In this document: in pieces, positions 1 through 64,000 of the stretch | Position numbering within the stretch: position 1 is the first letter of the stretch | How the letters are laid out: the number at the start of each line of letters is the position of its first letter | Sequence record: NC_041869.1 | Source of the DNA: Escherichia phage APECc02 | DNA: 64,000 bases | Strand: one strand, 5' to 3' | Position numbers and translations under genes: made by a program | Notes under the pieces: model-generated | Told to the model about the DNA's origin: nothing | Databases searched by the model: none | Seen by the model: the letters and a program-made list of their open reading frames with translations, nothing else

Positions 1-561
1 CTCCCAGTTAAAATTGATAACTGTGTTGGAGCACCCTACAAGGATAACCATATCATTGCTCGTAAGAGAAGTCAACAGGTCATACATGTCTGTATACTTC
101 GGAGCTACTTCTCCGAAGAACACCACATTAGGCTTAACCCAGGTATACTTTCCTGCGTCTACCTCAGAGTATCCAATGTCCTTAATGACGTCACTTCCTT
201 CATCGTCCTCATAGACTATTTCTGGCAAATACCCGTGGACATGTAAAATATCTTCATGTTTTACACCAGCACGCTCCAGCAAATCATCTACATTGGTGGT
301 AAGGTTGATCACACGACCAGACCAGCGGGAATACCACTCAGCGATCCGAAGATGTGCAAGGTTAGGCTCAACACTGCCTAAAGCTACACGACGTGCATTG
401 TAAAAGTCATGCACCTTATAGTAGTTCTTGGCAAAGGTGTGGATGTTGCACACCTCATCGATGCTGAAATTCTCCCACATTGCAGTGCTACCAGATCGGA
501 AAGTGGGAATACCAGATTCAGCGCTCAAACCAGCACCGGAGATAATAATCAGTCGTCGCAT
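1..561 (-). CDS. Sir2-family NAD-dependent deacylase/NADase-like protein (C-terminus cut by window edge)
   Basis: Reverse ORF running off window start; ATG at 561..559 with GAGGA upstream; translation MRRLIIISGAGLSAESGIPTFR...TTNVDDLLERAG...HVHGYL...VVFFGE...ILVGCSNTV matches the canonical Sir2 motifs (GAGxSxxSGIPxFR, TQNIDxLhxxAG, HG, VVFFGE); no Zn-ribbon cysteines. Confidence 0.7.
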   Translation of the reverse strand, partial: MRRLIIISGAGLSAESGIPTFRSGSTAMWENFSIDEVCNIHTFAKNYYKVHDFYNARRVALGSVEPNLAHLRIAEWYSRWSGRVINLTTNVDDLLERAGVKHEDILHVHGYLPEIVYEDDEGSDVIKDIGYSEVDAGKYTWVKPNVVFFGEVAPKYTDMYDLLTSLTSNDMVILVGCSNTVINFNWE

Positions 562-569
562 AAGTGTCC

Positions 570-920
570 TCAGTAGATGTTTTGTTTAATCTCTATTCCA
601 AACTTTTTAAACGAGTCAGCTGCAAGCATGAATTTACGAGCCGCTGATGGGTTAGAAGTATGCACGAAAATCTTCACGTTGTCAACTACAGGAGGCTTAC
701 CAAATACAAATTTTTCCTCTAGGATGCAGAAGCAATCGTATCCTTCAAAAATTTCTCCCAAGTCGCTGTCAAAATGCCACTCAGAAACTCGTCTATAAAG
801 CTTTCTCTTGTCATTGATGAAATCCATAAACTCAGAAGAGTTCTTCAGCCAAAGAGCATCTTGGAGCCCGTAATTTGACGGATCTCTCAAGTCATCCAGC
901 CACACAATCAACTTCTTCAT
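570..920 (-). CDS. hypothetical protein (116 aa), translationally coupled between RNA ligase and Sir2 genes
   Basis: ORF from track; start overlaps ligase stop by 4 nt; stop 8 nt before Sir2 start; no motif recognised. Confidence 0.5.
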   Translation of the reverse strand: MKKLIVWLDDLRDPSNYGLQDALWLKNSSEFMDFINDKRKLYRRVSEWHFDSDLGEIFEGYDCFCILEEKFVFGKPPVVDNVKIFVHTSNPSAARKFMLAADSFKKFGIEIKQNIY

Positions 921-1852
921 TGCATATAGTCCTCGTTGTGGAAATAGTAGTCAAGTATCTCGCGGCGTTCCTGCTCAAGGAGACAGTTCCACACATCTTC
1001 TGTGTAATTGCTACGAATGAAGTTTACCATGCCGTAAAACTCTTCGTCAACACGTTTAAAGATATCCTCATCCCAAATCTTCCAAGCTTTACCTCTCATT
1101 ACGGCCTTCCGTGCCAAATAGTACGGAGACTTGATCTTCAGCTGCAGATCATAAGGGTAGTAAGGCTTACGAATCATATACCCTTCACCTCTTGTTTCTG
1201 CAGCTAATTCTTTTGCATAACTGAACGGAATTTCACGCACAGTGTGAGGACGTTTTGCACCAAGGTATTTGGCAATCCCATCTAAAGCTGCCTCTGGTAG
1301 CATTATTCCAGAATCATTATATCTGCAACCTATCAAATATGCGCCATGATCTTCCTGAACAATATGCGGATCTGAAGGGTGACAAATTTCAAACATGAAT
1401 GTCATGTTTTCATTGCCCATAACCTTCTTGATAAGATCTAAATTACCACATTGCTCCTGGATGGTTTCCTTTGCGAGGTTACAATATGGAGAATCAAGAG
1501 ATCCGGTTGTTGAGAACAATAGTTCACCTTTATGAGAGGATACCACACCAAGGAATCCGTTCTTTTTCTCTACCGCCGTCACAAGCTTATTGTCAGGCAG
1601 GTTGGTGGAGTTTTCTCCCAAGTTAAACACTTTTGTGAAGGGCCATGCCACAACATTTCCTTCATTACCGACAACAATGCCTCGGCACTCCAGTAAACGA
1701 GGGGACAAATGCCATAAATTGTTGTAAAATACTTTTCTGGCATATTTATAGATCTTTAACCCAAGATCCGGGTAATATCTACTGGTTACAAGACCTTTGT
1801 CAACTAGGTCGTCTGCATTAAAATACTTCATCATACGTTCCTCATTTGTCAT
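917..1852 (-). CDS. ATP-dependent RNA ligase-like nucleotidyltransferase
   Basis: 311 aa ORF; covalent nucleotidyltransferase motifs in correct order: motif I KxNG (EKKNGF), motif IV EGxxxK (EGYMIRK), motif V LKIK; adjacent to kinase and phosphatase genes. Confidence 0.6.
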   Translation of the reverse strand: MTNEERMMKYFNADDLVDKGLVTSRYYPDLGLKIYKYARKVFYNNLWHLSPRLLECRGIVVGNEGNVVAWPFTKVFNLGENSTNLPDNKLVTAVEKKNGFLGVVSSHKGELLFSTTGSLDSPYCNLAKETIQEQCGNLDLIKKVMGNENMTFMFEICHPSDPHIVQEDHGAYLIGCRYNDSGIMLPEAALDGIAKYLGAKRPHTVREIPFSYAKELAAETRGEGYMIRKPYYPYDLQLKIKSPYYLARKAVMRGKAWKIWDEDIFKRVDEEFYGMVNFIRSNYTEDVWNCLLEQERREILDYYFHNEDYMQ

Positions 1853-1895
1853 TTTGTCAGTCTATCCTGCCACACAAATAACCTAGTGTCAACAC

Positions 1896-1924
1896 TTGAA
1901 ATTAACAAAACAGTTAGGTATACT
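1896..1924 (+). promoter_or_regulatory. sigma70-like promoter TTGAAA-17-TATACT upstream of kinase gene
   Basis: -35 at 1896-1901, -10 at 1919-1924, in divergent intergenic region. Confidence 0.4.
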
Positions 1925-1952
1925 ATCGTTGAAATTAAAACGGAGTATTACT

Positions 1953-2363
1953 ATGTCTAAAATGCTATATATCGTGCGTGGTCTACCAGGGTCTGGCAAA
2001 TCAACACTGGCAAATGCGCTATCTTTAGAAGGTCTGTATCCACATTTTGAGAACGACATGTTCTGGTACGACGATGATGGAAATTACAACTGGGATGCAA
2101 GTAAAGTAACACTTGCAGCAAAATGGTGCAAAGATAACGTAGAAGATATGATGCGTATGGGATACGACCGTATCGTGGTAAGTAATACGTTTACAAAAGA
2201 AAAATATGTGCAAGAATATATTGACATGGCGATCAGTCATGGGTATAGTTATACCGTGATCGTGGTTGAAAACCGCCATGGTAATAAAAGCATTCATGAT
2301 GTTCCAGACAGGGTTGTGGATCGTATGGAACGCCAGCTTAAAAATTGCATTAAACTTAAATGA
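1953..2363 (+). CDS. P-loop polynucleotide kinase-like protein
   Basis: ATG at 1953 with GGAG upstream; Walker A GLPGSGKST near N-terminus; small AAA_33/Pnk-kinase-like size (136 aa). Confidence 0.6.
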   Translation: MSKMLYIVRGLPGSGKSTLANALSLEGLYPHFENDMFWYDDDGNYNWDASKVTLAAKWCKDNVEDMMRMGYDRIVVSNTFTKEKYVQEYIDMAISHGYSYTVIVVENRHGNKSIHDVPDRVVDRMERQLKNCIKLK

Positions 2364-2370
2364 GGAATGT

Positions 2371-2925
2371 ATGAAATACTTTGTAACAAGCGACACACAC
2401 TTTCTCCACCAGCGGGTCATGGAGTTCGACTCATGTCAAAAACACAGATCTCAGTATGATCACAATCTTGACAGTATGAATGCGGGAATCATCACCGAGT
2501 GGAACTCTGTTGTGTCACCTGCAGACACTGTGTTCCACCTGGGAGATATTGCGTGCACTAATGATAAGAATATCAACAAATTGCTCCCAGATGTTCTAAA
2601 TATGTTGAACGGACATATTATTCTTGTTCGTGGTAACCATGACACAAGGACGACTGTCAGAATTATGAAAGAGTTCGGTCATGAGGTTGTAGATTATTAC
2701 GAGCTTCGCCACAACAAGAATTTGATCTGTATGAGCCATTACCAGTTTGCAAAGTGGAACAGAAAGCCTCACGGATCAGTCCAACTGTTCGGTCATGCTC
2801 ACGGAACCACACAGCAGTTGTTTGGCAGGCAGTTTGATGTCGGTTGGGATGTGTGGGGGAGACTCTTACCATTAGAAGAGGCATACCGTATTGCAATGAG
2901 TCTTGCTATTGACAGCGGGGAGTAA
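2371..2925 (+). CDS. calcineurin-like metallophosphoesterase (putative 2',3'-phosphatase)
   Basis: ATG 2371 with GAGG upstream; motifs DTHF, GDI, GNHD typical of metallophosphoesterases. Confidence 0.75.
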   Translation: MKYFVTSDTHFLHQRVMEFDSCQKHRSQYDHNLDSMNAGIITEWNSVVSPADTVFHLGDIACTNDKNINKLLPDVLNMLNGHIILVRGNHDTRTTVRIMKEFGHEVVDYYELRHNKNLICMSHYQFAKWNRKPHGSVQLFGHAHGTTQQLFGRQFDVGWDVWGRLLPLEEAYRIAMSLAIDSGE

Positions 2926-2972
2926 TCCCTGCTATTTTAAAGAAAATTGCCACACAAGGAGAATCAGGAGAT

Positions 2973-3323
2973 ATGAAAGATGGGGATAAGCTGCTATATC
3001 TTAAAGTCCCCCTTGAAATACTGTCTATGTCAAAAGTTTTGAATGACACAACTGGGGAGGTTGTTGTTCTTGACTTGTATGACAAGATCGTATACTGCTA
3101 CCTGCACAACTGGTATAAGCTTGGAGGAAGTTCACGCTTCACACCCAGCACAAGGAAAATTGCAGCAGATGTTGGGATAAAGAAAACAAAAGCAGCAGCG
3201 TGCGTTAAAACTTTAGAATGTGCAGGAGTGGTTGAAATATCCACACAAGGGAGAGGTAAAAGATGCACATTTTCCAAAGTTTTGCCACCAGAAGAGGTTA
3301 TTCGAATGTCAACAACTGGTTAG
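2973..3323 (+). CDS. hypothetical protein, possible DNA-binding (helix-turn-helix-like segment)
   Basis: 116 aa ORF immediately upstream of iteron array; segment TPSTRKIAADVGIKKTKAAACVKTLECAGVVE resembles HTH. Confidence 0.4.
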   Translation: MKDGDKLLYLKVPLEILSMSKVLNDTTGEVVVLDLYDKIVYCYLHNWYKLGGSSRFTPSTRKIAADVGIKKTKAAACVKTLECAGVVEISTQGRGKRCTFSKVLPPEEVIRMSTTG

Positions 3324-3397
3324 ACCAGTAAAAACTTAAATATCTGTACTATAAGGATTCGTATGTTTTATGTTCGCTCTGGAACAGAGGTTAGTAA

Positions 3398-3480
3398 CTG
3401 TCCGTGATACGGACACTACTGTCCGTCACGCGGACACATCTGCCCGTAATACGGACACTAACTGTCCGTGATACGGACAC
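3398..3480. repeat. array of four 17-bp palindromic sites TGTCCGT-N3-ACGGACA at 21-bp spacing (iterons/operators)
   Basis: Copies at 3398-3416, 3419-3437, 3440-3458 (one arm degenerate CTGCCCGT), 3462-3480; followed by an AT-rich tract 3481-3600. Confidence 0.75.
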
Positions 3481-3983
3481 ATAAAGAATATAACTAAAAT
3501 AACTAAATAATAAAAAATAAAAGATCTAGTACTTATGGTACTAAGTACATATACTTAACTTATGTAGAATATACTAGATCCTAAGTACCATGTTTTAAAT
3601 TTATTACTTACTATGGGTAGTGTCGGCCCTTCATTGGCACTCGCCTACGAGGGGCGAGATGCCGGGCCTCCCTGGTGCACACAATAACAGAAGTGCATAC
3701 ATGCAGGTCTGTTAACATGTGTGGGAGCGAAGCGATAGCGCAGGCCAAAGGCCGAGCACTGATGTGGACCACCGACGAAAGCTTGCCAGCGCCGTAAGGA
3801 GTCGGTTGAGAGTCTCCCGCGCGAGCTTGGATGAAGTTTATGTGTGGAAACGGACAAGAAGGCCCCTAAATCGCTCCACAGCTATATAAACTATACCAGG
3901 TAAGGCAATCGCACCAGTTTGATAGAAAAGCTCGTTACAAAGCGATACAGTGAGTTTTTCTATAACTTGAAGAGGAGGTAGTT

Positions 3984-4562
3984 ATGAGTCCACGCAAAGA
4001 TGACCGTGAAAAGATTGCAAAACGTTATCAGAATGAAGAACAGATGGAGAAAACTTTCAAGTGGAAGCCAGGTTTCCAGCGTAATCATTCTAACGCTCGT
4101 GATCGTAAGCATCCGGATAAGTGGTTAACACCGCCAAATGATGGCATTCAGGTTGGTGATGAGAAGGAGCTGTCACCTGGAAAAGATGGCAACTACATTC
4201 GAACTAAGGAAGCAGGTCCAAAGGATGACAGCTATCTTGTAGATAAGGTTCTTGACGGTGTTGATGTAGGTGTTGACACTGTACGAAACCTTTTTCTTGG
4301 TTGGTATCGCACAGGGTTTTTCGACATCAAGGCTATTCGTCGTGTTTGTGATATTAAAAAGTCTGCCTACGATGATGATTCCCTACATCGCACTCTGAGA
4401 CAATACTCAGAGAGATACGGTCATCCAGTTATCACTCTTGACGATATTAACGAAGTTATGTATCATGTAGAGGTTGTTGCAGGTAGGTTCGGTGATGCAT
4501 ATCTCGGTATTCTCTCTGCAAAGGATGAGGTAATGTTAAATAAGATTTACTATGAACGCTGA
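3984..4562 (+). CDS. hypothetical protein
   Basis: 192 aa ORF with GAGGAGG RBS. Confidence 0.5.
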   Translation: MSPRKDDREKIAKRYQNEEQMEKTFKWKPGFQRNHSNARDRKHPDKWLTPPNDGIQVGDEKELSPGKDGNYIRTKEAGPKDDSYLVDKVLDGVDVGVDTVRNLFLGWYRTGFFDIKAIRRVCDIKKSAYDDDSLHRTLRQYSERYGHPVITLDDINEVMYHVEVVAGRFGDAYLGILSAKDEVMLNKIYYER

Positions 4563-4572
4563 GGGGCGATTA

Positions 4573-4761
4573 ATGAACAATCCGGTAGCAAAGAACTGTA
4601 ATAAATTCAACAAGTCTGCGATTCACACTGACAGGAAAAAGAGTTGGTTTCCTGACATTGACGAGGAGCTTGAGAGTTACTTTGAAGATTTAGTCACCAA
4701 TGCAGAGGAGGTTGCGATTAAAGAATACGCAGACAGGAGGGATAAGGCCGGAATCTGTTGA
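4573..4761 (+). CDS. hypothetical protein
   Basis: ATG 4573 preceded by GAGGGG; 62 aa. Confidence 0.4.
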   Translation: MNNPVAKNCNKFNKSAIHTDRKKSWFPDIDEELESYFEDLVTNAEEVAIKEYADRRDKAGIC

Positions 4762-4786
4762 CAAAAATAATGTTACCTGATAAGAT
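4758..4786 (+). promoter_or_regulatory. sigma70-like promoter TTGACA-17-TAAGAT
   Basis: -35 4758-4763, -10 4781-4786, upstream of 4838 gene. Confidence 0.45.
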
Positions 4787-4837
4787 CTGCAATATGATGT
4801 GATACAATTTTAACTTACGAGGTCTACAGGTAATGCT

Positions 4838-5080
4838 ATGTTTAAGGTTAAGCTCGTTTTTCGTTCCATGAATGAGGATTATTTAGAAGATGAAGGTGAA
4901 TTTCGTGCACTGGATGATGCAATAGATTTTGCCAACGACTTAGCTTGTATGAATACGGGTTATGGGCTATGCTGTTGGGATGGTGGTGTTCAGATCGGTG
5001 ATAGCAAGATCTTCTACTTCTACCCTGAGCCCGATAACAAACAAATTAAGTATGTTTTATTTATTTGTGCTTTACAATGA
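4838..5080 (+). CDS. hypothetical protein
   Basis: 80 aa ORF. Confidence 0.45.
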   Translation: MFKVKLVFRSMNEDYLEDEGEFRALDDAIDFANDLACMNTGYGLCCWDGGVQIGDSKIFYFYPEPDNKQIKYVLFICALQ

Positions 5081-5367
5081 GGTTGTTTTCGTGTATCATG
5101 ATGAATATCCAATTTAAAGATGAATTTGATGGCTTTATCTCCGGATGCTTTGAAACAGGGTTCGGAGAAGGCTGAGTTACCCTTAGAGGGCTTGATAGTG
5201 CACCACACTTAAAATGGTAGGGGCAGCCAGCACATGACGATGTGACCCCAGCCAACCTGTAATAAGGTCGAGCCAAAGCGCGGTAATGGGCTCTGGTAAC
5301 CCACTTGTTGGGTCTTGCTGGTCCAGGACGCTGGACAAGTCGCAGGGAATACCACCCTGCGGCGAAC

Positions 5368-5396
5368 TTGACAATCAGTATTTGCTATGATAAAAT
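5368..5396 (+). promoter_or_regulatory. sigma70-like promoter TTGACA-17-TAAAAT
   Basis: -35 5368-5373, -10 5391-5396, 29 nt upstream of ATG 5425. Confidence 0.5.
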
Positions 5397-5424
5397 CCAC
5401 CTATCACGTGATAATGGAGGAAAC

Positions 5425-5763
5425 ATGGCGGATACAACTAAAAAGCGTCGCCGTAGAGGCAGACCTCTGAAAGAGGAGTCCAACGCCATTCAGCTAGAGA
5501 AGAACATCCTTGATATGAAGGAATCTTTTATAGCGATGGTTCCAGAAGCTCACAAAGTTTTAAGAGAGCTGATGTTGGACCCGAAAACCAAACAAAATAT
5601 TCGTCAAAGCATTGCAGAGTATGTTCTTGATAAGGCAGACCGAATGCAGGAAGAATATGATGAGATGTTTGGTGAAGAGGAAGAGGTGGTAGTAGAAGAG
5701 GCTGAAAAACCAGCACCTTTTATGCCATTTACCACAGAAATACAGCCTGTTGGCAATAGTTAA
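5425..5763 (+). CDS. hypothetical protein, basic N-terminus (KKRRRRGRP) and acidic C-terminus
   Basis: ATG 5425 with GGAGG RBS; 112 aa. Confidence 0.5.
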   Translation: MADTTKKRRRRGRPLKEESNAIQLEKNILDMKESFIAMVPEAHKVLRELMLDPKTKQNIRQSIAEYVLDKADRMQEEYDEMFGEEEEVVVEEAEKPAPFMPFTTEIQPVGNS

Positions 5764-5772
5764 AATATTTTC

Positions 5773-5801
5773 TTGACAAACTTTGCTTAACAGTGTAATA
5801 T
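5773..5801 (+). promoter_or_regulatory. sigma70-like promoter TTGACA-17-TAATAT driving tRNA array
   Basis: -35 5773-5778, -10 5796-5801. Confidence 0.5.
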
Positions 5802-5859
5802 TGTAAACATGGTCTCCCACCTTTTCTGGCGGCTAAGGTGTAAAAGAAAGCCACCCAGT

Positions 5860-5934
5860 GCCCTGTTAGCTTAGTGGATAAAGCAGCGGCCTTCTAAGCC
5901 GTTGACACTGGTTCGAGTCCAGTACGGGGTGCCA
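5860..5934 (+). tRNA. tRNA-Arg (anticodon TCT)
   Basis: Manual cloverleaf fold: acceptor GCCCTGT/ACGGGGT, anticodon loop CTTCTAA, T-loop TTCGAGT, encoded CCA. Confidence 0.8.
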
Positions 5935-5938
5935 AATT

Positions 5939-6025
5939 GGGGAGTTATCCCGTAGAGGTAGCGGTGTAGACTGTAAATCTATTGTCATTGCGACTCGGGT
6001 GGTTCGACTCCACCACTCCCCACCA
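5939..6025 (+). tRNA. tRNA-Tyr (anticodon GTA), long variable arm
   Basis: Acceptor GGGGAGT/ACTCCCC, anticodon loop CTGTAAA, T-loop TTCGACT, encoded CCA. Confidence 0.8.
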
Positions 6026-6139
6026 AATTTACATTTTTAAATGCATAAATCATACAGATAATGGCATTGATATTTATCGTCGTTTATACTAGTCACTAAC
6101 TGCTCGAAAATCAGTGTCATTATCAGTATTGTTTATAAA

Positions 6140-6230
6140 TGAGGGTAGGGAGCAATGGTGCTCAAGCGGTCTTGAAAACCGTCCCGTTGAGGATGACTCG
6201 ATGATGGTTCGATTCCATTACCCTCAGCCA
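6140..6230 (+). tRNA. tRNA-Ser (anticodon TGA), long variable arm
   Basis: Acceptor TGAGGGT/ACCCTCA, anticodon loop CTTGAAA, T-loop TTCGATT, encoded CCA. Confidence 0.7.
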
Positions 6231-6328
6231 TATTGTTGACCTTGTAATTAAGCGAAAGCCGGAAGCAGAACCGGATTATCAAATGTTACAGTCGTCATCG
6301 CCGACTAGCAACATGGTCAACATACTGA

Positions 6329-6427
6329 GCTAGGTAAGCCCTTTGGCAAGGGCGAGGATTTTTAATCCTGAAAATAGACGAGGTAGTCGTTGAATACATA
6401 GGTGGTTCGATTCCATCACCTAGCACC
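6329..6427 (+). tRNA. atypical tRNA-like gene (possible tRNA-Lys TTT variant or pseudogene)
   Basis: Perfect acceptor GCTAGGT/ACCTAGC, D-arm GCCC-TTTGGCAA-GGGC, T-arm GGTGG-TTCGATT-CCATC, but anticodon arm is AGGA-TTTTTAA-TCCT (4-bp stem) or 5-bp stem with 5-nt loop, then about 30-nt extra arm; only CC encoded at 3' end. Confidence 0.35.
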
Positions 6428-6432
6428 TTTTT

Positions 6433-6508
6433 GCTGATGTAGCACAATTGGTAGTGCAATTGATTTGTAATCAATAGGTTGCAGGTTCGAGTCCTGCTAT
6501 CAGCACCA
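6433..6508 (+). tRNA. tRNA-Thr (anticodon TGT)
   Basis: Acceptor GCTGATG/TATCAGC, anticodon loop TTTGTAA, T-loop TTCGAGT, encoded CCA. Confidence 0.8.
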
Positions 6509-6509
6509 T

Positions 6510-6584
6510 GGCCCTGTAGCTGGAAGGTTCAAGCAAGCGACTCATAATCGCCAGACGGTGGTTCAATTCCACCCAGGGCCACCA
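6510..6584 (+). tRNA. tRNA-Met/Ile2 (anticodon CAT)
   Basis: Acceptor GGCCCTG/CAGGGCC, anticodon loop CTCATAA, T-loop TTCAATT, encoded CCA. Confidence 0.75.
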
Positions 6585-6595
6585 AATAATAAATA

Positions 6596-6672
6596 CTCCG
6601 CGTAGCTCAGCTTGGTAGAGCGCCTGATTTGGGATCAGGAGGTCGAGTGTTCGAATCACTCCGTGGAGACCA
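6596..6672 (+). tRNA. tRNA-Pro (anticodon TGG)
   Basis: Acceptor CTCCGCG/CGTGGAG, D-stem GCTC/GAGC, anticodon loop TTTGGGA, T-loop TTCGAAT, encoded CCA. Confidence 0.75.
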
Positions 6673-6718
6673 CTTTCAGTTATACTTTAAACATATACAA
6701 ACAAAAGGAACCTTTAAA

Positions 6719-6988
6719 ATGTATACACTTAAAATTGTAGAGCGTGTAAATCCAACCCATACTGTAGATTTTCGTGACGATTTCAATCCTCTGGCTGTAA
6801 ATCTTCGAGAGTCATATCATGAACTCAGCTGCGATGCAGTGGTGGTCTTTTTTGAAGACAACTCTGAAGGGGCAGTAGCTTGTGTTGTTGATAGTGAGCA
6901 GAAGTTTTATATTTACAGAGATGTAGATGCATACTTGATGAATGAAAATGCAGTTACTGTTAGAATCATCCACCGAGTGCCTCGATAA
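6719..6988 (+). CDS. hypothetical protein
   Basis: ATG 6719 with AAGGAA RBS; 89 aa. Confidence 0.45.
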   Translation: MYTLKIVERVNPTHTVDFRDDFNPLAVNLRESYHELSCDAVVVFFEDNSEGAVACVVDSEQKFYIYRDVDAYLMNENAVTVRIIHRVPR

Positions 6989-7044
6989 GTATTAGTCTCC
7001 TTTTAGTTAGTTTCGATCTATTTAGGTTACTCAATTTTAACCCG

Positions 7045-7084
7045 CCCCGTTAGCTGTATAGCTGTATAGCTGCGGGGTTTTTTC
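7045..7084 (+). terminator. rho-independent terminator candidate
   Basis: CCCCG...CGGGG stem followed by T7 run; loop contains AGCTGTAT x3. Confidence 0.5.
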
Positions 7085-7101
7085 GTTTCTGGAGCCTTAA
7101 A

Positions 7102-7500
7102 ATGATTTCAGTTTTAACATGGCTGAGTAGGTATAGAGGGATCATAAAAGGTTTAGTTTTTGCAGCTGCGCTAGGTACAGCTTATCTTGGGGCCGTATAT
7201 TGGTTTAACTCTAAGCTTAATGAAGCCTACCAAGAGGGTGTGTCAGCAACAGAGTTAAAGTGGGAACGGATCCTTGATCAGCAACAAAAGCAGGCCGACA
7301 AAATTAAAATGGGCCACGCAGAGGAGGTTAAAAACCTTGAAAAATCCCTTTCTGATCTGCAGGATAAATTAAATATGGCTGAGAAGGCAGGTAAAGAAAA
7401 GCAGATTATCTACCTCCAGTCACCTGAAGGCAAGAAGTCAACACTTCCTGATCAGCTTATAGATATTTATAATGAGAGTATCAATCAGGAGGATCAATGA
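7102..7500 (+). CDS. i-spanin-like protein (N-terminal TM helix plus coiled coil)
   Basis: Hydrophobic segment LVFAAALGTAYLGAVYWF then charged coiled-coil; followed by overlapping lipoprotein gene. Confidence 0.55.
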   Translation: MISVLTWLSRYRGIIKGLVFAAALGTAYLGAVYWFNSKLNEAYQEGVSATELKWERILDQQQKQADKIKMGHAEEVKNLEKSLSDLQDKLNMAEKAGKEKQIIYLQSPEGKKSTLPDQLIDIYNESINQEDQ

Positions 7501-7784
7501 GAGTTGCTACACTGTTTATTGCGTGCTTGTTATTATGTGGGTGTGCAACCAGCGTTGAGAGAGAATACAAGATTGACCCTCCGGATGTAGGAAGGTTGAT
7601 TGTTAAACCCCCGGAAGGTGCCATGAAACCACCTGCTAAAGCTATGCCTTTGAAGAAAGGTGCTCCAGATGCAGTAAATTCTGGCATTATGAGGGATAAT
7701 AATTTGTCTTGTAGCAATGATAGAGCTAAATTGATCATTTTGCAAGACTATATTAGAACACTGTTTCCAAAGGAGAGAGGTTAA
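7497..7784 (+). CDS. o-spanin-like outer-membrane lipoprotein
   Basis: Signal/lipobox LLLCGC then Pro-rich mature region; start overlaps upstream stop (ATGA). Confidence 0.55.
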   Translation: MRVATLFIACLLLCGCATSVEREYKIDPPDVGRLIVKPPEGAMKPPAKAMPLKKGAPDAVNSGIMRDNNLSCSNDRAKLIILQDYIRTLFPKERG

Positions 7785-8218
7785 TGTCTAAGATTTCTAA
7801 GATTTACGGACCGTGTTCTGAAAAGCAGAAGATGATCCTCGAAAACGATGCAGATATTTTGGTAATCGGCGGTGCCGCAGGGTCTGGCAAGTCGTTCCTC
7901 TTGCAGTTGATGCCGCTTAAAATTATTGATGACCCACACAGCTCTGTGGTTATGTTCCGAAGAACAACCCCGCAGTTGGAAGGTGAGGGTGGACTATGGC
8001 CTAAAGCAGTAGCTATTTATAGTGATCTGCCTGAAAACATTAAGCCAAAGTTTAGAGAGAAGGATCATAAGTTCATTTTTCCACGGTTTGATCCGAGCAC
8101 TGGCAAGTGGGATAGAAGCAAAAAGGGAGCTGTTGTAAAATACTGCCACATGGAGTATGTACAAGATAAGCTTAACCATCAGGGGCTTGAGTACACCATG
8201 GTTTGCTTCGATGAGGGT
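7784..8218 (+). CDS. terminase large subunit, exon 1 (ATPase domain)
   Basis: Walker A GGAAGSGKS, Walker B-like MVCFDE; ORF stops at 8219-8221 immediately after DEG, inside intron. Confidence 0.75.
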
Positions 8219-9101
8219 TAATTTGTAGCTCTCGTAAAACCTCCCTAATTGCGGGGAAATCTTTATTATTGACACCACCAACCTGTTATGGTAACATAAT
8301 AGAGGCTTCGAAGAGAGATCGAAGGTATGGTAACAGTGTGTTAATTTAGATAATCCGCAGCGAAGCATCCGAGAGGATGAACGTTCAACGACTAGTCGAA
8401 AGACGTAGAATCAAGCGATTCGAAACGGGAGGGTGAATGTGTAATACTAAAAAATGTATGGATTGCCAAAGAGTTCTGCCTATTGATGATTTCTTTTTAT
8501 CATCTAAGAGCAAGGATGGATACTCAGGTACATGCAAGGAATGCTATATGTACTACAGGAAGGGTGGATCTCGTAAAAACAAAAATATGGTTAAGAGAGA
8601 TGACGCAGCATTGTTTATTCAAGACTTGCTGAAGAAAGGTGAACTTTTTGAATGCAAATCTTGTCATGAAAGTATGCTCGCTGATAGTTTTTACACAAAA
8701 CGTGACTATGGTAAAGTATATCTGGTTACGAACAGGTGTAAGATGTGTGAAAAGTTTTATCAGATTGAGAAGAAATTTCACATAACAAAAGATGAATACT
8801 ATCGTCTACTCTCAGATCAAGATCATAAGTGTGCCATTTGTAGAATATCTCTTAATGAGTATAGGACGCAAGGGTACAGAGATTTCTTTTGTGTTGATCA
8901 TGACCATAAAACTGGTGCTGTAAGAGGGTTGCTTTGTGATAAATGCAACAGAGCTTTAGGTTTCTTCCAAGAAGATGAGGAAACTATTCTTAGAGCGGCA
9001 GAGTATTTACACATTCATAAGATATAGTCTGGTCTGCATGGAGACATGCAGCTGCCTGAAAATGGCGGGGCAAGACTAGCGACCTTGCCCGAACATAAAC
9101 G
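8219..9101 (+). mobile_element. group I intron with embedded HNH homing endonuclease gene
   Basis: Conserved core elements P (aattgcggggaaatc 8247-8260), Q (aatccgcagc 8352-8361), R (gttcaacgactagtc 8383-8397), S-like (9072-9084); exon 1 ends in T 8218, intron ends in G 9101; flanking exons are in frame. Confidence 0.75.
8437..9027 (+). CDS. HNH (endonuclease VII-like) homing endonuclease, intron-encoded
   Basis: GGGAGGG RBS; Cys-rich N-terminus; motif FCVDHDHKTGAVRGLLCDKCNRALG. Confidence 0.8.
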   Translation: MCNTKKCMDCQRVLPIDDFFLSSKSKDGYSGTCKECYMYYRKGGSRKNKNMVKRDDAALFIQDLLKKGELFECKSCHESMLADSFYTKRDYGKVYLVTNRCKMCEKFYQIEKKFHITKDEYYRLLSDQDHKCAICRISLNEYRTQGYRDFFCVDHDHKTGAVRGLLCDKCNRALGFFQEDEETILRAAEYLHIHKI

Positions 9102-10223
9102 ACACAGTTCGAATGGGAGCAGATAGACTATCTGATGTCTCGTCTGCGATCTCAGTCAAAGTATCCATCAAGAATGGTTATCAGCTGTAACCCTGATTCA
9201 GAACACATGCTTGCCAAACTGGTTAGGTGGTGGTTGGACGATGAAGGGTATCCAGATCCGGAGAAATGTGGTAAGAAAAGGTATTTTATCAGGCGTGACG
9301 GTGAATTTATCTGGGGAGACTCTAAAGAGGAGTTGATAGAGAAATACACCACGGTTAACGGACTGGGTGTGGAGATCAAGCCAAGACCGTTGTCATTCTC
9401 GTTTATAGGCGCAACAATATTCGATAATCCTGTCTGCTTGAGAGACAACCCAGAATACCTTGCTTTCCTTGAAGGTCTGCCTGAGCTTGAAAAAGCCCAG
9501 CTTCTTCATGGTAACTGGTTTGCAAAGCCTGAGGGTGCAAACTATTTTCAAAGATCTTTCCTTCGTGATGCCGATAGAGTACCTCTTGGATCAGTGTCTT
9601 GCAGGGCATGGGATAAAGCAGGAACCGAGAGAACTTCCGGTAATAAATTTCCTGACTTTACCGCCAGTGTCAAGGTAAGTAAAGATAGCGACGGCTTTTA
9701 TTACCTGTCCGGGGATTATTGTCCTGAGAACGTGGATGACGGGAGGTATTCCACAGGTCTGGAAGGCAAGTTCTGTAAAAAGGCTGGTGAACGAGATGTG
9801 ATCATCAGGAAACAGGCGCAGTTTGATGGTGATGATTGTATAATCGTATTCTCTGTGGACCCCGGTCAGGCAGGTAAGAGTGAGTTCTTAACCTCCTCCA
9901 GATCCTTGCTTGCCGAAGGGTTTAGGGTTGAAGAAGACCCAATGCCTTCCAACAAATCTAAACTGACAAGGTTCTCACCTTTTGCCAATCTTGCCCAACA
10001 AGGAATGGTGAGGATTGTAAAATCCAGTTTCCATCCTGATACTCTGGAAGCATTTCTGACTGAACTTGAAAAATTCAACGGGGAAAGATCAACATTTAAC
10101 AGAAAAGACGACTGGGCCGACTGTGTAGCTTCTGCGATTAATTTCCTGGAGAAAGAGGAGGTAGCACTTCCTTGTGTGATTCCATCAATCTCATCACCTT
10201 CTATGTTCAAGCGTTTTATCTAA
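9102..10223 (+). CDS. terminase large subunit, exon 2 (nuclease domain)
   Basis: Same frame as exon 1 when 8219-9101 is removed, giving ...FDEG-TQFEWEQIDYLMSRL...; long ORF directly upstream of portal gene. Confidence 0.7.
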   Translation, partial: TQFEWEQIDYLMSRLRSQSKYPSRMVISCNPDSEHMLAKLVRWWLDDEGYPDPEKCGKKRYFIRRDGEFIWGDSKEELIEKYTTVNGLGVEIKPRPLSFSFIGATIFDNPVCLRDNPEYLAFLEGLPELEKAQLLHGNWFAKPEGANYFQRSFLRDADRVPLGSVSCRAWDKAGTERTSGNKFPDFTASVKVSKDSDGFYYLSGDYCPENVDDGRYSTGLEGKFCKKAGERDVIIRKQAQFDGDDCIIVFSVDPGQAGKSEFLTSSRSLLAEGFRVEEDPMPSNKSKLTRFSPFANLAQQGMVRIVKSSFHPDTLEAFLTELEKFNGERSTFNRKDDWADCVASAINFLEKEEVALPCVIPSISSPSMFKRFI

Positions 10224-10226
10224 GTG

Positions 10227-10255
10227 TTGCCAATCTTAATTAGATGTGGTAGAAT
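10227..10255 (+). promoter_or_regulatory. promoter TTGCCA-17-TAGAAT (TGGTAGAAT extended -10)
   Basis: Between terL and portal. Confidence 0.35.
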
Positions 10256-10273
10256 AGAGTAATCGGAGATACT

Positions 10274-10300
10274 AGCCCTCTAACACGAGGGCTATTTTGT
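10274..10300 (+). terminator. hairpin AGCCCTC-TAACAC-GAGGGCT followed by T-rich tract (attenuator/terminator candidate)
   Basis: Perfect 7-bp stem, then ATTTTGTT. Confidence 0.35.
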
Positions 10301-10325
10301 TATACTGTTTTGAGGGGTAAAGCTT

Positions 10326-11882
10326 GTGTCCAAAAAGAACCGCAGGAAACACAACGCCACAGCCAAAACTGTGAATAAATCTGGGAACGCAGGCGCACCA
10401 ACTCATAATGTTCGTATGAGTGAGATCGGTTCTGGCGCACTTTCCCAAATTATGGCAGAATCGCAATCTATGATGGTTGAGGAATTGCGTTGGCCTCAGC
10501 TGATTGCCACCGTGGAGACTATGAAATGTGATTCCACAGTTGCTACTGCCTTAGATACAAAATATGTTTTCATCACGAAAGCATTCAATGATTTTAAGAT
10601 CCTCTATAATGTTAAAAGTGAAGACTCTAAGAAAGCTGCCGAGCTTATAGAGTATTCTTTGCGTAATTTGGCAAACCAACAAACTCTTCGAGATATTGCA
10701 AGAAGCGCAGCTACCTTTAACGAGTATGGTTTTTCACTGTTTGAGAAAGTATACCGCAGAGAGAAAGAAGGTAAATATGCCGGGATGCTTCTTATTGATA
10801 AAATTGCATTCCGACCTCAGGCCAGTTTGTCCAGATCAGAGCCGTTTGTCTTTGACAAGAATAGTAGAACACTGACAGGTATTTATCAATCACCTAATGC
10901 ATTTCTAAACACTCAGAATGCACGCTGGGCTGGACCTCTTGCTGCAATGCCTTCAAAAGGCTTTAATGAGCCTGAAATTTTCATCCCTGCTAAAAAGCTT
11001 ATGCTCATGACCCTGTCAGGAACAGAATCTAACCCTGCAGGTGTGTCACCGATGATAGGTTGCTACAGATCTTTCCGTGAGAAAGTTCTGATTGAAAACC
11101 TTGAGGTTGTTGGCTGTTCCAAAGACCTTGGTGGTGTGCTTGAGCTGAAAATTCCTTCCAATATTTTGAACAAGGCCAGCATTGACCCGAATTCAATGGA
11201 AGGGAGAATGGTTGCAGACCTTATGCTTGACGCAGCAAACGCCCATAGTGGTGAGCAAAGTTTCTTTATACTTCCGTCTGATAGAGATAAGTCTGGTAAA
11301 GAGCTTTACTCCATGACCCTGAAGGGGGTTGACGGTATGGGTAAGCAGTATTCCACTAAAGATTTGATTGATGCCCGTAAGAAGGCGATTCTTGACCGTT
11401 TCGGTGCTGGCTTTATTAACCTCGGTAACGATAACGTTGGATCCTTCTCTCTGTCTGAGTCAAAACAGTCTATCCATGGTCATTTTGTTCAGCGTGATAT
11501 AGATATTATCACTGAGGCCTTCAATAAAGATCTTATTCCACAGCTTCTGGCATTGAATGGTATCATCCTTGAAGATGATGATATGCCTAAACTGAAACCT
11601 GGTCTGATTGAAGAAGTGGATATGGAGAGCTTCTCCAAGTTTGTCCAGAGGATCGGTGCTGTAGGTTACTTGCCAAAAACTCCTGCAGTAATTAATAAGA
11701 TTCTTGAAGTTGGCGGGTTTGATGAAAGATTTGACGAGGACATGGATCAGGAAGAGCTGATGAAGCTCTTGGGCCAGGACATTAGTAGGGCTGGTGATGG
11801 AATGGCTGCAGGATCCACTGGCAACGGCACTTCTAAGATGTCATCAACCAGAGATAATTCCATATCCAACATGGAAAATTAA
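10326..11882 (+). CDS. portal protein (putative)
   Basis: GTG start; 518 aa; position directly after terminase and before scaffold/capsid genes. Confidence 0.55.
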   Translation: MSKKNRRKHNATAKTVNKSGNAGAPTHNVRMSEIGSGALSQIMAESQSMMVEELRWPQLIATVETMKCDSTVATALDTKYVFITKAFNDFKILYNVKSEDSKKAAELIEYSLRNLANQQTLRDIARSAATFNEYGFSLFEKVYRREKEGKYAGMLLIDKIAFRPQASLSRSEPFVFDKNSRTLTGIYQSPNAFLNTQNARWAGPLAAMPSKGFNEPEIFIPAKKLMLMTLSGTESNPAGVSPMIGCYRSFREKVLIENLEVVGCSKDLGGVLELKIPSNILNKASIDPNSMEGRMVADLMLDAANAHSGEQSFFILPSDRDKSGKELYSMTLKGVDGMGKQYSTKDLIDARKKAILDRFGAGFINLGNDNVGSFSLSESKQSIHGHFVQRDIDIITEAFNKDLIPQLLALNGIILEDDDMPKLKPGLIEEVDMESFSKFVQRIGAVGYLPKTPAVINKILEVGGFDERFDEDMDQEELMKLLGQDISRAGDGMAAGSTGNGTSKMSSTRDNSISNMEN

Positions 11883-11949
11883 AAATTATCAACACAGGGG
11901 GTTGCAAAACCTCCTTTGGCGTGATAAAATAATCCACATGGGGAATAAG

Positions 11950-12369
11950 ATGCCACAGGAAGAAATGATTTCCTACGAAATCATCTACGAACCTGACACT
12001 AAAGATGCTCACGGTGAGTGGATGAGTAAAGACACCATCAAAAAGGCTAAAGATAACTGGGACGCAGCATACGCCGCAGGCCTAGTTTCTGAAAACCTTT
12101 TTCACTTGACCTCTACAGATGCTTTCACTATTGAAAAGACGTGGATTCAAGAAGAGTTTGATGTTGTAGTAATTGGCACTGAGCAGGTCATCAAGGCTGG
12201 CTCTTGGGTTGCTAAAGTTAAATACAATAATCCTGAATTATGGGAAGCTAAGAAGGCTGGCATTGTTGGTGGCCTAAGCATTCAGGCAACAGGTAATGTT
12301 GATGAAGAAACTGGTGAAATTACCAACGTAAACTTCGGGATCAGTGTTGTAGAAGAGGGCAATGAATAA
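11950..12369 (+). CDS. head morphogenesis protein (hypothetical)
   Basis: 139 aa ORF between portal and scaffold. Confidence 0.4.
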   Translation: MPQEEMISYEIIYEPDTKDAHGEWMSKDTIKKAKDNWDAAYAAGLVSENLFHLTSTDAFTIEKTWIQEEFDVVVIGTEQVIKAGSWVAKVKYNNPELWEAKKAGIVGGLSIQATGNVDEETGEITNVNFGISVVEEGNE

Positions 12370-13346
12370 TGTCTGAAAAAACGATTACTATTAAAGAGAA
12401 GGGGATTGCCCTGTGCCATAAGGCGCAAGGCTATAGCGCTAACAACAGACCTGTATCTCTTTTGATGAAGAGTGATCTTAAGCCTGAGCAGTTAACAGAC
12501 GATATTGTTAAGGCACTTCGCCAAGTTACTGTGGAGCTTAGTTTTGAAGAATACCTGCGTCGTTTCTTCGATATGTGGTATGATGATGCTAAAGCACTTG
12601 CACACATGCTCGGTTTTGAGATTGAAGAGGAGGCTTGGGCTAAAGAGCATCCTGATTGGGAATGGGCGCAAGCTGACGCAGAGTCTTGTATTGCATGGCT
12701 GGAAGAGCGTTGTGATAACGTGACCATTCATAAAGCTGCAAAAGAAGGTAAGCAGCTTAGCGTGGTAGATCAGTACAGCCTGTTAAAAACACAACAGATT
12801 TTTGAACAAGTAACCGCTGATCTCTTCGATAAAGAAGGGAACCTGATCAAGGCGGTACAGGAACCCGCTGAGGTGGATAAAACTGCCGAGGTGGATGATG
12901 TTGCAAAATCCGCAAATACCGAGGAGAATCCGGTGGACGTAACCAAAACTAAAGAGTATCTGGATCTGCTGAAGCAAGTAGAAGAGCTGAAAGCAACCCA
13001 GAGTAAAGCTGAAGAAATCATCAAGGCCCAGGTTGAAGTTGAAAAAGCTAAAATGCTGACTAAGGCTCAAGCTTTAAGCTTTGTTGGTGAAGAAGATCAT
13101 GCAACCCTGGTTGACTTCATGCTGGAAAAAGCTAACGAACCTATCGTAGCTATGCTGGAGAAAGCTCAAGCAAAAATTGAAGAGCTGGAAGCAGAGGTGC
13201 ATAAAACCAAAGAAGAGTTTGCCACCACTGAACATGGTAATGATGGCGAACCTGTTGTGGATGATATTGCGAAATCCGCAGAAGAAATTCTTGCTGAAAA
13301 CGTTGCAAAAGCACTTGCTCGTGCACGTGCAGAATCTACCAAATAA
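12369..13346 (+). CDS. capsid scaffolding protein (putative)
   Basis: 325 aa, acidic, long predicted coiled coil, immediately upstream of decoration and capsid genes. Confidence 0.5.
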   Translation: MSEKTITIKEKGIALCHKAQGYSANNRPVSLLMKSDLKPEQLTDDIVKALRQVTVELSFEEYLRRFFDMWYDDAKALAHMLGFEIEEEAWAKEHPDWEWAQADAESCIAWLEERCDNVTIHKAAKEGKQLSVVDQYSLLKTQQIFEQVTADLFDKEGNLIKAVQEPAEVDKTAEVDDVAKSANTEENPVDVTKTKEYLDLLKQVEELKATQSKAEEIIKAQVEVEKAKMLTKAQALSFVGEEDHATLVDFMLEKANEPIVAMLEKAQAKIEELEAEVHKTKEEFATTEHGNDGEPVVDDIAKSAEEILAENVAKALARARAESTK

Positions 13347-13365
13347 GACATTAACGGGGAAATAA

Positions 13366-13755
13366 ATGATTACCGCTCAATATTCTGATATCGTGCTCGG
13401 CAAAGTTGATTCTAGCGATGCTGGCTACAATTTTAAAGAGATGGAAATTACACTGACAGAGCACCATCATGCTGGTACTGTTGTAACAGAAACTGGCACT
13501 ATCGCTAACGATGATGGCTCAGACGTTTATGGTGTTCTTGTAGACCGAGCTCTGGTAAAAGATGCAGGAAAAGTTCATCTCGCTGAGCCTCTGCAAACAG
13601 GTCAGAAATATAAACTGGTTGTTGCAGTTCACGGTGTTACCTTTGCAAAAGATAAGCTGCTAGGGTCTAACGGTGAAGCAGCTAAGCAGGCTGTTCTTGA
13701 AAAGCTGGAAGCTCTGGGTAACAAAGTTCACGTCCAGACTCTTGGTGAAGAGTAA
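13366..13755 (+). CDS. head decoration protein (lambda D-like position and size)
   Basis: 129 aa ORF between scaffold and major capsid gene. Confidence 0.5.
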   Translation: MITAQYSDIVLGKVDSSDAGYNFKEMEITLTEHHHAGTVVTETGTIANDDGSDVYGVLVDRALVKDAGKVHLAEPLQTGQKYKLVVAVHGVTFAKDKLLGSNGEAAKQAVLEKLEALGNKVHVQTLGEE

Positions 13756-13803
13756 GCCCTAAATTGTTCGGGAAAATATTTAAGTTTTACTTTGGAGAAA
13801 TAA

Positions 13804-14811
13804 ATGATTACTCGTAAAGATGAATTTGGCATTGTTGATTTAGGTGCTACTCTGGACCTTGTTCCGCGTCAATTCCGACTGATTACTGGTATGGATCTGT
13901 TCGAAACCCGTCTCGGCACCTCAACAATTGCTCAGATTGAGCGTGTTGATGAAGTTGTAACCGACATTCCGGCACGCCGTCGTGGTGGTGAGCGTAACTA
14001 CGTTGGTAGTGAACGTGCTCAGGTTAAAAACCTGAACATCCCGTTCTTCCCTCTGGACAAAGGCATCACCGCAGCAGATGTTCAGAACTTCCGTCGTTAC
14101 TTCACCCCTGATGCTCCGAAAACTGTTCAGGACGTAGTAACCCGCGTTGTTCGCCGTATCCGTGTTTCTCATGAAGCACTGCGTGAGAAAGCGCTGTTCC
14201 AGGCTATTCTGGGTAAATCCTATGCACCTGGTGACACAACCTGTCAGTATGACTACTACACTCTGTGGGGTGTGTCTCAGAAGTCTGTTGAGATTGACCC
14301 TGCAAAAGCAGATCAGGATCCGATGGAGGTTCTGGAAGAAGCTCGTCTGCACATCGCGCTGCAAGCTGGCGATAACGCAGCTGGCTATCGTATTGTAGCC
14401 CTGTGCTCACCAGAGTTCTTCAGTGCTATTACCCATCACCCTCTGGTAGAACTGGCATACACCTATTACGGCTCTGCTCAGGAACCTCTGCGTCGCCGTC
14501 TGGGTGCTGGCGGTCAAGACAGCGTATACCGTGTGTTTGAGCATAAAGGTATCACCTTTATCGAAGATATCTCTGGCAATATTCCTAAGAAAGAAGCTCG
14601 CATTCTGCCGATGGGTATTGATCAGATGTTCCAGCTGCACTTTGCTCCGGCAGACGATGTTAACGAAGCAAACACTCCAGCACAGGAACTGTACATGTGG
14701 TATAAACACTCTGCATACCTGCGTGAAGAGAAGATTGAATCTGAAACTTCCATGCTGGCAGTTAACACCCGCCCAGAGCTGGTTGTTAAAGTAACTCTGA
14801 AAAGTGAATAA
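13804..14811 (+). CDS. major capsid protein
   Basis: 335 aa; gene order; highly expressed-type codon usage; strong terminator downstream; C-terminal SMLAVNTRPELV resembles lambda E-type ending. Confidence 0.7.
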   Translation: MITRKDEFGIVDLGATLDLVPRQFRLITGMDLFETRLGTSTIAQIERVDEVVTDIPARRRGGERNYVGSERAQVKNLNIPFFPLDKGITAADVQNFRRYFTPDAPKTVQDVVTRVVRRIRVSHEALREKALFQAILGKSYAPGDTTCQYDYYTLWGVSQKSVEIDPAKADQDPMEVLEEARLHIALQAGDNAAGYRIVALCSPEFFSAITHHPLVELAYTYYGSAQEPLRRRLGAGGQDSVYRVFEHKGITFIEDISGNIPKKEARILPMGIDQMFQLHFAPADDVNEANTPAQELYMWYKHSAYLREEKIESETSMLAVNTRPELVVKVTLKSE

Positions 14812-14835
14812 TCACTAAGGTGATTCATCCCATAT

Positions 14836-14866
14836 GGGGAGGGGGTTCTCCCCTCCCCTTTTTATT
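14836..14866 (+). terminator. rho-independent terminator
   Basis: GGGGAGGGGG-TTCT-CCCCTCCCC followed by TTTTTATTTATT. Confidence 0.7.
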
Positions 14867-14891
14867 TATTAGGGTTTACCAGGAGTGTCCC

Positions 14892-15737
14892 GTGAAGAGA
14901 GCTGTATATCCAGTTGAGTATGATCCTCTATTAAGAGTTTTCAACAATCAGTTAAGTTTTTATCAATTTTTAGCACAATATAATCCAGAAATCAATGTTG
15001 GTTTATCAGCCCTGCTGCCACCAACAGAATTCGTTATCGGCAGTGTTCACTATCCATGTAGAACGATTGTAGACTTCTTCGAGAAGATTGCAAAACATAC
15101 AGGCCTGCCAATTGATACTGGTATTTCAACTATCCGTATGGGTGTTATTCTTCTGTTCTTCACAGAGAACCTTGATGAAAGCACTTTAACACTGCAAAGC
15201 GGGGATGTCAATATCACACTCACCCCGTCAGTGTTTAAAGAGGTAGATGCGGCTTTCCAAGTTTCCGTGGCAGAGGGCCATCTATGGGACCCTGTAGGGA
15301 TGCCTAAAAAAGTGACCATAAACGATGAGCAATGCAACATTGTTTATGAAGAAGATACCCAAACTTTCACCATTGAGTGGCCTAAGAAACGTTCTCAGGT
15401 TGTAAATCTTGGGCTGGTTTCTACGATAGCTCCACCGCCTGAACCAGAGCCTGAGCCGCCTGTAGGCCCTACTGAACCCAGTGGTGACGGTGAAGAATCT
15501 CCAGATCCGGCTGCACCGGAAGGCACTGAGCAGGATCCTGAACAGGCACAAGAATCAAGATCTTCTCGCAGTGATGTTGATGCCCTACTACAGCAGGCCG
15601 CAGCTCTTAACAACGAAGATGACAAAAGTGGTTCAAAAGATGCACTCCAAACCTTCGCCAAAGAGTACGGTGTTACCTTAAGTAAGGCAAAAACTTTCCA
15701 AAATATGATGAAAGATTTTGAGGCTGCACTGGCATAA
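14892..15737 (+). CDS. hypothetical structural protein with PEPEPEPP low-complexity linker
   Basis: GTG 14892 with AGGAG RBS. Confidence 0.45.
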   Translation: MKRAVYPVEYDPLLRVFNNQLSFYQFLAQYNPEINVGLSALLPPTEFVIGSVHYPCRTIVDFFEKIAKHTGLPIDTGISTIRMGVILLFFTENLDESTLTLQSGDVNITLTPSVFKEVDAAFQVSVAEGHLWDPVGMPKKVTINDEQCNIVYEEDTQTFTIEWPKKRSQVVNLGLVSTIAPPPEPEPEPPVGPTEPSGDGEESPDPAAPEGTEQDPEQAQESRSSRSDVDALLQQAAALNNEDDKSGSKDALQTFAKEYGVTLSKAKTFQNMMKDFEAALA

Positions 15738-15796
15738 TTTTGTTAAGGCCCCTTCCAAATCAGGAATGGGGCTTTATTTTTACGAGGTATTTTCAA

Positions 15797-16417
15797 ATGG
15801 CATGGTATGAAGATGAAGAGATTATCACGTCCCCGCCTAACCATGATGGTGTAGTTGATACCCCAGAAGAACCACCAAAAGAAGATCCTGTACCTCCGGA
15901 ACCTGATCCAGACCAACCTCTTATTAATATTATGAGGTTGTTGCTTGGCAATGTTGATGAGGAAACCCTCCCTGACGAGGTAATTAAAACATTCCTTGAC
16001 ATGGAGAAGCTGAAACTAAATTATCCGGCAGACCCTGATAAGCTACCTCTGCTTAAGTACAATGTGCTTGTGCAGCTTGTGCGGTGGCTGATGATGCAGG
16101 AAGTGTCCAGCGGTAATGCAAGTATAACTTCCCGTCTGGAAAAAATAGGTGATGAGACCATAGAGATTCGTGGTGGATCTTCCTACGCCCAATGGAAAGA
16201 CTTTCTTGATTGGCTGCTGGCACACCCTGACTATGTAGATTCTGAGCTGGATGCTTACAGCAGAATGATTATCATTGGTGGTGTTCGTGTAGACGAAGGA
16301 ATTCGGGTTAAATTTAATGAAAACAGCAACGGACCGTTCGATGTCCAGGGGATTACACCTATCAGTGGTCTAAATAACCAACCTCCTCGCCACCCAAGAC
16401 GCAAACGCAGTTTTTAA
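15797..16417 (+). CDS. head-tail connector/adaptor protein (putative)
   Basis: 206 aa; position between capsid and tail genes. Confidence 0.4.
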   Translation: MAWYEDEEIITSPPNHDGVVDTPEEPPKEDPVPPEPDPDQPLINIMRLLLGNVDEETLPDEVIKTFLDMEKLKLNYPADPDKLPLLKYNVLVQLVRWLMMQEVSSGNASITSRLEKIGDETIEIRGGSSYAQWKDFLDWLLAHPDYVDSELDAYSRMIIIGGVRVDEGIRVKFNENSNGPFDVQGITPISGLNNQPPRHPRRKRSF

Positions 16418-16423
16418 AAATTG

Positions 16424-16452
16424 TTGCTTTTGATGTATCTTTGTGGTAAAAT
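16424..16452 (+). promoter_or_regulatory. promoter TTGCTT-17-TAAAAT with TGGTAAAAT extended -10
   Basis: Upstream of 16471 gene. Confidence 0.4.
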
Positions 16453-16470
16453 ACATTAGTGAGGGATATA

Positions 16471-16929
16471 ATGCTAAAGGTTAAATGTCAAACAAGGTTC
16501 AACCTAAAGCGCTTAGATCGCTTCTACAAAGACCTTGTGAGACTTGAAAGTAAAACAATAACCTACGGCTTTTATGACGAACCTCACCCGTCAGGCTTAA
16601 ATATGGCAACATTGGCAGCCATTCACAACTTCGGTTGGAACGGGCTGCCTGTTCGCAATTTCATGGAGACAGCCTTTGCATTTCATAGTGCTCAACTGCA
16701 GACTTTGACAGAAAAATTGTTGAGAGCTATGGCTAGAGGATCAAGTGCAGAGGCTATTCTTAAGCAGATGGGGGACACAGGGGCCAAAGCTATCCAGTTT
16801 GTTATTGAGGCTGGGCAGTTTAGTAATCCTACTGTTAGTGAGCAGTGGGCACAAGAAAAGGGCTTCAACGAGGCTATGCGGCATTACGATGTGCTGCTTG
16901 AATCTGCAACCTTTAAAATCGGACAGTAA
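16471..16929 (+). CDS. hypothetical head-tail joining protein
   Basis: 152 aa, GAGGGA RBS. Confidence 0.4.
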   Translation: MLKVKCQTRFNLKRLDRFYKDLVRLESKTITYGFYDEPHPSGLNMATLAAIHNFGWNGLPVRNFMETAFAFHSAQLQTLTEKLLRAMARGSSAEAILKQMGDTGAKAIQFVIEAGQFSNPTVSEQWAQEKGFNEAMRHYDVLLESATFKIGQ

Positions 16930-16944
16930 AAATAAGGGGGTTGA

Positions 16945-17370
16945 GTGGCAGCAGGTTATAAGCTGATAGGAAAGAACAGACTAATACCTCGTAAAACATT
17001 CAAAGGTCGCCACAGAGTGTATAACAAAACAGTTGGTGGCCCTTTTGCCAACGAGGGGTTAGAACTTGAGTATGAAGAGTTCGATGTCTTAGAGTGCGTT
17101 GTGCAGCCGTTGACAGGAAGGGCAGCTAAAGATTACTCCTCTCAAATAAACCCTGAAGGTGACAGACAGTACGAGGCTTTTACAGTTTACTCCTCAACCA
17201 AGTTGTATAGTCCGGATGAAGGAACATATGCAATGGCTGACCAAATTCAGCTGCCCGACATCCGTGGTGACTTGAAATGGTTTACTGTTTTAAAATGCGA
17301 TGCATATGTTACCTCTGGTGGTGGGAGATATAGATTTTTTGTGGTAGAAGAGCCTGAAGGAGAAAACTGA
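16945..17370 (+). CDS. hypothetical head-tail joining protein
   Basis: GTG start, 141 aa. Confidence 0.4.
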   Translation: MAAGYKLIGKNRLIPRKTFKGRHRVYNKTVGGPFANEGLELEYEEFDVLECVVQPLTGRAAKDYSSQINPEGDRQYEAFTVYSSTKLYSPDEGTYAMADQIQLPDIRGDLKWFTVLKCDAYVTSGGGRYRFFVVEEPEGEN

Positions 17371-17921
17371 TGGAAGCTTTCGAAAAAGTTTTTTCTGATC
17401 TTGAAACAACCATTGCTAAGCTCGTCAAGGTTGCCACAGGAAGAACTGTAGTTCTGGCAGAAAGCTTTACCATACCTAAGCCGGAAGGTGAGTTTGTACT
17501 TTTACAAACCTTGGCGATCAATCCAACCACTTGGGAAGATAATGAGTTTCAAGACGCGGAGGGTAATGCCTACGTCACCCACAGTTACACTGTTACTTAT
17601 CTGTTAACAGCTTATCGTGGCAGGGCATATGCTGCACTTAGCAGAGTATTGCAAGCAATAAACCTTCCGATGTTTTATGACAAGTATTTCCCTCTGGGAT
17701 CGTGCTTTGCCTACTCTAACAATTCAACAATCTCACCTCAAAGAGTGCCGTTGAATAAGCAGACGTATGAAAATAGAGCCACTGTGATGCTGACATTTAA
17801 CGTAAGGTTTGTTGAAACAGACATTGGGGCTTTTGAGGATCTTCAGGGAATTAAGGCTGAAATAACCACACACTTCCCTTCACCCAATTCTGGTAAAGCG
17901 GTTACAGACAGTGGTCAGTAA
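17370..17921 (+). CDS. hypothetical tail completion/terminator protein
   Basis: 183 aa, overlapping start/stop with upstream gene. Confidence 0.4.
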   Translation: MEAFEKVFSDLETTIAKLVKVATGRTVVLAESFTIPKPEGEFVLLQTLAINPTTWEDNEFQDAEGNAYVTHSYTVTYLLTAYRGRAYAALSRVLQAINLPMFYDKYFPLGSCFAYSNNSTISPQRVPLNKQTYENRATVMLTFNVRFVETDIGAFEDLQGIKAEITTHFPSPNSGKAVTDSGQ

Positions 17922-17993
17922 TCGTTATAATTGTGTAGTGTAATGATTACACTGCGTGTTTGATATCCGTGCACAGATATTAAGAGGAAACAA

Positions 17994-19370
17994 ATGCCAT
18001 ATTTAGATAAAGTGGTAGATGTTACAGTTAACCTCGGAACCCAGCCTATTGACACTGTAGGTTTCGAAACTCCCCTGTTCATCGCTATCCACAACAACTT
18101 TACTGAGCGAGCTCGCGTATACGCTGAGCTGGATCAGATGGTGGAAGATGGTTTCGCACAAGGCTCTGCAGCGTATGAGTTTGCAGCAAAAGCTTTTGGT
18201 GGTGTATTCCCTCCACAATACGTTATGATCGGCAGACAGGCCAAAGAAAAGACCACTGTAGATTTTAAAGGTATTGCTGCCGCAGCTGATACCGATGTCG
18301 TAATGACTATTGCAAAAGGTAGCTACAATACTTCTTTGATAGTGCCTATCTCTGGTGGAACAGGTGCAACTCAGATTGCAGAGTCAATGAAGACTAAAAT
18401 TGAAGCAGATGATAGCTTGAACGATATCACTGTAGAGGCTGCTGAAGGTGTTCTCACCATCACGGGTGATTGTACTGTTGGTTATCATACTGGCAACTAT
18501 ACAATCAAAAATATCGCCAATGCTGAAAAACCTTCTACAGTAGTTGATAAGATCAATGCTGAGCGTGACAATTGGTACTTCCTGTGCCATGAAGACCACA
18601 CCGACATTGAAGCATGTGCTAAGTGGGCTCAGGCTAACTACAAGCTGCATGTCTACTCTACTGCAGAAGATGTGACTGGTAAAGATAATAACATCGCCAC
18701 CAAACTGATGGCTGCACAATATGACAGTGTTGGCATGTACGATCCTCGTGCTGATAAAGATTTTCCAGAGGGTGGTATCGTAGGCGCTATGGCATCCAAC
18801 GATCCGTCTTACGGTGACAGCTTGCACTTAAAACAGATGCCGGGTGTGATTGCACCATCTCTGACTTTAACTCAGCGTATGGCGATTTGGGAAAACCACG
18901 TTAACTTCTACAGGATGATTAACGGTGTCGGTGCTTTCTGGGAAGGCAAGTGTGCTTCAGGTCAGTATGCAGACGCTATTCGTTTTGCACACTGGATCAA
19001 GTTCAGATCTGAAGAATCCATGTTTGGGTACATGCATCGTCGCTCCAATATGGGTTTAAGCATGAAGATGTCTGATGATGATCTTCCGGTTATCAAGTCT
19101 GTCCTGATGAACAACCCAATCAACACTGGCATTAAGAATGGTGCGATCCTGACAGGTTTCGACGAAGACAATAATGTATTCTACGACCCGATCATCACAG
19201 TTCCTAAACGTGCAGAAATCCCAACCAATCAGTTGGCTGCTCGTGTTCTGGAAGGTGTGAAAGTAGAACTGGTGTATAACAACGCCCTGCACTTCGTTCG
19301 TATCCGGATCAATGTCCTTCTGGACAAAGTTGGTTCTAAATCCACCAATGCTGTTGCAATGACTGAATAA
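17994..19370 (+). CDS. major tail protein (sheath-sized, 458 aa; sheath vs tube not resolved)
   Basis: Large ORF two genes upstream of the frameshifted tail chaperone; strong RBS. Confidence 0.45.
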   Translation: MPYLDKVVDVTVNLGTQPIDTVGFETPLFIAIHNNFTERARVYAELDQMVEDGFAQGSAAYEFAAKAFGGVFPPQYVMIGRQAKEKTTVDFKGIAAAADTDVVMTIAKGSYNTSLIVPISGGTGATQIAESMKTKIEADDSLNDITVEAAEGVLTITGDCTVGYHTGNYTIKNIANAEKPSTVVDKINAERDNWYFLCHEDHTDIEACAKWAQANYKLHVYSTAEDVTGKDNNIATKLMAAQYDSVGMYDPRADKDFPEGGIVGAMASNDPSYGDSLHLKQMPGVIAPSLTLTQRMAIWENHVNFYRMINGVGAFWEGKCASGQYADAIRFAHWIKFRSEESMFGYMHRRSNMGLSMKMSDDDLPVIKSVLMNNPINTGIKNGAILTGFDEDNNVFYDPIITVPKRAEIPTNQLAARVLEGVKVELVYNNALHFVRIRINVLLDKVGSKSTNAVAMTE

Positions 19371-19380
19371 GGAAGCCTAG

Positions 19381-19854
19381 ATGGAAACTCAAATTTTAAC
19401 TCCTTATGCGTATGACCCTAAAAAGGTCAAACTGTATCTGATGCAGCAGCGTGTCACTGGCTTCGCTGCTGACACCAAGATTGTTGTTTCAAGAAACGAA
19501 GACAACATTTACCCTCACGTCGGTGTGGATGGTGAAATGTCTGCGGCTCTGTCTCGTAACCAATCTGGTGTTATGACCGTGTCTTTGCAGAACACTTCTG
19601 TATGGAACGCTTACCTTTCTGACTGGCAGAAACAGGCATCGATTACTGGTCTGGTATTCTTCCCAGTTCTGCTGGAAGGTAGCCAGGGTCCTGGTATTTC
19701 CACAATTGGTTGGATCCAGAAACAGCCTGACCTGACTTACGGAACCGAAGTAGGTCAACTGGACTGGGATATCGGTATTCTGGATGCATGGCTCAACCGT
19801 GATAACATCACTGGTGCTCTTACTGGCCTCGCAGGTCTTGCAGGTATTATCTAA
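19381..19854 (+). CDS. tail tube-like protein (putative)
   Basis: 157 aa ORF immediately upstream of chaperone; followed by strong terminator. Confidence 0.4.
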   Translation: METQILTPYAYDPKKVKLYLMQQRVTGFAADTKIVVSRNEDNIYPHVGVDGEMSAALSRNQSGVMTVSLQNTSVWNAYLSDWQKQASITGLVFFPVLLEGSQGPGISTIGWIQKQPDLTYGTEVGQLDWDIGILDAWLNRDNITGALTGLAGLAGII

Positions 19855-19872
19855 GGGCACACTTTAGCATAA

Positions 19873-19900
19873 GCCTCACCTTCGGGTGGGGCTTTTTGCT
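19873..19900 (+). terminator. rho-independent terminator
   Basis: GCCTCACC-TTCG-GGTGGGGC then TTTTTGCTTTT. Confidence 0.7.
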
Positions 19901-19944
19901 TTTATGGTTTTGACACACGTTCTTGAATTGCTTGGAAGGTTAAA

Positions 19945-19973
19945 TTGACAATGCACCATAATCATGGTAAAAT
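19945..19973 (+). promoter_or_regulatory. promoter TTGACA-17-TAAAAT (TGGTAAAAT)
   Basis: -35 19945-19950, -10 19968-19973. Confidence 0.5.
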
Positions 19974-20016
19974 ACACAAATATGGTGCACAACATGACTA
20001 ATAAGGATGCTATAAA

Positions 20017-20490
20017 ATGGCTATAAACTTTAGACCTACAACAGAGATTGATTTAGCAGGGCACAACTTTGTGATCACCCACTGGGGACCGATGAAAGCA
20101 ATGAAAAACATGCCTAAAATCGGTAAGATTGTGGCTGTCCCGCTAGGTGCTATCGGTGGATCTATTATCTCAGGCGGTCAGAACATGGCAGAGGTCCTTC
20201 CTACAGCTCTGGCTTACCTGTTCCAAGAACTTGATGATAACTCTATCGAAGAGTTATTTAAAATTTTGTTCGAAGATATTACCGTAGATGGTGTGGATAA
20301 GCTTAACCCGGATGTTGTGTTTGCAGGGCATCTGCTGGAGATGATTAAGCTGGCAGGTAAGGTTCTGGAGGTTAACTACGGCTGTTTTTTCACACAAGAC
20401 GGTTTAGGAAGCCTTCTGGAGATGTTACAGCAGATGGGTATGATTCAGCAGGTGAACAACCTGGATCAGACTCCGGAAGAGCAGGAATAA
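20017..20490 (+). CDS. tail assembly chaperone (G-like)
   Basis: 157 aa ORF directly upstream of tape measure with slippery heptamer near 3' end. Confidence 0.7.
   Translation: MAINFRPTTEIDLAGHNFVITHWGPMKAMKNMPKIGKIVAVPLGAIGGSIISGGQNMAEVLPTALAYLFQELDDNSIEELFKILFEDITVDGVDKLNPDVVFAGHLLEMIKLAGKVLEVNYGCFFTQDGLGSLLEMLQQMGMIQQVNNLDQTPEEQE
20385..20391 (+). other. -1 programmed ribosomal frameshift slippery site T TTT TTC
   Basis: X XXY YYZ heptamer in chaperone frame; -1 frame is open from 20376 to 20750. Confidence 0.65.
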
Positions 20491-20750
20491 GCAAGGTTGT
20501 TGTGAGGGCCAGTGAGTGGGCAGCCAAGAACAGTTCACTCAACTGGTTCGACTTTCTTTGGTGTAGGGTGCTCAAGAATTTCAAAGGGGAAAATTTTGAA
20601 TCGCTAAATCTTGCAGATATGGCGTATTTCCTGAAGCTCTGTGAGTATCTTGATATCGAAGAATTCCTAGATACCGTCCAAAACAGGGAAATGGAGCGGG
20701 AGCAGAAGGCTGCCGCAGCTGCTGCGAAAGCTAAGCGCAGGAGAGGATAA
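20385..20750 (+). CDS. tail chaperone -1 frameshift extension (GT-like product with 20017..20390)
   Basis: -1 frame open across the 3' end of the chaperone gene and through ORF 20502..20750. Confidence 0.6.
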   Translation, partial: FFHTRRFRKPSGDVTADGYDSAGEQPGSDSGRAGISKVVVRASEWAAKNSSLNWFDFLWCRVLKNFKGENFESLNLADMAYFLKLCEYLDIEEFLDTVQNREMEREQKAAAAAAKAKRRRG

Positions 20751-20754
20751 TCTA

Positions 20755-20792
20755 AGGGCCGGATTCCTTTTCTGGGATCTGGCCCTTTTTAT
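20755..20792 (+). terminator. hairpin plus T-run
   Basis: GGGCC...GGCCC then TTTTTATT. Confidence 0.45.
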
Positions 20793-20804
20793 TATGAGGA
20801 AACC

Positions 20805-23141
20805 ATGGCTACAAACAAAATAGTTGCCACAACAGTCAACAAGATTGGCTTTGAGATAGAGAACTCCTCCTACAAAAAAGCTGTAGAGAAAATTCGCAGT
20901 ATTGGGAGGGAGTTCAGGAAACTGGGCGAGGATTTTAACTCAGCCAACCCCATGAGTAGATGGCAGGCGGTAGCTGTTAAAACCCAGCAGACAATGCAGC
21001 GGGTTGCCAGACAGCAATCTCAGGCAAATGCTAAACTGCACAGAGAGAGCGTAGCACAGGCCAAGAAAGAGGCTGCAGTAAGGGCTGCAATAGAACGTAG
21101 GGAGAATGCGAGACGTAAACAAGCTGTAGGTAATCTTACCGCTAAAAATCCAGAAATGGCTAGGATGCGTAAGTTCTACCAGCAGCAAGCTAAAGAGGCC
21201 AAAAAGGCTGCCAAATCTGCACCAGTGTCTTACGGTGGTTATAAGGCACCTAAGGCAAGAGTTTTGGCTAATGCCAAATCTTTCAAATATATCCCAGGTA
21301 ACCCTAATATGGGTGGTGTGGCTTCCGACCCTAACCTTGTGAAAGCTCAGACAGCCGCTATGAATCGTTATCATAGACAGCTAAGAAGAGACAGTAAAGC
21401 TGGTATGGATAATAGGCTTATGTCGGATCGTGAGGCAAGGAGAACCCACCTCTACAACTCCGCGATAAGACTTTCTGCCAAGTATGGGGCCGGATTCCGT
21501 GGAAGCTTGCCAGGATACTCAGAGTTAGAGTCCAGGTTTGCTCGCGGGGAGATGAAGAAGTCAACCTTTAACGCCCACCTGTCAGCGCTGCAGTCTGGGT
21601 TTAAAAGCGCCACCAGCCAAACGCTTACACTAGGCGATGCCATGAGAGACTTACGTAGATCTGTTATTAATGCAACAGCTGCGTATACAGCTTTTTCTGG
21701 ATTTGCTGCGGTTAACAGATCCGGTCACATGATGGAGGGGGCAAGTGCTGCTCTTACTGCTGTCACTGGAGATCCAAACAAAGCCAACAGTGAGGTTGCG
21801 TTTGTCCAGCAAGAGGCTATGCGTCTTGGTTTTGATCTCAAATCTGGTCTTCAAGGTTACGCCCAGATGTCGGTAAACGCCAAAAACCAGATGACAAATC
21901 AGGAAGTGCATGAGCTGTTTTCTGCATACTCCCAGTATGCTGCTGCTTATGGTGCCGATGAGGTAAAATACCAGCGCGGTATTATGGCTATCCAACAGAT
22001 GCTTGGCAAGGGACAAGTAATGTCCGAAGAACTGAAGCAACAACTTGCTGAAGCATTGCCTGGTGCATACGAACCTTTTATCAAGGCCACCAAAGAGGCT
22101 TTTGGTCTTTCTGAACTCTCCATGGATCAGTTCATGGACATGATGAAGAAAGGTGAGGTTAAAACAGCCAAGATCATGAAGTATGTGGCTAAGTACATGA
22201 ACGAGGCATCTGCAGCTGGTTATGAAAGAATGCAGAAGTCTAACGTGCTGGCAGAAAACAGACTGAAAACCTTCATCGAACTGACTCGTCAGAAACTGTT
22301 CACCCGTTGGTCTGACGAACTAACAGAGTTCTATTATACACTAATCCGCACTGGTGAGACTCTGCAATTTGTGTGGGATGCCTCTGGTGATTTTGTTAGC
22401 GGGTTTGTGAGAGGCCTTAACTGGGTAGTTGGTGAACTAAACAACACTATAGTCAAGATCCGCATGTTTTTCCTTGAATGGGGGATTAAATGGGGATTCA
22501 TAACAGCTAAGACGAAGGAATATTCTGAAGAGCTTCATGACACCTTTAGCTATGCTAAATGGGCAGGGTTTGCTGCTGCCATCATGCTGGTAGTCAACGC
22601 CCTAACAAAAGGTTTTGTCATGGCATCCATGCTTGTAAAAACCTTTAAATTCCTTAACTCTCTAAGGGGTGCAGCTGGAGCAGCGGGTGCCGCTACTACA
22701 GAAGGATCTGGTGGTGGAGCTCCGGCAGGAAAAGGTGGGGGTGGCCTCAAGACACCTGGTGGCAAAGTTGGTCTGCTCGGTAAGCTGGGCATTATCGGTA
22801 CAATACTAAGCGCCGGGGAATTATTTAATGACCGTTACAACCCACTAAGTGAAAGAAATCAGCAGCTAGATACTATCAGCGATATGATTCGCAAAGATAT
22901 CATATCGGGAGGTAACGGGTTTGTTAATCCTTTGGACACCTTACCTGGCGGGACTCTTCCGTTGCCGGGTGGCCCTGGTTTTGCTTCTCAATTAAGAACT
23001 ATGGAAATGCTACCTTTAGAGATCAGTGATGGGAAAATCACGATTTCAATAGATGAGGGTGAGTTTAACAAAATATTTGATGCAAAACTTGAGTGGGAGA
23101 ACAATAAAGATATCAACTTCATGTCTACCGACCTTTGGTAA
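20805..23141 (+). CDS. tail tape measure protein
   Basis: 778 aa, coiled-coil-rich, Gly-rich stretch GAAGAAGAATTEGSGGGAPAGKGGGG, follows chaperone/frameshift pair. Confidence 0.8.
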   Translation: MATNKIVATTVNKIGFEIENSSYKKAVEKIRSIGREFRKLGEDFNSANPMSRWQAVAVKTQQTMQRVARQQSQANAKLHRESVAQAKKEAAVRAAIERRENARRKQAVGNLTAKNPEMARMRKFYQQQAKEAKKAAKSAPVSYGGYKAPKARVLANAKSFKYIPGNPNMGGVASDPNLVKAQTAAMNRYHRQLRRDSKAGMDNRLMSDREARRTHLYNSAIRLSAKYGAGFRGSLPGYSELESRFARGEMKKSTFNAHLSALQSGFKSATSQTLTLGDAMRDLRRSVINATAAYTAFSGFAAVNRSGHMMEGASAALTAVTGDPNKANSEVAFVQQEAMRLGFDLKSGLQGYAQMSVNAKNQMTNQEVHELFSAYSQYAAAYGADEVKYQRGIMAIQQMLGKGQVMSEELKQQLAEALPGAYEPFIKATKEAFGLSELSMDQFMDMMKKGEVKTAKIMKYVAKYMNEASAAGYERMQKSNVLAENRLKTFIELTRQKLFTRWSDELTEFYYTLIRTGETLQFVWDASGDFVSGFVRGLNWVVGELNNTIVKIRMFFLEWGIKWGFITAKTKEYSEELHDTFSYAKWAGFAAAIMLVVNALTKGFVMASMLVKTFKFLNSLRGAAGAAGAATTEGSGGGAPAGKGGGGLKTPGGKVGLLGKLGIIGTILSAGELFNDRYNPLSERNQQLDTISDMIRKDIISGGNGFVNPLDTLPGGTLPLPGGPGFASQLRTMEMLPLEISDGKITISIDEGEFNKIFDAKLEWENNKDINFMSTDLW

Positions 23142-23153
23142 TAAACTGTGCAA

Positions 23154-23178
23154 GGGGGCTCCGGCCCCCTTTATTTTA
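23154..23178 (+). terminator. rho-independent terminator
   Basis: GGGGGC-TCCG-GCCCCC then TTTATTTTAT. Confidence 0.65.
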
Positions 23179-23184
23179 TCGGTG

Positions 23185-23213
23185 TTGTAAAAACGGCTAT
23201 TTTATGATACAAT
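23185..23213 (+). promoter_or_regulatory. promoter TTGTAA-17-TACAAT
   Basis: Upstream of 23247 gene. Confidence 0.4.
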
Positions 23214-23246
23214 ATCTAGATGGTATCGGAGTGTCCTGGAGAGGTT

Positions 23247-24131
23247 ATGCCAAGCAATATAGTTGATGAAAAAGACCTGTACAAGCCTCAAGAGGTTAAA
23301 TCTCCAAAGGCTGAAAAGGCAGAGCAGCAAACTGAAAGCGATGTAAAGTACACTATGTTTGTCAGCGGTCTTAACTATGGCGGTCGCAATACGGGGATGA
23401 AGGGTAAAAACTTTACTAACGATCTTGCCATTATCTTCGATCAGGTTGAGAATTACTCTTTCAAACATTCTGTTGATAAGACTGGGTTTGCGGTGGAAGA
23501 TAAATCTACCCTGTCAGACCACGCCGTAATTAAAGATGGTGTATTTTCTTTTACTGGTAGGGTAAATACATCCCCACACATAATCTATGAGCAAAACTAC
23601 ATTGATAGGAATACTGACTCTAAAAACCCTGCAGCATCTATGCGACCAGGCGCTGCATTGGAGGCTTTGACTGAGATTATCAATAAGCGACAGTTGGTTT
23701 CTTTGGTTACCGAGGAGAGACTTCTTGAGAACTACATCATAACCAGTCTTTCTGCCAACAAGTCTGTTGGTGAAGGCGCTGCAATGGTGTTTGATGTAGA
23801 ACTTACAGAGTTCCGCACATTCTACTTGAATAAGGTTGTTAATGCAACTGTATACAGCAATCCTAAGAAAGTAGGCAAGACCCAACAAAAAGGCGCTGTC
23901 AACGACTGTAAGAATGGTAGTAACGTAGGTAACAAGAGGGACACAGGAGCATTCGCAGACACTGCATCCACAAACGCTGCAGAGGAGTGGCAGCCATACA
24001 AATCTATGATGTGGACAGATGAAAACGGTGTTACCCAATCGGCTGCGGATTGGTATTATCAGGAATATGGAAGACCTTCTACCATAGTCCCATCTGAGCA
24101 GGGAAACTACAACAAAGTTAACGGGAAATAA
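23247..24131 (+). CDS. hypothetical tail protein
   Basis: ATG 23247 with GGAGAGG RBS; 294 aa. Confidence 0.45.
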   Translation: MPSNIVDEKDLYKPQEVKSPKAEKAEQQTESDVKYTMFVSGLNYGGRNTGMKGKNFTNDLAIIFDQVENYSFKHSVDKTGFAVEDKSTLSDHAVIKDGVFSFTGRVNTSPHIIYEQNYIDRNTDSKNPAASMRPGAALEALTEIINKRQLVSLVTEERLLENYIITSLSANKSVGEGAAMVFDVELTEFRTFYLNKVVNATVYSNPKKVGKTQQKGAVNDCKNGSNVGNKRDTGAFADTASTNAAEEWQPYKSMMWTDENGVTQSAADWYYQEYGRPSTIVPSEQGNYNKVNGK

Positions 24132-24143
24132 GGGGAGCGTATA

Positions 24144-24524
24144 ATGGAGCTTAAAGATTGGTGCATAATCACCTTTGTGTGGGACATTGACGGCTTTCCT
24201 GACCAAACCATGCGTGTTGTTTTAGACAATGAAACGTATGAAATGCGTATGCAATGGAATGAGAGGGATGAGTCCTGGTGGTTATCTCTTGGTCCAGTAG
24301 GTGATAGCCCTTTAGTAACCAGAAAAGTAACAGCTTGTCAAGATATTTTAGACGGGCTGCATTACAGAGATGATTTACCGAAAGGAAGACTGATGGTGCT
24401 GTCGTTTAAAGACGATCAATATTGGGGTAGAGTTGGAAGATATAACCTTGGGGCGAGATCTGAGCTACAACTTGTATACGGCACCCCGGTTGATCTTTAC
24501 AAGGAACAGCAAGGGTTAGAATAA
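24144..24524 (+). CDS. hypothetical tail protein
   Basis: 126 aa ORF. Confidence 0.45.
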   Translation: MELKDWCIITFVWDIDGFPDQTMRVVLDNETYEMRMQWNERDESWWLSLGPVGDSPLVTRKVTACQDILDGLHYRDDLPKGRLMVLSFKDDQYWGRVGRYNLGARSELQLVYGTPVDLYKEQQGLE

Positions 24525-25528
24525 TGGCAGAGTACAGACGTAGAACATGGCGATTATTGTTTGGTCGTCCTGTAGAACATGGCGGCAAATCAAAAACCAA
24601 TATCCCAAAATCTGTTGAAAAGAAAGGGGAGAGTGATTCCGGAGTTTATGAAGTTAGCTCGGACACTGGTGCTGCCAATATAGAGTTTGACATACAAAAG
24701 GACAATACCAAAGAGCCAAACAAAGGTTATGTGACAGTTTACAACCTGTCTGACGATACAGTTAACTATCTGGACATGCATCAGGCTGATGCCCTTGCAG
24801 TTATGTTTGAAGCTGGCTATGATGATGAGAACCAGTTAATATTCTCCGGAACTGTGGAGTTTGTTGAAGACAGATGGGAAGGTCCGACCAGAAAAACTAA
24901 GTTCATCTTCGGGGATGGCACTGAGAACATCATTAAGTGCCAAAGCACAAGATCTTATCAGAAAGGCACACCTCTGAACTCTGTGCTTAATGACCTGCTG
25001 AAGGATATGAACTTGCCAAAAGGTAGGGTTGTTGGTTTTGGAAACCAGACTTTGCAATACTCTATGGCTTTCTCTGGAAACACTGCAGAGAACCTCCGCA
25101 GGTTTGCAAGGCTGACCAACTCCACATTTAGCGTTCAGGATGGGGCTTTGTATTGGACCAAGGTTGGAAAAAGGTTCAAAGACTCTGTGTTTGAAATAAG
25201 TGCAGAGTCTGGGATGCACGGATCTCCTACCCCTAAAAACCCAGAACCTGCTAAAAAACGAAAAGCTAAAGCTGCTGCCAAAGGTGGTTCGACATCTAAA
25301 AAGAAAAAGAAAAACCCGAGAGAGGATGTTGGCCTTACTGTAACCACATGCCTTAACGGAGCTATCCTCCCAGAGTCCACTATTTATCTTAAAAGCAAGC
25401 AATATACAGGCTTCTATAAGGTGATCACGGTGCATCATAAGGGCACCATAGAAGGTGGTGATTACACTACAGAGCTTGGCCTTGGGGAAACAGTGGGTGG
25501 AGTTGTTGACAAAACTGAGGAGGTATAA
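24524..25528 (+). CDS. hypothetical tail/baseplate protein
   Basis: 334 aa; Lys-rich internal linker. Confidence 0.4.
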   Translation: MAEYRRRTWRLLFGRPVEHGGKSKTNIPKSVEKKGESDSGVYEVSSDTGAANIEFDIQKDNTKEPNKGYVTVYNLSDDTVNYLDMHQADALAVMFEAGYDDENQLIFSGTVEFVEDRWEGPTRKTKFIFGDGTENIIKCQSTRSYQKGTPLNSVLNDLLKDMNLPKGRVVGFGNQTLQYSMAFSGNTAENLRRFARLTNSTFSVQDGALYWTKVGKRFKDSVFEISAESGMHGSPTPKNPEPAKKRKAKAAAKGGSTSKKKKKNPREDVGLTVTTCLNGAILPESTIYLKSKQYTGFYKVITVHHKGTIEGGDYTTELGLGETVGGVVDKTEEV

Positions 25529-26205
25529 TGGCAATAAATAGGAAAGATGCTGCTGTAAGATCCTTTATAGAAAAAATAATGAGGGACTACCACACCAGTA
25601 TCAGGGCCAGAGTTGTCAGTGTAGACTACAGTATCCCTTCTGCAGCCGTGCAGCCAATTGCTGAAACCACGTTTGATGACGGGGATGTAGAGAGATACCC
25701 TCTTATCTATGACGTTCCAATTCAGGTGATGTCTGCAAACAGCGGAAAGGCAAGGTTAACACTCCCTATTAAGGCTGGAGATGTTGTAGGATTGCAGTTT
25801 TCAGAGAGAAATGAAAACAATAACGACGATCAACAAACTCACGGTCTGTTTCCGGGGTGGGCAATAACCTCTGTTCATTCAGACTCAAACGCTTTACAGA
25901 TCGATCCTGATAACGTAGAGTTATGGAATGATAGGGTTTATTTTAAACTGACACCTTCTGGAGATTTTGAGCTTCAAACACCCGGTGGGACATTACGGTG
26001 CGACAGCAGCGGGGAGTTTTCTTTCACTAACGGGGCTGCCAATTTGCGAGCTGCTGTGGATGGGAATATCAGAATGAATGGTGCTACAATAGACCCATCT
26101 GGTAGAATTATAACTGCTGCTGGCGTGGATTTGGATTCATTCTATGCAGAATATAAAGGTCATACCCACTCTTGCCCTGATGGCGAGACAAGTGGACCAC
26201 ACTAA
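25528..26205 (+). CDS. baseplate spike-like protein (gpV-like apex motif)
   Basis: C-terminal GHTHSCPDGETSGP resembles the HxH metal-binding apex of P2 gpV-type spikes. Confidence 0.45.
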   Translation: MAINRKDAAVRSFIEKIMRDYHTSIRARVVSVDYSIPSAAVQPIAETTFDDGDVERYPLIYDVPIQVMSANSGKARLTLPIKAGDVVGLQFSERNENNNDDQQTHGLFPGWAITSVHSDSNALQIDPDNVELWNDRVYFKLTPSGDFELQTPGGTLRCDSSGEFSFTNGAANLRAAVDGNIRMNGATIDPSGRIITAAGVDLDSFYAEYKGHTHSCPDGETSGPH

Positions 26206-26217
26206 TAGAGGGCTTTA

Positions 26218-26934
26218 ATGGCTACGCTTTATAGTGATATATTGATGGACCCACAGACAGGCGATTTGGCGATAGACAAAGGTCTTGAGTTGATAGATTC
26301 AAACCAGGTAAGTCTGCGCCAGCGCTTGTGGATGAGGTTTAATACGTGGAAGGGGAGCTGGTACTTTGACGAACTGTTTGGCTTCCCTTATATGGACTTT
26401 CTCAGTAAGAAGGTCATGAAGACTGTTCTTGATAACAAGATCATGGAAGTGGCAAGACAAGAGCCGGATGTGCTAAACATCATAAACTTCCAGTCTACCA
26501 TGGACCGAAGATCGAGAACATACCAAGCGTTCTTTGAGGTTGTTACCAAAGAGAACGAGATTGTAAGGCTGGCTTTCGTAGGTCTTGATCAGTTCACCTA
26601 CCCACAACCTGATTCTGGGACAACCTCTCTCTGTGATGATGAGGGTTGGATTAAGTGGGCTAATAAACTGTACTACCTGATCAACTTCAGATTACCTAGA
26701 ACCGGAGATGCCACATGGTGGAACCAGTATGCTGGTCCTGAGATGGAAAACCCGATCCCTGTAGGCTCTCTGTTGACTCAGGATAAAGATCTGCTGATGA
26801 CTGAGGCAGAACAAACCATTAACCGCAATACCTGGACGCTTGCTCCAGATGAGCGCGAATACTCTGGTGTTATTGCTACCTCCAATGATGAGGCTATTGC
26901 CAACCAGTCTGGTCGTGCTATTGATGTTAACTAA
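26218..26934 (+). CDS. baseplate wedge-like protein (gp25/W-like N-terminal domain, extended)
   Basis: N-terminal pattern GDLAIDKGLELIDSNQVSLRQRLWMRFNTWKGSWYFDELFG typical of small baseplate wedge proteins. Confidence 0.4.
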   Translation: MATLYSDILMDPQTGDLAIDKGLELIDSNQVSLRQRLWMRFNTWKGSWYFDELFGFPYMDFLSKKVMKTVLDNKIMEVARQEPDVLNIINFQSTMDRRSRTYQAFFEVVTKENEIVRLAFVGLDQFTYPQPDSGTTSLCDDEGWIKWANKLYYLINFRLPRTGDATWWNQYAGPEMENPIPVGSLLTQDKDLLMTEAEQTINRNTWTLAPDEREYSGVIATSNDEAIANQSGRAIDVN

Positions 26935-26943
26935 GGAGAAATC

Positions 26944-27612
26944 ATGGCTGTAGCTTATCCTACAATACCAATTCCAGATCTTGAAGATGCAGAAACAGTC
27001 CTGAGTGATGACTTCTTGGTTGTCAACCAGACTGATGGGACAAGAAAGGCTAAGATTGACGATGTTGTCAACGATCTTAGCATTACTAAGATAGTCTATT
27101 TCACAGAAGGTGGTTATCTTAAGAGCAAGAAGGACTTTGCTTATGACCCAGAGACTAAGCGCTACTACACGTGGAACGGGGATTATCCTAAAATAATCCT
27201 ACCAGACTCCACTGTAGAGGGTGCTGGGGGCGTGTCTGCAAATGCCTGGTCTGTTTTTGGTGAGCTTGCTGCAACTTCTTCTGGCAGAATAGTTGATTAC
27301 GGATCTATCGGTGGTCAGCTTGATATGGATCTTGAAGTTGCGGATACCTTTAAGGTTCGACTAACTTCAAATACTACAATCTCTTTTGAAAATCAAACAG
27401 AAGGTCTTGAAGGGGTGGCGAGAACTATAACCGTATGCATTACTCAGACCTCTGGCGGCAACAAAGTCTATTGGCCTGGTAATGTTAAATGGTCCTACGG
27501 AAGAGATCCTATCCTAACATTTACAGCTGGTGCAACAGATATTTTCAAGTTGGAAACCTACGACAACGGGTTAACTTGGTACGGGGCACTGATTATCGCA
27601 GGAGCTATCTAA
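26944..27612 (+). CDS. tail fibre-like protein sharing N-terminal anchor domain with 30247 gene
   Basis: N-terminal 100 aa alignable with N-terminus of the 1479-aa fibre. Confidence 0.45.
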   Translation: MAVAYPTIPIPDLEDAETVLSDDFLVVNQTDGTRKAKIDDVVNDLSITKIVYFTEGGYLKSKKDFAYDPETKRYYTWNGDYPKIILPDSTVEGAGGVSANAWSVFGELAATSSGRIVDYGSIGGQLDMDLEVADTFKVRLTSNTTISFENQTEGLEGVARTITVCITQTSGGNKVYWPGNVKWSYGRDPILTFTAGATDIFKLETYDNGLTWYGALIIAGAI

Positions 27613-27613
27613 G

Positions 27614-30211
27614 ATGCGTATTCAACATAACATTGATAACGTATTTCAGATGATTGAGGGGCACAGGAAGTGCCTCGATAACAACACAGGTATTACCAAC
27701 ACCCCTACACAAAATAAGCTAGTAAACCCTGATGGTCTTATAGCTGCAGGGTGGGCAGGTAATAAGATAAATAATGATTGGGCAATGCATGAGTCCCAAG
27801 CTGTGTTGATTCTGGGATACATTGAAGCATACAGGGCATCGAAAAGCGATTTCTATCTGGATAGGGCAAAAGATGCTTGGGAAGCTTACAATAGCCATCT
27901 TCTGGGTGCATATGCAGTAGAAAGTAAAATGCAAAGATTGTCCCACTACCCTCTATCCACAGATGGGGTTCCATCACATGGTGGGTTTAAAGATGTGGTG
28001 GTGTCTTTTACCAACGGTAGAGGAAAAATCCCAGCTGGATCTCCGACATGGGGGGAATACCTTGACAAGGCATTCCAAGCGTATAACGGTGTGTTAGGAA
28101 GAAACACTGTAGACTCTGATGTTTACGGTGGCACAGATGCTAACCCAGATTGGACAACATCCGGATTAAGTTGGTGGGTTGAGTGGTACATAGCATGGGA
28201 TGGTAACCGCTATTGGGCTAACGGTAGCATAGCCGACAGTGGTCATACGTCTGTAGAGTTCGGCACAATCCAATTACAAGATAAGGGTGTTACAGGAAGC
28301 CACAAGGTAACCTATTGTGTGAGATTACCTCAAGAGCAAGGTGGATCGGTGATACCTGCAGGATCCCCTGTAATTGTAAATCCCATAAACGTGGTTGCAG
28401 ATAATCAGGCCCCAGAGTTGGACGGGGAAGAAATGTGGTGTGACGCTTGTTATCAACTCTACACCTTGACAGGTGAGGAAAAGTATTACACCGCGTTTAA
28501 ACAGTCTTACAACAAATTGCTTAATTTCAGTGATATAAACGCCTACGACAAACTGTTTAGGAAGACCACGTTGATTAAGGCACCGTTTACAGATGGTACT
28601 TGTCTTGTTGCAGGAACAGTTCCTGTCATGAGCAGGGACAGTGACGGGTATATCAATTTTAGAATGAACGCACGCCAGCCTTGCGAAATAATTCAAAAAG
28701 GGACTACATACAAAATAGGCAGAGATGCTGAAATTGTTATGAATTTCGGAGGAGAAGGGGTTCTGTTCCAGCCACATTTCATCCTTAATGATGGCAACAA
28801 TAACAAAAAACAGTACAGGATAGGGGTTCCTTTTGGAGGGGCAGGGGTAACAGAAATAGTTGCCAAGGTTACTGATTTCGTAGAGGTAGTTGGTAAAGAC
28901 GGTAATCCGTATCTCTTACCTAAAGAGGAAAACATTGCCGTAAGCGGTGGTGCTGGTGTTAGTATGCAGTATGATACCGACATCTACAACCACTCTGACA
29001 ACTTCACCCGTTGTAATATAGCAAGAGGTAAAGTAACTTTCAATTTTGGAAGAGAGATTTCTTTAAACTCAGTAACTTATCGATCAGATGATGAGATGGT
29101 AAGGGTCAAATTTCTTGACAAAGATAGGTGGTTATGGTATGCTGATCTATATGCCACTAATGGACAATGGATAACAGAAACTCTTACTCTAGGAGACTTC
29201 AAACTAGATCCGACACAACCTCATCACACCGAAGAAGAGATTAAACCTTTCTTTGCTAATCCTAAGGGGCTCACCTCTGTAGATTTCAGCCTAAGCGACA
29301 GACAGATAGGTAATGGCTTGTTTGATCTATATTGCGTCAACACACTGCCGCAATTTTATATTGCAGATAGGGATGCTTATCTAATCTGGTTTAGCGTATG
29401 GATGGCAAGCAAGACAGAATCAACCGCTAAGGTTGGCGATTGCTATGTCAGAAACTACAAGCAAGGTGCATACAGGCACACACCAGGTGTGTTCCCTGCC
29501 GGAAAGGTGATAGATAAGGAAAACTATCTCTTAGAGGAAAAGCCAAATTGGCCCTACCCTGGCATGCAATACCCAGCAGTATACTGCATGGGTGCAGAAA
29601 ACATAGATCGCCATAGATTGTCAAATACAATAGGCTTTCTGTATGACGCTCAAGTCTGGTATAATAATACATTTAAGACAGAGGGTCCAGTTGCCTCGCG
29701 TTATGTATGGCAGAGAGGTAATGAAGGGCTGACTGGTTGGTGGGAGATGGTAGATAACTCTAAGCTCCAGTCAAGATCTTTTGTTGCTGCGTGCCGCACA
29801 ATCTATGAGCTCAAGAAACATAAAGAACCTGTTGATGAAAGATTATTCCTGTTCTGCCAGAAATGGGCATGGTTCCTCAACAGATTCCAGTCATCTCATT
29901 CAGGAAATCTACCTACAGACTTTAACACCTCTGGGGGATATTCTTATCAGGACAGAGGAGACAGGATGTGGGTGGTAGGTGAATGGCTTGCAGGTTGCTG
30001 CTGGCTAGGTCTGTGCGGGTATTCAGAGACAATACCTCAAATAGATATTGTTGTAGAGGCCTGTGTGAAGCTACTGCAAAAGCACCACTTCATTAATGGG
30101 GATAATGTTTTAAACGGCTGCTGGGCAGTTTCTGATCCGGTTGGCTATCACTCTGGCGAAATCCTTCGCGGTCTGGGCCTTTATGCTCAATACCGTGGAT
30201 TGTACCTTTAA
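27614..30211 (+). CDS. large tail-associated protein, possible glycan-degrading domain
   Basis: 865 aa; no confident motif. Confidence 0.4.
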   Translation: MRIQHNIDNVFQMIEGHRKCLDNNTGITNTPTQNKLVNPDGLIAAGWAGNKINNDWAMHESQAVLILGYIEAYRASKSDFYLDRAKDAWEAYNSHLLGAYAVESKMQRLSHYPLSTDGVPSHGGFKDVVVSFTNGRGKIPAGSPTWGEYLDKAFQAYNGVLGRNTVDSDVYGGTDANPDWTTSGLSWWVEWYIAWDGNRYWANGSIADSGHTSVEFGTIQLQDKGVTGSHKVTYCVRLPQEQGGSVIPAGSPVIVNPINVVADNQAPELDGEEMWCDACYQLYTLTGEEKYYTAFKQSYNKLLNFSDINAYDKLFRKTTLIKAPFTDGTCLVAGTVPVMSRDSDGYINFRMNARQPCEIIQKGTTYKIGRDAEIVMNFGGEGVLFQPHFILNDGNNNKKQYRIGVPFGGAGVTEIVAKVTDFVEVVGKDGNPYLLPKEENIAVSGGAGVSMQYDTDIYNHSDNFTRCNIARGKVTFNFGREISLNSVTYRSDDEMVRVKFLDKDRWLWYADLYATNGQWITETLTLGDFKLDPTQPHHTEEEIKPFFANPKGLTSVDFSLSDRQIGNGLFDLYCVNTLPQFYIADRDAYLIWFSVWMASKTESTAKVGDCYVRNYKQGAYRHTPGVFPAGKVIDKENYLLEEKPNWPYPGMQYPAVYCMGAENIDRHRLSNTIGFLYDAQVWYNNTFKTEGPVASRYVWQRGNEGLTGWWEMVDNSKLQSRSFVAACRTIYELKKHKEPVDERLFLFCQKWAWFLNRFQSSHSGNLPTDFNTSGGYSYQDRGDRMWVVGEWLAGCCWLGLCGYSETIPQIDIVVEACVKLLQKHHFINGDNVLNGCWAVSDPVGYHSGEILRGLGLYAQYRGLYL

Positions 30212-30215
30212 CATA

Positions 30216-30235
30216 GGGGGCTGTTTGCCCCCTTT
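30216..30235 (+). terminator. hairpin GGGGGC-TGTTT-GCCCCC with short T tract
   Basis: Weak T-run. Confidence 0.35.
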
Positions 30236-30246
30236 CAGGAGAAAGA

Positions 30247-33200
30247 ATGGCTGATATTAAAGTTGTCAGAATCGAATCTCTTCCTGCCACTACCGCAGTG
30301 ACAGAGGATGATTACCTGGTTGTTCAACAACCAGACCTGACCCGTCGTGTAAAAATTGGCGATGTTGTCCATGTGGATGGGACTGTTTCTCATGTAATCT
30401 CCTTTAAGGAAGGTGGTAAGTTAAACGGCCCAATGGATTTTGCCTACTTCGAAGAGGAAGACCTCTACCTGCGTTGGAAAGGCGAATTTCCACACACTGT
30501 TCCTGCACTATCTTCACCGTACTCCGATGGTGGGATTACTGACGCTGCATGGATGGTATATACAGATCCGTCCTTAAGGGAGGAGCTGGAATCTACCATT
30601 GGCGCATCTATGATCATGACAGCCGAAGGGCAGTCTGTCCAGGATGTAATGGATGTTACTGTTCAAACAGCTAACGATGCTAAAGCACTTGCACAGCGTG
30701 TGGATTTTGGTACAGTGCACACTGTAGGTGATGTTATTCACCTTGATAACTTTGTAGGTCCTGCAGTTATTGAAGAGGGAAGAACCACCAACTACCCTTC
30801 TGTAGCAGCTGGTGAAAAATTTCTGAACGGTGTGGTATCTCGTCGTGATACTACAACTGTTGATGGTATTTTCCGTGGCGCTACCTCCGGGGCCATGTAT
30901 ACCATTGCAGTAACCAATGGTGTAGCAACAACAAAAAGAATAGCACTTCGTGATGAATTTAAACGCCTGGAGGCAAACAGCCCAACAAGAACAGTTATCC
31001 GTGCTGGAGATGATTTAAACACGGCAGGGTACTTGCAGCTTGATGCAACAGGCCGCTGGGGTATGTGGAACCAACAAACAGCCTCGTGGCAACCTCTTGC
31101 TATAGAGCAAGGCGGTACAGGAGCCAGGGATGCCGCAGGTGCACGTATTAACTTAGGGGCTTTCTATAAGCAACGTGCAGCCCTTGAGCCAAATTTCAAT
31201 ATCAATAACTTGACTGGTAATCAGGATGGTGTATACTACCAGCCGATGACTGCTTATGCAACCGAGGCAAATGGTTACCCTGCAGGTTCTGGTGCTGGTC
31301 ACTTGATTGTTTGGCAGAACAATGCTAACGGCGGTACAGGTTGTCGTCAGGAATACTATCCATTCTCTAACGTAGATGTTTGGTATTTGAGAACCTATCA
31401 AGCCAACACAAACCAGTGGACTGCATGGCAGCCGATGGTCAGACCTCGTAACGATGATACCTTTAGATCGCACATCGGTCTCGGGTCTAGAAATTCCCCT
31501 ACCTTCGGGCACCTTTACCTGTCTCAAAGTTCTGCTGATGTTAAGTCAGCATCAGGTATTGTTAACGGGGACAAATACAGCGCTGACGGTGTCCTTGAGC
31601 ATGGTTATAGGATCTACTCTGAGGTAAGAAACGACAATAAGGCTTGGTTGACAATCCACCTGCACAAAGGTGCAAAAGGATCTGAAACCCATAGATATTT
31701 AGGTTTCCGCGAAGACGGTGTATTAGACTGCCCTAAATACATGCAGGTTGGGGATCTTACTGGTCAGCTGACAAACTGGGGACTTGGAGAGTGGATACGT
31801 AGTTCAGGAGCAGAAAGAGGCTTCTGGGGATCTAAGAAAGCCGCCAAGATGGTTATCTGGGATGGCGGGATGGACGAATCCGGTAACGGCACTCTGGAAT
31901 GGGGTGTTTATAACAACCGGAAGGCCAAGTGGGAACCTCTACCTCAAGCCGCAGGTGGCACCGGGGCTACAACTCTAGTAGATGCTCAGAATCTGTTCAA
32001 AGTTCCTATAGCAGCAGGTGTGAAAGACTTCTTAACACTGCCAAGAACCGCAGGGATGGAAGATGGGAAATACTACCCGATCATCGTTAGAACAGATCCG
32101 TACTATGCTCCAGCAACTGGTACTGATATTACCATAGTTACCAGATCGTCATCTGGAAATGACCCTATGAACTGTGCTACCTTACAGTGTCACTATAGAA
32201 CTGGTGGTTGGACAGACAGAGGAGACTCTTTCTACGGGGTAGTAAATTTCTACCAGAATGAAAAAGCAATTCTTGGGATGGTTGCTCCAACAAGGGGTAA
32301 ACAAGAATATGTTGCTTTCTATGCAGAGGCGCGTGCTTTCCCTGTCAGCATATACGCAAGTAGAAATGTTGTCGAGGTGTTTACCAGGGAGCAAGATTAC
32401 CAGGTTGGCTCTGTAACAGACAATCAGGACGGTGTTAAGTTCGTTGCACCTCTCCAGTCAGCAGATTTGAATCTTGCTGTTCTTGGAGATAATAATACCA
32501 ACACCAGACCTATTGTTGACTTCAAAGGGACTTCAGGGTTCTACACTGGTGGCGGCACACAGTGGCACTATATAGGCACTGCTGAACGCTATGCTGTGAT
32601 GAGCAAAATGAATATGCCAAAAGTCGAGCTATGGGCAGACGGTCTTGACTATTTGTGCTACGGCAGTCCTAGAAAGGCGTTATTCTCTAATGCAGGCTTC
32701 CAGTGTGCATCAGATGGGACAGAGGATCTGACTAACGGTACGTTTACCTCTAAATGCGGTAATGGTGCTGGTCTCAAAGGTCAGGCAGAGTTCAGATCTA
32801 CTCCAGAGGCTGGTCAAGTTATTGTTCGTGATGTTGTAGGTTCTGCTCACAGATTCTACAACTTCAACAAAGATGGCACTTTCTCAGCTCCTGGTGGTTT
32901 TGTATGCCACACAGGTGCAGACTGGAACAACCAGTTCGGGAATAACAACCCTTCTAAAATAATGGCTGGTAACGTCAACGGACCTGAAGGTTCCATGGTT
33001 GTAGCAGGGTTGTCGGTTGGTTTTTCTGGAAACTACGCTTTCCAGATGGCAGGTCGTTTAGACCAGCTGTATACTCGTTCCATAGAGCAGGGAAACCACA
33101 GAGCGTGGAACAAAGTTATTCAGCACCGTGGTCAAGGGTTGGGAACTAATGACCTTAACGACTACAAGGCAGATCGTGAAGGGATTTACCATCAAGAGGC

Positions 33201-34686
33201 AAATGCCAACGCCACAGCGGAAAGAAATTACCCACCAGGACAGCAGATGGCTGGTACGCTGATCGTTCTTAGAAACTCCGCTAACGAAGGAACAGGTTGT
33301 ATCCAGATATATAAAATGTATCTTGGTGGAACATGGGAAAGGTATTACAATAACCTTGGCAGCGGAATGGCTTGGAGTCCTTGGAAGAGAACAAGCTTCC
33401 CAGAAAACACAACTGCTCCAGTTATGCCTGACTTGTGGTTGCCTTTAACCTCTAACCTAAAACCTGCATTGGGTGAAGGTGAGATGGTCTTCTCCAGACC
33501 TTCCACAGCAACCTATTTCACTAAGCGGGGTGTTATGGCTGTTGCACAAGCAAACCAACCACGTTTTGAAAGAGATGGGTTGCTTATCGAGGGGCAAAGG
33601 ACAAACCTCATGCTCAACAGTGAGGACCCAAGCAAGTGGGGTGCACAGCAAGCGATTACTGTCGGTAGCACTGTAACAAATACTAACGGCACAAAAGGCG
33701 CAAGATTTACAGTAAACACCACATCCGGTGTAGAAACAACAGCGTTAAACCTTGCCACTGTTCCAGCCACTAGGGGTGCCGATGTGACAGGTGCTGAGAA
33801 ATTCTGTACTGGGTCTATTATTGCAAGGGGAGGTAAAGCGAACCAGAGATTACGTGTAAGATTCGACATGTATGACGGATCCACCACAGTATTCCAAGGT
33901 GACGCTTATGTTAACCTGTCAACACTTGAAGTTAAAACAACAGGGGATGCAGCTGGGAGAATTAAAGTAAAAGCTGAGAGATGGCAAACAGCCGGACCTG
34001 CTTGGGTAAGGATTGCCGCTACGTTTGAGGCAGCGGCCTCTGACAAGAATATCGGTTGCCAGTTCCAGATTGCCCCGCCGGAGAGTTCTCAACATGCCGT
34101 AGGGGATTGGGTTGACGTTGCAATACCTCAGTTTGAGTTGGGATCTTGTGAGTCCTCGTTTATCCCTACAGGGTCTTCACCTGTAACCAGGGCGGCAGAT
34201 CTTTGTAAATTTCCAATGACGGATAACCTAGCGCCCAGACCGTTCACTATCGCCGCTACGGTTGATGCCAACTGGAGAGGCTGGGGCAAAGCTCCTAACG
34301 CAGCTCCTAGGGTTATTGATACAGAAGGTCATCAATCCGGTGCTGCATTTATCATGGGGTTTGGCTCTGCAACAAATATTGCAGATGATGGTTATCCATA
34401 CTGCGATATTGGTGGGTCAACCAGACGTGTCTATGAGATGGCTAAAGCGCGTAAATTGAAGATTGGGTTCAGGATAAAAGGGGACGGTAAAACATGCTCT
34501 TTTGCTAATGGATTGGTAAGTACGGAAACACAGTCTTCTTGGGAGTTCCTGGCAGGAGGCGCTTTCCTCCGCATTGGTGGTAAAACGGCGACAGGTGAAA
34601 GACACCTATTTGGTCATATTAAGGACATAAGAGTTTGGAACTCTGCGTTGACAGATACTCAACTCATGATGGGGAGTGTTGAATAA
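30247..34686 (+). CDS. tail fibre/tailspike protein (1479 aa)
   Basis: Very long ORF, Gly/Thr/Asn-rich; N-terminal anchor domain shared with 26944 gene. Confidence 0.6.
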   Translation: MADIKVVRIESLPATTAVTEDDYLVVQQPDLTRRVKIGDVVHVDGTVSHVISFKEGGKLNGPMDFAYFEEEDLYLRWKGEFPHTVPALSSPYSDGGITDAAWMVYTDPSLREELESTIGASMIMTAEGQSVQDVMDVTVQTANDAKALAQRVDFGTVHTVGDVIHLDNFVGPAVIEEGRTTNYPSVAAGEKFLNGVVSRRDTTTVDGIFRGATSGAMYTIAVTNGVATTKRIALRDEFKRLEANSPTRTVIRAGDDLNTAGYLQLDATGRWGMWNQQTASWQPLAIEQGGTGARDAAGARINLGAFYKQRAALEPNFNINNLTGNQDGVYYQPMTAYATEANGYPAGSGAGHLIVWQNNANGGTGCRQEYYPFSNVDVWYLRTYQANTNQWTAWQPMVRPRNDDTFRSHIGLGSRNSPTFGHLYLSQSSADVKSASGIVNGDKYSADGVLEHGYRIYSEVRNDNKAWLTIHLHKGAKGSETHRYLGFREDGVLDCPKYMQVGDLTGQLTNWGLGEWIRSSGAERGFWGSKKAAKMVIWDGGMDESGNGTLEWGVYNNRKAKWEPLPQAAGGTGATTLVDAQNLFKVPIAAGVKDFLTLPRTAGMEDGKYYPIIVRTDPYYAPATGTDITIVTRSSSGNDPMNCATLQCHYRTGGWTDRGDSFYGVVNFYQNEKAILGMVAPTRGKQEYVAFYAEARAFPVSIYASRNVVEVFTREQDYQVGSVTDNQDGVKFVAPLQSADLNLAVLGDNNTNTRPIVDFKGTSGFYTGGGTQWHYIGTAERYAVMSKMNMPKVELWADGLDYLCYGSPRKALFSNAGFQCASDGTEDLTNGTFTSKCGNGAGLKGQAEFRSTPEAGQVIVRDVVGSAHRFYNFNKDGTFSAPGGFVCHTGADWNNQFGNNNPSKIMAGNVNGPEGSMVVAGLSVGFSGNYAFQMAGRLDQLYTRSIEQGNHRAWNKVIQHRGQGLGTNDLNDYKADREGIYHQEANANATAERNYPPGQQMAGTLIVLRNSANEGTGCIQIYKMYLGGTWERYYNNLGSGMAWSPWKRTSFPENTTAPVMPDLWLPLTSNLKPALGEGEMVFSRPSTATYFTKRGVMAVAQANQPRFERDGLLIEGQRTNLMLNSEDPSKWGAQQAITVGSTVTNTNGTKGARFTVNTTSGVETTALNLATVPATRGADVTGAEKFCTGSIIARGGKANQRLRVRFDMYDGSTTVFQGDAYVNLSTLEVKTTGDAAGRIKVKAERWQTAGPAWVRIAATFEAAASDKNIGCQFQIAPPESSQHAVGDWVDVAIPQFELGSCESSFIPTGSSPVTRAADLCKFPMTDNLAPRPFTIAATVDANWRGWGKAPNAAPRVIDTEGHQSGAAFIMGFGSATNIADDGYPYCDIGGSTRRVYEMAKARKLKIGFRIKGDGKTCSFANGLVSTETQSSWEFLAGGAFLRIGGKTATGERHLFGHIKDIRVWNSALTDTQLMMGSVE

Positions 34687-35018
34687 TGAATATTTTTACC
34701 CTTGGATTCACTGACAGGGAGGACTTTAACGGTTTCATGGATGAAATCGGCTTTTATGAGAATGAGGTGTTGCAAAACACCCTTCTTGTAGAGGTTGTCG
34801 GGTTCATTTACACAGAGACTGGAGACACTTATGAGGCCGAAGATGAATTTGGCAACATGGTTGTCTACCCGGTTTGCGAGAAAAGTGAATTGTTTTATGT
34901 TAACGTTCTGGCTCTGGACGAGGATGCAGAAAACATCGTCTCTAAAAGCGGAAAAGTTGTAGATCCGATAAGGTTGAACATGTTCGACCCATCAGTATCC
35001 ACCTTGGAAGCACTTTAA
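34686..35018 (+). CDS. hypothetical protein (possible fibre chaperone)
   Basis: 110 aa, overlapping start with fibre stop. Confidence 0.35.
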   Translation: MNIFTLGFTDREDFNGFMDEIGFYENEVLQNTLLVEVVGFIYTETGDTYEAEDEFGNMVVYPVCEKSELFYVNVLALDEDAENIVSKSGKVVDPIRLNMFDPSVSTLEAL

Positions 35019-35025
35019 AGTATTG

Positions 35026-35050
35026 CCCTCGCTTCGGCGGGGGTTTTTTG
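35026..35050 (+). terminator. rho-independent terminator
   Basis: CCCTCGC-TTCG-GCGGGGG then TTTTTTG. Confidence 0.7.
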
Positions 35051-35086
35051 TTTGTATTGCGTATTAACTTAAAATCTGGTAAAATA

Positions 35087-35095
35087 ACTATCATA
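35087..35095 (+). promoter_or_regulatory. extended -10 element TGGTAAAAT
   Basis: Same motif as other late promoters in window; no clear -35. Confidence 0.3.
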
Positions 35096-35116
35096 ATTGT
35101 TTAACCTGGAGGCATA

Positions 35117-35707
35117 ATGTTTTTATGGGAAAGGCCTAGATACCTTCCAGATATTAGATTAGAGTTGCTGGCAGATATTGTCACGTTTAAAAGTCCGTTT
35201 ACAGGTAAAACGCAAAAAGTAACCTATGCCACGCCTAACTGGAAAGGCACTTTGACGGTCTCCAATATCAGCGAGTCACAGTTACTAGAGCTTAAGAGCT
35301 TTGTTGATCAGGTGTATAAAGATGGGAACATCTTTCTTATTAAAACTTACGGTCACTCGGTAACAGCTAACGAGCCAATCGCCCTTGGGCCTACTGGTAA
35401 CGACGATTTTTTGAAGACTGTTGGGTGGGAGCCAAACAGAGACATAGCCAGAGCCGGGGATAAAATATCTGTCAATGATGAATTGAAAGTGGTAACAGCT
35501 CCAGTGCGTAGCGATGGTGTTGGGTCTGCTGTTATAGGCATATCTCCAAGACTTAGAAAACCTATTGCCGCAGGGGACACCATGAAGATAATAACTCAAT
35601 CTCCGAAGGGTAGGTTTCATATCAGAGATATTTATAAAATTAAGCAAAAAGTCGATGCTATGCAAAAAGGTGATAATATAGTTATCAACTTCTTTGAGGA
35701 TTTCTAA
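35117..35707 (+). CDS. tail tip protein (lambda M-like position)
   Basis: 196 aa; first gene of L/K/J-like block. Confidence 0.35.
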   Translation: MFLWERPRYLPDIRLELLADIVTFKSPFTGKTQKVTYATPNWKGTLTVSNISESQLLELKSFVDQVYKDGNIFLIKTYGHSVTANEPIALGPTGNDDFLKTVGWEPNRDIARAGDKISVNDELKVVTAPVRSDGVGSAVIGISPRLRKPIAAGDTMKIITQSPKGRFHIRDIYKIKQKVDAMQKGDNIVINFFEDF

Positions 35708-36260
35708 GATGATCAGAGCGCCATTAGATAATTTATTTCTTGAAAAGCTGGAGCTTGATGGTGTTGAGATCTTAATTGCTGCAAAGCTGGAGCTACCGAC
35801 AGGAACTGTCAGGGTGTGCTCAGGCACTGGTGTTGTAGTAATTGAGGGGCAACATTTTATAGGGATAGGTGGATCAGCAACATTAACCGCTGTGTCTGAG
35901 AAAGATGCCACCAACTTCGGATCTGTGGTAGCGACATTGAACGGGTTTGATCCTAAGTATGTGGGTGATCTGCTAAAGACTGAGTATTCTGGTTGTCGTG
36001 CCACGTTGTACATTACCGCTATGGAGAATGGTCTGCCTGTTACAACTAATGGCTTGTTTGACGGCCTTATAACAGATATGGCTATTCAGACAGGTGAGAA
36101 TAGCGCTTTGTCCATATCCATCTCTTCCATCTTTAACAGTTGGTTAAGAGGTTTTCCTTATCGGTACACGGAGGAAAGCCACAGCTCAAGAAACGATAAT
36201 GACAGATTTTTTAAATATGTGGATCAGGTGGCGAGCCGCCCGATCATTTGGGAGGTTTAA
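35694..36260 (+). CDS. minor tail protein L-like
   Basis: 188 aa; N-terminal pattern LFLEKLELDG...VRVCSGTGVVVIEGQHFIGIG resembles lambda gpL family. Confidence 0.45.
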   Translation: MRISKMIRAPLDNLFLEKLELDGVEILIAAKLELPTGTVRVCSGTGVVVIEGQHFIGIGGSATLTAVSEKDATNFGSVVATLNGFDPKYVGDLLKTEYSGCRATLYITAMENGLPVTTNGLFDGLITDMAIQTGENSALSISISSIFNSWLRGFPYRYTEESHSSRNDNDRFFKYVDQVASRPIIWEV

Positions 36261-36685
36261 TGAGCACACACCCTCGTTTAGTGGATTGGCAAGAAAGATT
36301 GTGGAAAGTGTTTGACGAAGAGGCCACCATACCTTTTGAATGGGGATTCCACGATTGTTGCACCTTTGCAGCTAAGTGTGTTGATGCCCAATACGGAACA
36401 GATTTTCTTTCTAACTTCGAAGGAACGTATAAAACAGAGTTGGAAAGCAAAAGATGGTGCATGCTTCGTTTCAAAACTACACACCTGCCTACTATTTTTG
36501 ATCTCTTTATGACTCGACTGGATACTCCTAAACAGGTTCAGCGTGGCGATATTGTTATTTTCGAAGGTCTGAACGGGCTCACCGCTGGTGTGTTCTGGAA
36601 CAACCAGATTTGGGCGAAAGGTGATAAAGGGGTCTTTATGTTCGACATGAAAGATTCTATCGTTGTTGATGTCTGGAGGTATTAA
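36260..36685 (+). CDS. tail assembly protein K-like (NlpC/P60-like Cys motif)
   Basis: ATG 36260 with GGGAGG RBS; HDCCTF and GDIVIFEG motifs. Confidence 0.45.
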   Translation: MSTHPRLVDWQERLWKVFDEEATIPFEWGFHDCCTFAAKCVDAQYGTDFLSNFEGTYKTELESKRWCMLRFKTTHLPTIFDLFMTRLDTPKQVQRGDIVIFEGLNGLTAGVFWNNQIWAKGDKGVFMFDMKDSIVVDVWRY

Positions 36686-39600
36686 TGCCAATTGCAATGA
36701 TTGATAACATCGTTGCTTCTGCAAGATCTTCAAGTTATGACTGGAACGCATCCAAGGCAGCTCTGGCTGACAGCCTGAACACTGTGACCACCAGAACTTT
36801 GGATAAGATTTTTGAGGGCAACAAATCTTACAGAAGTCAGCAAGATAGACAAAAGCTTCTCAGATCTTCTGCTGCACCTTGCTCTGTAGTGTATGGAAAG
36901 ACACGCACATCTGGATTGCTTGCGTTTTTGGAGCAGGATAGCGACAGAACCCTCCATTGTGCTATTGTTCTTGCCAATCACCCTCTGGAAGGTATAGAAG
37001 ATATACTTATCGACGGTAATCCTATTTCCTCGTATGGAGATCTGGTATCGTGGGAGCTACATAACGACAGAAAAACATCTGATCCTTTCATGGGTACACA
37101 CTGCCCATCATGGTCACCTGACATGATAGGTAGAGGGATCAGTTGGCTACGTGCCAGCTTCAGGTTTGACCCTAACAAGTTTCCTTTTGGGTTGCCAAAC
37201 GTTACACTCGTTAAGGTTGGTAAAAAATGCTATGATCCTCGCATCAGTAAAGAGGTGTATACCAATAACGCGGCCTTGGTGATTCTAGACTATTTAAGAA
37301 CGTACCTTAAATGTCCTGACGAAACCATCAACTGGGAGTCCTTCAAGGAGGCTGCTAACATATGCGACGAGGCGGTAAAAAACGCAGACGGAACCAGTGA
37401 GCGCCGATACACCATTAATGGCGAGTTTGACATGGACGAGGCTCCGGCAAGCATTATGGCAGAAATGCTGAAAGCTTGTGGCGCAGATCTCAGCTATGTA
37501 GCTGGTAAGTATGGTTTGCTGGTTGGTGCATACTATGGCCCGGCAACAATGACGCTGAGTGAGGATTGTGTCTGTGGTGAGGTCAAGATCTATCCGGAAG
37601 CCTCATTTGACAAAAGATCCAACACAATAACTGGCAGATTCACTAGTCCGACCAAAGGGTATTCTGAAACAGATTTTCCATCAGTGTTTGTCCCAGAGTG
37701 GATAGAGAAGGATGGAGAAAGAAAGATAATCGATATAGACTATCGCTTTGTTACCAGTCCTTATCAAGCTCAGCGTGTTTCTGCAATCTTCCTAAGACGT
37801 GCCAGAGCTGGCAGGATTATTGAAGTCACCTGCAATATGCGAGGTTTCAAATTTAAACCTGGTCGTTACGTTACAATGGACCTCCCAAGTATTGGTATAG
37901 TGGGCCAAGAAATGAGAGTTCTTGAATGGGAGTTTACCAAAAAGGGTGGTGTCAAGGTAAAACTTCGTCAAGATGCTAAAGAGTGGAATGATGCCACAGG
38001 ACAACTTCCGGATTCTGGCGATGTAGATATTCCAATATCTCCATCTGGTGTAGCTCAACCGCAAAACTTCAGATATTCCGTTCTCCAAGCTGGAGAAGTA
38101 ACTCACGGTGTTTTGGCTTGGGACAACGTTGGGACCTACGCTCAAAATATTGTGCAGGTAAGAAAGAACGGAGAGATTGTTTGGACAGCACAAACAGTTG
38201 AGCAGTTTGTCCGAGTAGAAGGCTTGACCAAAGGGTCATACACAGCAACCGTGGTTGCAACATCTTATAAAGGTGGCGTATCTCCGGAAGCATATTGTGA
38301 GTTCAACATTCAGGCACCTGAAGCTCCTGTTTCTGTGGAGGTTAAACAGGGATACTTTGCTATTACCCTGATCCCGCACAGCAGAGACTTGGCTAGTGTA
38401 AGCACCCAGTACGACTTTTGGACATCTGGGATGACAAGATTGCCAGATACCAGTGATGCAACCGTTACTTCAAAAGCCACTCGTATGGGTGTTGGTTCAA
38501 CTTGGACATCTGAAGGTCTGCAGAACGATAAGATTTATTACTGGTATATCAGGACAACAAATGCTTTTGGTTCATCTGCTTTTGTGGAGTGTGCAGCCCA
38601 CTGTTACACATCCATAGAAGATCTTATGCCACAGATTGATGCTGAGTTCAAAAAGACAGAGACTTATAAAGAGCTTACCGCCAATCTTGATAATGCAGTC
38701 AAGGAAATGGATAAAAATGTTGGTGCAGTCAATGACCGTGTTACTAGCATTTTTGAAGAGCTTGGGGATACAATAGAGGGTGTTGTCAGAGAGACGACAG
38801 AAAAATTTACAGGGGTTAATGGAGAAATTTCTGCCCTTAACAGTAAGCTGGTAGCAGCTCAGCAATCCTTTGACGATAAACTTGCAGCAGAGTCTGGTAG
38901 GCTTGGGTCACTAATCGAGACAACAAATAGATCAACCGTTGATCTTGTTAATCGTAAAACTCAAGCATTGAGTGAGCAAATAACTGCAACGCAAGGTACT
39001 CTGCGGGAAGAGTTGAAGAACACTGAGAGCAAACTTAACTCCTCTATTCAAGAAACCAACAAGGCAACAACCGATCTGCTAAATAAGACAACGGAAGCTA
39101 TTAAGCAGGATCTGGTGGCAGCTACAGGGAAGATCACCAAGCTGGAAGATGATGTGCAGAAAGAGGTTGCCAATCTGCAAGCATCTATTCAAGAAACTAA
39201 TAGTACAACAGTTGATCTTGTTAATAATACAGCCACAGCGATCCGTCAAGAACTTACCTCTGCAAAACAAGAAATTGTTGACGAAATGGGTAATATTGAT
39301 GAGCTCAGGGCTACAGTATCTAATACCTCTAAAGCTGTAACAACACTTGAGGGTAAAATAGATGCTCAGTGGGGAGCTAAGATTCAGGTAGACTCCGCAG
39401 GGAATAAATATGTTGCAGGTATCCAGCTGGGGATGGAAGGATCTGGGGGCCAAGTTCAATCCTACTTCATGGTTAGTGCAAACAATTTTGCGGTATACAA
39501 CCCCGGAAATGGAACAGCAACCCTTGCTTTCGCAATCAAGAACAACCAAGCGTTCTTGAAAGACGCTTTTATAGAGAATGGCACGATCTCCTCTGCCAAG

Positions 39601-40284
39601 ATCGCACAAGAAATTTCGTCAAACAACTACGACGGCAACGGGTACCATAAATACGGTTGGTATATTAACAAGAACGGGCACGCCCAATTCATGGATGTGT
39701 GGGTGAAAGGCAACATCAACGCCAGTTCTGGTAACTTCACAGGGGCAGTTAACGCCACTAGTGGTACCTTCCGTGGGGATGTTTATGCCAATAATGGTAG
39801 CTTTAGAGGCACCATAGATGCAACCGGAGGTACCTTCCGTGGTCGTGTAGAGGCTTCTGTTATCCGCGCTAACCAGTTCGAAGGTGCAATTGTTGCACAC
39901 AGGACTTACGGGGATTGTGCCCCAGTATATAACTCCCAGCAAAGGGTTTGCCGTTGGAGGTGGAGATACGTAGATAACGTTTCAGGTCAGGGTAAGAACG
40001 TAACATTCTTCTTTAAACTGAATGGTACTCTTGCCAGCTCCCAACTGAATGCATGGATAGCTGGTCATCAGATCCTTGCTGGCAAGAAGTATTTTAACGA
40101 CAACAACGGCATGTGTGCGGTAGGGATAACAGGTCTGGGTGAACAAACTATAGACATTGTTATCGAGATTTACACACCGTGGTCAACGTCGAGCGTGACA
40201 GGTGTCACAATCTCCTGTCCTACTGTGATAGTAAGTCGTTCAAACTCTAGCTTCCAGGGACCTTGGAACGAGTCTCACGACTAA
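36685..40284 (+). CDS. host specificity protein J-like central tail fibre
   Basis: 1199 aa; segments QGYFAITLIPH, IYYWYIRTTNAFGSSAFVE, KYVAGIQLGMEG align with lambda gpJ (recalled from memory, not searched); C-terminal G(S/T)FRG repeats. Confidence 0.65.
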   Translation: MPIAMIDNIVASARSSSYDWNASKAALADSLNTVTTRTLDKIFEGNKSYRSQQDRQKLLRSSAAPCSVVYGKTRTSGLLAFLEQDSDRTLHCAIVLANHPLEGIEDILIDGNPISSYGDLVSWELHNDRKTSDPFMGTHCPSWSPDMIGRGISWLRASFRFDPNKFPFGLPNVTLVKVGKKCYDPRISKEVYTNNAALVILDYLRTYLKCPDETINWESFKEAANICDEAVKNADGTSERRYTINGEFDMDEAPASIMAEMLKACGADLSYVAGKYGLLVGAYYGPATMTLSEDCVCGEVKIYPEASFDKRSNTITGRFTSPTKGYSETDFPSVFVPEWIEKDGERKIIDIDYRFVTSPYQAQRVSAIFLRRARAGRIIEVTCNMRGFKFKPGRYVTMDLPSIGIVGQEMRVLEWEFTKKGGVKVKLRQDAKEWNDATGQLPDSGDVDIPISPSGVAQPQNFRYSVLQAGEVTHGVLAWDNVGTYAQNIVQVRKNGEIVWTAQTVEQFVRVEGLTKGSYTATVVATSYKGGVSPEAYCEFNIQAPEAPVSVEVKQGYFAITLIPHSRDLASVSTQYDFWTSGMTRLPDTSDATVTSKATRMGVGSTWTSEGLQNDKIYYWYIRTTNAFGSSAFVECAAHCYTSIEDLMPQIDAEFKKTETYKELTANLDNAVKEMDKNVGAVNDRVTSIFEELGDTIEGVVRETTEKFTGVNGEISALNSKLVAAQQSFDDKLAAESGRLGSLIETTNRSTVDLVNRKTQALSEQITATQGTLREELKNTESKLNSSIQETNKATTDLLNKTTEAIKQDLVAATGKITKLEDDVQKEVANLQASIQETNSTTVDLVNNTATAIRQELTSAKQEIVDEMGNIDELRATVSNTSKAVTTLEGKIDAQWGAKIQVDSAGNKYVAGIQLGMEGSGGQVQSYFMVSANNFAVYNPGNGTATLAFAIKNNQAFLKDAFIENGTISSAKIAQEISSNNYDGNGYHKYGWYINKNGHAQFMDVWVKGNINASSGNFTGAVNATSGTFRGDVYANNGSFRGTIDATGGTFRGRVEASVIRANQFEGAIVAHRTYGDCAPVYNSQQRVCRWRWRYVDNVSGQGKNVTFFFKLNGTLASSQLNAWIAGHQILAGKKYFNDNNGMCAVGITGLGEQTIDIVIEIYTPWSTSSVTGVTISCPTVIVSRSNSSFQGPWNESHD

Positions 40285-40292
40285 CCTTTAAA

Positions 40293-40318
40293 GCCCCGCT
40301 TCGGCGGGGTTTATTTTT
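40293..40318 (+). terminator. rho-independent terminator
   Basis: CCCCGC-TTCG-GCGGGG then TTTATTTTTAT. Confidence 0.7.
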
Positions 40319-40327
40319 ATGCTCAGA

Positions 40328-40356
40328 TTGACTATTGTTACAAAATTTGGTAAAAT
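40328..40356 (+). promoter_or_regulatory. promoter TTGACT-17-TAAAAT (TGGTAAAAT)
   Basis: -35 40328-40333, -10 40351-40356. Confidence 0.5.
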
Positions 40357-40389
40357 ACCTTGTAGAGATTTTCATACCGGAGGAGTGAC

Positions 40390-41880
40390 GTGGCTAAGTA
40401 TGGATTGACAGAGGCTGGTTTCGTTATACCAACCCTAAATGACCTAATCGTTGAAACTAAGCAAAGCCTGATCCGTGCTTTTGGCGAAAACTTCAACGTA
40501 CAGAGTAACTCCGTTGCAGATAAGCTGACCACTATCTTCAACGAGCGAGAGTATCAACTTATTCTTATGGCAGCATCTGTATACGCATCACAGACGCTGT
40601 ATGGGGCAGAAGGTATTTATCTGGATGAGCTTCTTGGAAGACAGGGTATTTACCGAAGAGGCCGTTCTAAATCATCAGGTACCTGCCAGTTGACGATCAA
40701 CACAACTGTGCCGTACAATATGATTTATGATTCCAAAACTTATACGCTGGATAGTGGCAACTTTGTTCTTAGCAATGATGTGCAAGTGGCAGGGAATCTT
40801 ATTGCTCACAGAATAAATGCTCCAGACCTGAGGATTGGTAAATACAACTTTCAAATTACCAACCAGACAGATGGAAGTATCAAAACAAAAAGTTTGGTTT
40901 TAACAGATAAGGCTCTGGACTCTTCTGATCTGCCAAGCTTTTACGGAGAGATTAAGCAATTCATTGTCGATAATACAACCCTGTTGAACGACGATTTGAT
41001 TCAGATCGATATGTTGACAGGAACGTTGTGGATAGGGTACAATTCGAATCTTGATCAAGTTGGACTTAATAGTAGGGTAGATTTCAGAGTATCCCCGATT
41101 GTAGGGGAAAGAACTATCACCCTGGATGTTATCGCTAACGAGGCTGGTGAGCTGTCAAGAGAGGCAGAAACCGTGACAACAATGTCACCTACTCCCAGTG
41201 GATTTATCAAGCTTACCAACAGAGAAAGATTCAATGAGGGCAGGGATGTTGAGAAAGACTCAGAGTATCGCTTAAGAGCTTCCAGCACAAAACAGTTAAC
41301 ATCTAAGGCTACCCGTCCTGCAATCCTTAGCGCTGTAAGCGAGGTGAAAGGTGTTGAGAAAGTGAGAGTGTTCTCTAACAATACCGATAAAACTGATGCT
41401 AAAGGTATACCTCCTTACAAGTTCCAAGTGGTTGTGTTTGGTGGTGCAACGGAGGACATTTGCCAAGCACTTTACCAAACTATAGCCTGTACGAACAGGA
41501 CTTATGGTAATATTTTCTACGATGTCACTACATCTGACGGTCAAACTGAAAGAATTTATTACTCCAAGGCAAATACCTACCGCTTGGATGTAAGAATTAC
41601 CTACTCCGGTGCTGCGCTTTCCACAACCGAAAAAGATGCCATTGTAGAGGCTCTTTTGCAGGTTGTTAACGGACTGGATGTTGCAGATACGTTATACAAT
41701 ATCCAATTGGTCGGTGCTGCATCCGCTGCTGTGTCAATAGGCAGATTTAATAGACTGGTAATTCAAGTTAAATCCGTAGGAGCTTCTGATGAAGCTTACA
41801 CTACAAACGATATTGTTGCGAACATGACCGAGGTGTTTGACCTCGACGAAAGTAATATAACTTTCCAACAAACTATTTAA
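40390..41880 (+). CDS. baseplate J-like/tail protein (putative)
   Basis: GTG start; segment GIYLDELLGRQGIYRRGRSKSSGTCQLT resembles baseplate J family signature. Confidence 0.4.
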   Translation: MAKYGLTEAGFVIPTLNDLIVETKQSLIRAFGENFNVQSNSVADKLTTIFNEREYQLILMAASVYASQTLYGAEGIYLDELLGRQGIYRRGRSKSSGTCQLTINTTVPYNMIYDSKTYTLDSGNFVLSNDVQVAGNLIAHRINAPDLRIGKYNFQITNQTDGSIKTKSLVLTDKALDSSDLPSFYGEIKQFIVDNTTLLNDDLIQIDMLTGTLWIGYNSNLDQVGLNSRVDFRVSPIVGERTITLDVIANEAGELSREAETVTTMSPTPSGFIKLTNRERFNEGRDVEKDSEYRLRASSTKQLTSKATRPAILSAVSEVKGVEKVRVFSNNTDKTDAKGIPPYKFQVVVFGGATEDICQALYQTIACTNRTYGNIFYDVTTSDGQTERIYYSKANTYRLDVRITYSGAALSTTEKDAIVEALLQVVNGLDVADTLYNIQLVGAASAAVSIGRFNRLVIQVKSVGASDEAYTTNDIVANMTEVFDLDESNITFQQTI

Positions 41881-41891
41881 GGCGGCGAGAT

Positions 41892-42578
41892 ATGGCAGAG
41901 ATTAAGTCGGATGTTAACCACATCCACACTCTGCCAGATTTTGTTCAGGGGGGTCTTGACTACCTGCCTGGAGATTTTCTGGCTGAGAAGGTTAATTTAG
42001 TCACATTCTTAACCGTATACCTTAAAAGGTTGGAGGATGTTGATAAGATGCTGGTAGGTTTGGCTGAAGGAAGATTGCTTAACAATGCCAGCGGAAGATA
42101 CCTTGACGAAGTTGGTAATCAACTTGGTATTCTTAGGAATGGACTTTCAGATGCTGATTTTCGTGCCACACTAATTATTCAGCAGGCCGCAGCATCAAGG
42201 GGCGGGACTCGCGAAGATGTCATCTCCACCTTGCGACAATTGTTCGGAAGAGACAATTTCGATACGTGGAAAGGAGACAACTTCAGGTTTGACATAAATA
42301 TTAGAAAAACTTGCTTTGACATATTGCAGTCTATAGATCAGATCTTAGATATGCTACCATTGCCTTGTCATTTGCGTCTTACAGAATCGCAAGGGCAAGC
42401 TTTTGGTTTTGAAGGGGACTCTACAGCTCTTGGCTTCGGATCAGTGTGGGAAGAAAACCAATTCGGAGTTGGTGGGCTGGCTACTTTGCTATATGTTCCT
42501 GACGTAAGACCTGATTGGGACACCACAACCATTTATTGTGAAAGTATTACAGTAAACGCAACTAGACAGGAGGGTTAA
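41892..42578 (+). CDS. hypothetical tail protein
   Basis: 228 aa. Confidence 0.35.
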   Translation: MAEIKSDVNHIHTLPDFVQGGLDYLPGDFLAEKVNLVTFLTVYLKRLEDVDKMLVGLAEGRLLNNASGRYLDEVGNQLGILRNGLSDADFRATLIIQQAAASRGGTREDVISTLRQLFGRDNFDTWKGDNFRFDINIRKTCFDILQSIDQILDMLPLPCHLRLTESQGQAFGFEGDSTALGFGSVWEENQFGVGGLATLLYVPDVRPDWDTTTIYCESITVNATRQEG

Positions 42579-44650
42579 TGGCAACAGCTGTTTTTAAACC
42601 TTACCGTGATTACTCTACAATGGCTGCACAGTTTCACTACCGAACAGTTCAGGATACTGCCGTTCCTGGTAGGGATTATAATCATGTTGAGGGCGATGTA
42701 ACTATCCCAATTGGGGCAACCAGTATTGAGATCCCCGTGGAAATTGTTGACAAATTACCCAACAGGTTACCAAGAAGCTTCTTTATGGAGTTTTCATCAA
42801 AATCTCAAGGGGTGATGATTGGGACACAAAGGGCGAAATGTACAATAGTTTCAGATGAGAATCTTGACAGGATATCCTGGGATACTGTTGAGGAGAGAAT
42901 GTTTCACCCAAGATATTGGGTTACAACCACTCAGCAGACTGAAAGTACCTGTATTGTTGCAGATGACAACTGTTGTATTAACCGTTTAGTGTCAAGAACA
43001 TATGGAGGTATGGCTGGGTGCATTTGGGAAACAGTTGACAAGTATGACCATTTCGGTATTGGGTTTGATGATCACTATGAGATGAGAAACACCAAGCTTT
43101 GGTTCAGAATGTCAATAACCAATGCCAGCAACTTCTCCACTCCTGAAAAGATGATTATGACTGTAGACCTTGTTGATGGCACAATCATCTATGTTCCTTT
43201 AGCTCAATATGCTGTCAGCATCTCAGAGGATAAGAATGTTGCAGAGATTCATATTGATTTCGAGGACTGCGTCGGGATGGATCAGAACAACAACATGATG
43301 GGTGTTGATCCTCGGCAGGTGAGAAGGATTTTAATACCGCTTATGCCTAAAGACTGGGTAAGTAATAGCACAGACCCGAGAACGGAAAATGTAGAGTGTG
43401 AGTTGCGCCTAGATCTGCTTCAGCCAGACACGGGCTGGAAAATGATGCAACTTAACAATATTCAGGTTAAAGAGCACGACGTCGGGATCTGCACCGCATA
43501 TGACGATATGTGGAACGTATCTCCTTTAAGGGTGTTGAACAATATCAAGCGTCTGGGCTATACCGGAACCATAAACCACTATGTTGGTATGAGTCATTAT
43601 TATGACTACACATGGTCAGGAACCCAATGGTCTATAAACAGAACAGGGGCGCTAAACGCTGCAGCTTATAAATGGCATGATGATTTTATGTACAATGCCA
43701 AACGACACAACTTCGACGTTATGCAGTCTGTAAGTTTTGAGCTTTACAGCGATGCCTGTCCGTTGGAATGGACCCAAAGAGACTGGAACGATAACTACGC
43801 TAAAACAGGGTATACACCTTGTAGCTACCTCCTGTCTCCAACCATTGAAGAGGGTATGAATTTCCTTACGGCAGTATTTAAGAATTTTGCATCAGCCGCT
43901 ATGAGAAACAACCTGCCAGTGATTATGCAGGTTGGTGAACCGTGGTGGTGGTTCAATACCGATACTCGTAGACCTTGTATTTATGATTACCCTACAAAAC
44001 AGGCGTTTTATGATGAGACAGGTGAGTATGCATTAGATATTGGGACTATTGACGATCCTAAAACTGGCGGTGTTTACGACAAGTATGTAGCATTTTGTCG
44101 TGGTAAGCTTGGCGCTCGTATTGCGGCTATTTCAAAGGCAATAAAGGCACACGCTGCATCAGCTCAGATGACAGCTTTACTGTTTTTCCCAACTATTATG
44201 GAAACCGAGCTTACGCAAAAGCTGAACCTTGCCGACCAATATAAAAAAGAAGCAGGTGCTCTTGATTTCTTCTGCACCGAGTGCTACGATTGGGTGATGC
44301 AGGGAGGTATTGAAAAGGCAAAAGAGTCTGTAAACATACCTATCGTTAAGTTAGGTTGGCAACCGTCTGAAATACAATACCTTGCAGGGTTCGTTCCTAG
44401 TAAAGAGCTTGCTCCGGTATATGGCTACGACCCAACCAGGAATTACCAAGAATTTTTATGGAGATGTATTTGCGGAAACATGGCAACTATAGAGTATAGA
44501 TATCCTGAGGTAAAACAGTATGTGTGGGCATACCCGCAAGTAATGTCTGACAGCATCACTGTTACCGCTAGAGATTCTACCGTGCTTCATATGGGGCAGG
44601 TTGCTCTGAAAGGGTATGTAGAAGATGTTGTCCCGCCAGACTTCTCATAA
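42578..44650 (+). CDS. tail fibre/tailspike protein, possible glycosidase-like C-terminal domain
   Basis: 690 aa, aromatic-rich C-terminal half. Confidence 0.4.
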   Translation: MATAVFKPYRDYSTMAAQFHYRTVQDTAVPGRDYNHVEGDVTIPIGATSIEIPVEIVDKLPNRLPRSFFMEFSSKSQGVMIGTQRAKCTIVSDENLDRISWDTVEERMFHPRYWVTTTQQTESTCIVADDNCCINRLVSRTYGGMAGCIWETVDKYDHFGIGFDDHYEMRNTKLWFRMSITNASNFSTPEKMIMTVDLVDGTIIYVPLAQYAVSISEDKNVAEIHIDFEDCVGMDQNNNMMGVDPRQVRRILIPLMPKDWVSNSTDPRTENVECELRLDLLQPDTGWKMMQLNNIQVKEHDVGICTAYDDMWNVSPLRVLNNIKRLGYTGTINHYVGMSHYYDYTWSGTQWSINRTGALNAAAYKWHDDFMYNAKRHNFDVMQSVSFELYSDACPLEWTQRDWNDNYAKTGYTPCSYLLSPTIEEGMNFLTAVFKNFASAAMRNNLPVIMQVGEPWWWFNTDTRRPCIYDYPTKQAFYDETGEYALDIGTIDDPKTGGVYDKYVAFCRGKLGARIAAISKAIKAHAASAQMTALLFFPTIMETELTQKLNLADQYKKEAGALDFFCTECYDWVMQGGIEKAKESVNIPIVKLGWQPSEIQYLAGFVPSKELAPVYGYDPTRNYQEFLWRCICGNMATIEYRYPEVKQYVWAYPQVMSDSITVTARDSTVLHMGQVALKGYVEDVVPPDFS

Positions 44651-44662
44651 TCAGGAGATAAA

Positions 44663-45703
44663 ATGTCAAAACCTAGTTTTCCATTAGAGATTTGGGCAGA
44701 GGAGGATCAGGTTCTGCCTAACACCCACAGACAGAACAGGCTACGCCCGATTGATGATTTGTGGAGAAAAGGTTGGGATCTTGGTCAAAAGCCCTCATGT
44801 GAAGAACTTAACTATATTTTCAATATGCTCGGGACTTGGGCAAAATACATTGCTGACGAGCAGATCCCCGCTCAAGAAGGCCGTTATCTGGTACGTGATA
44901 ATAACTTGAGCGATCTTTTGAACATCCCTGTTGCCCGTAGAAACCTTGGGATTATCACTAAGGAAGAGGCAGACGCCAGGTATGTAAAAGTTACAGGTGA
45001 TACAATGACAGGCCCCTTGGGGTTGCAACGTATCAACTTTAAAGCTGCCGAGACAGATAAGGCTTGGATAGAGACAACTATTGGCCCAGATAAGACAACT
45101 CTCGACTTTGGGTTAAGTGATAATACCGGGTCGTTTGATGATGGTGGTACATCTACAGTGGATGCGTTCCGTTGGAGATTCCAGCCAACTCAGCCGGATA
45201 TTAATCCAGAGTTCACTTTGATGTACCTTAACGCGATCACGGCTAACCGTGCGCTGTTGAAAGTGGTAGGCAATGTTGAAGTTGTCGATAACATGAGGTG
45301 CAATAACCTTACTATCAGCAATACAGCGACATTCACCAACTGTAATGTGGCTAGTCAGTTGACGGCTGGGTCAGTGTATGTTAATGGTGGTGCAAGTTGT
45401 GACAGTATGGTTGTAAGAAGCCAGCACTGTGTTGTCGGTAACAGAAATGTGGTTCGCTCTGTGAACGGAGTGACGGCTAACGGTAACGGTGATGTAACGA
45501 TCACTATCCCGCAGACAGGTGTGCAAGACATCAGAATCGGTGCAAGACTTGTGGACGGAGTTTCTGAATCTCCAATCCGCAACGGCTACGTTGTCACAGG
45601 CTGGCATTTCGGTGACAAAAAAGAGATGCGTGGTTCAACCTACTGGGCAGGACCTTTACAAAAACTTGTAAATGGTCAATGGATCACTGTTAATTATGCA
45701 TAG
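44663..45703 (+). CDS. receptor-binding tail fibre protein (paralog A)
   Basis: 346 aa; termini conserved with 46718 gene (ends GPLQKLVNGQWITVNYA). Confidence 0.55.
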   Translation: MSKPSFPLEIWAEEDQVLPNTHRQNRLRPIDDLWRKGWDLGQKPSCEELNYIFNMLGTWAKYIADEQIPAQEGRYLVRDNNLSDLLNIPVARRNLGIITKEEADARYVKVTGDTMTGPLGLQRINFKAAETDKAWIETTIGPDKTTLDFGLSDNTGSFDDGGTSTVDAFRWRFQPTQPDINPEFTLMYLNAITANRALLKVVGNVEVVDNMRCNNLTISNTATFTNCNVASQLTAGSVYVNGGASCDSMVVRSQHCVVGNRNVVRSVNGVTANGNGDVTITIPQTGVQDIRIGARLVDGVSESPIRNGYVVTGWHFGDKKEMRGSTYWAGPLQKLVNGQWITVNYA

Positions 45704-45717
45704 ATCGGAGGACTAGC

Positions 45718-46302
45718 ATGAAAATACTTCAAGAGTTTAAACTTTACCAACCGGGATCTGGCGAATACCGCACCAACAAGGAAACCAAGGAGCTGACCCC
45801 TCAAGAGGTTGAGGATTACACAGCATACACTGGGTATTTTTTACGTAATGATGATGGCGATTGGTATGTGCAGTCACGAACATTGCGACAAGAAAATCCG
45901 GGTTGTATCTTCCTACTTGTTGACGAGAAGGGAATTCTTAAGACATCTACAGAAGAACCTGATGCCTTATGGCCTGCTCCAGGTCTTCGTGTGGTTATCG
46001 CCAAAAAAGAAGAGGTACCAGAAAACATTATGCTTCACCACGACGCTTTGCGTTTAGTTGGTGATGAATTTGTCACAGATAATGAATTCTTTGTTCAACA
46101 GGCAGAGGGTGTCATAGAGACAGAACTTGCTTGGGCTACTGCTAGAATTGGTGCCTATCAAGACGTGATTGACCTTGAATATGATCTTACTGATGACCAG
46201 AAACGTAACATCAGAGATTTGAAAATGTACAGGGTAAAACTTCTTGAAATAGATACATCTAAAGCCCCTGACATTTTCTTCCCGGAGCGACCTACCCTCT
46301 AA
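45718..46302 (+). CDS. tail fibre assembly protein (Tfa-like)
   Basis: 194 aa; C-terminal DDQKRNIRDLKMYRVKLLEIDTSKAPDIFFPERP matches the conserved Tfa ending. Confidence 0.7.
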   Translation: MKILQEFKLYQPGSGEYRTNKETKELTPQEVEDYTAYTGYFLRNDDGDWYVQSRTLRQENPGCIFLLVDEKGILKTSTEEPDALWPAPGLRVVIAKKEEVPENIMLHHDALRLVGDEFVTDNEFFVQQAEGVIETELAWATARIGAYQDVIDLEYDLTDDQKRNIRDLKMYRVKLLEIDTSKAPDIFFPERPTL

Positions 46303-46313
46303 GAGGAGGTGTT

Positions 46314-46628
46314 GTGGAGTTGGATTTGGCGGCATTGTACGGTATCTGCATGGGTACCGTTGTCCCGATCTGTGTATGGGCTTTCAACCAGTGGCACACC
46401 AAATGGAAAGGCATTTCCAAGAGGTTGGATGAACTGGAGAAAGACCTCATCTTAGTGAAAAACAGTATGGTTACAAAAGATAAACTTGATTCCGTTATCG
46501 AGACCCGGTTAAGCAAGCTAGAGGCCGATATTAACGACCTTAAGCAGGATGTCAGGACAGATGTCTCCGGTATCCGAGCTGATGTACAAAAGATTTTGCA
46601 CATGCTCGTAGAGCATAGTAAAAGGTAA
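46314..46628 (+). CDS. hypothetical membrane-anchored coiled-coil protein
   Basis: GTG start with AGGAGG RBS; N-terminal hydrophobic helix LAALYGICMGTVVPICVWAF. Confidence 0.45.
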   Translation: MELDLAALYGICMGTVVPICVWAFNQWHTKWKGISKRLDELEKDLILVKNSMVTKDKLDSVIETRLSKLEADINDLKQDVRTDVSGIRADVQKILHMLVEHSKR

Positions 46629-46717
46629 ACAAAGGTCAGAACGGAAAGGACTCCGTTCTTGCATTTTGTTCTCTAAAGTGTTAAAATAGTCCTAAGGAAT
46701 TTTCTCAGGAGAACGCG

Positions 46718-47761
46718 ATGACTAAACCAGTTATCCCTCTTGATATTTGGGCCAATCAGGATGTTGTGCTTGAAAATACGGGAGAGTTGAATAAGTCTCA
46801 ACCAAAAAAAGAAGAGAGATTGAAAGGTTGGGATATGGCACAAAGAGTGGCATGTGAAGTTGTTAACTTTGAACTTCACATGCTTTCTGCGTGGTTAAAG
46901 CATCTAACAGAAGATGTTGTCCCAGGATGGGATAATAGATTCTTAAGGGTCACTAATAATCTAGCAGACGTTCCAGACAAAGCTGCTGCACGTCAAGTTC
47001 TCAATGTATACTCGCCTGAAGAAATGGACGATTTGTATGTTGACAAGTCTGGAGACATAATGACTCAGACTCAAACTTTAGGTCTTCAAAGAATCGAGTT
47101 TGCATCTGCGTCAACAGACAATGCGGCAATATATACCACCATAACTCCAGACAAGACGACGATGGATTTCTGGATTATGGACAACATCGGTGGTGCTGAC
47201 GGCACAGACCTTGATGATCCTTCTCACCAAATAGACGGGTTCCGTTGGAGATTTCAACCTTCTGGTGGGCAGCCTGTGTTTTCGGCTATGAAGCTCAATG
47301 CTATAACTGCCAACCGTGCAAGACTGGCCATCCAAGGAAATCTTGAATGCAACGATGCAAAAAGTTCCTCTGCAAATGCCAATGCGGTCACGATACCAAG
47401 AGCCACTGTTAACGGACAACAATCCTGCGGAAGCGCTCAAATAGGTGGAAGAGTTGATTGTAACGATGAAACAGTCAGGGGTCAATATGCAACAGTTGGT
47501 GGAAGAAACGTGGTCCGCAGGGTAAATGGTAACGGCGCAGACAGTAGTGGTAACCTTACTATCCCTATGCCCAGCAGAGGGGTTGATGATGTAAGGATAG
47601 CAAACCGTTTCAAAACCACCTACAGAGAGTCAAGAGTCTACCCTGGACATGTGATGTGCTCTGGTAACTACGCTTATAAACACCCTTATCAAGGTGATTA
47701 CTGGACAGGTGCTATCCAAAAACTTGTAAATGGTCAATGGATCACTATATCTTATGCTTAA
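46718..47761 (+). CDS. receptor-binding tail fibre protein (paralog B)
   Basis: 347 aa; ends GAIQKLVNGQWITISYA; N-terminus similar to paralog A. Confidence 0.55.
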   Translation: MTKPVIPLDIWANQDVVLENTGELNKSQPKKEERLKGWDMAQRVACEVVNFELHMLSAWLKHLTEDVVPGWDNRFLRVTNNLADVPDKAAARQVLNVYSPEEMDDLYVDKSGDIMTQTQTLGLQRIEFASASTDNAAIYTTITPDKTTMDFWIMDNIGGADGTDLDDPSHQIDGFRWRFQPSGGQPVFSAMKLNAITANRARLAIQGNLECNDAKSSSANANAVTIPRATVNGQQSCGSAQIGGRVDCNDETVRGQYATVGGRNVVRRVNGNGADSSGNLTIPMPSRGVDDVRIANRFKTTYRESRVYPGHVMCSGNYAYKHPYQGDYWTGAIQKLVNGQWITISYA

Positions 47762-47772
47762 AAAGAGGGTAA

Positions 47773-48039
47773 ATGAAACTAACTCAGTTTTTATGGGGAC
47801 TGGTTGCGGCATCTGATGACCCTACGAAAGTGTCCCAAACTAAGCTATGGTCGAACATAGGCATGGCGGTGATGACTGGGGTGTTTATTCATATGGGGTA
47901 TAATGATACGCTTCCTGAATGGTATGCGTGGATATACGCGCCTTCAGTAGCTTGCCCCCAGCTTATTAGCAAATTCATCTCGCTCCGGTGGGGTTGCCAG
48001 CACCCTGACCACGTTAAAAACGAAGAGCAAAAAGCTTAA
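47773..48039 (+). CDS. hypothetical small membrane protein (two predicted TM segments)
   Basis: 88 aa; hydrophobic segments FLWGLVAASD and IGMAVMTGVFIHM, charged C-terminus. Confidence 0.4.
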   Translation: MKLTQFLWGLVAASDDPTKVSQTKLWSNIGMAVMTGVFIHMGYNDTLPEWYAWIYAPSVACPQLISKFISLRWGCQHPDHVKNEEQKA

Positions 48040-48048
48040 GGAGAAATC

Positions 48049-49809
48049 ATGGCGCAAGACATGACAAGCTTTGAGCAGGCGGTAGATCAAGTAATTGTTG
48101 ATTCTGAACGTTTGCACTTGGTTGTCAACGGTAACGCTGTGGATGAAGTTGTCGTAGAGGATGGGACCACCATCCCTACGGTACGAAAAGCCATGCTTGA
48201 CAACCTTTATTTTAAAACGCCACCGATCCCTTGGGCGTATGGTGCATCCACAACAGTTTTTAACCAGCTGTACGAGTTTAAAGGGGACACAGGCCCTCAG
48301 TGGTGGTACGCTCCCGCAGCATCAAAATCTAACCCGGTTAGAATGCCAGCAGATCCTTCACAATCTCCAAACTGGAGATTATATACCGACTCTGCAGTAA
48401 TGGCAAAATACTACGCAAAACTTAACAGCCCGAGGTTCGAAGGTGACCCACGAGTACCTACACCTCCAATGGACGATAAGTCAGAGTCCATAGCAAACAC
48501 AGAGTTTGTTGTTGACTATGTTGATAGCATATTTAAAGCCATGGAGGGGATGAAAGTTACTGTAGGGTCTTTGGTGGTAAAAGGTCTTACAGAACTCGCT
48601 AACACTATAGTTGGTGGCACCCTTACCTTACATGGACCTGTTAATGGGGCAGATTCTACTGCACGCTTTAGGAATCTAATCCTCACGGCAAATACTTCTA
48701 CACTTACTTTTGCGTGGAGCGATCCTAAGCATGCAGACTGGAGAAGTACAGAGCTGCAACCTCATGAAGTGTCCACCCACAGGGTTATAGCTGACAGGGT
48801 TATAGCTGACACTATAACTTCTGGGAAACCAGTGGCTAATAATAACGATGTGCATTTTGATGGTCTGGGTAATAACTTTTTTGACTACGTGTACATTCGT
48901 GGTAATGCCATGAAGGCAGCAACCGAACCGACATTGCAGGTCGATGGGACCACCAGGGTTAAGAACCTTGAGGTGACAGGTACCGTTACAGGGATAACAT
49001 ACTCTGTCGATGGCACCATGATCTACCCTAGCTATATTGAAAGCACGGGTGATGCATTGATAAATGGCGATTTGGAGGTTGGCGGGTCTGTAGTTATTCG
49101 AGGTACAGCCTCTATCCAAAATATAGCTCTGAATACTCTAAGAGTCAATGAGCGTGCAACTTTTGAAGGAGAAGGGCTTACAGCCAATAAAGGTACAATT
49201 ACCGAGCTAACCACCACCACTTTAACTGCAACAACTGCAAACTCTGAAAACTGCAACATTACCAGAAACTTGCAGGTAAATGGAGATGTTAGTTTAAACG
49301 CCGCAGGGACTGGCACCACCCACCTTCACAACCTTGAAATATCCGGCACAGTGACCGGGTGGCTGCCAGACTTCTCTAATGTCAACTTTGTCTGTAATGG
49401 CATTAACTCCAGTGGTAAGATAACCACCTCTCAAGAAATTGAGGCGGGTAAAACCATTACTGCCCCTACTTTCCACGCAGGAAAGGTAGATTTTGACTTA
49501 GAGGAGGTTGACGCGTCCAGTGGGACATGGACACCTAACGGGCAGGCCAGCATGTATGTTGTCCACGCGAAAGGGGATTTTACAATAGGACAGTGGCCTG
49601 GGACATCAGCGGAAGATAAACCTTATCCATTCACTGCAGTTATCTATGTCATTCAGGATGCTGTAGGTCACAACGTGACTTTGCACGATAAGTATGCTAT
49701 CCTGTCGGCAACACCTGTTATTAACAACAAGGCTAACAGTGTTACCTTGCTGCAATTAACGTATTGTGGTGTTGGTGATATTGTAGACGTAGTAATTGCA
49801 CAACGTTAA
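48049..49809 (+). CDS. tail fibre protein
   Basis: 586 aa, Thr/Gly/Asn-rich repetitive beta-type sequence. Confidence 0.5.
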   Translation: MAQDMTSFEQAVDQVIVDSERLHLVVNGNAVDEVVVEDGTTIPTVRKAMLDNLYFKTPPIPWAYGASTTVFNQLYEFKGDTGPQWWYAPAASKSNPVRMPADPSQSPNWRLYTDSAVMAKYYAKLNSPRFEGDPRVPTPPMDDKSESIANTEFVVDYVDSIFKAMEGMKVTVGSLVVKGLTELANTIVGGTLTLHGPVNGADSTARFRNLILTANTSTLTFAWSDPKHADWRSTELQPHEVSTHRVIADRVIADTITSGKPVANNNDVHFDGLGNNFFDYVYIRGNAMKAATEPTLQVDGTTRVKNLEVTGTVTGITYSVDGTMIYPSYIESTGDALINGDLEVGGSVVIRGTASIQNIALNTLRVNERATFEGEGLTANKGTITELTTTTLTATTANSENCNITRNLQVNGDVSLNAAGTGTTHLHNLEISGTVTGWLPDFSNVNFVCNGINSSGKITTSQEIEAGKTITAPTFHAGKVDFDLEEVDASSGTWTPNGQASMYVVHAKGDFTIGQWPGTSAEDKPYPFTAVIYVIQDAVGHNVTLHDKYAILSATPVINNKANSVTLLQLTYCGVGDIVDVVIAQR

Positions 49810-49818
49810 TATATCTAA

Positions 49819-49844
49819 CCGCTCCTGACGGGGCGGTTTTCTTA
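49819..49844 (+). terminator. rho-independent terminator
   Basis: CCGCTCC-TGAC-GGGGCGG then TTTTCTT. Confidence 0.6.
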
Positions 49845-49857
49845 TCTGGAGAACACA

Positions 49858-50295
49858 ATGCTTCCAATCCCTTTGCTAAAACTTGGTCGTCATTTCCTCG
49901 ATAAGAGGGGTGGAATTAAGGAACTTGCTGTTCTGTCATACCCAATAGACAACAGTGATGGTACAAGCAACACAGTATCCTATGTAAATAGCTTAGCTAT
50001 ACTTTTTGATGATGGTCAGCTTAATATTACTGGCTATAATAGGTTCGGAGAGTGTCGGACTGGAGATCTTGATACAATAAACTATCCTAATGAGGCAGCT
50101 TGGAACGTAGACCATGTTTGGAGAGCTGACCGTGCATTTGTAATCCGCACATTCGATAATAAATTTTTCTATATTGGTTGCACAGCTGGTCTTATCGGGA
50201 TCGGAGGCAGCAGGTGGAAACGATGTTTGTGTCAGAGAGTGGGCACCTTTGCCGGAACAGATCGTAACAGGGTTGCATTTGGACACCCATCCTGA
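49858..50295 (+). CDS. tail fibre-like protein, N-terminal segment (frame 1)
   Basis: GGAG RBS; overlaps open frame 2 from 50144. Confidence 0.4.
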   Translation: MLPIPLLKLGRHFLDKRGGIKELAVLSYPIDNSDGTSNTVSYVNSLAILFDDGQLNITGYNRFGECRTGDLDTINYPNEAAWNVDHVWRADRAFVIRTFDNKFFYIGCTAGLIGIGGSRWKRCLCQRVGTFAGTDRNRVAFGHPS

Positions 50296-51223
50296 GAGAC
50301 TTGTTGAAGTAATGGGTGGCGTAAACAATACAGTGTGGGTAATTGCTGCACCAGAGGCTGATGGTATGCTTCACCTGTACGGCTCTGGCAATAATACTTA
50401 CGGCTCTCTTCATGTTGACAAAAGTCAACACGCTACTCCAGTTAAGATCGGTGAAACATCTGAAAGTCCAGAGACAGGTCCTTGGAAAAATCCAAGAATT
50501 AATTGTGAAGTTCATGACAACTCGGTTATTTTTGGTGGTCCTAACGGATTCTGGATTGCAGGTTACGATTTCTTAAGAAATAACAGCAAAAACACACTAG
50601 TTTATCCAGCCGAGCATGTGACTCTTGACCAGTTTAAAGGCATCCCGGTGGGCGAGACATGGAAAGGGTTCATGTGTGGACCTAATGGTGCAATTATAGC
50701 CACAGAAAGGATGCACAAACCTGATGACCAACAGCTTGTTAATGTGTTTTATGGTCAGGATGTTTGGGGTGACGACACGTGGAGAAGCCTTAACATCACC
50801 TATACCCATGAAGTAATTATGGCTCGCGGGTACGGGACTAGTGGAATTTTCTTCAATAATGGTACAAAACAGTACCGTGGTTTCTCCAGAAACCTGTGTA
50901 ACGATATTGGTGCTCAATCTGCTAATAATAGTCCTAGGGCCAATTTTATTCATTACAGAGCGCTGGCAACAGCTAAGTTTGTTGAACAGACAGAGCCAGT
51001 AAGCTGGACAGAAAGCGTTTATTTTCAAGGGATCCACAGGGAAGGTTTCTTAGGCACATTCTGTGTGGTAAATGGAAAGCTTTGGTGGTCAGGAATACCA
51101 CGTGGTAGTTTTTCAGGATCTAATAACCTCTTTAGCGGCAGACTTAACAGCCAAGGGTTGCTAAAGTTTTCTCAGGTATTAAATGGAATCTACCTGTCCA
51201 AAGTATTTCATGGAAGCAAATAG
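50174..51223 (+). CDS. tail fibre-like protein, middle segment (frame 2; no ATG/RBS, likely continuation)
   Basis: 349-codon ORF; first in-frame start candidate is TTG without RBS. Confidence 0.4.
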   Translation: MVAQLVLSGSEAAGGNDVCVREWAPLPEQIVTGLHLDTHPERLVEVMGGVNNTVWVIAAPEADGMLHLYGSGNNTYGSLHVDKSQHATPVKIGETSESPETGPWKNPRINCEVHDNSVIFGGPNGFWIAGYDFLRNNSKNTLVYPAEHVTLDQFKGIPVGETWKGFMCGPNGAIIATERMHKPDDQQLVNVFYGQDVWGDDTWRSLNITYTHEVIMARGYGTSGIFFNNGTKQYRGFSRNLCNDIGAQSANNSPRANFIHYRALATAKFVEQTEPVSWTESVYFQGIHREGFLGTFCVVNGKLWWSGIPRGSFSGSNNLFSGRLNSQGLLKFSQVLNGIYLSKVFHGSK

Positions 51224-51324
51224 GTGATAACAAGCTGCTGGTTACCCCTGCCTGTCAGTTCAACGCAACTCTTAACGTTGATCCTGCTGTTGCGGCAAAC
51301 TCAGCTAAAGCTTCTGACTTCTCT

Positions 51325-52530
51325 GTGTCTAACACTGCTATGGCAGATGTGAGGAAGATTGACACGCTGAACGCCAGAATTACCTGTAAAAACACTTATG
51401 GCACATTCCAAATCATCAACAACTTCACAGATGCTGATTCTAAGGTAGTGAGGACAGCAAGCCAGACTCTGAGTTTAGGGACTCTGGCCTATGCGGCCCT
51501 GATCACCGAACAGTCGGCAACACTCCAAGGAGGCGGTGTAGGCAAGTCCATTGCAACACCTGTGTGGAAGCCGAATGAGTGGGTTGTGTTTGATTTGACT
51601 GTGGACTTCTCCAGTGATAATAACTGGACATGGGTAAGGAATTGTTTGTCACAGTTGATGGGCGGTCCAAGCTCCGTTAGTGATAGTCACGACTCTACTG
51701 ACCCGAGTGTGTTCCAGGTAGGTAAAACTCACCCAGAGACTGGAGAAACGTTGCCTGACAGGAAGTATGCGTTGGTTTGCATCTCTTACGGGAAGGCAGA
51801 TGTCACCTTCTCAGGGACACACACTTATAACGGAACCTACAATTTCTCAAGGAAGTATAGTCTCAAAGCAGGGAACATTATAGACGAGGTTGGTGCACTG
51901 TATAATCCTGGCAACGGCATAGGGATTGTGGGTGGTCAACTGCAGATGCAGGAACCTTCTATTACCCCTTCCAACGTATCTGGGATTAGAAAGACTTGGG
52001 AAAGTAGCAATACCAACATTGCAACAGTGGATGCTACCACAGGACTGGTAACATTTAAAGCTACTGGGAATGTCACCATAAAGTTTGTAGTTACAGATGA
52101 TGCAGGCCGCAAAACGTCCTCAACATCATTCACTGTCAAACAGATGGCACCTCAGTGGTTTATTTGGGAAGGAAATCCTCTTGACGGGGCCTACCCTAGA
52201 CCTGCAGGAACGTCTAATATGAGGGTCTTTACCGGTCCGGTAATGAACAATCCGACCACAACCACCAACCCTACATTTTTTGGTGCTTACATACCTGAAA
52301 TTATTGGCCTACCAAGGAACCAGATACAACTGCTTTTCGGAGCAGGTGTTGATGGTCTAGCCACTTTTGGGTACAGTGACAACATTGATGCAGCCAGAAG
52401 CTCGGGTTGGATTGGATTTAAGTTTCAGTGGAACCCTGGTGGTAGAACATTAGGTCTTGCAAGCATAGGTGTTATGCTACCTGGTAACCAGCAATACCAT
52501 CTCGAAGCTTATACAAACTTCCCTAGTTAA
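51325..52530 (+). CDS. tail fibre-like protein, C-terminal segment with bacterial Ig-like (BIG2-type) domain
   Basis: Frame 1 is open from 51148; Ig-like segment ITPSNVSGIRKTWESSNTNIATVDATTGLVTFKATGNVTIKFVVTDDAGRKTSSTSFTV. Confidence 0.45.
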   Translation: MSNTAMADVRKIDTLNARITCKNTYGTFQIINNFTDADSKVVRTASQTLSLGTLAYAALITEQSATLQGGGVGKSIATPVWKPNEWVVFDLTVDFSSDNNWTWVRNCLSQLMGGPSSVSDSHDSTDPSVFQVGKTHPETGETLPDRKYALVCISYGKADVTFSGTHTYNGTYNFSRKYSLKAGNIIDEVGALYNPGNGIGIVGGQLQMQEPSITPSNVSGIRKTWESSNTNIATVDATTGLVTFKATGNVTIKFVVTDDAGRKTSSTSFTVKQMAPQWFIWEGNPLDGAYPRPAGTSNMRVFTGPVMNNPTTTTNPTFFGAYIPEIIGLPRNQIQLLFGAGVDGLATFGYSDNIDAARSSGWIGFKFQWNPGGRTLGLASIGVMLPGNQQYHLEAYTNFPS

Positions 52531-52540
52531 CAGGAGGAAA

Positions 52541-52572
52541 ATAAAAAGGGGCCAAACGGCCCCTTTCTTTTT
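52541..52572. terminator. bidirectional rho-independent terminator between convergent operons
   Basis: A-run, GGGGCC-AAAC-GGCCCC, T-run. Confidence 0.7.
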
Positions 52573-52576
52573 ATAA

Positions 52577-52777
52577 TTAGTAATATTCCCAACACGACCC
52601 ATCTTCAGACGGCTGGACACGCTTACCTTCATGATCGACATAGGTGTAACCACAGCCTTCACAGATAACAGGTGCCGCATAACCTTCCTTCCACTGCTTC
52701 TCCGTGATCAATCCTTTCAGATCTCCGCAGTCACGACCAAACAACTCTTCAGAACAGTCTTTACAAAAATCAGCCAT
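52577..52777 (-). CDS. hypothetical Cys-rich (zinc-ribbon-like) protein
   Basis: 66 aa; CKDC...CEGCG. Confidence 0.4.
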   Translation of the reverse strand: MADFCKDCSEELFGRDCGDLKGLITEKQWKEGYAAPVICEGCGYTYVDHEGKRVQPSEDGSCWEYY

Positions 52778-52843
52778 CTCTATCAGTCTCCATATTTAAC
52801 CAATCTATATTACATATTGCCGAAGAAACAGTATTTCATTTCA

Positions 52844-53062
52844 TCACAGATCTCCAACAACTTCCCAAATACCCCAGTGAGCATCTATATCCTTGATAAA
52901 GTATCTTTCTCCACGGTTTGTCCACACACCTATCCCAACTTTACCATCTATCCCATTGTATACATCTGCCTCATACTCTTTGCCCGGTGTAAAGTGTACA
53001 CCCATCATAAGGGCTGTTATTCCGTTAGGATTTTTAAATTTAACAAATTTTACTTTGCTCAT
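52844..53062 (-). CDS. hypothetical protein
   Basis: 72 aa. Confidence 0.4.
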   Translation of the reverse strand: MSKVKFVKFKNPNGITALMMGVHFTPGKEYEADVYNGIDGKVGIGVWTNRGERYFIKDIDAHWGIWEVVGDL

Positions 53063-53063
53063 A

Positions 53064-53393
53064 TTACTTAATCCTTGCAGTTACAGTAGCGCTATACCCC
53101 ATGTAGTTATGAGACATAAAGAATGTAAGCCCTTTAAGTTCAGGATTCTTTCTAAGAAATCGTTTCAATTTTCGAATGCAATTAACACCATGATCATAGT
53201 TTGAGAAATTAAATTTAATACCCTGCTCCATCATAGTGCACACTTCTTCATGGGTATGCCATTGTCTATCGTGGTCACAAAACCAGTAACCAATACCTTC
53301 TTTTTCTTGGATATGCAATCCCCAAAATACTTTATGCATTGGATATTTTGGTTTTCTACCATGATAATGTAGTTTAATATTCACATGTGCCAT
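53064..53393 (-). CDS. hypothetical protein
   Basis: 109 aa. Confidence 0.4.
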   Translation of the reverse strand: MAHVNIKLHYHGRKPKYPMHKVFWGLHIQEKEGIGYWFCDHDRQWHTHEEVCTMMEQGIKFNFSNYDHGVNCIRKLKRFLRKNPELKGLTFFMSHNYMGYSATVTARIK

Positions 53394-53562
53394 TTTTTGT
53401 TACTCCGTTCTGTATCTGTGATAATGAGAATAGCAAACTGGGGTGTGTGCTGTCAACAACATTTTTTAAGCGTTTTGGGGAAGTTTTTTGAAAGGTGGGT
53501 GTAATCACAAGAGAGGGTGGAGTTATTGAAGGCACAGGCCTCTTTTGAGGCCTTAAAATCGA

Positions 53563-53943
53563 TTATGACACTTTGACGTAGCGCTCTGACAGAGCTGGAA
53601 AGCCAAAAGCAGTACCTACACTGCCGTACGCTATCCACCATTGAAGTTCATCGTGACACCATTTTCCGATCAGAAAGGTGCTTGGGTAGCGGGTCAGTAT
53701 TTTGGCATAAGCTTTAGGGTCTGCATCCTCTGGGATAATGATGCTTGGAACATCTTTGTTATGACCACAGCAGCAGTTTAGAGTTTTCAATCCTGCCGCC
53801 CATAGACTCATGATAGGCTTAGCCATGCACTTATCAAGGCACACACGTTTTTTGCCGTCTCGAAGTTTTTTAGGCACATCGACGATAACATTTGGATGCT
53901 TGGCACCTTTCACTTTCCAATTATAGGATTTACACTTGCACAT
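53563..53943 (-). CDS. hypothetical Cys-rich protein
   Basis: 126 aa, CxC...CCCGH. Confidence 0.4.
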   Translation of the reverse strand: MCKCKSYNWKVKGAKHPNVIVDVPKKLRDGKKRVCLDKCMAKPIMSLWAAGLKTLNCCCGHNKDVPSIIIPEDADPKAYAKILTRYPSTFLIGKWCHDELQWWIAYGSVGTAFGFPALSERYVKVS

Positions 53944-54150
53944 TTAATCAGTCTCCGTCTAGAAAGCAATACTTTACTTAAAATCTTTGTCACCTATTAC
54001 GATTGCACGAATCCACTCATTGTGATGTTCAATGGCGGTAAGGTGTAACATAATGCAGTGATTGTCATTACTAAACACGGTGCGGTAAGCTTTGGCAGCA
54101 CCATGATATAACTTCCACATCAGGTAATGATATCTTCGCCTCATGACTCT

Positions 54151-54621
54151 TTACTCCGGTTCAGGGTCTGGGTAATCTTCAATAATAAAGGGCCATCCGT
54201 TCCGCTTAGCCTCAGACTTATACTCAATCTCCTTCATTGCAAACTCTAACTGATTCTTAGCCGGAATACATGCCGGAGAATCATCAATCCAGATATCTGG
54301 GTAGATATCAAACTGCGCCAGATAGGCTGCCTTCTGAACACCACCAGTATAAAACACACCAACATCAAGCTCCTTGCGCCAATACTCAATGTCTACATTG
54401 TCTTGAGTAATGAATCGGAAAGTCACAAGGTAGACTGTCCACCCCTCCTTCTTCAGATCCCTGGTCAGGCGGGAGAAGATGAAAGGGCTCGCATTAAACG
54501 TTCCATCAAAGTCAATGGCAATGATGTGCGTGCCGTGGCGAGTCTCATATGGATTGCTCGTGGTAAGATTGCTGTAATTAAAAGGGACTTCTTCCCCGCA
54601 GTAGCTGTAGTCCATATTCAC
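54151..54621 (-). CDS. HAD-superfamily phosphatase
   Basis: Motif I IAIDFDGT (DxDGT). Confidence 0.6.
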   Translation of the reverse strand: MNMDYSYCGEEVPFNYSNLTTSNPYETRHGTHIIAIDFDGTFNASPFIFSRLTRDLKKEGWTVYLVTFRFITQDNVDIEYWRKELDVGVFYTGGVQKAAYLAQFDIYPDIWIDDSPACIPAKNQLEFAMKEIEYKSEAKRNGWPFIIEDYPDPEPE

Positions 54622-54893
54622 ACCTTCTCGTTGATAAATTTACGGGCGGTTTGGTGAGTTGTTTCTGCTGTCTTCAGAATGATATTAATTTTATTGTCAA
54701 GATCATTCATCTCTGCAGTTAATTCAGGAATCTCTCCGGCATGCATGGTAAAATCATACATAGACATGCCCAGAATCTCATTGATGCGGCGGTTGCATTC
54801 TGCAGCACGCTGGTTCATTTTCCAAGCTAACACCAAAGCCTCCTGCGTAGCCTCTAGTGCAAAATCTAATACGTCGGCCTCTTCTTTCGTCAT
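54618..54893 (-). CDS. hypothetical protein
   Basis: 91 aa, overlaps downstream start by 4 nt. Confidence 0.4.
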   Translation of the reverse strand: MTKEEADVLDFALEATQEALVLAWKMNQRAAECNRRINEILGMSMYDFTMHAGEIPELTAEMNDLDNKINIILKTAETTHQTARKFINEKV

Positions 54894-54952
54894 CTCAGTC
54901 TCTCCTGTTGTATTGTTGTTGGTAGGTGCATGAATACCTTATAACTCACCTT

Positions 54953-55519
54953 TTATTCAAACTGTAATAGCAAGTCCACTACCGCGCTAGGTCTGTCAAC
55001 AAATTCCCCAGGTCCACATGCCCACAGAGGGTATCCGTCTACATACCGCCAAATCCAACCTGCGGTGTGGAGTTCGAGCAGGGCAGTGCCGTCCTTACTG
55101 TCAACCACTCTTTCCCACAGTGTTGGGCAGCGAAGCTTGAGAATCGGATCACCCCCCTTATACCCGTCCATGTAGATACCCATTGCAAAGTTCAGCATCA
55201 TCTTTTTGTGCACTGATCTCTTACTGAGGGTGCTCATCACTTCCTCTTTGTGAATGTTTGTAAGCTTCTCTTTGGCTACCCGCAGATCGTTGCAACCATT
55301 GTTCAGCAGATCTTCCAAACACTTAATCCGAAGGTCGTGAATGTCTTTGTCGTGTACCGTTGGCACAGGGTCGTAGCGGTATAGCACTGTTGATACGAGG
55401 TTGCTCGGGTGTGGGTCTGACAGCAACCCATAGCCCCAATACTCTTCTGTATCTGAAAGGACAAGACACCCAATGTCTCTGTCAAGCTTTCCTGTGTTGT
55501 AAGCCACATTGACCGCCAT
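54953..55519 (-). CDS. hypothetical protein
   Basis: 188 aa. Confidence 0.45.
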   Translation of the reverse strand: MAVNVAYNTGKLDRDIGCLVLSDTEEYWGYGLLSDPHPSNLVSTVLYRYDPVPTVHDKDIHDLRIKCLEDLLNNGCNDLRVAKEKLTNIHKEEVMSTLSKRSVHKKMMLNFAMGIYMDGYKGGDPILKLRCPTLWERVVDSKDGTALLELHTAGWIWRYVDGYPLWACGPGEFVDRPSAVVDLLLQFE

Positions 55520-55521
55520 GA

Positions 55522-55767
55522 CTATAGCTCCACTAGCAAAGTGCTTTCAAAGTGACGTTCATGCAGACCGTTGTAAGGGACCACTTCCACAACGCCATCA
55601 CGGACATATGGGGCCATCATGGTGGTATAATCTCCAAACGGGTTGGTATTGTCACTAACCACAACCACCTTCTGCCCTTCCTTGGCAGAGTGCCAAATAG
55701 ATCTGCACTTCATCAGGTGTTCGAGAGCCCCAGGTAAAATTTTGTTACGTTCTTTACGGGTCTTCAT
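55522..55767 (-). CDS. hypothetical protein
   Basis: 81 aa. Confidence 0.4.
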   Translation of the reverse strand: MKTRKERNKILPGALEHLMKCRSIWHSAKEGQKVVVVSDNTNPFGDYTTMMAPYVRDGVVEVVPYNGLHERHFESTLLVEL

Positions 55768-56213
55768 AACAGGTATAGCTCCTTATGAAAGTGATCTTTT
55801 AATTTCTCACTGAGAAACTTCTTGATACCTTCCTCTAAAGTGTTTTCGATGTAGTCCAGCTTAACTGCTTCGATGGACATATCATAGATCGCCAGCTCTA
55901 AGCTGTCAAGTCCCATCATAGCATGAACCATAAGATTTTCATCTTCAGATACATTCAGGGGACTTCCTATGACATCTGGAGGCAGAATAGTTTCCCAATT
56001 ATTCTGGGTGGTAGTTCTCCCTCCCTCTGCTTTACGGCGCAGTTCGAATGTGTTCTTAGTGTAGAACACTTCATAAGAAACGATACGACTGTCGCTCTCA
56101 TAATAAACGAAGTTCAGGTAGGAGCCTAGCCGCAGTCGGCAAACTTCCACCCCAAACCATTGTTTCTTATAAGAATTTAGGCTAATGCTGTCGCATTCAC
56201 GTTTGCTCAACAC
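55764..56213 (-). CDS. hypothetical protein
   Basis: 149 aa. Confidence 0.45.
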   Translation of the reverse strand: MLSKRECDSISLNSYKKQWFGVEVCRLRLGSYLNFVYYESDSRIVSYEVFYTKNTFELRRKAEGGRTTTQNNWETILPPDVIGSPLNVSEDENLMVHAMMGLDSLELAIYDMSIEAVKLDYIENTLEEGIKKFLSEKLKDHFHKELYLL

Positions 56214-56229
56214 GGCTCTCTCCTTTTTG

Positions 56230-56463
56230 TTAATCTTCGTAAATCAAGATTTCTGCTTTAGGTTTTCGTGCTTTCAGGTCCAGCTCTATCCAGTGCACCA
56301 TAGCTGTTTCAAGAAAAACAGCTTGGATGCATCCGTCCTCAGCGTGCCCTACCAACATAACAAGATCTTCACCTTCGTCATCTGCATCACGAACATAAAG
56401 AATCTCTCCAGATTCAAAGTCTTTCACAACCTGATTGTTGGATAATTTACGAATTTTTGCCAT
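56230..56463 (-). CDS. small paralog family member D (77 aa)
   Basis: Shares G-E-(I/V)-h...D...V core with upstream paralogs. Confidence 0.5.
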   Translation of the reverse strand: MAKIRKLSNNQVVKDFESGEILYVRDADDEGEDLVMLVGHAEDGCIQAVFLETAMVHWIELDLKARKPKAEILIYED

Positions 56464-56464
56464 A

Positions 56465-56728
56465 TCAGAAACCCTCTAAAAAGCTCTTGTAGAAAACAAT
56501 CTCAGTATCCACACCAGTCACGATCTTGTCGTTCCTGATTTCATCGGTAAGATAGGTGTCAAAACGCAGAACCTGTGTGGTGTTGTCACACATCCACTCT
56601 GCTGTGACCATGGCGAAAATCTTAGCATCTTCATTATCTGGTGTGAATGTTACCACCTCACCGCATTTAAACTTTTCGATAGGTTGAGTGTTAGCTTTCG
56701 GTTCTGCGATAGTGATTTTTGTGGTCAT
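56465..56728 (-). CDS. small paralog family member C (87 aa)
   Basis: KCGEVVTFTPDNEDAKIFAMV aligns with PCGTVVSCDGDGIQNIVMIV of member B. Confidence 0.55.
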   Translation of the reverse strand: MTTKITIAEPKANTQPIEKFKCGEVVTFTPDNEDAKIFAMVTAEWMCDNTTQVLRFDTYLTDEIRNDKIVTGVDTEIVFYKSFLEGF

Positions 56729-56991
56729 TATTCTCCTCCTTCTTTTGAATAGCTTGTCTCTCCAAGGATGGTAATTTTGGTGTCAAGCTCTGTAACTTTC
56801 ATGTTTGGTGGCAGATCGTACAACTCATTATTTTCTAAATCAAACCCCCACACACAATGTTCTCCTGTTTTGACAATCATAACTATGTTTTGAATGCCGT
56901 CTCCGTCACAACTTACCACGGTCCCACACGGGAAGCTGTCTGCACGCTTTTTGTTCTTCACCTTAGAATTGAATACAATGCTAGTAGCCAT
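56728..56991 (-). CDS. small paralog family member B (87 aa)
   Basis: About 40 percent identical to member A by eye (MAT..F.S..K.KK, GTVV, VK, FDL, LP..VTE.D..I.ILGE). Confidence 0.55.
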   Translation of the reverse strand: MATSIVFNSKVKNKKRADSFPCGTVVSCDGDGIQNIVMIVKTGEHCVWGFDLENNELYDLPPNMKVTELDTKITILGETSYSKEGGE

Positions 56992-57254
56992 TATTGTTCC
57001 TCCACCATAACTTCGCCAAGAATTTCTATGCAGGCATCCATTTCTGTAACAACCAAACTGTGAGGTAGTTCTACAAACACCTTTCTGAACAAGTCAAATA
57101 CCCCAACATATATGTTTGCAGGATGTGATTTTACAACAAGTGCTGTATTCACATCCCCAAGCTCATCAACAAACATCACCACAGTGCCTGGAGCTACGGA
57201 AGACAGATACTTCTTAGTTTTACGGTTTGATGCAAATTTTAACTCTGTTGCCAT
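56991..57254 (-). CDS. small paralog family member A (87 aa)
   Basis: Identical length to B and C; TAATG stop/start overlaps. Confidence 0.55.
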   Translation of the reverse strand: MATELKFASNRKTKKYLSSVAPGTVVMFVDELGDVNTALVVKSHPANIYVGVFDLFRKVFVELPHSLVVTEMDACIEILGEVMVEEQ

Positions 57255-57269
57255 AAATAATCTCCTCCT

Positions 57270-58751
57270 TTATTTAGCGTACTCGATTAATTCCACAGTT
57301 TTCCCAAAGCTCGGGATATAATTTTTATTATACCCCTCGGTGAGAACCCATAAAGTATCGTACTTTTTCCACTTGTTGTCAACAGCCTTTTGTTCAAAGT
57401 TATGCTCAAAGTATAGGTCGGTCAGGACGATGACATCTTTTGCATTCGGTATATTGGCATCCAGATACTCGAACACGCAAGCAGCTGTTGTGCCCCATGT
57501 TGAGTGGACCTCATAGTTGATCATCTCGTCTATGTTGCCGCGAGTGTATACTTTGACCTCTCCAACCTCGGTTGACCAACAGAACATTGTAACCTTAAAC
57601 TCTTTATACAGATTGCACAATCCGGTGATTTCATTGAACATTTTCTTTAAAGTTCTTTGAGAGATCGAGCCAGAAACGTCTAAAGCCACCACAATATCTA
57701 TAGTGTTTTCAGGATTACGACCGGGAACAATAACGTGCTGGTTCTTGTTTATAGCCCCAACTTTTCGCATTGTGCTGGTCAAAGAACCAGATCGGCGACC
57801 AGGTTTTCTGTAGGTCAGTTCAGCCTTTCGTTTAGACAACATGCGTTGCTTAATAATGTCTATATAGTTGATTACAGGCTTACCCCTGTTCTTGACAAAC
57901 TCACGCACCGCCTCAGGGCAACGGCCTCCGGAAGCTTGCATTGCTGCCTCCAGCATGTCACCAGAGTCCTGCATGGCCTGATCTTTATCAGATTGGCTGA
58001 TTACAGGTTGTGGCTGATCATACCCCATAGCCTTTCCAAGATCATCGCTGGTGCCACCGTTCCCACTCATGTGATCATCGGTTTGTCGCTTATCTCCTTG
58101 AGAGTTCTCACCTTTACCGCTCTTACTTTTACCGTTATTCTGATCTCTTTGCTTATCAAGAACTGCATAGACGTTCTCAGCAATCCATCCATGAAACTTC
58201 ATGTCACAGTAGCAGCTGGCTAAGAAGCCAAAAGGCTTACCTTTTACGAACGTAGTGCTTTTCCCTTTCGGGAAGAAAACACAAGGTGGCTTGCTAAAGT
58301 CAACCACAAGACCTGTGTTGATAACGTGATCACAAGCAATATTGAACAGTTCCGGCTCAAAGCTTTTACCACGGACCAGGTGATCACAGATAATATGACC
58401 CACCTCATGTGACAGAAGAAAGGCTACCTCTTTCACAGATTTGGGGGAATAGAAAACTTCAGCCATCTCAAACTGCTCGTCAGTTAGAGAAGCCTTAAGA
58501 ATAGCCTTGCGTTCATCAGCCAACCCCATAATGAACTCAGGACTGTAATAGATGCGTTTATGGTCGGTTGCCATGGTGGAGCACCATGTGTGGTTTTCTA
58601 CGAACTGCAACCCTGACAGCAGTGTGCCATAAAACGGCAGCTTTTCAAGGAGATACATACGTGCAGCCTGCAACATTCTCAGGGCATCATCTTTTTGTGA
58701 GGCAATGATTTCTGAACTTCTGCTATCCATTAAAACTCCAGAAGGGGCCAT
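57270..58751 (-). CDS. metallopeptidase-vWA fusion protein (HExxH N-domain, von Willebrand A C-domain)
   Basis: HEVGH zinc-binding motif; MIDAS-like VVALDVSGSIS. Confidence 0.65.
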   Translation of the reverse strand: MAPSGVLMDSRSSEIIASQKDDALRMLQAARMYLLEKLPFYGTLLSGLQFVENHTWCSTMATDHKRIYYSPEFIMGLADERKAILKASLTDEQFEMAEVFYSPKSVKEVAFLLSHEVGHIICDHLVRGKSFEPELFNIACDHVINTGLVVDFSKPPCVFFPKGKSTTFVKGKPFGFLASCYCDMKFHGWIAENVYAVLDKQRDQNNGKSKSGKGENSQGDKRQTDDHMSGNGGTSDDLGKAMGYDQPQPVISQSDKDQAMQDSGDMLEAAMQASGGRCPEAVREFVKNRGKPVINYIDIIKQRMLSKRKAELTYRKPGRRSGSLTSTMRKVGAINKNQHVIVPGRNPENTIDIVVALDVSGSISQRTLKKMFNEITGLCNLYKEFKVTMFCWSTEVGEVKVYTRGNIDEMINYEVHSTWGTTAACVFEYLDANIPNAKDVIVLTDLYFEHNFEQKAVDNKWKKYDTLWVLTEGYNKNYIPSFGKTVELIEYAK

Positions 58752-58763
58752 TGGCCCCTGTCA

Positions 58764-59804
58764 TTATTTAACGTGTTTGAAAATACCTGCCAACTCGGTC
58801 ATTGTCATGCGGGTGGTCTTCATAAGATCTGTCATAGCTTTCTCCATAATTGGAGATACTACCATAAAGTTTCCTTTAGTGAAACCTTTATTCCAGTCGG
58901 TCACCAGTAGTGGTTTAAGTCCAGCTCCGAGACGTTCACCAGTTAAAGCACAGCATTTGCGAATATACGAACTCTTAAACTGGCTGAACGACAGATCAAC
59001 TTTCATACCTGCATCGTAGAACGTTTGACAATAGAAAGTGTAAGCCTTAGCAACCTCAACATCATCAGGCAGTGCAGGAACCTCTTCTGCAATCTCCTCT
59101 TCGACCTTCTGAGGCTCTTTTTCCTTTTCAGAGTTCTGTTCTTCAATTTCTTCTGTCACAGTTTCGTTTACGATGTCTGAAATGTGTTTGTTGGCTGCAC
59201 GATCAGCCATGAAATTTTTAAAGTCCTGCATTGGTGACATATCTTCTTCCTCTTCGTCAAAAAGTGCTAGTTTATCTTCTTCTGTCCCGTATTGCAAGAT
59301 GAAATCTTCAAAAGTATAATCACCTTTCAACTTCTCCATACGCTCTTCGCTCAGGTGGAGCATCATCTGCTGGACAATTTTTCGATCAGTTTTGTCTTTA
59401 ATCAGGATTGCAGTCTTTTTATCTACCAGACAGTCCTTCAGAGAGTTGCACCTCAATCCTACCACACAACAATTATCAATTGCGTAAGGACCTTCATCAT
59501 CTATCCGCTCCAGAGATGGATAGAAAGGATTTCCCAGCCCGTTTTCATCTGTGTGCATGTCGAAAGGTATAAGAGTGTAGTCGCATACCCCTTCTCCTAA
59601 AAGTTTTTTACCAAATAGGAGGTATTCTTCCCACGACAGGTCGAACTCTATATCTCGTTTCCGTGCATTATTCTGTTTGCGTCTATATTTTTTGAGCAGG
59701 CGCTCTAACTCTTCTGGTGTATAATATTTTTCAAGATTCATGAGTTGTTTCTCGTGCTCTGTAAGTGAAGAAATCGTATCAACTGTCCCAACAGATGTCA
59801 ACAT
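58764..59804 (-). CDS. hypothetical protein with acidic linker
   Basis: ATG at 59804 (track uses TTG at 59807); first gene of leftward operon. Confidence 0.45.
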   Translation of the reverse strand: MLTSVGTVDTISSLTEHEKQLMNLEKYYTPEELERLLKKYRRKQNNARKRDIEFDLSWEEYLLFGKKLLGEGVCDYTLIPFDMHTDENGLGNPFYPSLERIDDEGPYAIDNCCVVGLRCNSLKDCLVDKKTAILIKDKTDRKIVQQMMLHLSEERMEKLKGDYTFEDFILQYGTEEDKLALFDEEEEDMSPMQDFKNFMADRAANKHISDIVNETVTEEIEEQNSEKEKEPQKVEEEIAEEVPALPDDVEVAKAYTFYCQTFYDAGMKVDLSFSQFKSSYIRKCCALTGERLGAGLKPLLVTDWNKGFTKGNFMVVSPIMEKAMTDLMKTTRMTMTELAGIFKHVK

Positions 59805-59814
59805 CAAAAACGTG

Positions 59815-59843
59815 TTGACTTTACGCTAAATCTCCGATATAGT
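59815..59843 (+). promoter_or_regulatory. sigma70-like promoter TTGACT-17-TATAGT
   Basis: In divergent intergenic region 59805-59883. Confidence 0.5.
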
Positions 59844-59883
59844 GCACCCATTCGAAAGAAAACTAACATAGGAGCACTTACTC

Positions 59884-60783
59884 ATGGCAAATCTTAACAG
59901 TTTTAGCACCAGGTGGCAACAGGATATAACAACCAATCTCTCAGCTGGAGATATCCTTTCTGCAATTTACGAAGCTCTGGATGATAAAGCTACTTCAAAA
60001 GCGGTTTGTACCAACCCACTAATTCCTATAGTGATGAAGGTGATTGAGCGTAGATTGGTATCTGGGTCTGATAAGTGGACATATTTAGATAATGAAGGAC
60101 ACACCTATTCCAACGGGTATGTCGATATAAAAGTAGAATACGCGGTATCATACCGCCGGAGCGGTTCTGTAACTTTCAACTTCTCTGGAGGTTTTCGATC
60201 TCTGGCTACTTCACCTTTTGTTTCCTCAGAGGAGAAGTATGAGCTGCCATTTCTTTGGATGATGGCTAACGCGACAGGAAAAACCCCCGTTAGCATCCGA
60301 GTAAAATACAACTACAACGGATCTAGTAAGATCTATGCCGAAAGTGCCTCAGCAAGTTTTTATTTTGTGATGGGAGATGGAATCCTCAAACATATAAAGA
60401 TGTGTGATATGCATGATGTTATAAATGAAGTGACTGATAAGAATGTTCTGGTGAAGGATCTCAACAATTTTTATACACCGGGAGACTATTACGTCAACCG
60501 TCCACTGTGCATCTTTAATGCTGCACACCCTTTAGGTGAGTATTTGATTGCCAATAGTGATATTGCCAATAACCGCTTCGAGGTAGCAAGAGTACAGAAT
60601 GAGGTATTGACATCTTGCAAGAGCGGTGATAAGTTCACCGAAGAAGAGATGGGCGTTTTAGAAATGATGGGATATAAGTGTAGCCTTTGGGTAGATGAGG
60701 TGTTTAATGACGGCATCTATGGACAGGATATTTACCCGTTAAAGAAGTATACTGATTCCAGTTTAATTTGCGCGGAGATTTGA
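59884..60783 (+). CDS. hypothetical protein
   Basis: 299 aa. Confidence 0.5.
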   Translation: MANLNSFSTRWQQDITTNLSAGDILSAIYEALDDKATSKAVCTNPLIPIVMKVIERRLVSGSDKWTYLDNEGHTYSNGYVDIKVEYAVSYRRSGSVTFNFSGGFRSLATSPFVSSEEKYELPFLWMMANATGKTPVSIRVKYNYNGSSKIYAESASASFYFVMGDGILKHIKMCDMHDVINEVTDKNVLVKDLNNFYTPGDYYVNRPLCIFNAAHPLGEYLIANSDIANNRFEVARVQNEVLTSCKSGDKFTEEEMGVLEMMGYKCSLWVDEVFNDGIYGQDIYPLKKYTDSSLICAEI

Positions 60784-60785
60784 CT

Positions 60786-61058
60786 ATGATGAAGGCATGT
60801 GGTAGTGTATACTATGTGGGTGAGAATGTTCAGGCAGATAGCGTGTGGAAATCTATTAAGTCTACCACCGACGATGCCTTCTTGAGCGGACTATGTTTCC
60901 CCAACCCGGGAGACATCCTCCCTCACCCTGGAGATTTTGTTGTTAACAAGATGGACGGTTATACCGTGTGCCTGATGGTTGAAAAAATCTTTTTAGACAC
61001 TAGACACAATCACCGTCTTGTGTTAAAATTTCAAGAATGTAAAATGACAATTGCCTAA
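60786..61058 (+). CDS. hypothetical protein
   Basis: ATG 60786; 90 aa. Confidence 0.4.
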   Translation: MMKACGSVYYVGENVQADSVWKSIKSTTDDAFLSGLCFPNPGDILPHPGDFVVNKMDGYTVCLMVEKIFLDTRHNHRLVLKFQECKMTIA

Positions 61059-61071
61059 GGAGGCCTTACCT

Positions 61072-61428
61072 ATGTCTAAAGTTACTTATCGTGCAGCTAT
61101 TTACTGCAATGAACACCCAATCAATAATGATGGTCACTGTCTTTTTAAAGAAAATCAGTTGGGCTGTATTGTCCTCCCTGATGAAGGGAAAGGTTATCTG
61201 ATTGCATTGACAGGGTTTGAGCCTGAAGCTTTGGAAGCCAACCTGGACTACCTGGTAGAAGAGGGTGCTGCAGACCTGGTTGCCAATGGCCTCTCCATAA
61301 ACCTCGACGAAGTGGAGCGCTTCATGGGCAATTACCGTGTAGTGCGTGAGTTTACTATCGAGGTGGAAACTCCAGAGTGGGGTAGCACTGAAACTAACGC
61401 CGAAGAAAAAGAAGAGGAGGTAGAATAA
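61072..61428 (+). CDS. hypothetical protein
   Basis: ATG 61072 with AAGGAGG RBS. Confidence 0.5.
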   Translation: MSKVTYRAAIYCNEHPINNDGHCLFKENQLGCIVLPDEGKGYLIALTGFEPEALEANLDYLVEEGAADLVANGLSINLDEVERFMGNYRVVREFTIEVETPEWGSTETNAEEKEEEVE

Positions 61429-61685
61429 TGAAAGTGCAGATTTTGACTAATGCCGAGAAGATGTTTATTGAAGATACGCCTTTTGAAGCTGGTGAGCTAC
61501 AGTTCGTTTATTTTGTTGACTTAGATAAGGTGTTCCCTGCACTGAATCTGGGTCTGGATGAAGTTCCTCATAAGGTTTTGTGCCAAGTTGTTCGTGCTTT
61601 AGCGGCAGATGGGGAGTTCCACACTCTTGAAGATATCCAGACCTACGGGTATCTTGAACTACAACGAGAAGAAGAGGTGGATTGA
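61428..61685 (+). CDS. hypothetical protein
   Basis: 85 aa. Confidence 0.4.
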   Translation: MKVQILTNAEKMFIEDTPFEAGELQFVYFVDLDKVFPALNLGLDEVPHKVLCQVVRALAADGEFHTLEDIQTYGYLELQREEEVD

Positions 61686-61687
61686 TA

Positions 61688-62068
61688 ATGGCCCGATGGA
61701 AGACAACAGTTGACCTTCATGATCAGTGGTTAGGACGCATCGCTGAAGACGGGAAACTAGTAGAGTGGGACAATAAGCATGTTAGCGAGTTGGCAAGCAT
61801 TGTGGCTGGCAAGTTACGCTCCAAGTTCCCTGAACAACTGGATCCTGATAATTCAAAGTTCGATCCTGAGTTGGAGGATGTTGTATACTACTTCGATACC
61901 GTGGATGACTACGATGCGTGGCTTGCAGCACGGGAGCTTTACCCACAAGGCTCCGCTATGCGCCAGATGGAAGAAGATTATCCTCCGTGTGAGCAATTCA
62001 ATAGCGCAATGACTTGCCTCTATGATTGGGCAGATAAGAACCTTGTCTGGATTCGAACTGCATTCTAG
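61688..62068 (+). CDS. hypothetical protein
   Basis: ATG 61688. Confidence 0.4.
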   Translation: MARWKTTVDLHDQWLGRIAEDGKLVEWDNKHVSELASIVAGKLRSKFPEQLDPDNSKFDPELEDVVYYFDTVDDYDAWLAARELYPQGSAMRQMEEDYPPCEQFNSAMTCLYDWADKNLVWIRTAF

Positions 62069-62083
62069 TAGGTGGTGGCAGGG

Positions 62084-62377
62084 ATGCCGCTTAGAAGAGT
62101 AATAAACATGTTATACCAGAAACACGAACTTTGTGCAGAAAAAGAGTTAAATTTTGACAAAGTTATCCACAGATATTGTTACGGGAAACCCGGAAGATAC
62201 CTAAAAAGGTGCACTCCAGCATTCTTTCACCCCAGCAGGCGACTAAGCCCTGAAGAAGCAACAGCAGAAAGGGTTGCATACAACTGGGAAGTTGTGTACG
62301 ATATTGACAGATCCGATGTGACATCTGTTTTGGAAAACTTCGAAAACACTTACACACAAGTAGAGGACTTTTACTAA
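62084..62377 (+). CDS. hypothetical protein
   Basis: ATG 62084. Confidence 0.4.
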   Translation: MPLRRVINMLYQKHELCAEKELNFDKVIHRYCYGKPGRYLKRCTPAFFHPSRRLSPEEATAERVAYNWEVVYDIDRSDVTSVLENFENTYTQVEDFY

Positions 62378-63561
62378 TGTCAAGAAACGTATTTGAAAGT
62401 GGTCAAATCACTGTCCGTGAGTTGCCAGCTATCATTCAGTTTGCCCAGCGTCATAACCGATCTGTCCTGATTTTAGGACCAATGGGCGTGGGAAAGAGCC
62501 AGGTGATGAAGCAGATCGCCGATAATATGTTCGGTGAGCGAGATGACAACCTGGTTGACGTGCGGCTGTCAGATAAAGATCCTGCCGACTTATCTGGGCT
62601 ACCTATCCCTGTAGAAGCTGATGGAACTACACGTACAGTGTTTGCAATTCCAGAATTTTGGCCTGCAGATCCGAACTGGAGTGGAATTATCTTTCTGGAT
62701 GAGCTTACTCATGCAGATAACTATCTGCAAAAGGTTGCAATGCAGATTATGCTCGACCACAAGTGCGGCACCTATGCATTCCCTAAAGGCTCTGTTTTTG
62801 TGGCTGCGGGTAACCGTTCTACAGATGGTGCTGTTCTTTCGGCGCTCGAAGCTCCTCTGGCTAACCGCTTTATCATTGTAGAGGTTACAAGCAATGCAGA
62901 GGTGTTTATTGAGGACTACGCATTCCTCAATGGGGTGCACTCCTCTGTAATTGGGTATCTGAAAAGAGTTCCATCAGCTATCGATAATTATGAGGCTATG
63001 GCTGAGATTAATTGTCCATCTTTTGCCACACCGCGATCTTGGGTTGCTGCATCTGACATCTTGCACGATTTTGACAGCGGTATTATTTCTGACGCTATGG
63101 CCCGTGTTCTTCTGCAAGGTGCTATTGGTCACACTGCAGCGGTAGAGATCTGGACCTACCACACCAAGAAACGCAACTTACCGGAAATCGGTCGGATTAT
63201 GGCAGGGGGTTGCAAAGAATACATAGGTCCTAAACAGCCAGACATCTTGTGGATTCTTGGGTCTGAAGGTTGTATCGCTATTCGTAATATGATGGAAAAT
63301 GCAAGTATCTCCGACGAAGATCTTGTTAGCTGTGTGGCAAACTTCCTCGATTTCCTTTGGGAAAATTTCAAGGACGAGAACCGAGATTTTGTATTCTCAG
63401 TCTTTATGGCGATGATGAAACCTAATGCCTTAGGAAATGCCTTGCTTATCGGTAAAGGGCGTGACAAGATTGTTGCTCAGCTGATTAAAGCATACCCAAA
63501 CCTGATGAAGATTGTAAAAGAGTTTGGTGAAGAGTTTAGCGCCATTTTGGCTAAAGCTTGA
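62377..63561 (+). CDS. AAA+ ATPase (MoxR/CobS-like)
   Basis: Walker A LILGPMGVGKS, Walker B IIFLDELTHA. Confidence 0.7.
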   Translation: MSRNVFESGQITVRELPAIIQFAQRHNRSVLILGPMGVGKSQVMKQIADNMFGERDDNLVDVRLSDKDPADLSGLPIPVEADGTTRTVFAIPEFWPADPNWSGIIFLDELTHADNYLQKVAMQIMLDHKCGTYAFPKGSVFVAAGNRSTDGAVLSALEAPLANRFIIVEVTSNAEVFIEDYAFLNGVHSSVIGYLKRVPSAIDNYEAMAEINCPSFATPRSWVAASDILHDFDSGIISDAMARVLLQGAIGHTAAVEIWTYHTKKRNLPEIGRIMAGGCKEYIGPKQPDILWILGSEGCIAIRNMMENASISDEDLVSCVANFLDFLWENFKDENRDFVFSVFMAMMKPNALGNALLIGKGRDKIVAQLIKAYPNLMKIVKEFGEEFSAILAKA

Positions 63562-63570
63562 GGAGGTTGT

Positions 63571-63951
63571 ATGGCTAAAGTAGGTAAGCGGGGAAACTAC
63601 CTGGTAGTATTGACCGAAGAGCCGGAGAAGGAGTACGAATGCAGCTCCACTTGCGTGATCGATATCCGAGAAAAAGATGTAGATGAAATCTGGTTTGAAA
63701 TATTGGACGCTTGCGATAGCAGTGATTATTTCTTCATCTATGTCAACGATAAGGCTGGGTTCTTCCATGACGACGGAGAGTTGCCGTATGAAATCTATGA
63801 ACTTGTAGAGGCTTGCCATCGTGGAGATGCGGAGTTGTTTGGCTTACGGCTGAAAAGCGGTAAATTCTTCTATCAAGATGAGTGCATGAATCTTCATAAC
63901 TTTGTAGAGGGAACTTGCAACGATGGAGAGATTTTGGCACACTACGATTAA
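63571..63951 (+). CDS. hypothetical protein
   Basis: 126 aa, GGAGG RBS. Confidence 0.45.
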   Translation: MAKVGKRGNYLVVLTEEPEKEYECSSTCVIDIREKDVDEIWFEILDACDSSDYFFIYVNDKAGFFHDDGELPYEIYELVEACHRGDAELFGLRLKSGKFFYQDECMNLHNFVEGTCNDGEILAHYD

Positions 63952-63963
63952 TTTCTAAGACCT

Positions 63964-63986
63964 CCCCCGCTTCGGCGGGGATTTTC
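63964..63986 (+). terminator. rho-independent terminator
   Basis: CCCCGC-TTCG-GCGGGG then ATTTTCT. Confidence 0.6.
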
Positions 63987-64000
63987 TATTTGGAGTTATT

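What the first reader, a model, noticed from the sequence alone, without database searches (positions are those of the whole stretch)
26944..34686. Shared N-terminal anchor domain on a short and a giant fibre protein
Seen in sequence: the 222-aa and 1479-aa proteins begin with alignable sequences (M..Y/V...P.L......V..DD(F/Y)LVV.Q.D.TR..KI.DVV). Inference: both dock on the same virion site, so the particle may display alternative or stacked fibres; the 865-aa gene between them may carry a glycan-degrading domain.
Basis: inference. Interest (0 to 1): 0.4.

Follow-up and report, generated by a model that had tools for sequence, protein, structure and literature searches.

The report
Shared anchor on two phage fibres
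In this rV5-like E. coli phage, a short tail protein and a giant tail fibre begin with the same ~105-residue plug-in module that most likely fastens both to the baseplate; that design is well known, and the short protein looks like the holder for the neighbouring sugar-cutting-type enzyme rather than a fibre of its own.

Summary
The 222-aa and 1479-aa proteins share residues ~1-105 (38% identity, E=3e-18, z≈30 against shuffles), and no other ORF in the window carries this module. The window is a Vequintavirus, 96-97% identical to published rV5-like phages; the three genes are rV5 gp43/gp42/gp41, all detected in rV5 virions.

The module has two separable parts. Residues 1-47 are an "N-peptide" that always sits at the extreme N-terminus. 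It is found on 1-3 fibre genes in the slot between the sheath-initiator and wedge genes in rV5-, PVP-SE1-, phi92/phAPEC8- and Mydo-like phages. Residues ~48-105 are a Pfam PF18668 tailspike head domain, which elsewhere follows many different anchors.

New here:
- The short protein's C-terminal domain is followed immediately by a homologue of the 865-aa protein in 68 of 80 independent viral contigs, across at least 11 carrier architectures.

So the 222-aa protein is probably a stalk or adaptor that carries the 865-aa enzyme. The giant fibre uses the same anchor with a swappable distal receptor-binding module.

"Same docking site" cannot be decided from sequence. This is an ordinary, largely known design; the PVP-SE1 annotation already notes the N-terminal similarity.

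The parts
26944..27612 (+). 222-aa protein (rV5 gp43 orthologue): N-peptide, PF18668 domain and C-terminal partner domain; proposed stalk/adaptor for the 865-aa protein
   Evidence: ORF. phrog_7760 'tail fiber protein', E=8e-120. 98-100% identical in more than 100 rV5-like phages. rV5 gp43 (222 aa) detected in virions.
26944..27084 (+). N-peptide (aa 1-47) of the 222-aa protein; putative baseplate plug
   Evidence: 47% identical to aa 1-46 of the 1479-aa protein, E=8e-9. Profile A3 hits it at aa 1-48, E=6e-24. AF2 pLDDT below 50, so the structure is unresolved.
27094..27258 (+). PF18668 Tail_spike_N domain (aa 51-105) of the 222-aa protein
   Evidence: Pfam E=2.1e-10, 41 bits against a cut-off of 25. 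PDB sequence hits 9occ_G, 8x8m, 5w6f, 4qnl.
27277..27606 (+). C-terminal domain (aa 112-221) of the 222-aa protein; travels with the gp42-like gene
   Evidence: Conserved at the extreme C-terminus of carriers of 157-563 aa that lie immediately upstream of a gp42-like ORF in 68 of 80 IMG/VR loci, and in SB2, 7-11, K493, PVP-SE1, phAPEC8 and JohannJBalmer. No solved relative by sequence.
27614..30211 (+). 865-aa protein (rV5 gp42 orthologue): (α/α)6-barrel glycosidase/epimerase-like fold with β-rich insertions; has no N-terminal anchor of its own
30216..30232 (+). GC-rich hairpin (GGGGGC-TGTTT-GCCCCC, then TTT) between the 865-aa and 1479-aa genes
   Evidence: Read from the sequence. Not called by the terminator scan because the T-run is short. 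Function unknown.
30247..34686 (+). 1479-aa lateral tail fibre (allele at the rV5 gp41 position)
   Evidence: ORF. phrog_6578 'tail fiber protein'. Annotated as a lateral tail fiber in BASEL phages. rV5 gp41 detected in virions.
30247..30387 (+). N-peptide (aa 1-47) of the giant fibre
   Evidence: Profile A3 E=5e-23 at aa 1-47. In the exhaustive search, all 21 hits that start at query residue 8 or earlier start at target residue 12 or earlier.
30382..30555 (+). PF18668 Tail_spike_N domain (aa 46-103) of the giant fibre, followed by a neck segment
   Evidence: Pfam E=3.1e-10, 40.5 bits against a cut-off of 25. PDB hits 9occ_G E=1e-10, 9d84, 9lna, 4qnl, 4oj5. Matches CBA120 TSP4 internally at aa 438-497.
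33484..34683 (+). Exchangeable distal module (aa 1080-1479) of the giant fibre
   Evidence: At more than 90% identity in only ~34 rV5-like records, against 116 records for the N-terminal 118 aa. 28-49% identical to lateral/side tail fibres of T5-like, T1-like and lambdoid phages. PDB 6tb9 RcGTA head spike fibre E=4e-7.
34686..35018 (+). 110-aa ORF overlapping the fibre's stop codon (TAATG); last gene before a terminator-like site at 35025-35044
   Evidence: phrog_1361, unknown function.
26218..26934 (+). gp25-like sheath initiator; upstream boundary of the N-peptide fibre slot (context)
   Evidence: phrog_120 'baseplate wedge subunit'. 69-71% identical in PVP-SE1 and Mydo-like loci.
40390..41880 (+). 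Baseplate_J wedge protein; downstream boundary of the slot in relatives and candidate socket (inference)
   Evidence: PF04865 E=4e-9. ~60% identical in PVP-SE1 and Mydo-like phages. In phi92, fibres I and III attach to the C-terminal domain of the wedge protein (PMC13450770).

Best explanation
The three genes encode two appendages of an rV5/phi92-type contractile-tail baseplate that use one plug-in N-terminal anchor.

The anchor has two parts. The first is a lineage-specific N-peptide (aa 1-47). The second is a PF18668 tailspike 'head' domain (aa ~48-105).

- Appendage 1: the 222-aa protein is a short (presumably trimeric) stalk. Its C-terminal domain (aa 112-221) recruits the co-translated 865-aa protein, an (α/α)6-barrel glycosidase-like enzyme with no anchor of its own.
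- Appendage 2: the 1479-aa fibre has the same anchor, then a long shaft, then a horizontally exchangeable distal receptor-binding module.

The anchors most likely dock on a conserved peripheral baseplate component. The Baseplate_J wedge protein is the leading candidate.

What is shown: the homology, its modularity, its N-terminal position, its phyletic restriction, the gene coupling, the fold of the 865-aa protein, and virion association of the rV5 orthologues.

What is inferred: the physical contacts (anchor to baseplate; C-domain to 865-aa protein), the trimeric state, the enzymatic activity, and whether the two anchors use the same or neighbouring sockets.
For: 1. Homology statistics. Both proteins exceed the PF18668 gathering score.
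2. The module is separable. phAPEC8 gp168 and JohannJBalmer gp24 (157 aa) are N-peptide plus C-domain without PF18668. The phAPEC8 endosialidase fibre starts with the N-peptide and has no BLASTP match to the PF18668 segment. An 82-aa remnant of the ESCO9 EndoN gene also carries the N-peptide.
3. The N-peptide is always at residues 1-48 and sits on carriers of very different length and body. PF18668-only relatives carry the domain at internal positions 7-516, behind other N-termini, for example CBA120 TSP4 aa 438-497.
4. The N-peptide genes (1-3 per genome) occupy the slot between the gp25-like sheath initiator and the Baseplate_J wedge gene in rV5-, PVP-SE1-, phAPEC8/phi92- and Mydo-like phages. 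The peptide is absent from other lineages that carry the C-domain/gp42 pair.
5. The C-domain/gp42-like cassette: 68 of 80 IMG/VR loci are adjacent, nearly all with a gap of -55 to +5 nt, across 11 carrier/partner size classes. It is also present in a Rosemountvirus, the podovirus 7-11, a Vibrio phage and jumbo phages whose short proteins have unrelated N-termini. The genus distributions of hits are nearly identical.
6. The 222/865 genes are coupled (TAAGATG).
7. The 865-aa fold.
8. The distal 400 aa of the giant fibre are allelic and shared with siphovirus lateral fibres, while the N-module is conserved on alleles of 617-1599 aa.
9. rV5 gp41, gp42 and gp43 were detected by virion mass spectrometry.
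10. In phi92, fibre I attaches to the wedge C-terminal domain and fibre II branches from the base of fibre I.
Against: - No structural or biochemical data exist for any of the proposed contacts.
- The AF2 model of the 222-aa protein is poor (mean pLDDT 57; N-peptide below 50), and no solved structure contains the N-peptide or the C-domain by sequence.
- No fused C-domain/gp42 protein was found in a small sample.
- 12 of 80 C-domain loci lack a gp42-like neighbour.
- The IMG/VR set is redundant; about 45 loci belong to one family.
- Adjacency could instead reflect a fibre-tip/assembly-factor relationship.
- The phi92 authors report that predicted gp140 alone does not fit the fibre II density.
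- No catalytic residues or Pfam glycosidase family could be assigned to the 865-aa protein.
Confidence: 0.6

Rival explanations
1. The 222-aa protein is a self-contained short fibre or spike. It and the giant fibre compete for, or stack on, one and the same baseplate socket, giving alternative or mosaic decoration. The 865-aa protein is a separate enzyme.
For: The N-modules are homologous. The N-peptides show no clear split into short-type and RBP-type across genera, as expected for a shared socket. The number of N-peptide genes varies from 1 to 3 between related phages with ~60% identical wedge proteins. The C-domain also ends some very long fibre-like proteins that have no gp42 neighbour. 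The phi92 gp140 model resembles the Pa223 capsid spike.
Against: The tight, widespread coupling of the C-domain to a gp42-like gene is unexplained by this model. The 865-aa protein has no recognisable anchor, yet its orthologue is virion-associated. Precedents (Bas63, CBA120) show that homologous N-domains can use different sites. The identity matrix rests on only 47 residues and is inconclusive.
Confidence: 0.2
2. The 865-aa protein is the hub or adaptor (like gp37 of K1E/K1-5/SP6). It sits on the baseplate and offers sockets to the N-modules of both flanking proteins.
For: The gene lies between the two N-module genes and is conserved in rV5-, PVP-SE1- and phi92/phAPEC8-like phages. The L-shaped fibre I of phi92 has been likened to the K1E/K1-5 adaptor-plus-spike arrangement.
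Against: Mydo-like Vequintavirinae have 2-3 N-peptide fibres but no gp42-like gene in the locus. The gp42-like family occurs with the C-domain in many phages that lack the N-peptide altogether, so its conserved partner is the C-domain, not the N-module. Only the 16.5-kb fibre locus and the first 50 kb of the Mydo genome were inspected.
Confidence: 0.1
3. The shared N-terminus is only a trimerisation or folding nucleus, or an evolutionary relic of a gene fusion or duplication. Attachment is mediated by other regions.
For: The PVP-SE1 annotation calls its RBP a 'fusion protein' with a gp43-like N-terminus. The PF18668 domain is a generic head/neck element that follows many different anchors.
Against: A ~47-aa peptide is conserved strictly at the extreme N-terminus of otherwise unrelated fibres, only within one baseplate lineage, including a minimal 157-aa protein. 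This is the signature of an attachment element. In CBA120, the homologous heads are the experimentally shown binding elements.
Confidence: 0.1

Closest known systems
rV5 gp43/gp42/gp41, PVP-SE1 gp51/gp50/gp49 and phi92 gp140/gp141/gp143 (Vequintavirinae and Stephanstirmvirinae tail-fibre locus)
   Same: Direct orthologues: 95-97% nucleotide identity to rV5-like phages. Same synteny in all three groups: sheath initiator, short protein, ~900-aa protein, variable RBP. The PVP-SE1 record already notes that gp49 resembles rV5 gp43 at its N-terminus.
   Different: The giant fibre here is a 1479-aa allele, whereas rV5 gp41 is 1272 aa with an endosialidase-chaperone-like C-terminus. In phi92/phAPEC8-like phages the short protein lacks the PF18668 segment. 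No published assignment of these proteins to fibre densities was found; the 2026 phi92 paper does not mention gp141.
CBA120 (Ackermannviridae) branched tailspike complex and G7C gp63.1/gp66
   Same: Several receptor-binding proteins are attached through homologous N-terminal 'head' domains. The PF18668 domain is shared. TSP heads are the experimentally demonstrated binding elements.
   Different: No gp10-like XD docking domains were detected here. The N-peptide replaces the D1 domain. The bodies here are a fibre and an (α/α)6 protein, not β-helix tailspikes.
K1E/K1-5/SP6 adaptor (gp37) with two interchangeable tailspikes
   Same: The concept of a short conserved N-terminal element that lets different receptor-binding proteins plug into the same tail (own knowledge). 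Fibre I of phi92 has been compared with this arrangement.
   Different: Those are podoviruses with a dedicated adaptor protein. No homologue was tested or seen here, and the 865-aa protein does not behave as that adaptor.
Bas63 (Felixounavirus) long and short tail fibres
   Same: [quoted passage not shown]
   Different: In Bas63 the similarity is only structural and the two fibres dock at different sites (LTF-platform trimer versus wedge-2A D2). Here the similarity is clear at sequence level and the sites are unknown.
Six-hairpin (α/α)6 glycoside hydrolases and epimerases (GH48, GH8, GH105, GH88, GH76, cellobiose 2-epimerase)
   Different: 8-13% identity and no Pfam family. The barrel is interrupted by two large β-rich insertions (aa ~100-260 and ~329-613). 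Catalytic residues and substrate are unknown.

Membership tests
Pfam PF18668 Tail_spike_N (TSP1/gp66 N-terminal domain) | Profile score above the curated gathering threshold (25 bits) | tested here: met
   222-aa protein: 41.0 bits at aa 51-105. 1479-aa protein: 40.5 bits at aa 46-103.
rV5 gp43/gp42/gp41 orthologous group (Vequintavirus) | Near-identity and synteny with the rV5-like tail-fibre locus | tested here: met
   7.7 kb at 95-97% identity with 100% coverage in many Vequintavirus records. Same gene order as JeffSchatz bas55_0024-0026.
rV5 gp43/gp42/gp41 orthologous group (Vequintavirus) | Virion association of all three proteins | not testable with these tools
   Taken from the literature only: rV5 gp41, gp42 and gp43 detected by total-phage proteomics (PMC3606486).
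CBA120-type branched tailspike complex | D1-D2 head on the attached tailspikes | tested here: inconclusive
CBA120-type branched tailspike complex | Hub protein with T4 gp10-like XD2/XD3 docking domains | tested here: not met
   No gp9/gp10-type Pfam domain in 17 tail/baseplate ORFs of the window. hhalign of the C-domain profile against TSP4-N335 gives probability 0.2%.
K1E/K1-5/SP6 adaptor-plus-two-tailspikes system | Dedicated adaptor protein (gp37 homologue) carrying two sockets | not tested
   No gp37 sequence was compared. The phyletic pattern argues against the 865-aa protein playing this role.
Six-hairpin (α/α)6 glycosidase superfamily (865-aa protein) | (α/α)6 barrel fold | tested here: met
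Six-hairpin (α/α)6 glycosidase superfamily (865-aa protein) | Catalytic acid/base residues and demonstrable glycan cleavage | not testable with these tools
   No Pfam family. Only a helical-hairpin motif aligns to cellobiose 2-epimerase, E=0.002. An enzyme assay is needed.
Conserved-anchor / exchangeable-RBP tail fibres (general design) | N-terminus conserved across alleles while distal parts vary and are shared with unrelated phages | tested here: met
   The N-terminal 118 aa are at least 95% identical in 116 records. The distal 400 aa exceed 90% identity in ~34 records and are otherwise found in T5-, T1- and lambda-like lateral fibres. The N-module sits on alleles of 617-1599 aa.

The most novel reading that the evidence does not exclude
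The short-stalk protein (C-terminal docking domain) plus the ~900-aa (α/α)6-barrel protein is a widespread, so far undescribed two-piece tail appendage cassette. It moves between myo-, podo- and jumbo-phages by swapping only the stalk's N-terminal anchor. In rV5/phi92-type phages this pair is the still-unassigned fibre density (fibre II, or the arm of fibre I). It shares with the variable receptor-binding fibre a universal N-peptide plug that lets 1-3 different appendages branch from one wedge position.
Probability: 0.3. Interest if true: 0.55.

Novelty: new member of a known kind. Interest (0 to 1): 0.33.

Why it matters
Vequintavirinae and phi92-like phages are broad-host-range therapy candidates with several coexpressed sets of tail fibres. 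It is still unclear which genes build which fibre (PMC8594841; PMC13450770).

A defined ~47-105-aa anchor gives a rational boundary for swapping receptor-binding modules in these phages.

The proposed stalk-plus-enzyme pairing gives structural biologists a concrete candidate complex (gp43:gp42, or gp140:gp141 in phi92) to fit into the unassigned density.

It also flags a large family of virion-borne (α/α)6 proteins whose substrate is unknown.

Tried and rejected
- A profile of the N-peptide against PDB found nothing credible. A profile of the C-domain against PDB found nothing.
- The hypothesis that the C-domain is a gp10-like XD docking domain was rejected by hhalign (probability 0.2%).
- A Rosetta-stone search for C-domain/gp42 fusions (Goslar gp092, P0008-P0010) was negative.
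- The test for type-specific clustering of N-peptides (one socket or two) was inconclusive on 47 residues.
A narrower alignment returned only 5 loci.
- The search for homologous proteins with the 13-sequence N-peptide profile returned almost only 40-82-aa fragments.
- Homologue searches for the 222-aa and 865-aa proteins returned only 4 and 6 clusters, so the alignments were shallow.
- Schwarzer et al. 2012 (the phi92 genomic and structural paper) is not held.
- The whole-genome check of Mydo for a gp42-like gene was abandoned after the first 50 kb. The claim is limited to the syntenic 16.5-kb locus.
- The literature search for six-hairpin phage tail proteins was unspecific.
Full report
**1. 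What the window is**

The 7.7-kb region matches more than 100 published phages at 90-97% nucleotide identity. Full-length hits include Escherichia phages nomine, JeffSchatz (Bas55), FFH2 and rV5 derivatives. The window is therefore a Vequintavirus (rV5-like myovirus).

In JeffSchatz the three genes are annotated 'sialidase domain protein', 'lateral tail fiber protein with glycosidase domains' and 'lateral tail fiber protein'. They lie directly after the tape measure, hub, spike and a gp25-like baseplate protein. In rV5 numbering they are gp43 (222 aa), gp42 and gp41. All three were detected in rV5 virions by mass spectrometry (PMC3606486).

**2.

- The ORFs are exactly as described.
- BLASTP aligns aa 8-105 of the short protein with aa 7-105 of the giant one: 38% identity, E=3e-18.
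- The local score is 175 against 27.7±4.9 for 2000 shuffles.
- No other ORF of the 64-kb window carries the module.
- At DNA level the two copies are no longer alignable, so this is an old paralogy.

**3. Anatomy of the shared module**

It has two parts.

*PF18668 domain.* Residues ~48-105 are a Pfam PF18668 Tail_spike_N domain in both proteins, ~41 bits against a cut-off of 25. The closest solved relatives are heads of tailspikes and fibres: 9occ gp13, 9d84, 9lna, G7C gp63.1 (4qnl), and CBA120 TSP1/TSP3. In CBA120 TSP4 this domain lies internally at aa 438-497, behind the anchor and XD domains.

An exhaustive HMMER search of 1.84 billion representatives found 66 hits. The 45 PF18668-only matches begin at target positions 7 to 516. 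So this domain is a generic head/neck element that follows many different N-termini.

*N-peptide.* Residues 1-47 (consensus MADxxPTVKISDLPxATxVxxxDYLVVDQxDxTRK) are independently significant (47% identity, E=8e-9) and behave differently. In all 21 hits that include this segment, it sits at the very N-terminus of the target, on proteins of 49-1599 aa.

The two parts are separable:
- In phAPEC8 and the phi92-like JohannJBalmer, the short protein is only 157 aa: N-peptide fused directly to the C-terminal domain, with no PF18668.
- The phAPEC8 endosialidase fibre also begins with the N-peptide.
- The 82-aa remnant of the ESCO9 endosialidase gene retains it too.

**4. Where N-peptide genes occur**

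In rV5-like, PVP-SE1-like, phAPEC8/phi92-like and Mydo-like phages, the slot between the gp25-like sheath initiator and the Baseplate_J wedge gene contains one to three genes that start with the N-peptide:

| Lineage | Lengths of N-peptide genes in the slot (aa) |
|---|---|
| rV5-like (this window) | 222, 1479 |
| PVP-SE1 | 224, 712 |
| phAPEC8 | 157, 921 |
| JohannJBalmer | 157 |
| Mydo-like | three genes in three loci (606-707, 1122-1321, 275-294); two in a fourth (1009, 1125) |

The flanking baseplate proteins are 60-70% identical between rV5-, PVP-SE1- and Mydo-like phages. The peptide was not found in any other lineage examined.

This combination is the classical signature of a virion-attachment element: strict N-terminal position, fusion to unrelated bodies, and restriction to one baseplate type.

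The similarity is not new. The 2010 PVP-SE1 GenBank record already calls gp49 a 'fusion protein similar to rV5 gp043 at N-terminus'. Kropinski et al. noted that the gp43 N-terminus resembles the P22 tailspike N-terminus by HHpred.

**5. The short protein is probably an adaptor, not a fibre**

tblastn of the 222-aa and 865-aa proteins against 50,697 phage records gives almost the same genus distribution: 534 versus 523 records, with matching counts for Escherichia, Salmonella, Vibrio, Erwinia and Cronobacter.

Outside the Vequintavirinae, only the C-terminal domain (aa ~110-222) of the short protein is conserved. It always sits at the extreme C-terminus of a protein encoded immediately upstream of a homologue of the 865-aa protein. 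Examples:

| Phage | Carrier / partner (aa) |
|---|---|
| Rosemountvirus SB2 | 207 / 985 |
| Podovirus 7-11 | 258 / 976 |
| Vibrio phage K493 | 175 / 916 |

The N-termini of these carriers are unrelated to each other and to the N-peptide.

In an independent sample of 80 IMG/VR loci encoding the C-domain, 68 have a gp42-like ORF directly downstream on the same strand. The gap is -55 to +5 nt in all but two. These cover 11 carrier/partner size classes. The sample is redundant, and 12 loci with the most divergent C-domains lack the partner.

In the window the two genes are coupled (TAAGATG), whereas a GC-rich hairpin and a separate ribosome-binding site precede the giant fibre gene. The 865-aa protein has no N-peptide, no PF18668 and no other recognisable anchor, yet its orthologue is in the virion.

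The simplest reading is this. The lineage-specific N-terminus of the short protein fixes it to the tail, and its conserved C-domain holds the 865-aa protein. This contact is inferred, not shown. No fusion protein was found in a small sample.

**6. The 865-aa protein**

With seven homologues, AF2 gives a model of mean pLDDT 70. Helical hairpins (aa 59-95, 269-306, 654-860) are interrupted by two β-rich regions. Foldseek on the whole chain was uninformative.

Activity, substrate and catalytic residues remain unknown.

**7. The giant fibre**

Behind the anchor come a neck, a long shaft with two copies of an ~80-aa domain (aa 318-399 and 969-1048; 37% identity, E=1e-11), and a distal 400-aa module.

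The N-terminal 118 aa are at least 95% identical in 116 records. The distal module exceeds 90% identity in only about 34. Otherwise it is 28-49% identical to lateral or side tail fibres of T5-like phages (including IrisVonRoten), T1-like phages and lambdoid phages. The same N-module occurs on alleles of 617, 827, 988, 1481 and 1599 aa. This is ordinary receptor-binding-module exchange behind a fixed anchor.

**8. Same socket or not?**

This cannot be decided here.

- Pairwise identities of the N-peptides do not separate a short-protein type from an RBP type across genera, but 47 residues give little power.
- The number of N-peptide genes varies from 1 to 3.
- Precedents point both ways. In CBA120, homologous heads bind different XD platforms. 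In Bas63, two fibres with a structurally conserved baseplate-binding domain dock at different wedge sites.
- In phi92, fibre I attaches to the wedge protein's C-terminal domain and fibre II branches from the base of fibre I. Fibre II is unassigned, and the 2026 study does not consider gp141.
- A hub role for the 865-aa protein is unlikely. Mydo-like phages have N-peptide fibres without it in the locus, and its conserved partner elsewhere is the C-domain.

**9. Verdict**

The finding is a correct observation of a known design principle in a well-sequenced phage group, and it has already been flagged in a database annotation.

The interpretation needs two amendments. 'Same site' is unproven. The 'short fibre' is more likely the stalk that carries the 865-aa (α/α)6 protein.

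The conserved stalk/enzyme cassette and the delimitation of a 47-residue plug are modest new points. They make the open fibre-assignment problem of phi92/rV5 phages more testable.

Noticed in passing
window 35117-40284 (+): A siphovirus-style tail-tip cassette sits inside the myovirus baseplate locus. It comprises a 196-aa 'distal tail protein' (phrog_1302), a 188-aa ORF, a 145-aa DUF6950 protein (PF22262), and a 1199-aa lambda gpJ-like protein (PF09327 E=3e-38, PF24489 E=3e-30). It is absent from the syntenic slot in PVP-SE1, phAPEC8, JohannJBalmer and Mydo, so it appears to be a Vequintavirus-specific insertion between the N-peptide fibres and the wedge gene.
   Followed up: partly
window 31198-31443 and 33151-33390 (+): The giant fibre contains two copies of an ~80-aa domain (aa 318-399 and 969-1048; 37% identity, E=1e-11). 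Each matches different tail-fibre PHROGs.
   Followed up: partly
window 30216-30232 (+): A perfect 6-bp GC hairpin (GGGGGC/GCCCCC) followed by TTT lies in the 35-nt gap between the 865-aa and 1479-aa genes. It was not called by the terminator scan. A much stronger terminator-like site lies at 35025-35044, after the 110-aa ORF.
   Followed up: partly
window 42578-44650 (+): The 690-aa fibre protein is an N4 gp65-type 'non-contractile tail sheath' protein: TIM barrel PF23845 (E=1e-79), NCTSP_N and Calx-beta. In phi92/phAPEC8-like phages its homologue sits directly after the gp42-like gene instead of after the wedge genes.
   Followed up: partly
phage records MG0656xx (e.g. H11, H13-H15, H17-H18): About 20 GenBank records named 'Campylobacter phage' with host Campylobacter jejuni are 95-100% identical to rV5-like coliphages across this locus. 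The host labels look doubtful.
   Followed up: no
L010 (Vibrio phage K493) 1-6014: In this Vibrio phage the short-protein/gp42-like pair directly follows genes annotated like the CBA120 baseplate genes ('gp6 baseplate wedge subunit', 'head closure Hc2'). That is the position where CBA120 carries its tailspike cluster.
   Followed up: no
L006 (Erwinia phage phiEt88) 6258-8878: A 47-kb temperate-type myovirus has a 214-aa 'tail fiber protein' with a weak N-peptide-like start (MADIKLKYLTDL..., E=0.003). It is followed by a 658-aa protein that aligns with aa 8-114 of the 222-aa protein (the PF18668 region) at its residues ~40-150. The anchor motif may therefore extend beyond the Vequintavirinae.
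   Followed up: partly
window 34686-35018 (+): A 110-aa ORF overlaps the giant fibre's stop codon (TAATG). It belongs to phrog_1361 (unknown function). Small ORFs annotated as similar to PVP-SE1 and rV5 proteins sit just upstream of the wedge gene in phAPEC8 and JohannJBalmer; their homology to this ORF was not tested. Role unknown.
   Followed up: no

What the first reader, a model, noticed from the sequence alone, without database searches (positions are those of the whole stretch)
44663..47761. Duplicated receptor-binding protein cassettes with near-identical termini
Seen in sequence: two fibre genes (346 and 347 aa) share a similar N-terminus and an almost identical C-terminal peptide (G.(L/I)QKLVNGQWIT..YA), with about 30 identical nucleotides at their 3' ends (caaaaacttgtaaatggtcaatggatcact) while the middle differs. 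One is followed by a Tfa-type chaperone, the other by small membrane-type ORFs. Inference: alternative host-range modules that can swap by homologous recombination at the conserved ends.
Basis: partly seen in the sequence, partly recalled or inferred. Interest (0 to 1): 0.55.

Follow-up and report, generated by a model that had tools for sequence, protein, structure and literature searches.

The report
Two paralogous rV5 short tail fibres
The window is an rV5-like E. coli phage, and the two similar genes are its already described pair of short tail fibres (gp33 and gp30) with one shared assembly chaperone: fixed co-resident paralogs rather than swappable cassettes, whose identical 30-base ends are a short gene-conversion patch.

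Summary
ORFs 44663-45703 (346 aa) and 46718-47761 (347 aa) are 43% identical over their full length and share an exact 30-nt stretch near their 3' ends.

The window is a Vequintavirus, 99.6% identical to phage PMBT16. The genes are rV5 gp33 and gp30, with the Tfa chaperone gp32 between them. Kropinski 2013 found all three in virions and proposed recognition of two LPS chemotypes. Maffei 2021 called them paralogous short tail fibres related to Mu GpS/GpU.

Both genes are present at 92-100% nt identity in about 113 GenBank genomes. The same gene order holds in much more divergent metagenomic lineages. They are therefore not alternative alleles that swap.

The conserved C-terminal peptide is a hallmark of the Mu-S-type fibre tip, present even in Mu S and S'. 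The 30-nt identity does exceed what amino-acid conservation explains (p about 3.5e-5). A sister lineage carries the same three synonymous changes in both copies, and another has a 110-nt perfect tract. This points to recurrent short gene conversion between the paralogs.

gp33 keeps the ancestral tip. gp30 has a derived tip and sits behind its own terminator hairpin and late-promoter-like motif. The finding is known biology with one small new evolutionary detail.

The parts
44663..45703 (+). Short tail fibre paralog A (ortholog of rV5 gp33), 346 aa. It has an N-terminal baseplate anchor, a shaft and a Mu-GpS-type tip. It keeps the ancestral tip type.
   Evidence: ORF. phrog_4465, E 1.8e-171. 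Residues 1-108 match the phiTE short tail fibre 9CUY at 1.4e-19, and residues 286-343 match Mu fibre S 5YVQ at 1.7e-6. The tip is 57-60% identical to the single fibres of Seuna-, Justusliebig- and Phapecoctavirus.
45659..45688 (+). Copy 1 of the 30-nt exact repeat, codons QKLVNGQWIT. It encodes the last beta-strand region of the tip and is a gene-conversion tract.
45718..46302 (+). Tail fibre assembly chaperone (Tfa; ortholog of rV5 gp32), 194 aa. It is the only Tfa in the locus.
   Evidence: PF02413 Caudo_TAP, E 1.3e-11. phrog_136, E 7.4e-36. gp32 was detected in rV5 virions.
46314..46628 (+). orf104 (ortholog of rV5 gp31), a small protein with one N-terminal TM helix and a coiled coil. Its function is unknown. 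It is conserved next to tfa in Seuna- and Mydovirus (32-33% identity to window orf104, E ~1e-21); in Justusliebig- and Phapecoctavirus a 111-113-aa ORF occupies the same position but shows no BLASTP match to window orf104.
   Evidence: phrog_5345, E 1.1e-48. Hydropathy. Homologs.
46638..46659 (+). Intrinsic-terminator-like hairpin followed by TTGCATTTTGT. It ends the unit that begins at the baseplate genes and includes fibre A, tfa and orf104.
   Evidence: The hairpin is kept, with changed stem sequences, in FV3, L016, L015, L019 and L020.
46679..46688 (+). Late-promoter-like motif TGTTAAAATA, 30 nt upstream of the start of fibre B.
   Evidence: TGKTAAAATA has 5 matches in 64 kb, all on the + strand, against 0.36 expected. 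It resembles the rV5 late motif TggTAaAAtA (PMC3606486). GTG(T/C)TAAAATA is conserved in all lineages.
46718..47761 (+). Short tail fibre paralog B (ortholog of rV5 gp30), 347 aa. It has the same architecture as A but a derived, faster-evolving tip (residues about 294-333).
   Evidence: ORF. phrog_4465, E 6.2e-166. The N-terminus matches 9CUY at 8e-10. The only significant Foldseek PDB hit of the model is 5YVQ_A, E 2.1e-5. dN is 0.021 against 0.005 for A. Its nearest relative among 1.84 billion representatives is fibre A, at 45%.
47717..47746 (+). Copy 2 of the 30-nt exact repeat.
47773..48039 (+). orf88 (ortholog of rV5 gp29), a small conserved protein annotated as a membrane protein. It lies between fibre B and the 586-aa lateral fibre gene.
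   Evidence: phrog_1322, E 1.1e-32. Homologs exist in Seuna-, Mydo-, Justusliebig- and Phapecoctavirus. No strong TM peak was found.

Best explanation
The locus encodes the two co-expressed short tail fibres of a Vequintavirus (rV5-like myophage) and the single Tfa chaperone that serves them.

Each fibre is inferred to be a homotrimer with three parts:
- an N-terminal domain that docks on the baseplate wedge, as in phiTE;
- a beta-rich shaft;
- a C-terminal tip of the Mu GpS type, which binds a sugar of the LPS core as terminal receptor.

Fibre A (gp33) is the positional and sequence ortholog of the single short fibre of related genera and keeps their tip. Fibre B (gp30) is an old in-situ duplicate. 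It sits behind its own terminator hairpin and late-promoter-like motif, evolves faster, and in the rV5 lineage has a tip found nowhere else. It therefore probably adds a second LPS-core specificity.

The shared end, (P/A)(L/I)QKLVNGQWIT, is the last strand of the Mu-S-type tip. It is conserved across the whole family for structural reasons, and probably also because one Tfa has to start trimerisation of both fibres. Its identity at the nucleotide level comes from recurrent short gene conversion between the two tandem copies, not from a cassette-swapping device.

Basis of each step:
- Shown here: homology, synteny, conservation and the conversion tracts.
- Shown in the literature: presence of both fibres and the Tfa in virions.
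- Inferred: trimer state, sharing of the Tfa, different receptors.
For: Identity of the locus:
- The region is 99.6% identical to PMBT16, and 115 vequintavirus records match it.
- The genes map to rV5 gp33/32/31/30/29.
- The BASEL annotation reads 'short tail fiber protein (x2), tail fiber chaperone'.
- In the rV5 virion proteome, gp30, gp32 and gp33 were detected, the two fibres were 42.3% identical, and 'two chemotypes of LPS' was proposed.
- Maffei 2021 describes paralogous short fibres plus a chaperone homologous to Mu GpS/GpU, no allelic variation, and dependence on the LPS outer-core glucose.

Fold and family:
- The family profile hits phiTE STF 9CUY at 1e-37, Mu S 5YVQ at 8.8e-14 and Mu S' 8JU3 at 1.3e-5. 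The terminal motif aligns to Mu ...RPVQKNINGTWYNV.
- The fibre B model hits only 5YVQ_A significantly.
- In Tfa proteins the variable N-terminal domain binds the fibre tip, and TfaMu stays on the virion (PMC9608196).

Evolution:
- The N-terminal and shaft segments group by paralog across all lineages.
- The A tip is 57-60% identical to the outgroups, against 32-43% for the B tip.
- Seuna- and Mydovirus have one fibre, with a 157-aa TM protein in the B slot.
- No donor for the B tip was found among 1.84 billion representatives or in GenBank phages.
- dN/dS is 0.016 for A and 0.067 for B.

Gene conversion:
- Codon identity at identical residues elsewhere is 42/132, or 32%. Nine degenerate codons in a row therefore have p about 3.5e-5.
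- In the L016 lineage both copies share CTG/GTC/CAG, although dS to the window is saturated.
- L019 has a 110-nt perfect tract, and L020 has a 30-nt tract at a shifted position.

Separate transcription unit.
Against: - No experiment shows that the two fibres bind different receptors. All tested vequintaviruses fail on the same waaC and waaG mutants, which would also fit a single shared receptor.
- Sharing of the one Tfa by both fibres is inferred only from the absence of a second Tfa gene and from the common terminal strand.
- The monomer structure model is poor (pLDDT 58.9), so domain boundaries rest mainly on sequence alignments.
- The conversion inference rests on few independent lineages, three of which are metagenome assemblies.
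- In L015 and L020 the high tip similarity (84-93% aa) is mostly retained by selection rather than recent conversion: codon identity is about 53% there against 44% elsewhere.
Confidence: 0.72

Rival explanations
1. One reading: the two genes are alternative host-range cassettes that exchange, within or between genomes, by homologous recombination at conserved 5' and 3' ends.
For: A 30-nt exact repeat lies at the 3' ends, and gene-conversion tracts occur between the copies. Between genera, the tip plus chaperone module is exchanged. The Mydovirus AV124 fibre is 47% identical to A over residues 1-291 but then carries a different tip and a different chaperone. The Phapecoctavirus fibre is 61% identical to A over only the last 59 residues.
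Against: Both genes are fixed in tandem in 113-114 full-length records at 92-100% nt identity, and no record holds only one copy, a chimera or a foreign allele. There is no 5' nucleotide handle; the longest other in-register match is 15 nt. Direct repeats would cause a deletion that removes tfa. N-terminal and shaft segments group strictly by paralog across saturated divergence. The variable host-range genes of this genus are the large lateral fibre genes (Maffei 2021).
Confidence: 0.1
2. The 30-nt identity has no recombinational origin. It follows from an invariant peptide plus codon preference, or it is a relic of the duplication.
For: The peptide motif Q(K/Y)x(V/I)NGxW(I/V)T is conserved throughout the family, including Mu S and S'. 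In L015, L019 and L020 the same peptide is encoded with 7-9 nucleotide differences between the copies, so the peptide alone is clearly under selection.
Against: Elsewhere only 32% of codons for identical residues match, which gives p about 3.5e-5 for nine in a row, or about 0.005 after allowing for position. In the L016 lineage both copies carry the same three synonymous changes relative to the window, although dS between the lineages is saturated. A relic cannot explain that.
Confidence: 0.1
3. The identical 30 nt is a functional nucleic-acid element, such as an RNA structure, a regulatory site or a homing/nuclease target, kept at the end of both genes.
For: The repeat is exact within coding sequence that is otherwise about 55% identical. 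Both copies lie 15 nt before a stop codon and just upstream of a closely spaced downstream gene.
Against: The tract drifts at the normal rate. There are 2-4 differences between copies in the FV3 clade, including a Leu-to-Phe change, and 7-9 in L015/L019/L020. Conversion tracts fall at different positions in different lineages. The downstream genes and spacers differ between the two copies.
Confidence: 0.03
4. Fibre B was imported by horizontal transfer from another phage or prophage rather than duplicated in place.
For: It has its own terminator hairpin and late-promoter-like motif, and it occupies the slot where Seuna- and Mydovirus carry an unrelated 157-aa membrane protein. Its tip is unlike that of any relative.
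Against: Its nearest relative anywhere is fibre A: 45% over the tip among 1.84 billion representatives and 43% overall. No closer sequence exists in GenBank phages. The architecture and length match A throughout.
Confidence: 0.1

Closest known systems
rV5 gp33 / gp32 / gp30 (Kropinski et al. 2013, Virol J 10:76) and the BASEL Vequintavirus 'short tail fiber (x2) + tail fiber chaperone' locus (Maffei et al. 2021, PLoS Biol)
   Same: These are the same genes. fibA and fibB are 98.2-98.5% nt identical to rV5. Gene order matches, as do the lengths of 346 and 347 aa and the roughly 42-43% identity between paralogs. Both fibres and the Tfa are in virions, and the literature already proposes recognition of two LPS chemotypes.
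   Different: Nothing essential differs. The searchable literature did not mention the 30-nt identical tract or concerted evolution of the 3' ends.
Phage Mu tail fibre GpS/GpS' with chaperones GpU/GpU' (PDB 5YVQ, 8JU3)
   Same: The shaft and C-terminal tip are homologous (profile E 8.8e-14 and 1.3e-5). Both families share the terminal motif RP(V/I)Q..(I/V)NG.W.., a Caudo_TAP chaperone encoded directly downstream, and a chaperone that stays on the virion.
   Different: Mu expresses one of two tips at a time by inverting the G segment, and each tip has its own chaperone. Here there are no inverted repeats, both genes are expressed together, and there is one chaperone. The N-terminal baseplate anchor is of the phiTE/Vequintavirinae type, not the Mu type.
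Short tail fibre of Pectobacterium phage phiTE (PDB 9CUY/9MJN; PMC11972413)
   Same: The N-terminal roughly 90-108 residues are homologous (1.4e-19 for A, 8e-10 for B). In phiTE this segment (residues 3-92) forms the joint that attaches to the wedge. The terminal PIQKKVNGVWVTI motif is also shared.
   Different: phiTE has a single fibre of 554 aa with a long predicted coiled coil, and it is flagellotropic. The rV5 fibres are 346-347 aa, and there are two of them.
T4 gp12 short tail fibre
   Same: It has the same role: a baseplate-bound trimer that binds the LPS core irreversibly and triggers contraction. Kropinski 2013 reported HHpred similarity of gp30 and gp33 to 1PDI.
   Different: Sequence or profile searches of the PDB here gave no match at E <= 1. 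T4 gp12 uses gp57A, not a Tfa. T4 has one short-fibre gene whose alleles vary between phages.
Mosaic recombination at conserved motifs in T-even distal fibre and adhesin genes (Tetart et al. 1998, J Mol Biol; cited from my own knowledge, not checked here)
   Same: Short conserved sequence blocks inside fibre genes act as sites of homologous exchange, producing patchy tracts.
   Different: In the T-evens, exchange between genomes changes adhesin specificity. Here the tracts lie between two tandem paralogs of one genome, and in this lineage they have not homogenised the receptor-binding part.

Membership tests
Mu GpS-type tail fibre with Tfa (Caudo_TAP) chaperone | C-terminal tip domain homologous to Mu S | tested here: met
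   Fibre A alone matches 5YVQ at 1.7e-6 over residues 286-343. The family profile matches at 8.8e-14, plus Mu S' at 1.3e-5. For the fibre B model, the only significant Foldseek PDB hit is 5YVQ_A, E 2.1e-5. Fibre B alone gave no phmmer hit.
Mu GpS-type tail fibre with Tfa (Caudo_TAP) chaperone | A Tfa gene directly downstream of the fibre gene | tested here: inconclusive
   This is met for fibre A: the Tfa at 45718-46302 matches PF02413 at 1.3e-11. It is not met for fibre B, whose downstream gene is orf88 with no Pfam hit. B would have to use the Tfa encoded upstream.
Mu GpS-type tail fibre with Tfa (Caudo_TAP) chaperone | Folding and trimerisation of the fibre depend on the Tfa, which stays bound to the tip | not testable with these tools
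   There is only indirect support. gp32 was detected in rV5 virions, and TfaMu behaves this way.
Vequintavirinae-type short tail fibre (phiTE STF-like) | N-terminal wedge-docking domain homologous to phiTE STF residues 3-92 | tested here: met
   The match to 9CUY chain c is 1.4e-19 for A (residues 1-108), 8e-10 for B (residues 1-83) and 1e-37 for the profile. The docking role is described in PMC11972413.
Vequintavirinae-type short tail fibre (phiTE STF-like) | Gene placed in the baseplate/fibre module, in the order baseplate genes, STF, Tfa, small TM protein | tested here: met
   Fibre A, tfa and orf104 follow the two baseplate genes and the 690-aa NCTSP-like RBP (42578-44650). The same neighbourhood is seen in rV5, FV3, SSE121, AV124, JohannJBalmer and ukendt; in SSE121, AV124 and ukendt the STF directly follows the baseplate genes, without the intervening 690-aa gene.
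Swappable host-range cassette (allelic replacement between related genomes) | Different alleles occupy the slot in closely related genomes | tested here: not met
   There are 114 (A) and 113 (B) full-length matches, all at 92-100% nt identity. In divergent lineages, orthologs diverge together with their flanking genes.
Swappable host-range cassette (allelic replacement between related genomes) | Conserved nucleotide handles on both sides of a variable body | tested here: not met
   Only the 3' handle exists (30 nt). The longest other shared in-register run is 15 nt, in mid-gene, and the 5' end has at most 12 nt.
Invertible-segment fibre switch (Mu G, P1 C, shufflons) | Inverted repeats flanking alternative 3' gene segments | tested here: not met
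   There are 0 inverted repeats of at least 14 nt in 44400-48200, and all repeats are direct. Both genes are on the same strand and have their own starts.
T4 gp12 short tail fibre family | Detectable sequence homology to gp12 | tested here: not met
   No gp12 chain appears among PDB hits at E <= 1 with either protein or with the family profile. Kropinski 2013 reports an HHpred match to 1PDI, which was not reproduced here.

The most novel reading that the evidence does not exclude
The tandem pair may work as a built-in tip-diversification system. The invariant last-strand codons, and other conserved blocks of the tip, would act as anchors for recurrent gene conversion between the two resident fibre genes. 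Lineages could then move between a state with two specificities (rV5 and L016, tips 45% identical) and a state with one (L015/L019/L020, tips 84-93% identical; L019 with a 110-nt perfect tract), all under the constraint of a single shared Tfa. A more speculative variant is that the common terminal strand and single chaperone allow mixed A/B heterotrimers.
Probability: 0.2. Interest if true: 0.45.

Novelty: already known. Interest (0 to 1): 0.22.

Why it matters
rV5-like phages are among the most frequently isolated E. coli phages and are used in biocontrol and therapy cocktails. Knowing which protein sets the terminal receptor matters for predicting and engineering host range.

The paired short fibres and their chaperone are already in the literature, so the finding adds little. 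Three points are added here:
- gp33 is the ancestral ortholog, and gp30 is a faster-evolving duplicate with a tip seen nowhere else.
- gp30 sits behind its own conserved terminator hairpin and late-promoter-like motif.
- The 3' ends of the two genes exchange short conversion tracts.

These points identify gp30's tip, at about residues 294-333, as the obvious target for receptor-specificity experiments.

Tried and rejected
- IMG/VR scan for more genomes: only 4 loci came back, too few for a population test. Divergent lineages were found instead through the protein database and contig look-ups.
- AlphaFold2 monomer model of fibre B with a 29-sequence alignment: mean pLDDT 58.9 and pTM 0.25, with only the last roughly 60 residues reasonably confident. 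It was used only for a Foldseek check. No second model was run, because a monomer of a trimeric fibre is not informative.
- T4 gp12 homology: not detectable by phmmer or hmmsearch against the PDB.
- Invertible-segment idea: rejected, as there are no inverted repeats.
- Foreign origin of the gp30 tip: rejected for lack of any closer relative.
- Reading the high tip similarity in L015 and L020 as recent gene conversion: withdrawn after checking synonymous codons, which are about 53% identical there against 44% elsewhere. Only L019, L020 (30 nt), L016 and the rV5 clade show clear tracts.
- Two recent receptor papers (PMC12548472, PMC13419801) and the 2026 receptor-prediction preprint contain nothing on the two short fibres of Vequintavirus.
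- Sigma-70 promoter scan: not enriched, with 8 found against 6.5 expected. It was not used.
Full report
OBSERVATION. The ORF list shows two same-strand genes, 44663-45703 (346 aa, 'fibre A') and 46718-47761 (347 aa, 'fibre B'). They are 43% identical over their entire length (E 9e-95). It is the core of a 62-nt direct repeat that is 84% identical, with a spacing of 2058 nt. Fibre A is followed by a 194-aa protein with a Caudo_TAP (Tfa) domain (PF02413, E 1.3e-11) and by a 104-aa protein with one TM helix and a coiled coil. Fibre B is followed by an 88-aa ORF of a PHROG annotated 'membrane protein'. The description is therefore correct. One caveat is that the N-termini are only 38% identical in protein, with no nucleotide match longer than 15 nt. 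Only the last roughly 14 residues are near-identical.

WHAT THE WINDOW IS. The region is 99.6% identical to Escherichia phage PMBT16 and matches 115 phage records, nearly all of them Vequintavirus (rV5-like myophages). Against the rV5 reference, the genes are gp33 (A), gp32 (Tfa), gp31 (orf104), gp30 (B), gp29 (orf88) and gp28 (the 586-aa lateral fibre). The BASEL records annotate the same genes as 'short tail fiber protein (x2)' and 'tail fiber chaperone'.

WHAT IS ALREADY PUBLISHED. Kropinski et al. 2013 (PMC3606486) detected gp30, gp32 and gp33 in the virion proteome. [quoted passage not shown] Maffei et al. 2021 (PMC8594841) state that Vequintavirinae sensu stricto encode two paralogous short tail fibre proteins and a chaperone, homologous to the single-fibre locus of phi92-like phages and ultimately to Mu GpS/GpU. 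They also report that these paralogs show no considerable allelic variation between genomes, and that all tested members fail on waaC and waaG mutants.

ANATOMY.
- N-terminus: residues 1-108 of A and 1-83 of B are homologous to the short tail fibre of phage phiTE (PDB 9CUY; 1.4e-19 and 8e-10). In the phiTE cryo-EM structure, residues 3-92 form the joint that attaches to the baseplate wedge.
- Shaft and tip: a profile of 29 family members also matches Mu fibre S (5YVQ, 8.8e-14) in the shaft and in the C-terminal tip (profile positions 281-349), and matches Mu S' (8JU3, 1.3e-5).
- Terminal motif: it aligns to Mu S ...RPVQKNINGTWYNV and Mu S' ...RPIQYCINGTWYNA. The same motif ends the single fibres of Seunavirus (LQYLINGQWVTV), Justusliebigvirus (LQYYINGSWITV), Phapecoctavirus (LQYYVNGRWVTV), phiTE (IQKKVNGVWVTI) and, with a different tip, Mydovirus (LQKALDGIWYTV).
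- Consequence: conservation of the peptide is a family-wide structural feature of this tip fold, not something peculiar to this pair.
- Structure model: an AlphaFold2 monomer model of B was poor (pLDDT 58.9). Its only significant Foldseek hit in the PDB was nevertheless the Mu fibre-chaperone complex 5YVQ_A (E 2.1e-5).
- Chaperone: according to PMC9608196, the variable N-terminal domain of Tfa proteins binds the distal fibre tip, the conserved C-terminal helices trimerise, and TfaMu remains on the virion. This agrees with gp32 being found in rV5 particles.

NO CASSETTE SWAPPING IN THE GENUS. Fibre A has 114 and fibre B 113 full-length matches, all at 92-100% nucleotide identity. The few partial matches are record ends or fragments. 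No record carries only one gene, a chimera or a foreign allele. Between the window and the FV3 clade, dN/dS is 0.016 for A and 0.067 for B, so both are functional genes under purifying selection. The repeats are direct, so a crossover between them would delete tfa, orf104 and the body of B. There are no inverted repeats. Between genera, modules are exchanged, but at a different place. The Mydovirus fibre is 47% identical to A up to about residue 291 and then carries an unrelated tip with a different chaperone. The Phapecoctavirus fibre is 61% identical to A in only the last 59 residues.

ORIGIN OF THE PAIR. Protein-database hits led to contigs of more divergent vequintavirus-like phages: L016-L018 (B 78% identical to the window's) and L015, L019 and L020 (B about 48%). 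All of them keep the order A, tfa, orf104, B, small ORF, gp28. In segment-wise comparisons, the N-terminal and shaft parts group strictly by paralog. A-to-A identity is 71-87%, B-to-B is 46-80%, and A-to-B is always 37-51%. The duplication therefore predates all these lineages. Seunavirus and Mydovirus have one fibre, with a 157-aa multi-TM protein (PF26221) in the B slot. The A tip is 57-60% identical to the outgroup tips, and the window's B tip only 32-43%. A is thus the ancestral ortholog and B carries a derived tip. A search of 1.84 billion representative proteins with the last 108 residues of B found nothing closer than fibre A (45%). A search of GenBank phages likewise found nothing closer. 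Divergence in place is therefore more likely than import. In L015, L019 and L020 both fibres keep the ancestral tip type and are 84-93% identical there.

THE 30-NT IDENTITY. Outside the tail, only 42 of 132 identical, degenerate residues (32%) use the same codon. Nine such codons in a row have p about 3.5e-5, or about 0.005 after allowing for position. The tract is not a fixed nucleotide element.
- The two copies differ at 2-4 positions in the FV3 clade, including a Leu-to-Phe change.
- They differ at 7-9 positions in L015, L019 and L020.
- In the L016 clade both copies carry CTG, GTC and CAG where both window copies carry CTT, GTA and CAA, although synonymous divergence between these lineages is saturated.

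The same three synonymous changes in both copies are the signature of concerted evolution. Other lineages show perfect tracts at other positions in the tip: 110 nt in L019 (gene positions 865-974), 30 nt in L020 (975-1004), and 23 and 19 nt in L015. In L015 and L020, however, codon identity in the tip is only about 53% against 44% elsewhere. Their high protein similarity is therefore mostly retained by selection, not by recent conversion. The best reading is recurrent, short gene conversion between the tandem paralogs, superimposed on strong selection for the terminal strand.

EXPRESSION. A terminator-like hairpin (46638-46659, followed by TTGCATTTTGT) lies after orf104. Then comes TGTTAAAATA (46679-46688), followed by a Shine-Dalgarno sequence and the start of B. 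TGKTAAAATA occurs five times in the window, always on the + strand, against 0.36 expected. One copy sits at 40348, upstream of the first baseplate gene. It resembles the rV5 late motif TggTAaAAtA. The hairpin (with changed stem sequences), the TTGCATTTT run and GTG(T/C)TAAAATA are kept in all the divergent lineages. B thus appears to head its own late transcription unit. That these motifs function as terminator and promoter is inferred, not shown.

MECHANISM. I consider it most likely that virions carry two kinds of homotrimeric short fibre. Both would be anchored by the phiTE-like N-terminus and folded from the tip by the single Tfa, gp32. The shared terminal strand would be the common structural and docking element. 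A would bind the ancestral LPS-core target, and B a second core variant.
- Shown here: homology, synteny, conservation and the conversion tracts.
- Shown in the literature: presence of both fibres and the Tfa in virions.
- Inferred: trimer state, the shared chaperone and the distinct receptors.

The uniform waaC/waaG dependence would also fit a single receptor.

NOVELTY. The pair, its chaperone, its relation to Mu GpS/GpU and the two-receptor idea are all published. The conversion tracts, the polarity (A ancestral, B derived) and the separate promoter were not found in the searchable literature. They are refinements of a known system, and the finding rates low in interest.

Noticed in passing
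window 49858-52530: The large lateral tail-fibre gene (ortholog of MaxBurger bas54_0041, 1875 aa, 'intimin/Ig-like domain') is broken here. There is a +1 G insertion at 50199 (GG to GGG) and a 2,956-nt internal deletion between 10-bp direct repeats GCCAAGGGTT at 51150-51159. This leaves ORFs of 145, 349 (TTG start) and 401 (GTG start) aa. The two lesions sum to 0 mod 3. It may reflect adaptation to rough laboratory hosts (the closest relative, PMBT16, was grown on DH5alpha), or the +1 may be a sequencing error.
   Followed up: partly
window 42578-44650: The 690-aa gene just upstream of fibre A has N4 gp65-like domains (PF23844 NCTSP_N, PF23845 TIM-barrel_NCTSP at 1.2e-79, and Calx-beta). It also contains the GMSHY motif (…HYVGMSHYYDY…), which a 2026 preprint (10.64898/2026.04.02.716166) reports as the conserved signature of tail proteins binding the NGR polysaccharide. 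It is probably the primary-receptor RBP.
   Followed up: partly
window 16444, 19965, 35077, 40348, 46679: TGKTAAAATA occurs five times, all on the + strand, against 0.36 expected by chance. This matches the rV5 late-promoter-like motif TggTAaAAtA and marks probable late transcription starts.
   Followed up: partly
GenBank records MG0656xx (e.g. MG065635, MG065654, MG065662): Sixteen records named 'Campylobacter phage', with Campylobacter jejuni given as host for 15 of them, are 97-99% identical to this E. coli vequintavirus locus. They are probably mislabelled, or E. coli phages carried along in a Campylobacter phage collection.
   Followed up: no
L007 5497-5970 (Salmonella phage SSE121), L009 5347-5820 (AV124), L021 7958-8431: In Seuna- and Mydovirus the slot held by fibre B in Vequintavirus carries a 157-aa protein with about five hydrophobic segments (PF26221, Phage_phiTE_239). 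The small proteins orf104 (TM plus coiled coil) and orf88 are conserved beside the fibre and chaperone genes in Seuna- and Mydovirus, and orf88 also has homologs in Justusliebig- and Phapecoctavirus. The role of these membrane-type proteins inside a tail-fibre module is unknown.
   Followed up: partly
L009 3501-5026 (Escherichia phage AV124, Mydovirus): The short fibre is 47% identical to fibre A up to about residue 291. It then switches to an unrelated tip and is followed by a divergent 159-aa chaperone. This places the real inter-genus module boundary (tip plus chaperone) near the conserved VGGRNVVRxVNG…GVQDIR blocks.
   Followed up: partly
L016 9124-13044, L017 9124-13044, L018 9124-13044: In three otherwise near-identical metagenomic vequintavirus contigs, the gene after the gp28 ortholog differs completely: 475+183+1209 aa, 1876 aa, and 1499 aa. 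This large lateral-fibre slot, not the short-fibre pair, is the cassette-like variable host-range locus of the group.
   Followed up: no

What the first reader, a model, noticed from the sequence alone, without database searches (positions are those of the whole stretch)
49858..52530. Tail fibre gene split across three overlapping reading frames
Seen in sequence: frame 1 (49858..50295), frame 2 (open 50144..51223) and frame 1 again (open 51148..52530) overlap pairwise. The second and third segments lack ATG/RBS, and both overlaps contain similar homopolymer motifs (aaatttttct at 50161-50170; aaagttttctc near 51160). Inference: one roughly 890-aa fibre interrupted by two compensating shifts, from programmed slippage, phase variation at homopolymers, or assembly indels.
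Basis: partly seen in the sequence, partly recalled or inferred. Interest (0 to 1): 0.5.

Follow-up and report, generated by a model that had tools for sequence, protein, structure and literature searches.

The report
Broken accessory tail-fibre gene remnant
The three overlapping reading frames are the wreck of one giant (about 1875-residue) accessory tail-fibre gene of an rV5-like coliphage, broken by a one-base insertion and a 2956-base internal deletion; this is ordinary gene decay, not programmed frameshifting.

Summary
ORFs in frames 1/2/1 (49858-50295, open 50144-51223, open 51148-52530) are colinear pieces of one gene. It is not an 890-aa gene. It is the ortholog of rV5 gp27 / Bas54_0041 ("lateral tail fiber protein with intimin domain"), a single ORF of 1874-1878 aa in every relative examined. 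Alignment fixes both frame changes. The first is an extra G (GG to GGG, 50197-50199). The second is a 2956-bp (3n+1) deletion between two copies of a 10-bp direct repeat, GCCAAGGGTT, of which one copy remains at 51150-51159. Neither is found in about 110 deposited relatives or in four other sequence collections. An independent Logan assembly of the same phage (run SRR5495036) matches the window at all 10,938 compared bases except that it lacks the extra G. Its two contigs end and start exactly at the edges of the 10-bp repeat, which indicates that the reads hold both deleted and undeleted alleles. Translation from the only good start gives a truncated 145-aa product, or 454 aa without the extra G. 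Transposon data show the intact ortholog is dispensable on E. coli K-12. Verdict: a pseudogenised accessory fibre gene, comparable to the lambda PaPa stf frameshift, and of low interest.

The parts
49817..49838 (+). Terminator-like hairpin ending the upstream 586-aa fibre gene. It marks the 5' boundary of the locus.
   Evidence: sequence
49848..49860 (+). GGAG ribosome-binding site (49848-49851) and ATG start (49858-49860). This is the only good translation start in the locus.
49858..50196 (+). Remnant part 1 (frame 1): native codons 1-113 of the gp27/Bas54_0041 ortholog.
   Evidence: (PHROG 15684 positions 1-115)
50197..50199 (+). Lesion 1: GGG where all relatives have GG. The extra base moves the native reading frame from frame 1 to frame 2. 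It is absent from the independent Logan assembly of the same phage.
50293..50295 (+). Premature TGA reached by ribosomes that stay in frame 1. The product is 145 aa: 113 native residues plus 32 out-of-frame.
50198..51157 (+). Remnant part 2 (frame 2): native codons 114-433. It shows weak similarity to RCC1-like repeats.
   Evidence: (PHROG 15684 positions 111-436)
51150..51159 (+). Lesion 2: the single retained copy of the 10-bp direct repeat GCCAAGGGTT. This is the junction of a 2956-bp (3n+1) deletion that removes about codons 434-1416 and moves the native frame from 2 back to 1.
51221..51223 (+). TAG stop in frame 2, 21 out-of-frame codons after the junction. Without the extra G the product would be 454 aa.
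51151..52530 (+). Remnant part 3 (frame 1): native codons 1417-1875 plus the stop. It contains the Big_2 Ig-like domain (segment residues 262-318). It has no start codon with an RBS of its own.
   Evidence: (PHROG 15684 positions 1417-1877)
52543..52568 (.). Bidirectional terminator hairpin at the 3' boundary of the locus.
   Evidence: annotated at the same place in rV5

Best explanation
The region is a pseudogenised copy of the giant Ig-domain 'lateral tail fibre' gene of Vequintavirus phages (rV5 gp27, Bas54_0041). Two loss-of-function lesions sit in it. The first is a one-base G insertion after codon 113. The second is a 2956-bp out-of-frame deletion produced by slippage or illegitimate recombination between two 10-bp direct repeats (GCCAAGGGTT) that lie 2956 bp apart in the intact gene. 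Ribosomes starting at the only proper start (49858) terminate at 50293, giving 145 aa, or at 51221 (454 aa) if the extra G is not real. No full-length or shortened fibre is made. The phage tolerates this because the gene is an accessory host-range fibre that is not needed on laboratory E. coli. Shown directly: the two lesions, their exact positions, their uniqueness, and the dispensability of the ortholog. Inferred: that the deletion arose in vivo, probably during propagation; that the sequenced stock was a mixture of deleted and undeleted genomes; and that the loss is neutral or mildly advantageous.
For: The window is an rV5-like phage, and the region matches the 5' 1.35 kb and the 3' 1.55 kb of one 5.6-kb CDS in relatives. 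Base-level alignment shows a single gap (the extra G at 50197) and a break at 51159/51150 with 2956 bp missing. The 10-bp repeat is present at both ends in MaxBurger, rV5, RudolfGeigy and two metagenome assemblies, in different codon phases and without flanking similarity. PHROG 15684 is matched colinearly at positions 1-115, 111-436 and 1417-1877. No deposited relative matches the 81 bases around the G site exactly, and the 12 best rows each align them to 80 record bases; no GGG is seen in any of the nine directly inspected loci (GG confirmed in seven; in L001 and L013 the flanks are too diverged to score). None of 118 relatives has the junction. The junction is also absent from IMG/VR, metagenome, GTDB-genome and E. 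coli collections. Seven further assemblies carry a single ORF of 1874-1878 aa. An indel audit over about 57 kb found no other uncompensated frame-breaking indel inside any CDS, so the assembly is otherwise clean. Logan contigs from run SRR5495036 are identical to the window except for the extra G. They end and start exactly at the edges of the repeat. With k=31 this requires both junction and alternative paths in the reads (for the Logan parameters). The intact gene holds 28 10-mer direct-repeat pairs against about 18 expected, so such microhomology is commonplace. HIDEN-SEQ reports that bas54_0041 tolerates disruptive insertions and is dispensable on K-12 (bioRxiv 10.1101/2025.11.20.689424).
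Against: No reads were available, so the allele frequencies of the junction, the undeleted path and the extra G are unknown. The extra G is not reproduced in the independent assembly, so it may be a consensus error or a minority variant. The undeleted middle contig of the same run could not be retrieved, so the coexisting wild-type allele is inferred from graph topology only. It could also come from a co-sequenced related phage. Other contig ends at 44900 and 55828 are also unexplained by repeats within the window. Whether the intact protein is truly a fibre rests on annotation. It is not named among the virion proteins listed in the rV5 proteomics text, and a term search of that paper's supplements did not find it.
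Confidence: 0.78

Rival explanations
1. Both lesions are sequencing or assembly artefacts. The real phage carries the intact 1875-aa gene, and the window's assembler followed a rare chimeric or minor junction path and miscalled a G.
For: The independent Logan assembly of the same phage lacks the extra G. The contig breaks at the repeat edges show that an alternative, presumably undeleted, path exists in the reads. The run appears to be mixed, because other contig ends are not explained by repeats.
Against: Junction k-mers must be present in the reads and must survive the Logan graph clean-up for the contigs to break there. Assemblers do not join sequences at a 10-bp overlap. The window is otherwise free of frame-breaking indels in CDSs over about 57 kb, and it equals the Logan contigs at all other 10,938 compared bases, including the T6 intergenic tract at 53399. 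A one-copy-retained direct repeat is the classic signature of an in vivo deletion.
Confidence: 0.15
2. Programmed recoding or phase variation. In this reading the ribosome shifts +1 near 50197 and -1 near 51160, or tract-length switching restores the frame, to make an approximately 890-aa shortened fibre.
For: The two shifts cancel arithmetically, and a conceptual fusion would join the native N-terminal 433 aa to the native C-terminal 459 aa. The sequence GGG-A at 50197 and A-AAG at 51162-51165 are in principle slip-prone at a low level. That point rests on my own knowledge of E. coli frameshifting and was not tested.
Against: Relatives read straight through an uninterrupted ORF, so no recoding signal is conserved. 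There is no X XXY YYZ heptamer at either site (sequence). There is no stable structure downstream (z = 0.12 and 0.88). The tract is only 2-3 G long and does not vary among relatives. Two independent inefficient events would have to be multiplied. The named homopolymer motifs are not at the shift points and are not enriched.
Confidence: 0.02
3. The locus encodes three separate functional proteins, each translated from its own start. This would be a split, modular fibre.
For: The ORF finder can assign TTG 50174 and GTG 51325 / ATG 51340 as starts.
Against: None of these candidate starts has a Shine-Dalgarno-like sequence upstream. There is no excess of promoter-like sites in the region (5 found against 5.4 expected). 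The split is unique to this genome, whereas every relative has one ORF. The segment boundaries coincide with mutational lesions, not with domain boundaries conserved elsewhere.
Confidence: 0.03

Closest known systems
rV5 gp27 (YP_002003529, 'Ig-like domain-containing protein') / BASEL Bas54_0041 'lateral tail fiber protein with intimin domain' (PHROG 15684)
   Same: The remnant is orthologous and syntenic. The retained parts are 99.4-99.8% identical in nucleotides to MaxBurger. The upstream 581/586-aa fibre gene, the downstream bidirectional terminator and the Big_2 domain are all the same.
   Different: Codons of about 434-1416 are missing and the frame is broken twice, so no full-length protein can be made.
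Lambda PaPa stf frameshift (Hendrix & Duda 1992, as cited in PMC12617516)
   Same: An accessory side or lateral tail-fibre gene is inactivated by a frameshift in a propagated phage lineage and appears as adjacent ORFs in different frames. The fibre is dispensable on laboratory hosts (for the rV5-like ortholog).
   Different: Here there is a large microhomology deletion in addition to the 1-bp indel. The phage is a virulent myovirus with several other fibre sets. No phenotype has been measured.
Programmed translational frameshifts in phage tail genes (lambda G/GT type; Ig-like domains appended by -1 frameshift, Fraser et al. 2006; from my own knowledge)
   Same: There are overlapping ORFs in different frames within a tail-gene region, and an Ig-like (Big_2) domain lies in the downstream frame.
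   Different: The arrangement is not conserved in relatives. There is no slippery heptamer and no stimulatory structure, and the shift points are mutational lesions.
Microhomology-mediated (replication slippage / illegitimate recombination) deletions in phage genomes
   Same: A 10-bp direct repeat is present at both ends in the parental sequence, one copy is retained, and there is no flanking homology.
   Different: Nothing differs. This is a textbook example.

Membership tests
rV5 gp27 / Bas54_0041 giant Ig-domain lateral tail fibre (PHROG 15684) | Colinear sequence match to the family profile | tested here: met
   The three segments match profile positions 1-115, 111-436 and 1417-1877 of 1878, with E-values from 1e-73 to 4e-298.
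rV5 gp27 / Bas54_0041 giant Ig-domain lateral tail fibre (PHROG 15684) | Single uninterrupted ORF of about 1875 aa | tested here: not met
   The gene is split over frames 1/2/1 and 985 codons are missing. Relatives have ORFs of 1874-1878 aa. The region is therefore a remnant or pseudogene of the family, not a functional member.
rV5 gp27 / Bas54_0041 giant Ig-domain lateral tail fibre (PHROG 15684) | Synteny: downstream of the 581-aa phiTE_241-like fibre gene and followed by a bidirectional terminator | tested here: met
rV5 gp27 / Bas54_0041 giant Ig-domain lateral tail fibre (PHROG 15684) | C-terminal Big_2 (intimin-like) Ig domain | tested here: met
   PF02368 is matched at E = 2.5e-9 at residues 262-318 of segment 3. 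There is also a weak intimin match in the PDB.
rV5 gp27 / Bas54_0041 giant Ig-domain lateral tail fibre (PHROG 15684) | The protein is physically part of a virion fibre | not testable with these tools
   This rests on annotation only. The protein is not listed in the rV5 virion proteomics text, and a term search of the supplements did not find it. The AF2 models were unusable.
Programmed ribosomal frameshift site | The two-frame arrangement is conserved in relatives | tested here: not met
   No exact match to the G site in 108 records, 0 of 118 with the junction, and a single ORF in every annotated or called relative.
Programmed ribosomal frameshift site | Slippery sequence at the point where homology changes frame | tested here: not met
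   Shift 1 lies at CTT ATC GGG ATC. Shift 2 lies at CAA GGG TTG CTA AAG. Neither contains an X XXY YYZ heptamer, and only a generic A-AAG tetramer follows the junction (sequence).
Programmed ribosomal frameshift site | Stimulatory RNA structure downstream | tested here: not met
   The z-scores are 0.12 and 0.88 against dinucleotide shuffles.
Phase-variable contingency locus (homopolymer/SSR) | A long mutable tract at the shift site, with length polymorphism among strains | tested here: not met
The tract is GG in seven of the nine inspected loci (the other two are too diverged to score; none has GGG) and GGG here. The second shift is a deletion junction.
Microhomology-mediated deletion | A direct repeat at both breakpoints in the parental sequence, one copy retained, no extended flanking homology | tested here: met
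   GCCAAGGGTT occurs at L002 5316-5325 and 8272-8281, 2956 bp apart. It occurs at the same spacing in rV5, RudolfGeigy, L010 and L011. The flanks are unrelated.

The most novel reading that the evidence does not exclude
The deleted allele might not be dead. Low-level +1 slippage at ATC-GGG-A (50194-50200) and -1 slippage at CTA-AAG (51160-51165) could together yield an approximately 892-aa 'mini-fibre'. It would join the N-terminal RCC1-like part directly to the C-terminal Big_2-containing part, with the extra G selected as a partial suppressor of the out-of-frame deletion. A milder version is that loss of this giant fibre is positively selected during laboratory propagation, which would make it the rV5-group counterpart of lambda stf.
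Probability: 0.02. Interest if true: 0.5.

Novelty: already known. Interest (0 to 1): 0.13.

Why it matters
It matters little beyond annotation hygiene. The locus should be annotated as a disrupted gene or pseudogene (or re-checked against reads), not as three hypothetical proteins or a recoding site. It gives a natural knock-out of the giant Ig-domain fibre of an rV5-like phage, which agrees with transposon data that this fibre is dispensable on K-12. It also hints that the sequenced stock was heterogeneous at this locus. If the isolate is used for host-range or therapy work, it probably lacks one of the group's accessory fibres, which could narrow its host range on strains that need that fibre.

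Tried and rejected
Tests that excluded an idea:
The motifs are not at the shift points and are not enriched.
- No repeated 31-mers exist in the window that could explain the Logan contig ends.

Searches that found nothing:
- The junction 41-mer or 81-mer was sought in IMG/VR, JGI metagenomes, GTDB genomes and E. coli complete genomes. There were no hits.
- The 145-aa truncated product is not on record. Look-ups of two other window proteins (1479 aa, 492 aa) also found nothing.
- A full-text search for SRR5495036 returned no paper.
- A search of the rV5 proteomics supplements for gp27 found nothing.

Attempts that failed technically:
- I tried to recover the undeleted middle contig of run SRR5495036 by a homology search with the deleted 985-aa segment. 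The protein database returned only distant relatives (46-52% identity) and a partial sequence, not the close family.
- AlphaFold2 models of segment 2 and segment 3 with 3-5-sequence alignments had pLDDT of about 31 and were unusable, so no fold search was run.
- Pfam found nothing in the deleted 985 aa. The PDB sequence search gave only marginal intimin Ig hits.
Full report
**1. Observation**

An ATG ORF lies in frame 1 at 49858-50295 and is preceded by GGAG. Frame 2 is open from 50144 to the TAG at 51221-51223. Frame 1 is open again from 51148 to the TAA at 52528-52530. No start codon in segments 2 and 3 up to the annotated ORF starts has a Shine-Dalgarno-like sequence upstream; the only exception is ATG 50366, further inside segment 2, with a 4-nt match. 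The two motifs exist at 50161-50170 and 51163-51172. The pattern AAANTTTTCT occurs 4 times in the window against 1.5 expected, and 5 of 100 shuffles reach 4, so their similarity carries no weight.

**2. What the region is**

The window is a Vequintavirus (rV5-like) coliphage, about 98% identical to the closest deposited genomes.

- The 5' 1.35 kb of the region matches the start of one large CDS in relatives at up to 99.8% identity.
- The 3' 1.55 kb matches the end of the same CDS at up to 99.4% identity.
- In the relatives these two matches lie about 3 kb apart.

That CDS is rV5 gp27 ("Ig-like domain-containing protein", 5637 nt). In the BASEL phages it is "lateral tail fiber protein with intimin domain" (Bas54_0041 in MaxBurger, 5628 nt, 1875 aa). 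PHROG 15684, a profile of 1878 positions, is matched colinearly by the three segments at positions 1-115, 111-436 and 1417-1877. Pfam recognises only a Big_2 Ig-like domain, which is retained in segment 3, and a sub-threshold RCC1-like signal in the N-terminal part. It finds nothing in the deleted middle.

**3. The two lesions**

Base-level alignment to MaxBurger shows exactly one gap in the 5' block. The window has GGG at 50197-50199 where the relative has GG. The 5' block ends at window 51159 and the 3' block starts at window 51150.

The shared 10 bases, GCCAAGGGTT, occur twice in the intact gene, 2956 bp apart. The two copies are in different codon phases (S-Q-G-F versus G-P-R-V) and have no similarity in their flanks. 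The window keeps one copy. The same breakpoints and the same 2956-bp gap appear against rV5, RudolfGeigy and six metagenome or isolate assemblies.

So the frame 1 to 2 change is a +1 insertion, and the frame 2 to 1 change is a 3n+1 deletion that removes about codons 434-1416. The sum is -2955 nt, or 985 codons. This explains why the first and last segments share a frame. Two frame-breaking lesions cancel by chance about half the time. They also do not compensate in translation, because frame 1 contains a stop at 50293 and dozens more before the junction. Ten-base direct repeats are commonplace in this gene, with 28 pairs observed against about 18 expected.

**4. Uniqueness and assembly quality**

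- No deposited relative matches the 81 bases around the G site exactly, and the best hits align 81 query bases to 80 record bases.
- None of 118 deposited relatives has a match covering the junction.
- The junction is absent from IMG/VR, JGI metagenomes, GTDB genomes and complete E. coli genomes.
- Seven additional assemblies all have one ORF of 1874-1878 aa at this position.
- An indel audit of the window against MaxBurger covered about 57 kb. Every other indel inside a CDS was a multiple of three, was locally compensated in a divergent stretch, or lay at the very end of the CDS. The extra G is the only uncompensated frame-breaking indel. The assembly is therefore not generally error-prone.

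**5. Independent assembly of the same phage**

The neighbouring 586-aa protein carries a private 15-bp duplication. It is encoded on a Logan contig from run SRR5495036.

- That contig equals window 44900-51159 at every base except that it lacks the extra G. There the first 433 codons form one ORF.
- The contig ends exactly at 51159, the last base of the repeat.
- I predicted that the next contig would start at 51150 and would encode PRVAKVF... A look-up of that partial product found contig SRR5495036_1156. It starts at 51150 and is 100% identical to window 51150-55828.

Logan uses k=31, drops k-mers seen once, applies SPAdes-like graph clean-up, and reports only contigs longer than 150 bp (PMC12424806). 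With k=31, a 10-bp repeat cannot create a branch. A pure deleted population or a pure intact population would each assemble straight through.

Contig ends at exactly the two edges of the repeat are expected when both junction k-mers and an alternative path are present. The junction k-mers would form a 50-bp unitig, which is too short to be reported. The alternative path is presumably the undeleted one. The reads therefore contain both alleles. This could reflect heterogeneity within the stock or a co-sequenced related phage. The other contig ends (44900, 55828) are also not explained by repeats in the window. I could not retrieve the undeleted contig, because the protein search does not return the close family.

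The status of the extra G is therefore open. It could be real and linked to the deleted haplotype. It could also be a minority variant or a consensus error. I put it at roughly even odds, leaning towards real, because the rest of the assembly is clean.

**6. Consequence and mechanism**

From the only good start, the product is 145 aa (113 native residues plus 32 out-of-frame). Without the extra G it is 454 aa (433 native plus 21 out-of-frame). The Big_2-containing C-terminal 459 codons have no start of their own.

Recoding is not supported:

- There is no conservation of the split in relatives.
- There is no slippery heptamer at either site.
- There is no unusual downstream structure (z = 0.12 and 0.88).
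- The tract is only 2-3 G long and does not vary among relatives.

The most likely reading is a microhomology-mediated deletion plus a point indel in a gene under relaxed selection. This is supported by transposon mutagenesis of the very close relative Bas54. [quoted passage not shown] Vequintavirinae carry several fibre sets, described as a "nanosized Swiss army knife" (PMC8594841).

**7. Comparison with what is known**

The closest analogue is lambda PaPa. A frameshift in its stf gene abolishes the side tail fibres of the original Ur-lambda isolate without affecting plaque formation on laboratory hosts. T5 side fibres are likewise non-essential (PMC12617516, citing Hendrix & Duda 1992). The present case is the same kind of event in a different phage group, with a large deletion added. 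It is not a programmed frameshift of the lambda G/GT type, nor an Ig-domain appendage made by -1 frameshifting. It is also not a phase-variable locus. The membership table lists the tests.

**8. Verdict**

It is wrong about the size of the gene, the sites of the shifts and the mechanism. This is an ordinary decayed accessory gene with a possible consensus error, so interest is low. The useful outcomes are a correct annotation and the note that the source stock appears heterogeneous at this locus.

**9. Dead ends**

AlphaFold2 models of both remnants were unusable, with pLDDT of about 31. The PDB sequence search gave only marginal intimin Ig hits. No paper mentions the run. The rV5 virion proteomics text does not list gp27, and a term search of its supplements did not find it, so its status as a virion fibre rests on annotation.

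Noticed in passing
window 48779-48793 (inside the 586-aa ORF 48049-49809): There is a private in-frame 15-bp tandem duplication (ACAGGGTTATAGCTG twice; protein RVIAD-RVIAD) in the upstream 'lateral tail fiber protein with glycosidase domain' gene. The gene is 586 aa here against 581 aa in all relatives examined. The duplication is also present in the Logan contig of run SRR5495036, so it is real. It is the same slippage-type class of mutation as the big deletion.
   Followed up: partly
window about 7797-7805: A 9-bp in-frame tandem duplication (TCTAAGATT twice) lies near the 5' end of the terminase large-subunit gene, relative to MaxBurger.
   Followed up: no
window about 7780-10220 (aligned to MaxBurger 683-3113): In MaxBurger the terminase large subunit is annotated as a two-piece joined CDS with a putative homing endonuclease ORF inside, which suggests an intron or intein-like insertion. 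The window aligns colinearly through this region, so it probably carries the same insertion.
   Followed up: no
Logan contigs L006/L007 ends at window 44900 and 55828: The independent assembly of the same phage also breaks at 44900 (inside a short tail fibre paralog gene) and at 55828. No repeated 31-mer in the window explains these breaks. This suggests further heterogeneity, or a second related phage, in run SRR5495036.
   Followed up: partly
window 33194-35020, 38673-39229 and 56742-57240: These stretches do not align to MaxBurger at the blastn level. The first two fall in the distal parts of the large lateral fibre genes (1479-aa and 1199-aa ORFs), which fits the allelic variation of fibre tips described for the group. 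The 1479-aa product is not on record anywhere in the protein-position index.
   Followed up: no
window 56465-57254, minus strand: Three tandem 87-aa ORFs of equal length lie back to back. They correspond to three adjacent 87-88-aa hypothetical genes in MaxBurger (bas54_0052-0054), which suggests a small tandem paralog array of unknown function.
   Followed up: no
phages collection, records MG065635-MG065682: About 15-18 unannotated GenBank records named 'Campylobacter phage' are 97-99% identical to this E. coli rV5-like genome. The host label looks doubtful.
   Followed up: no
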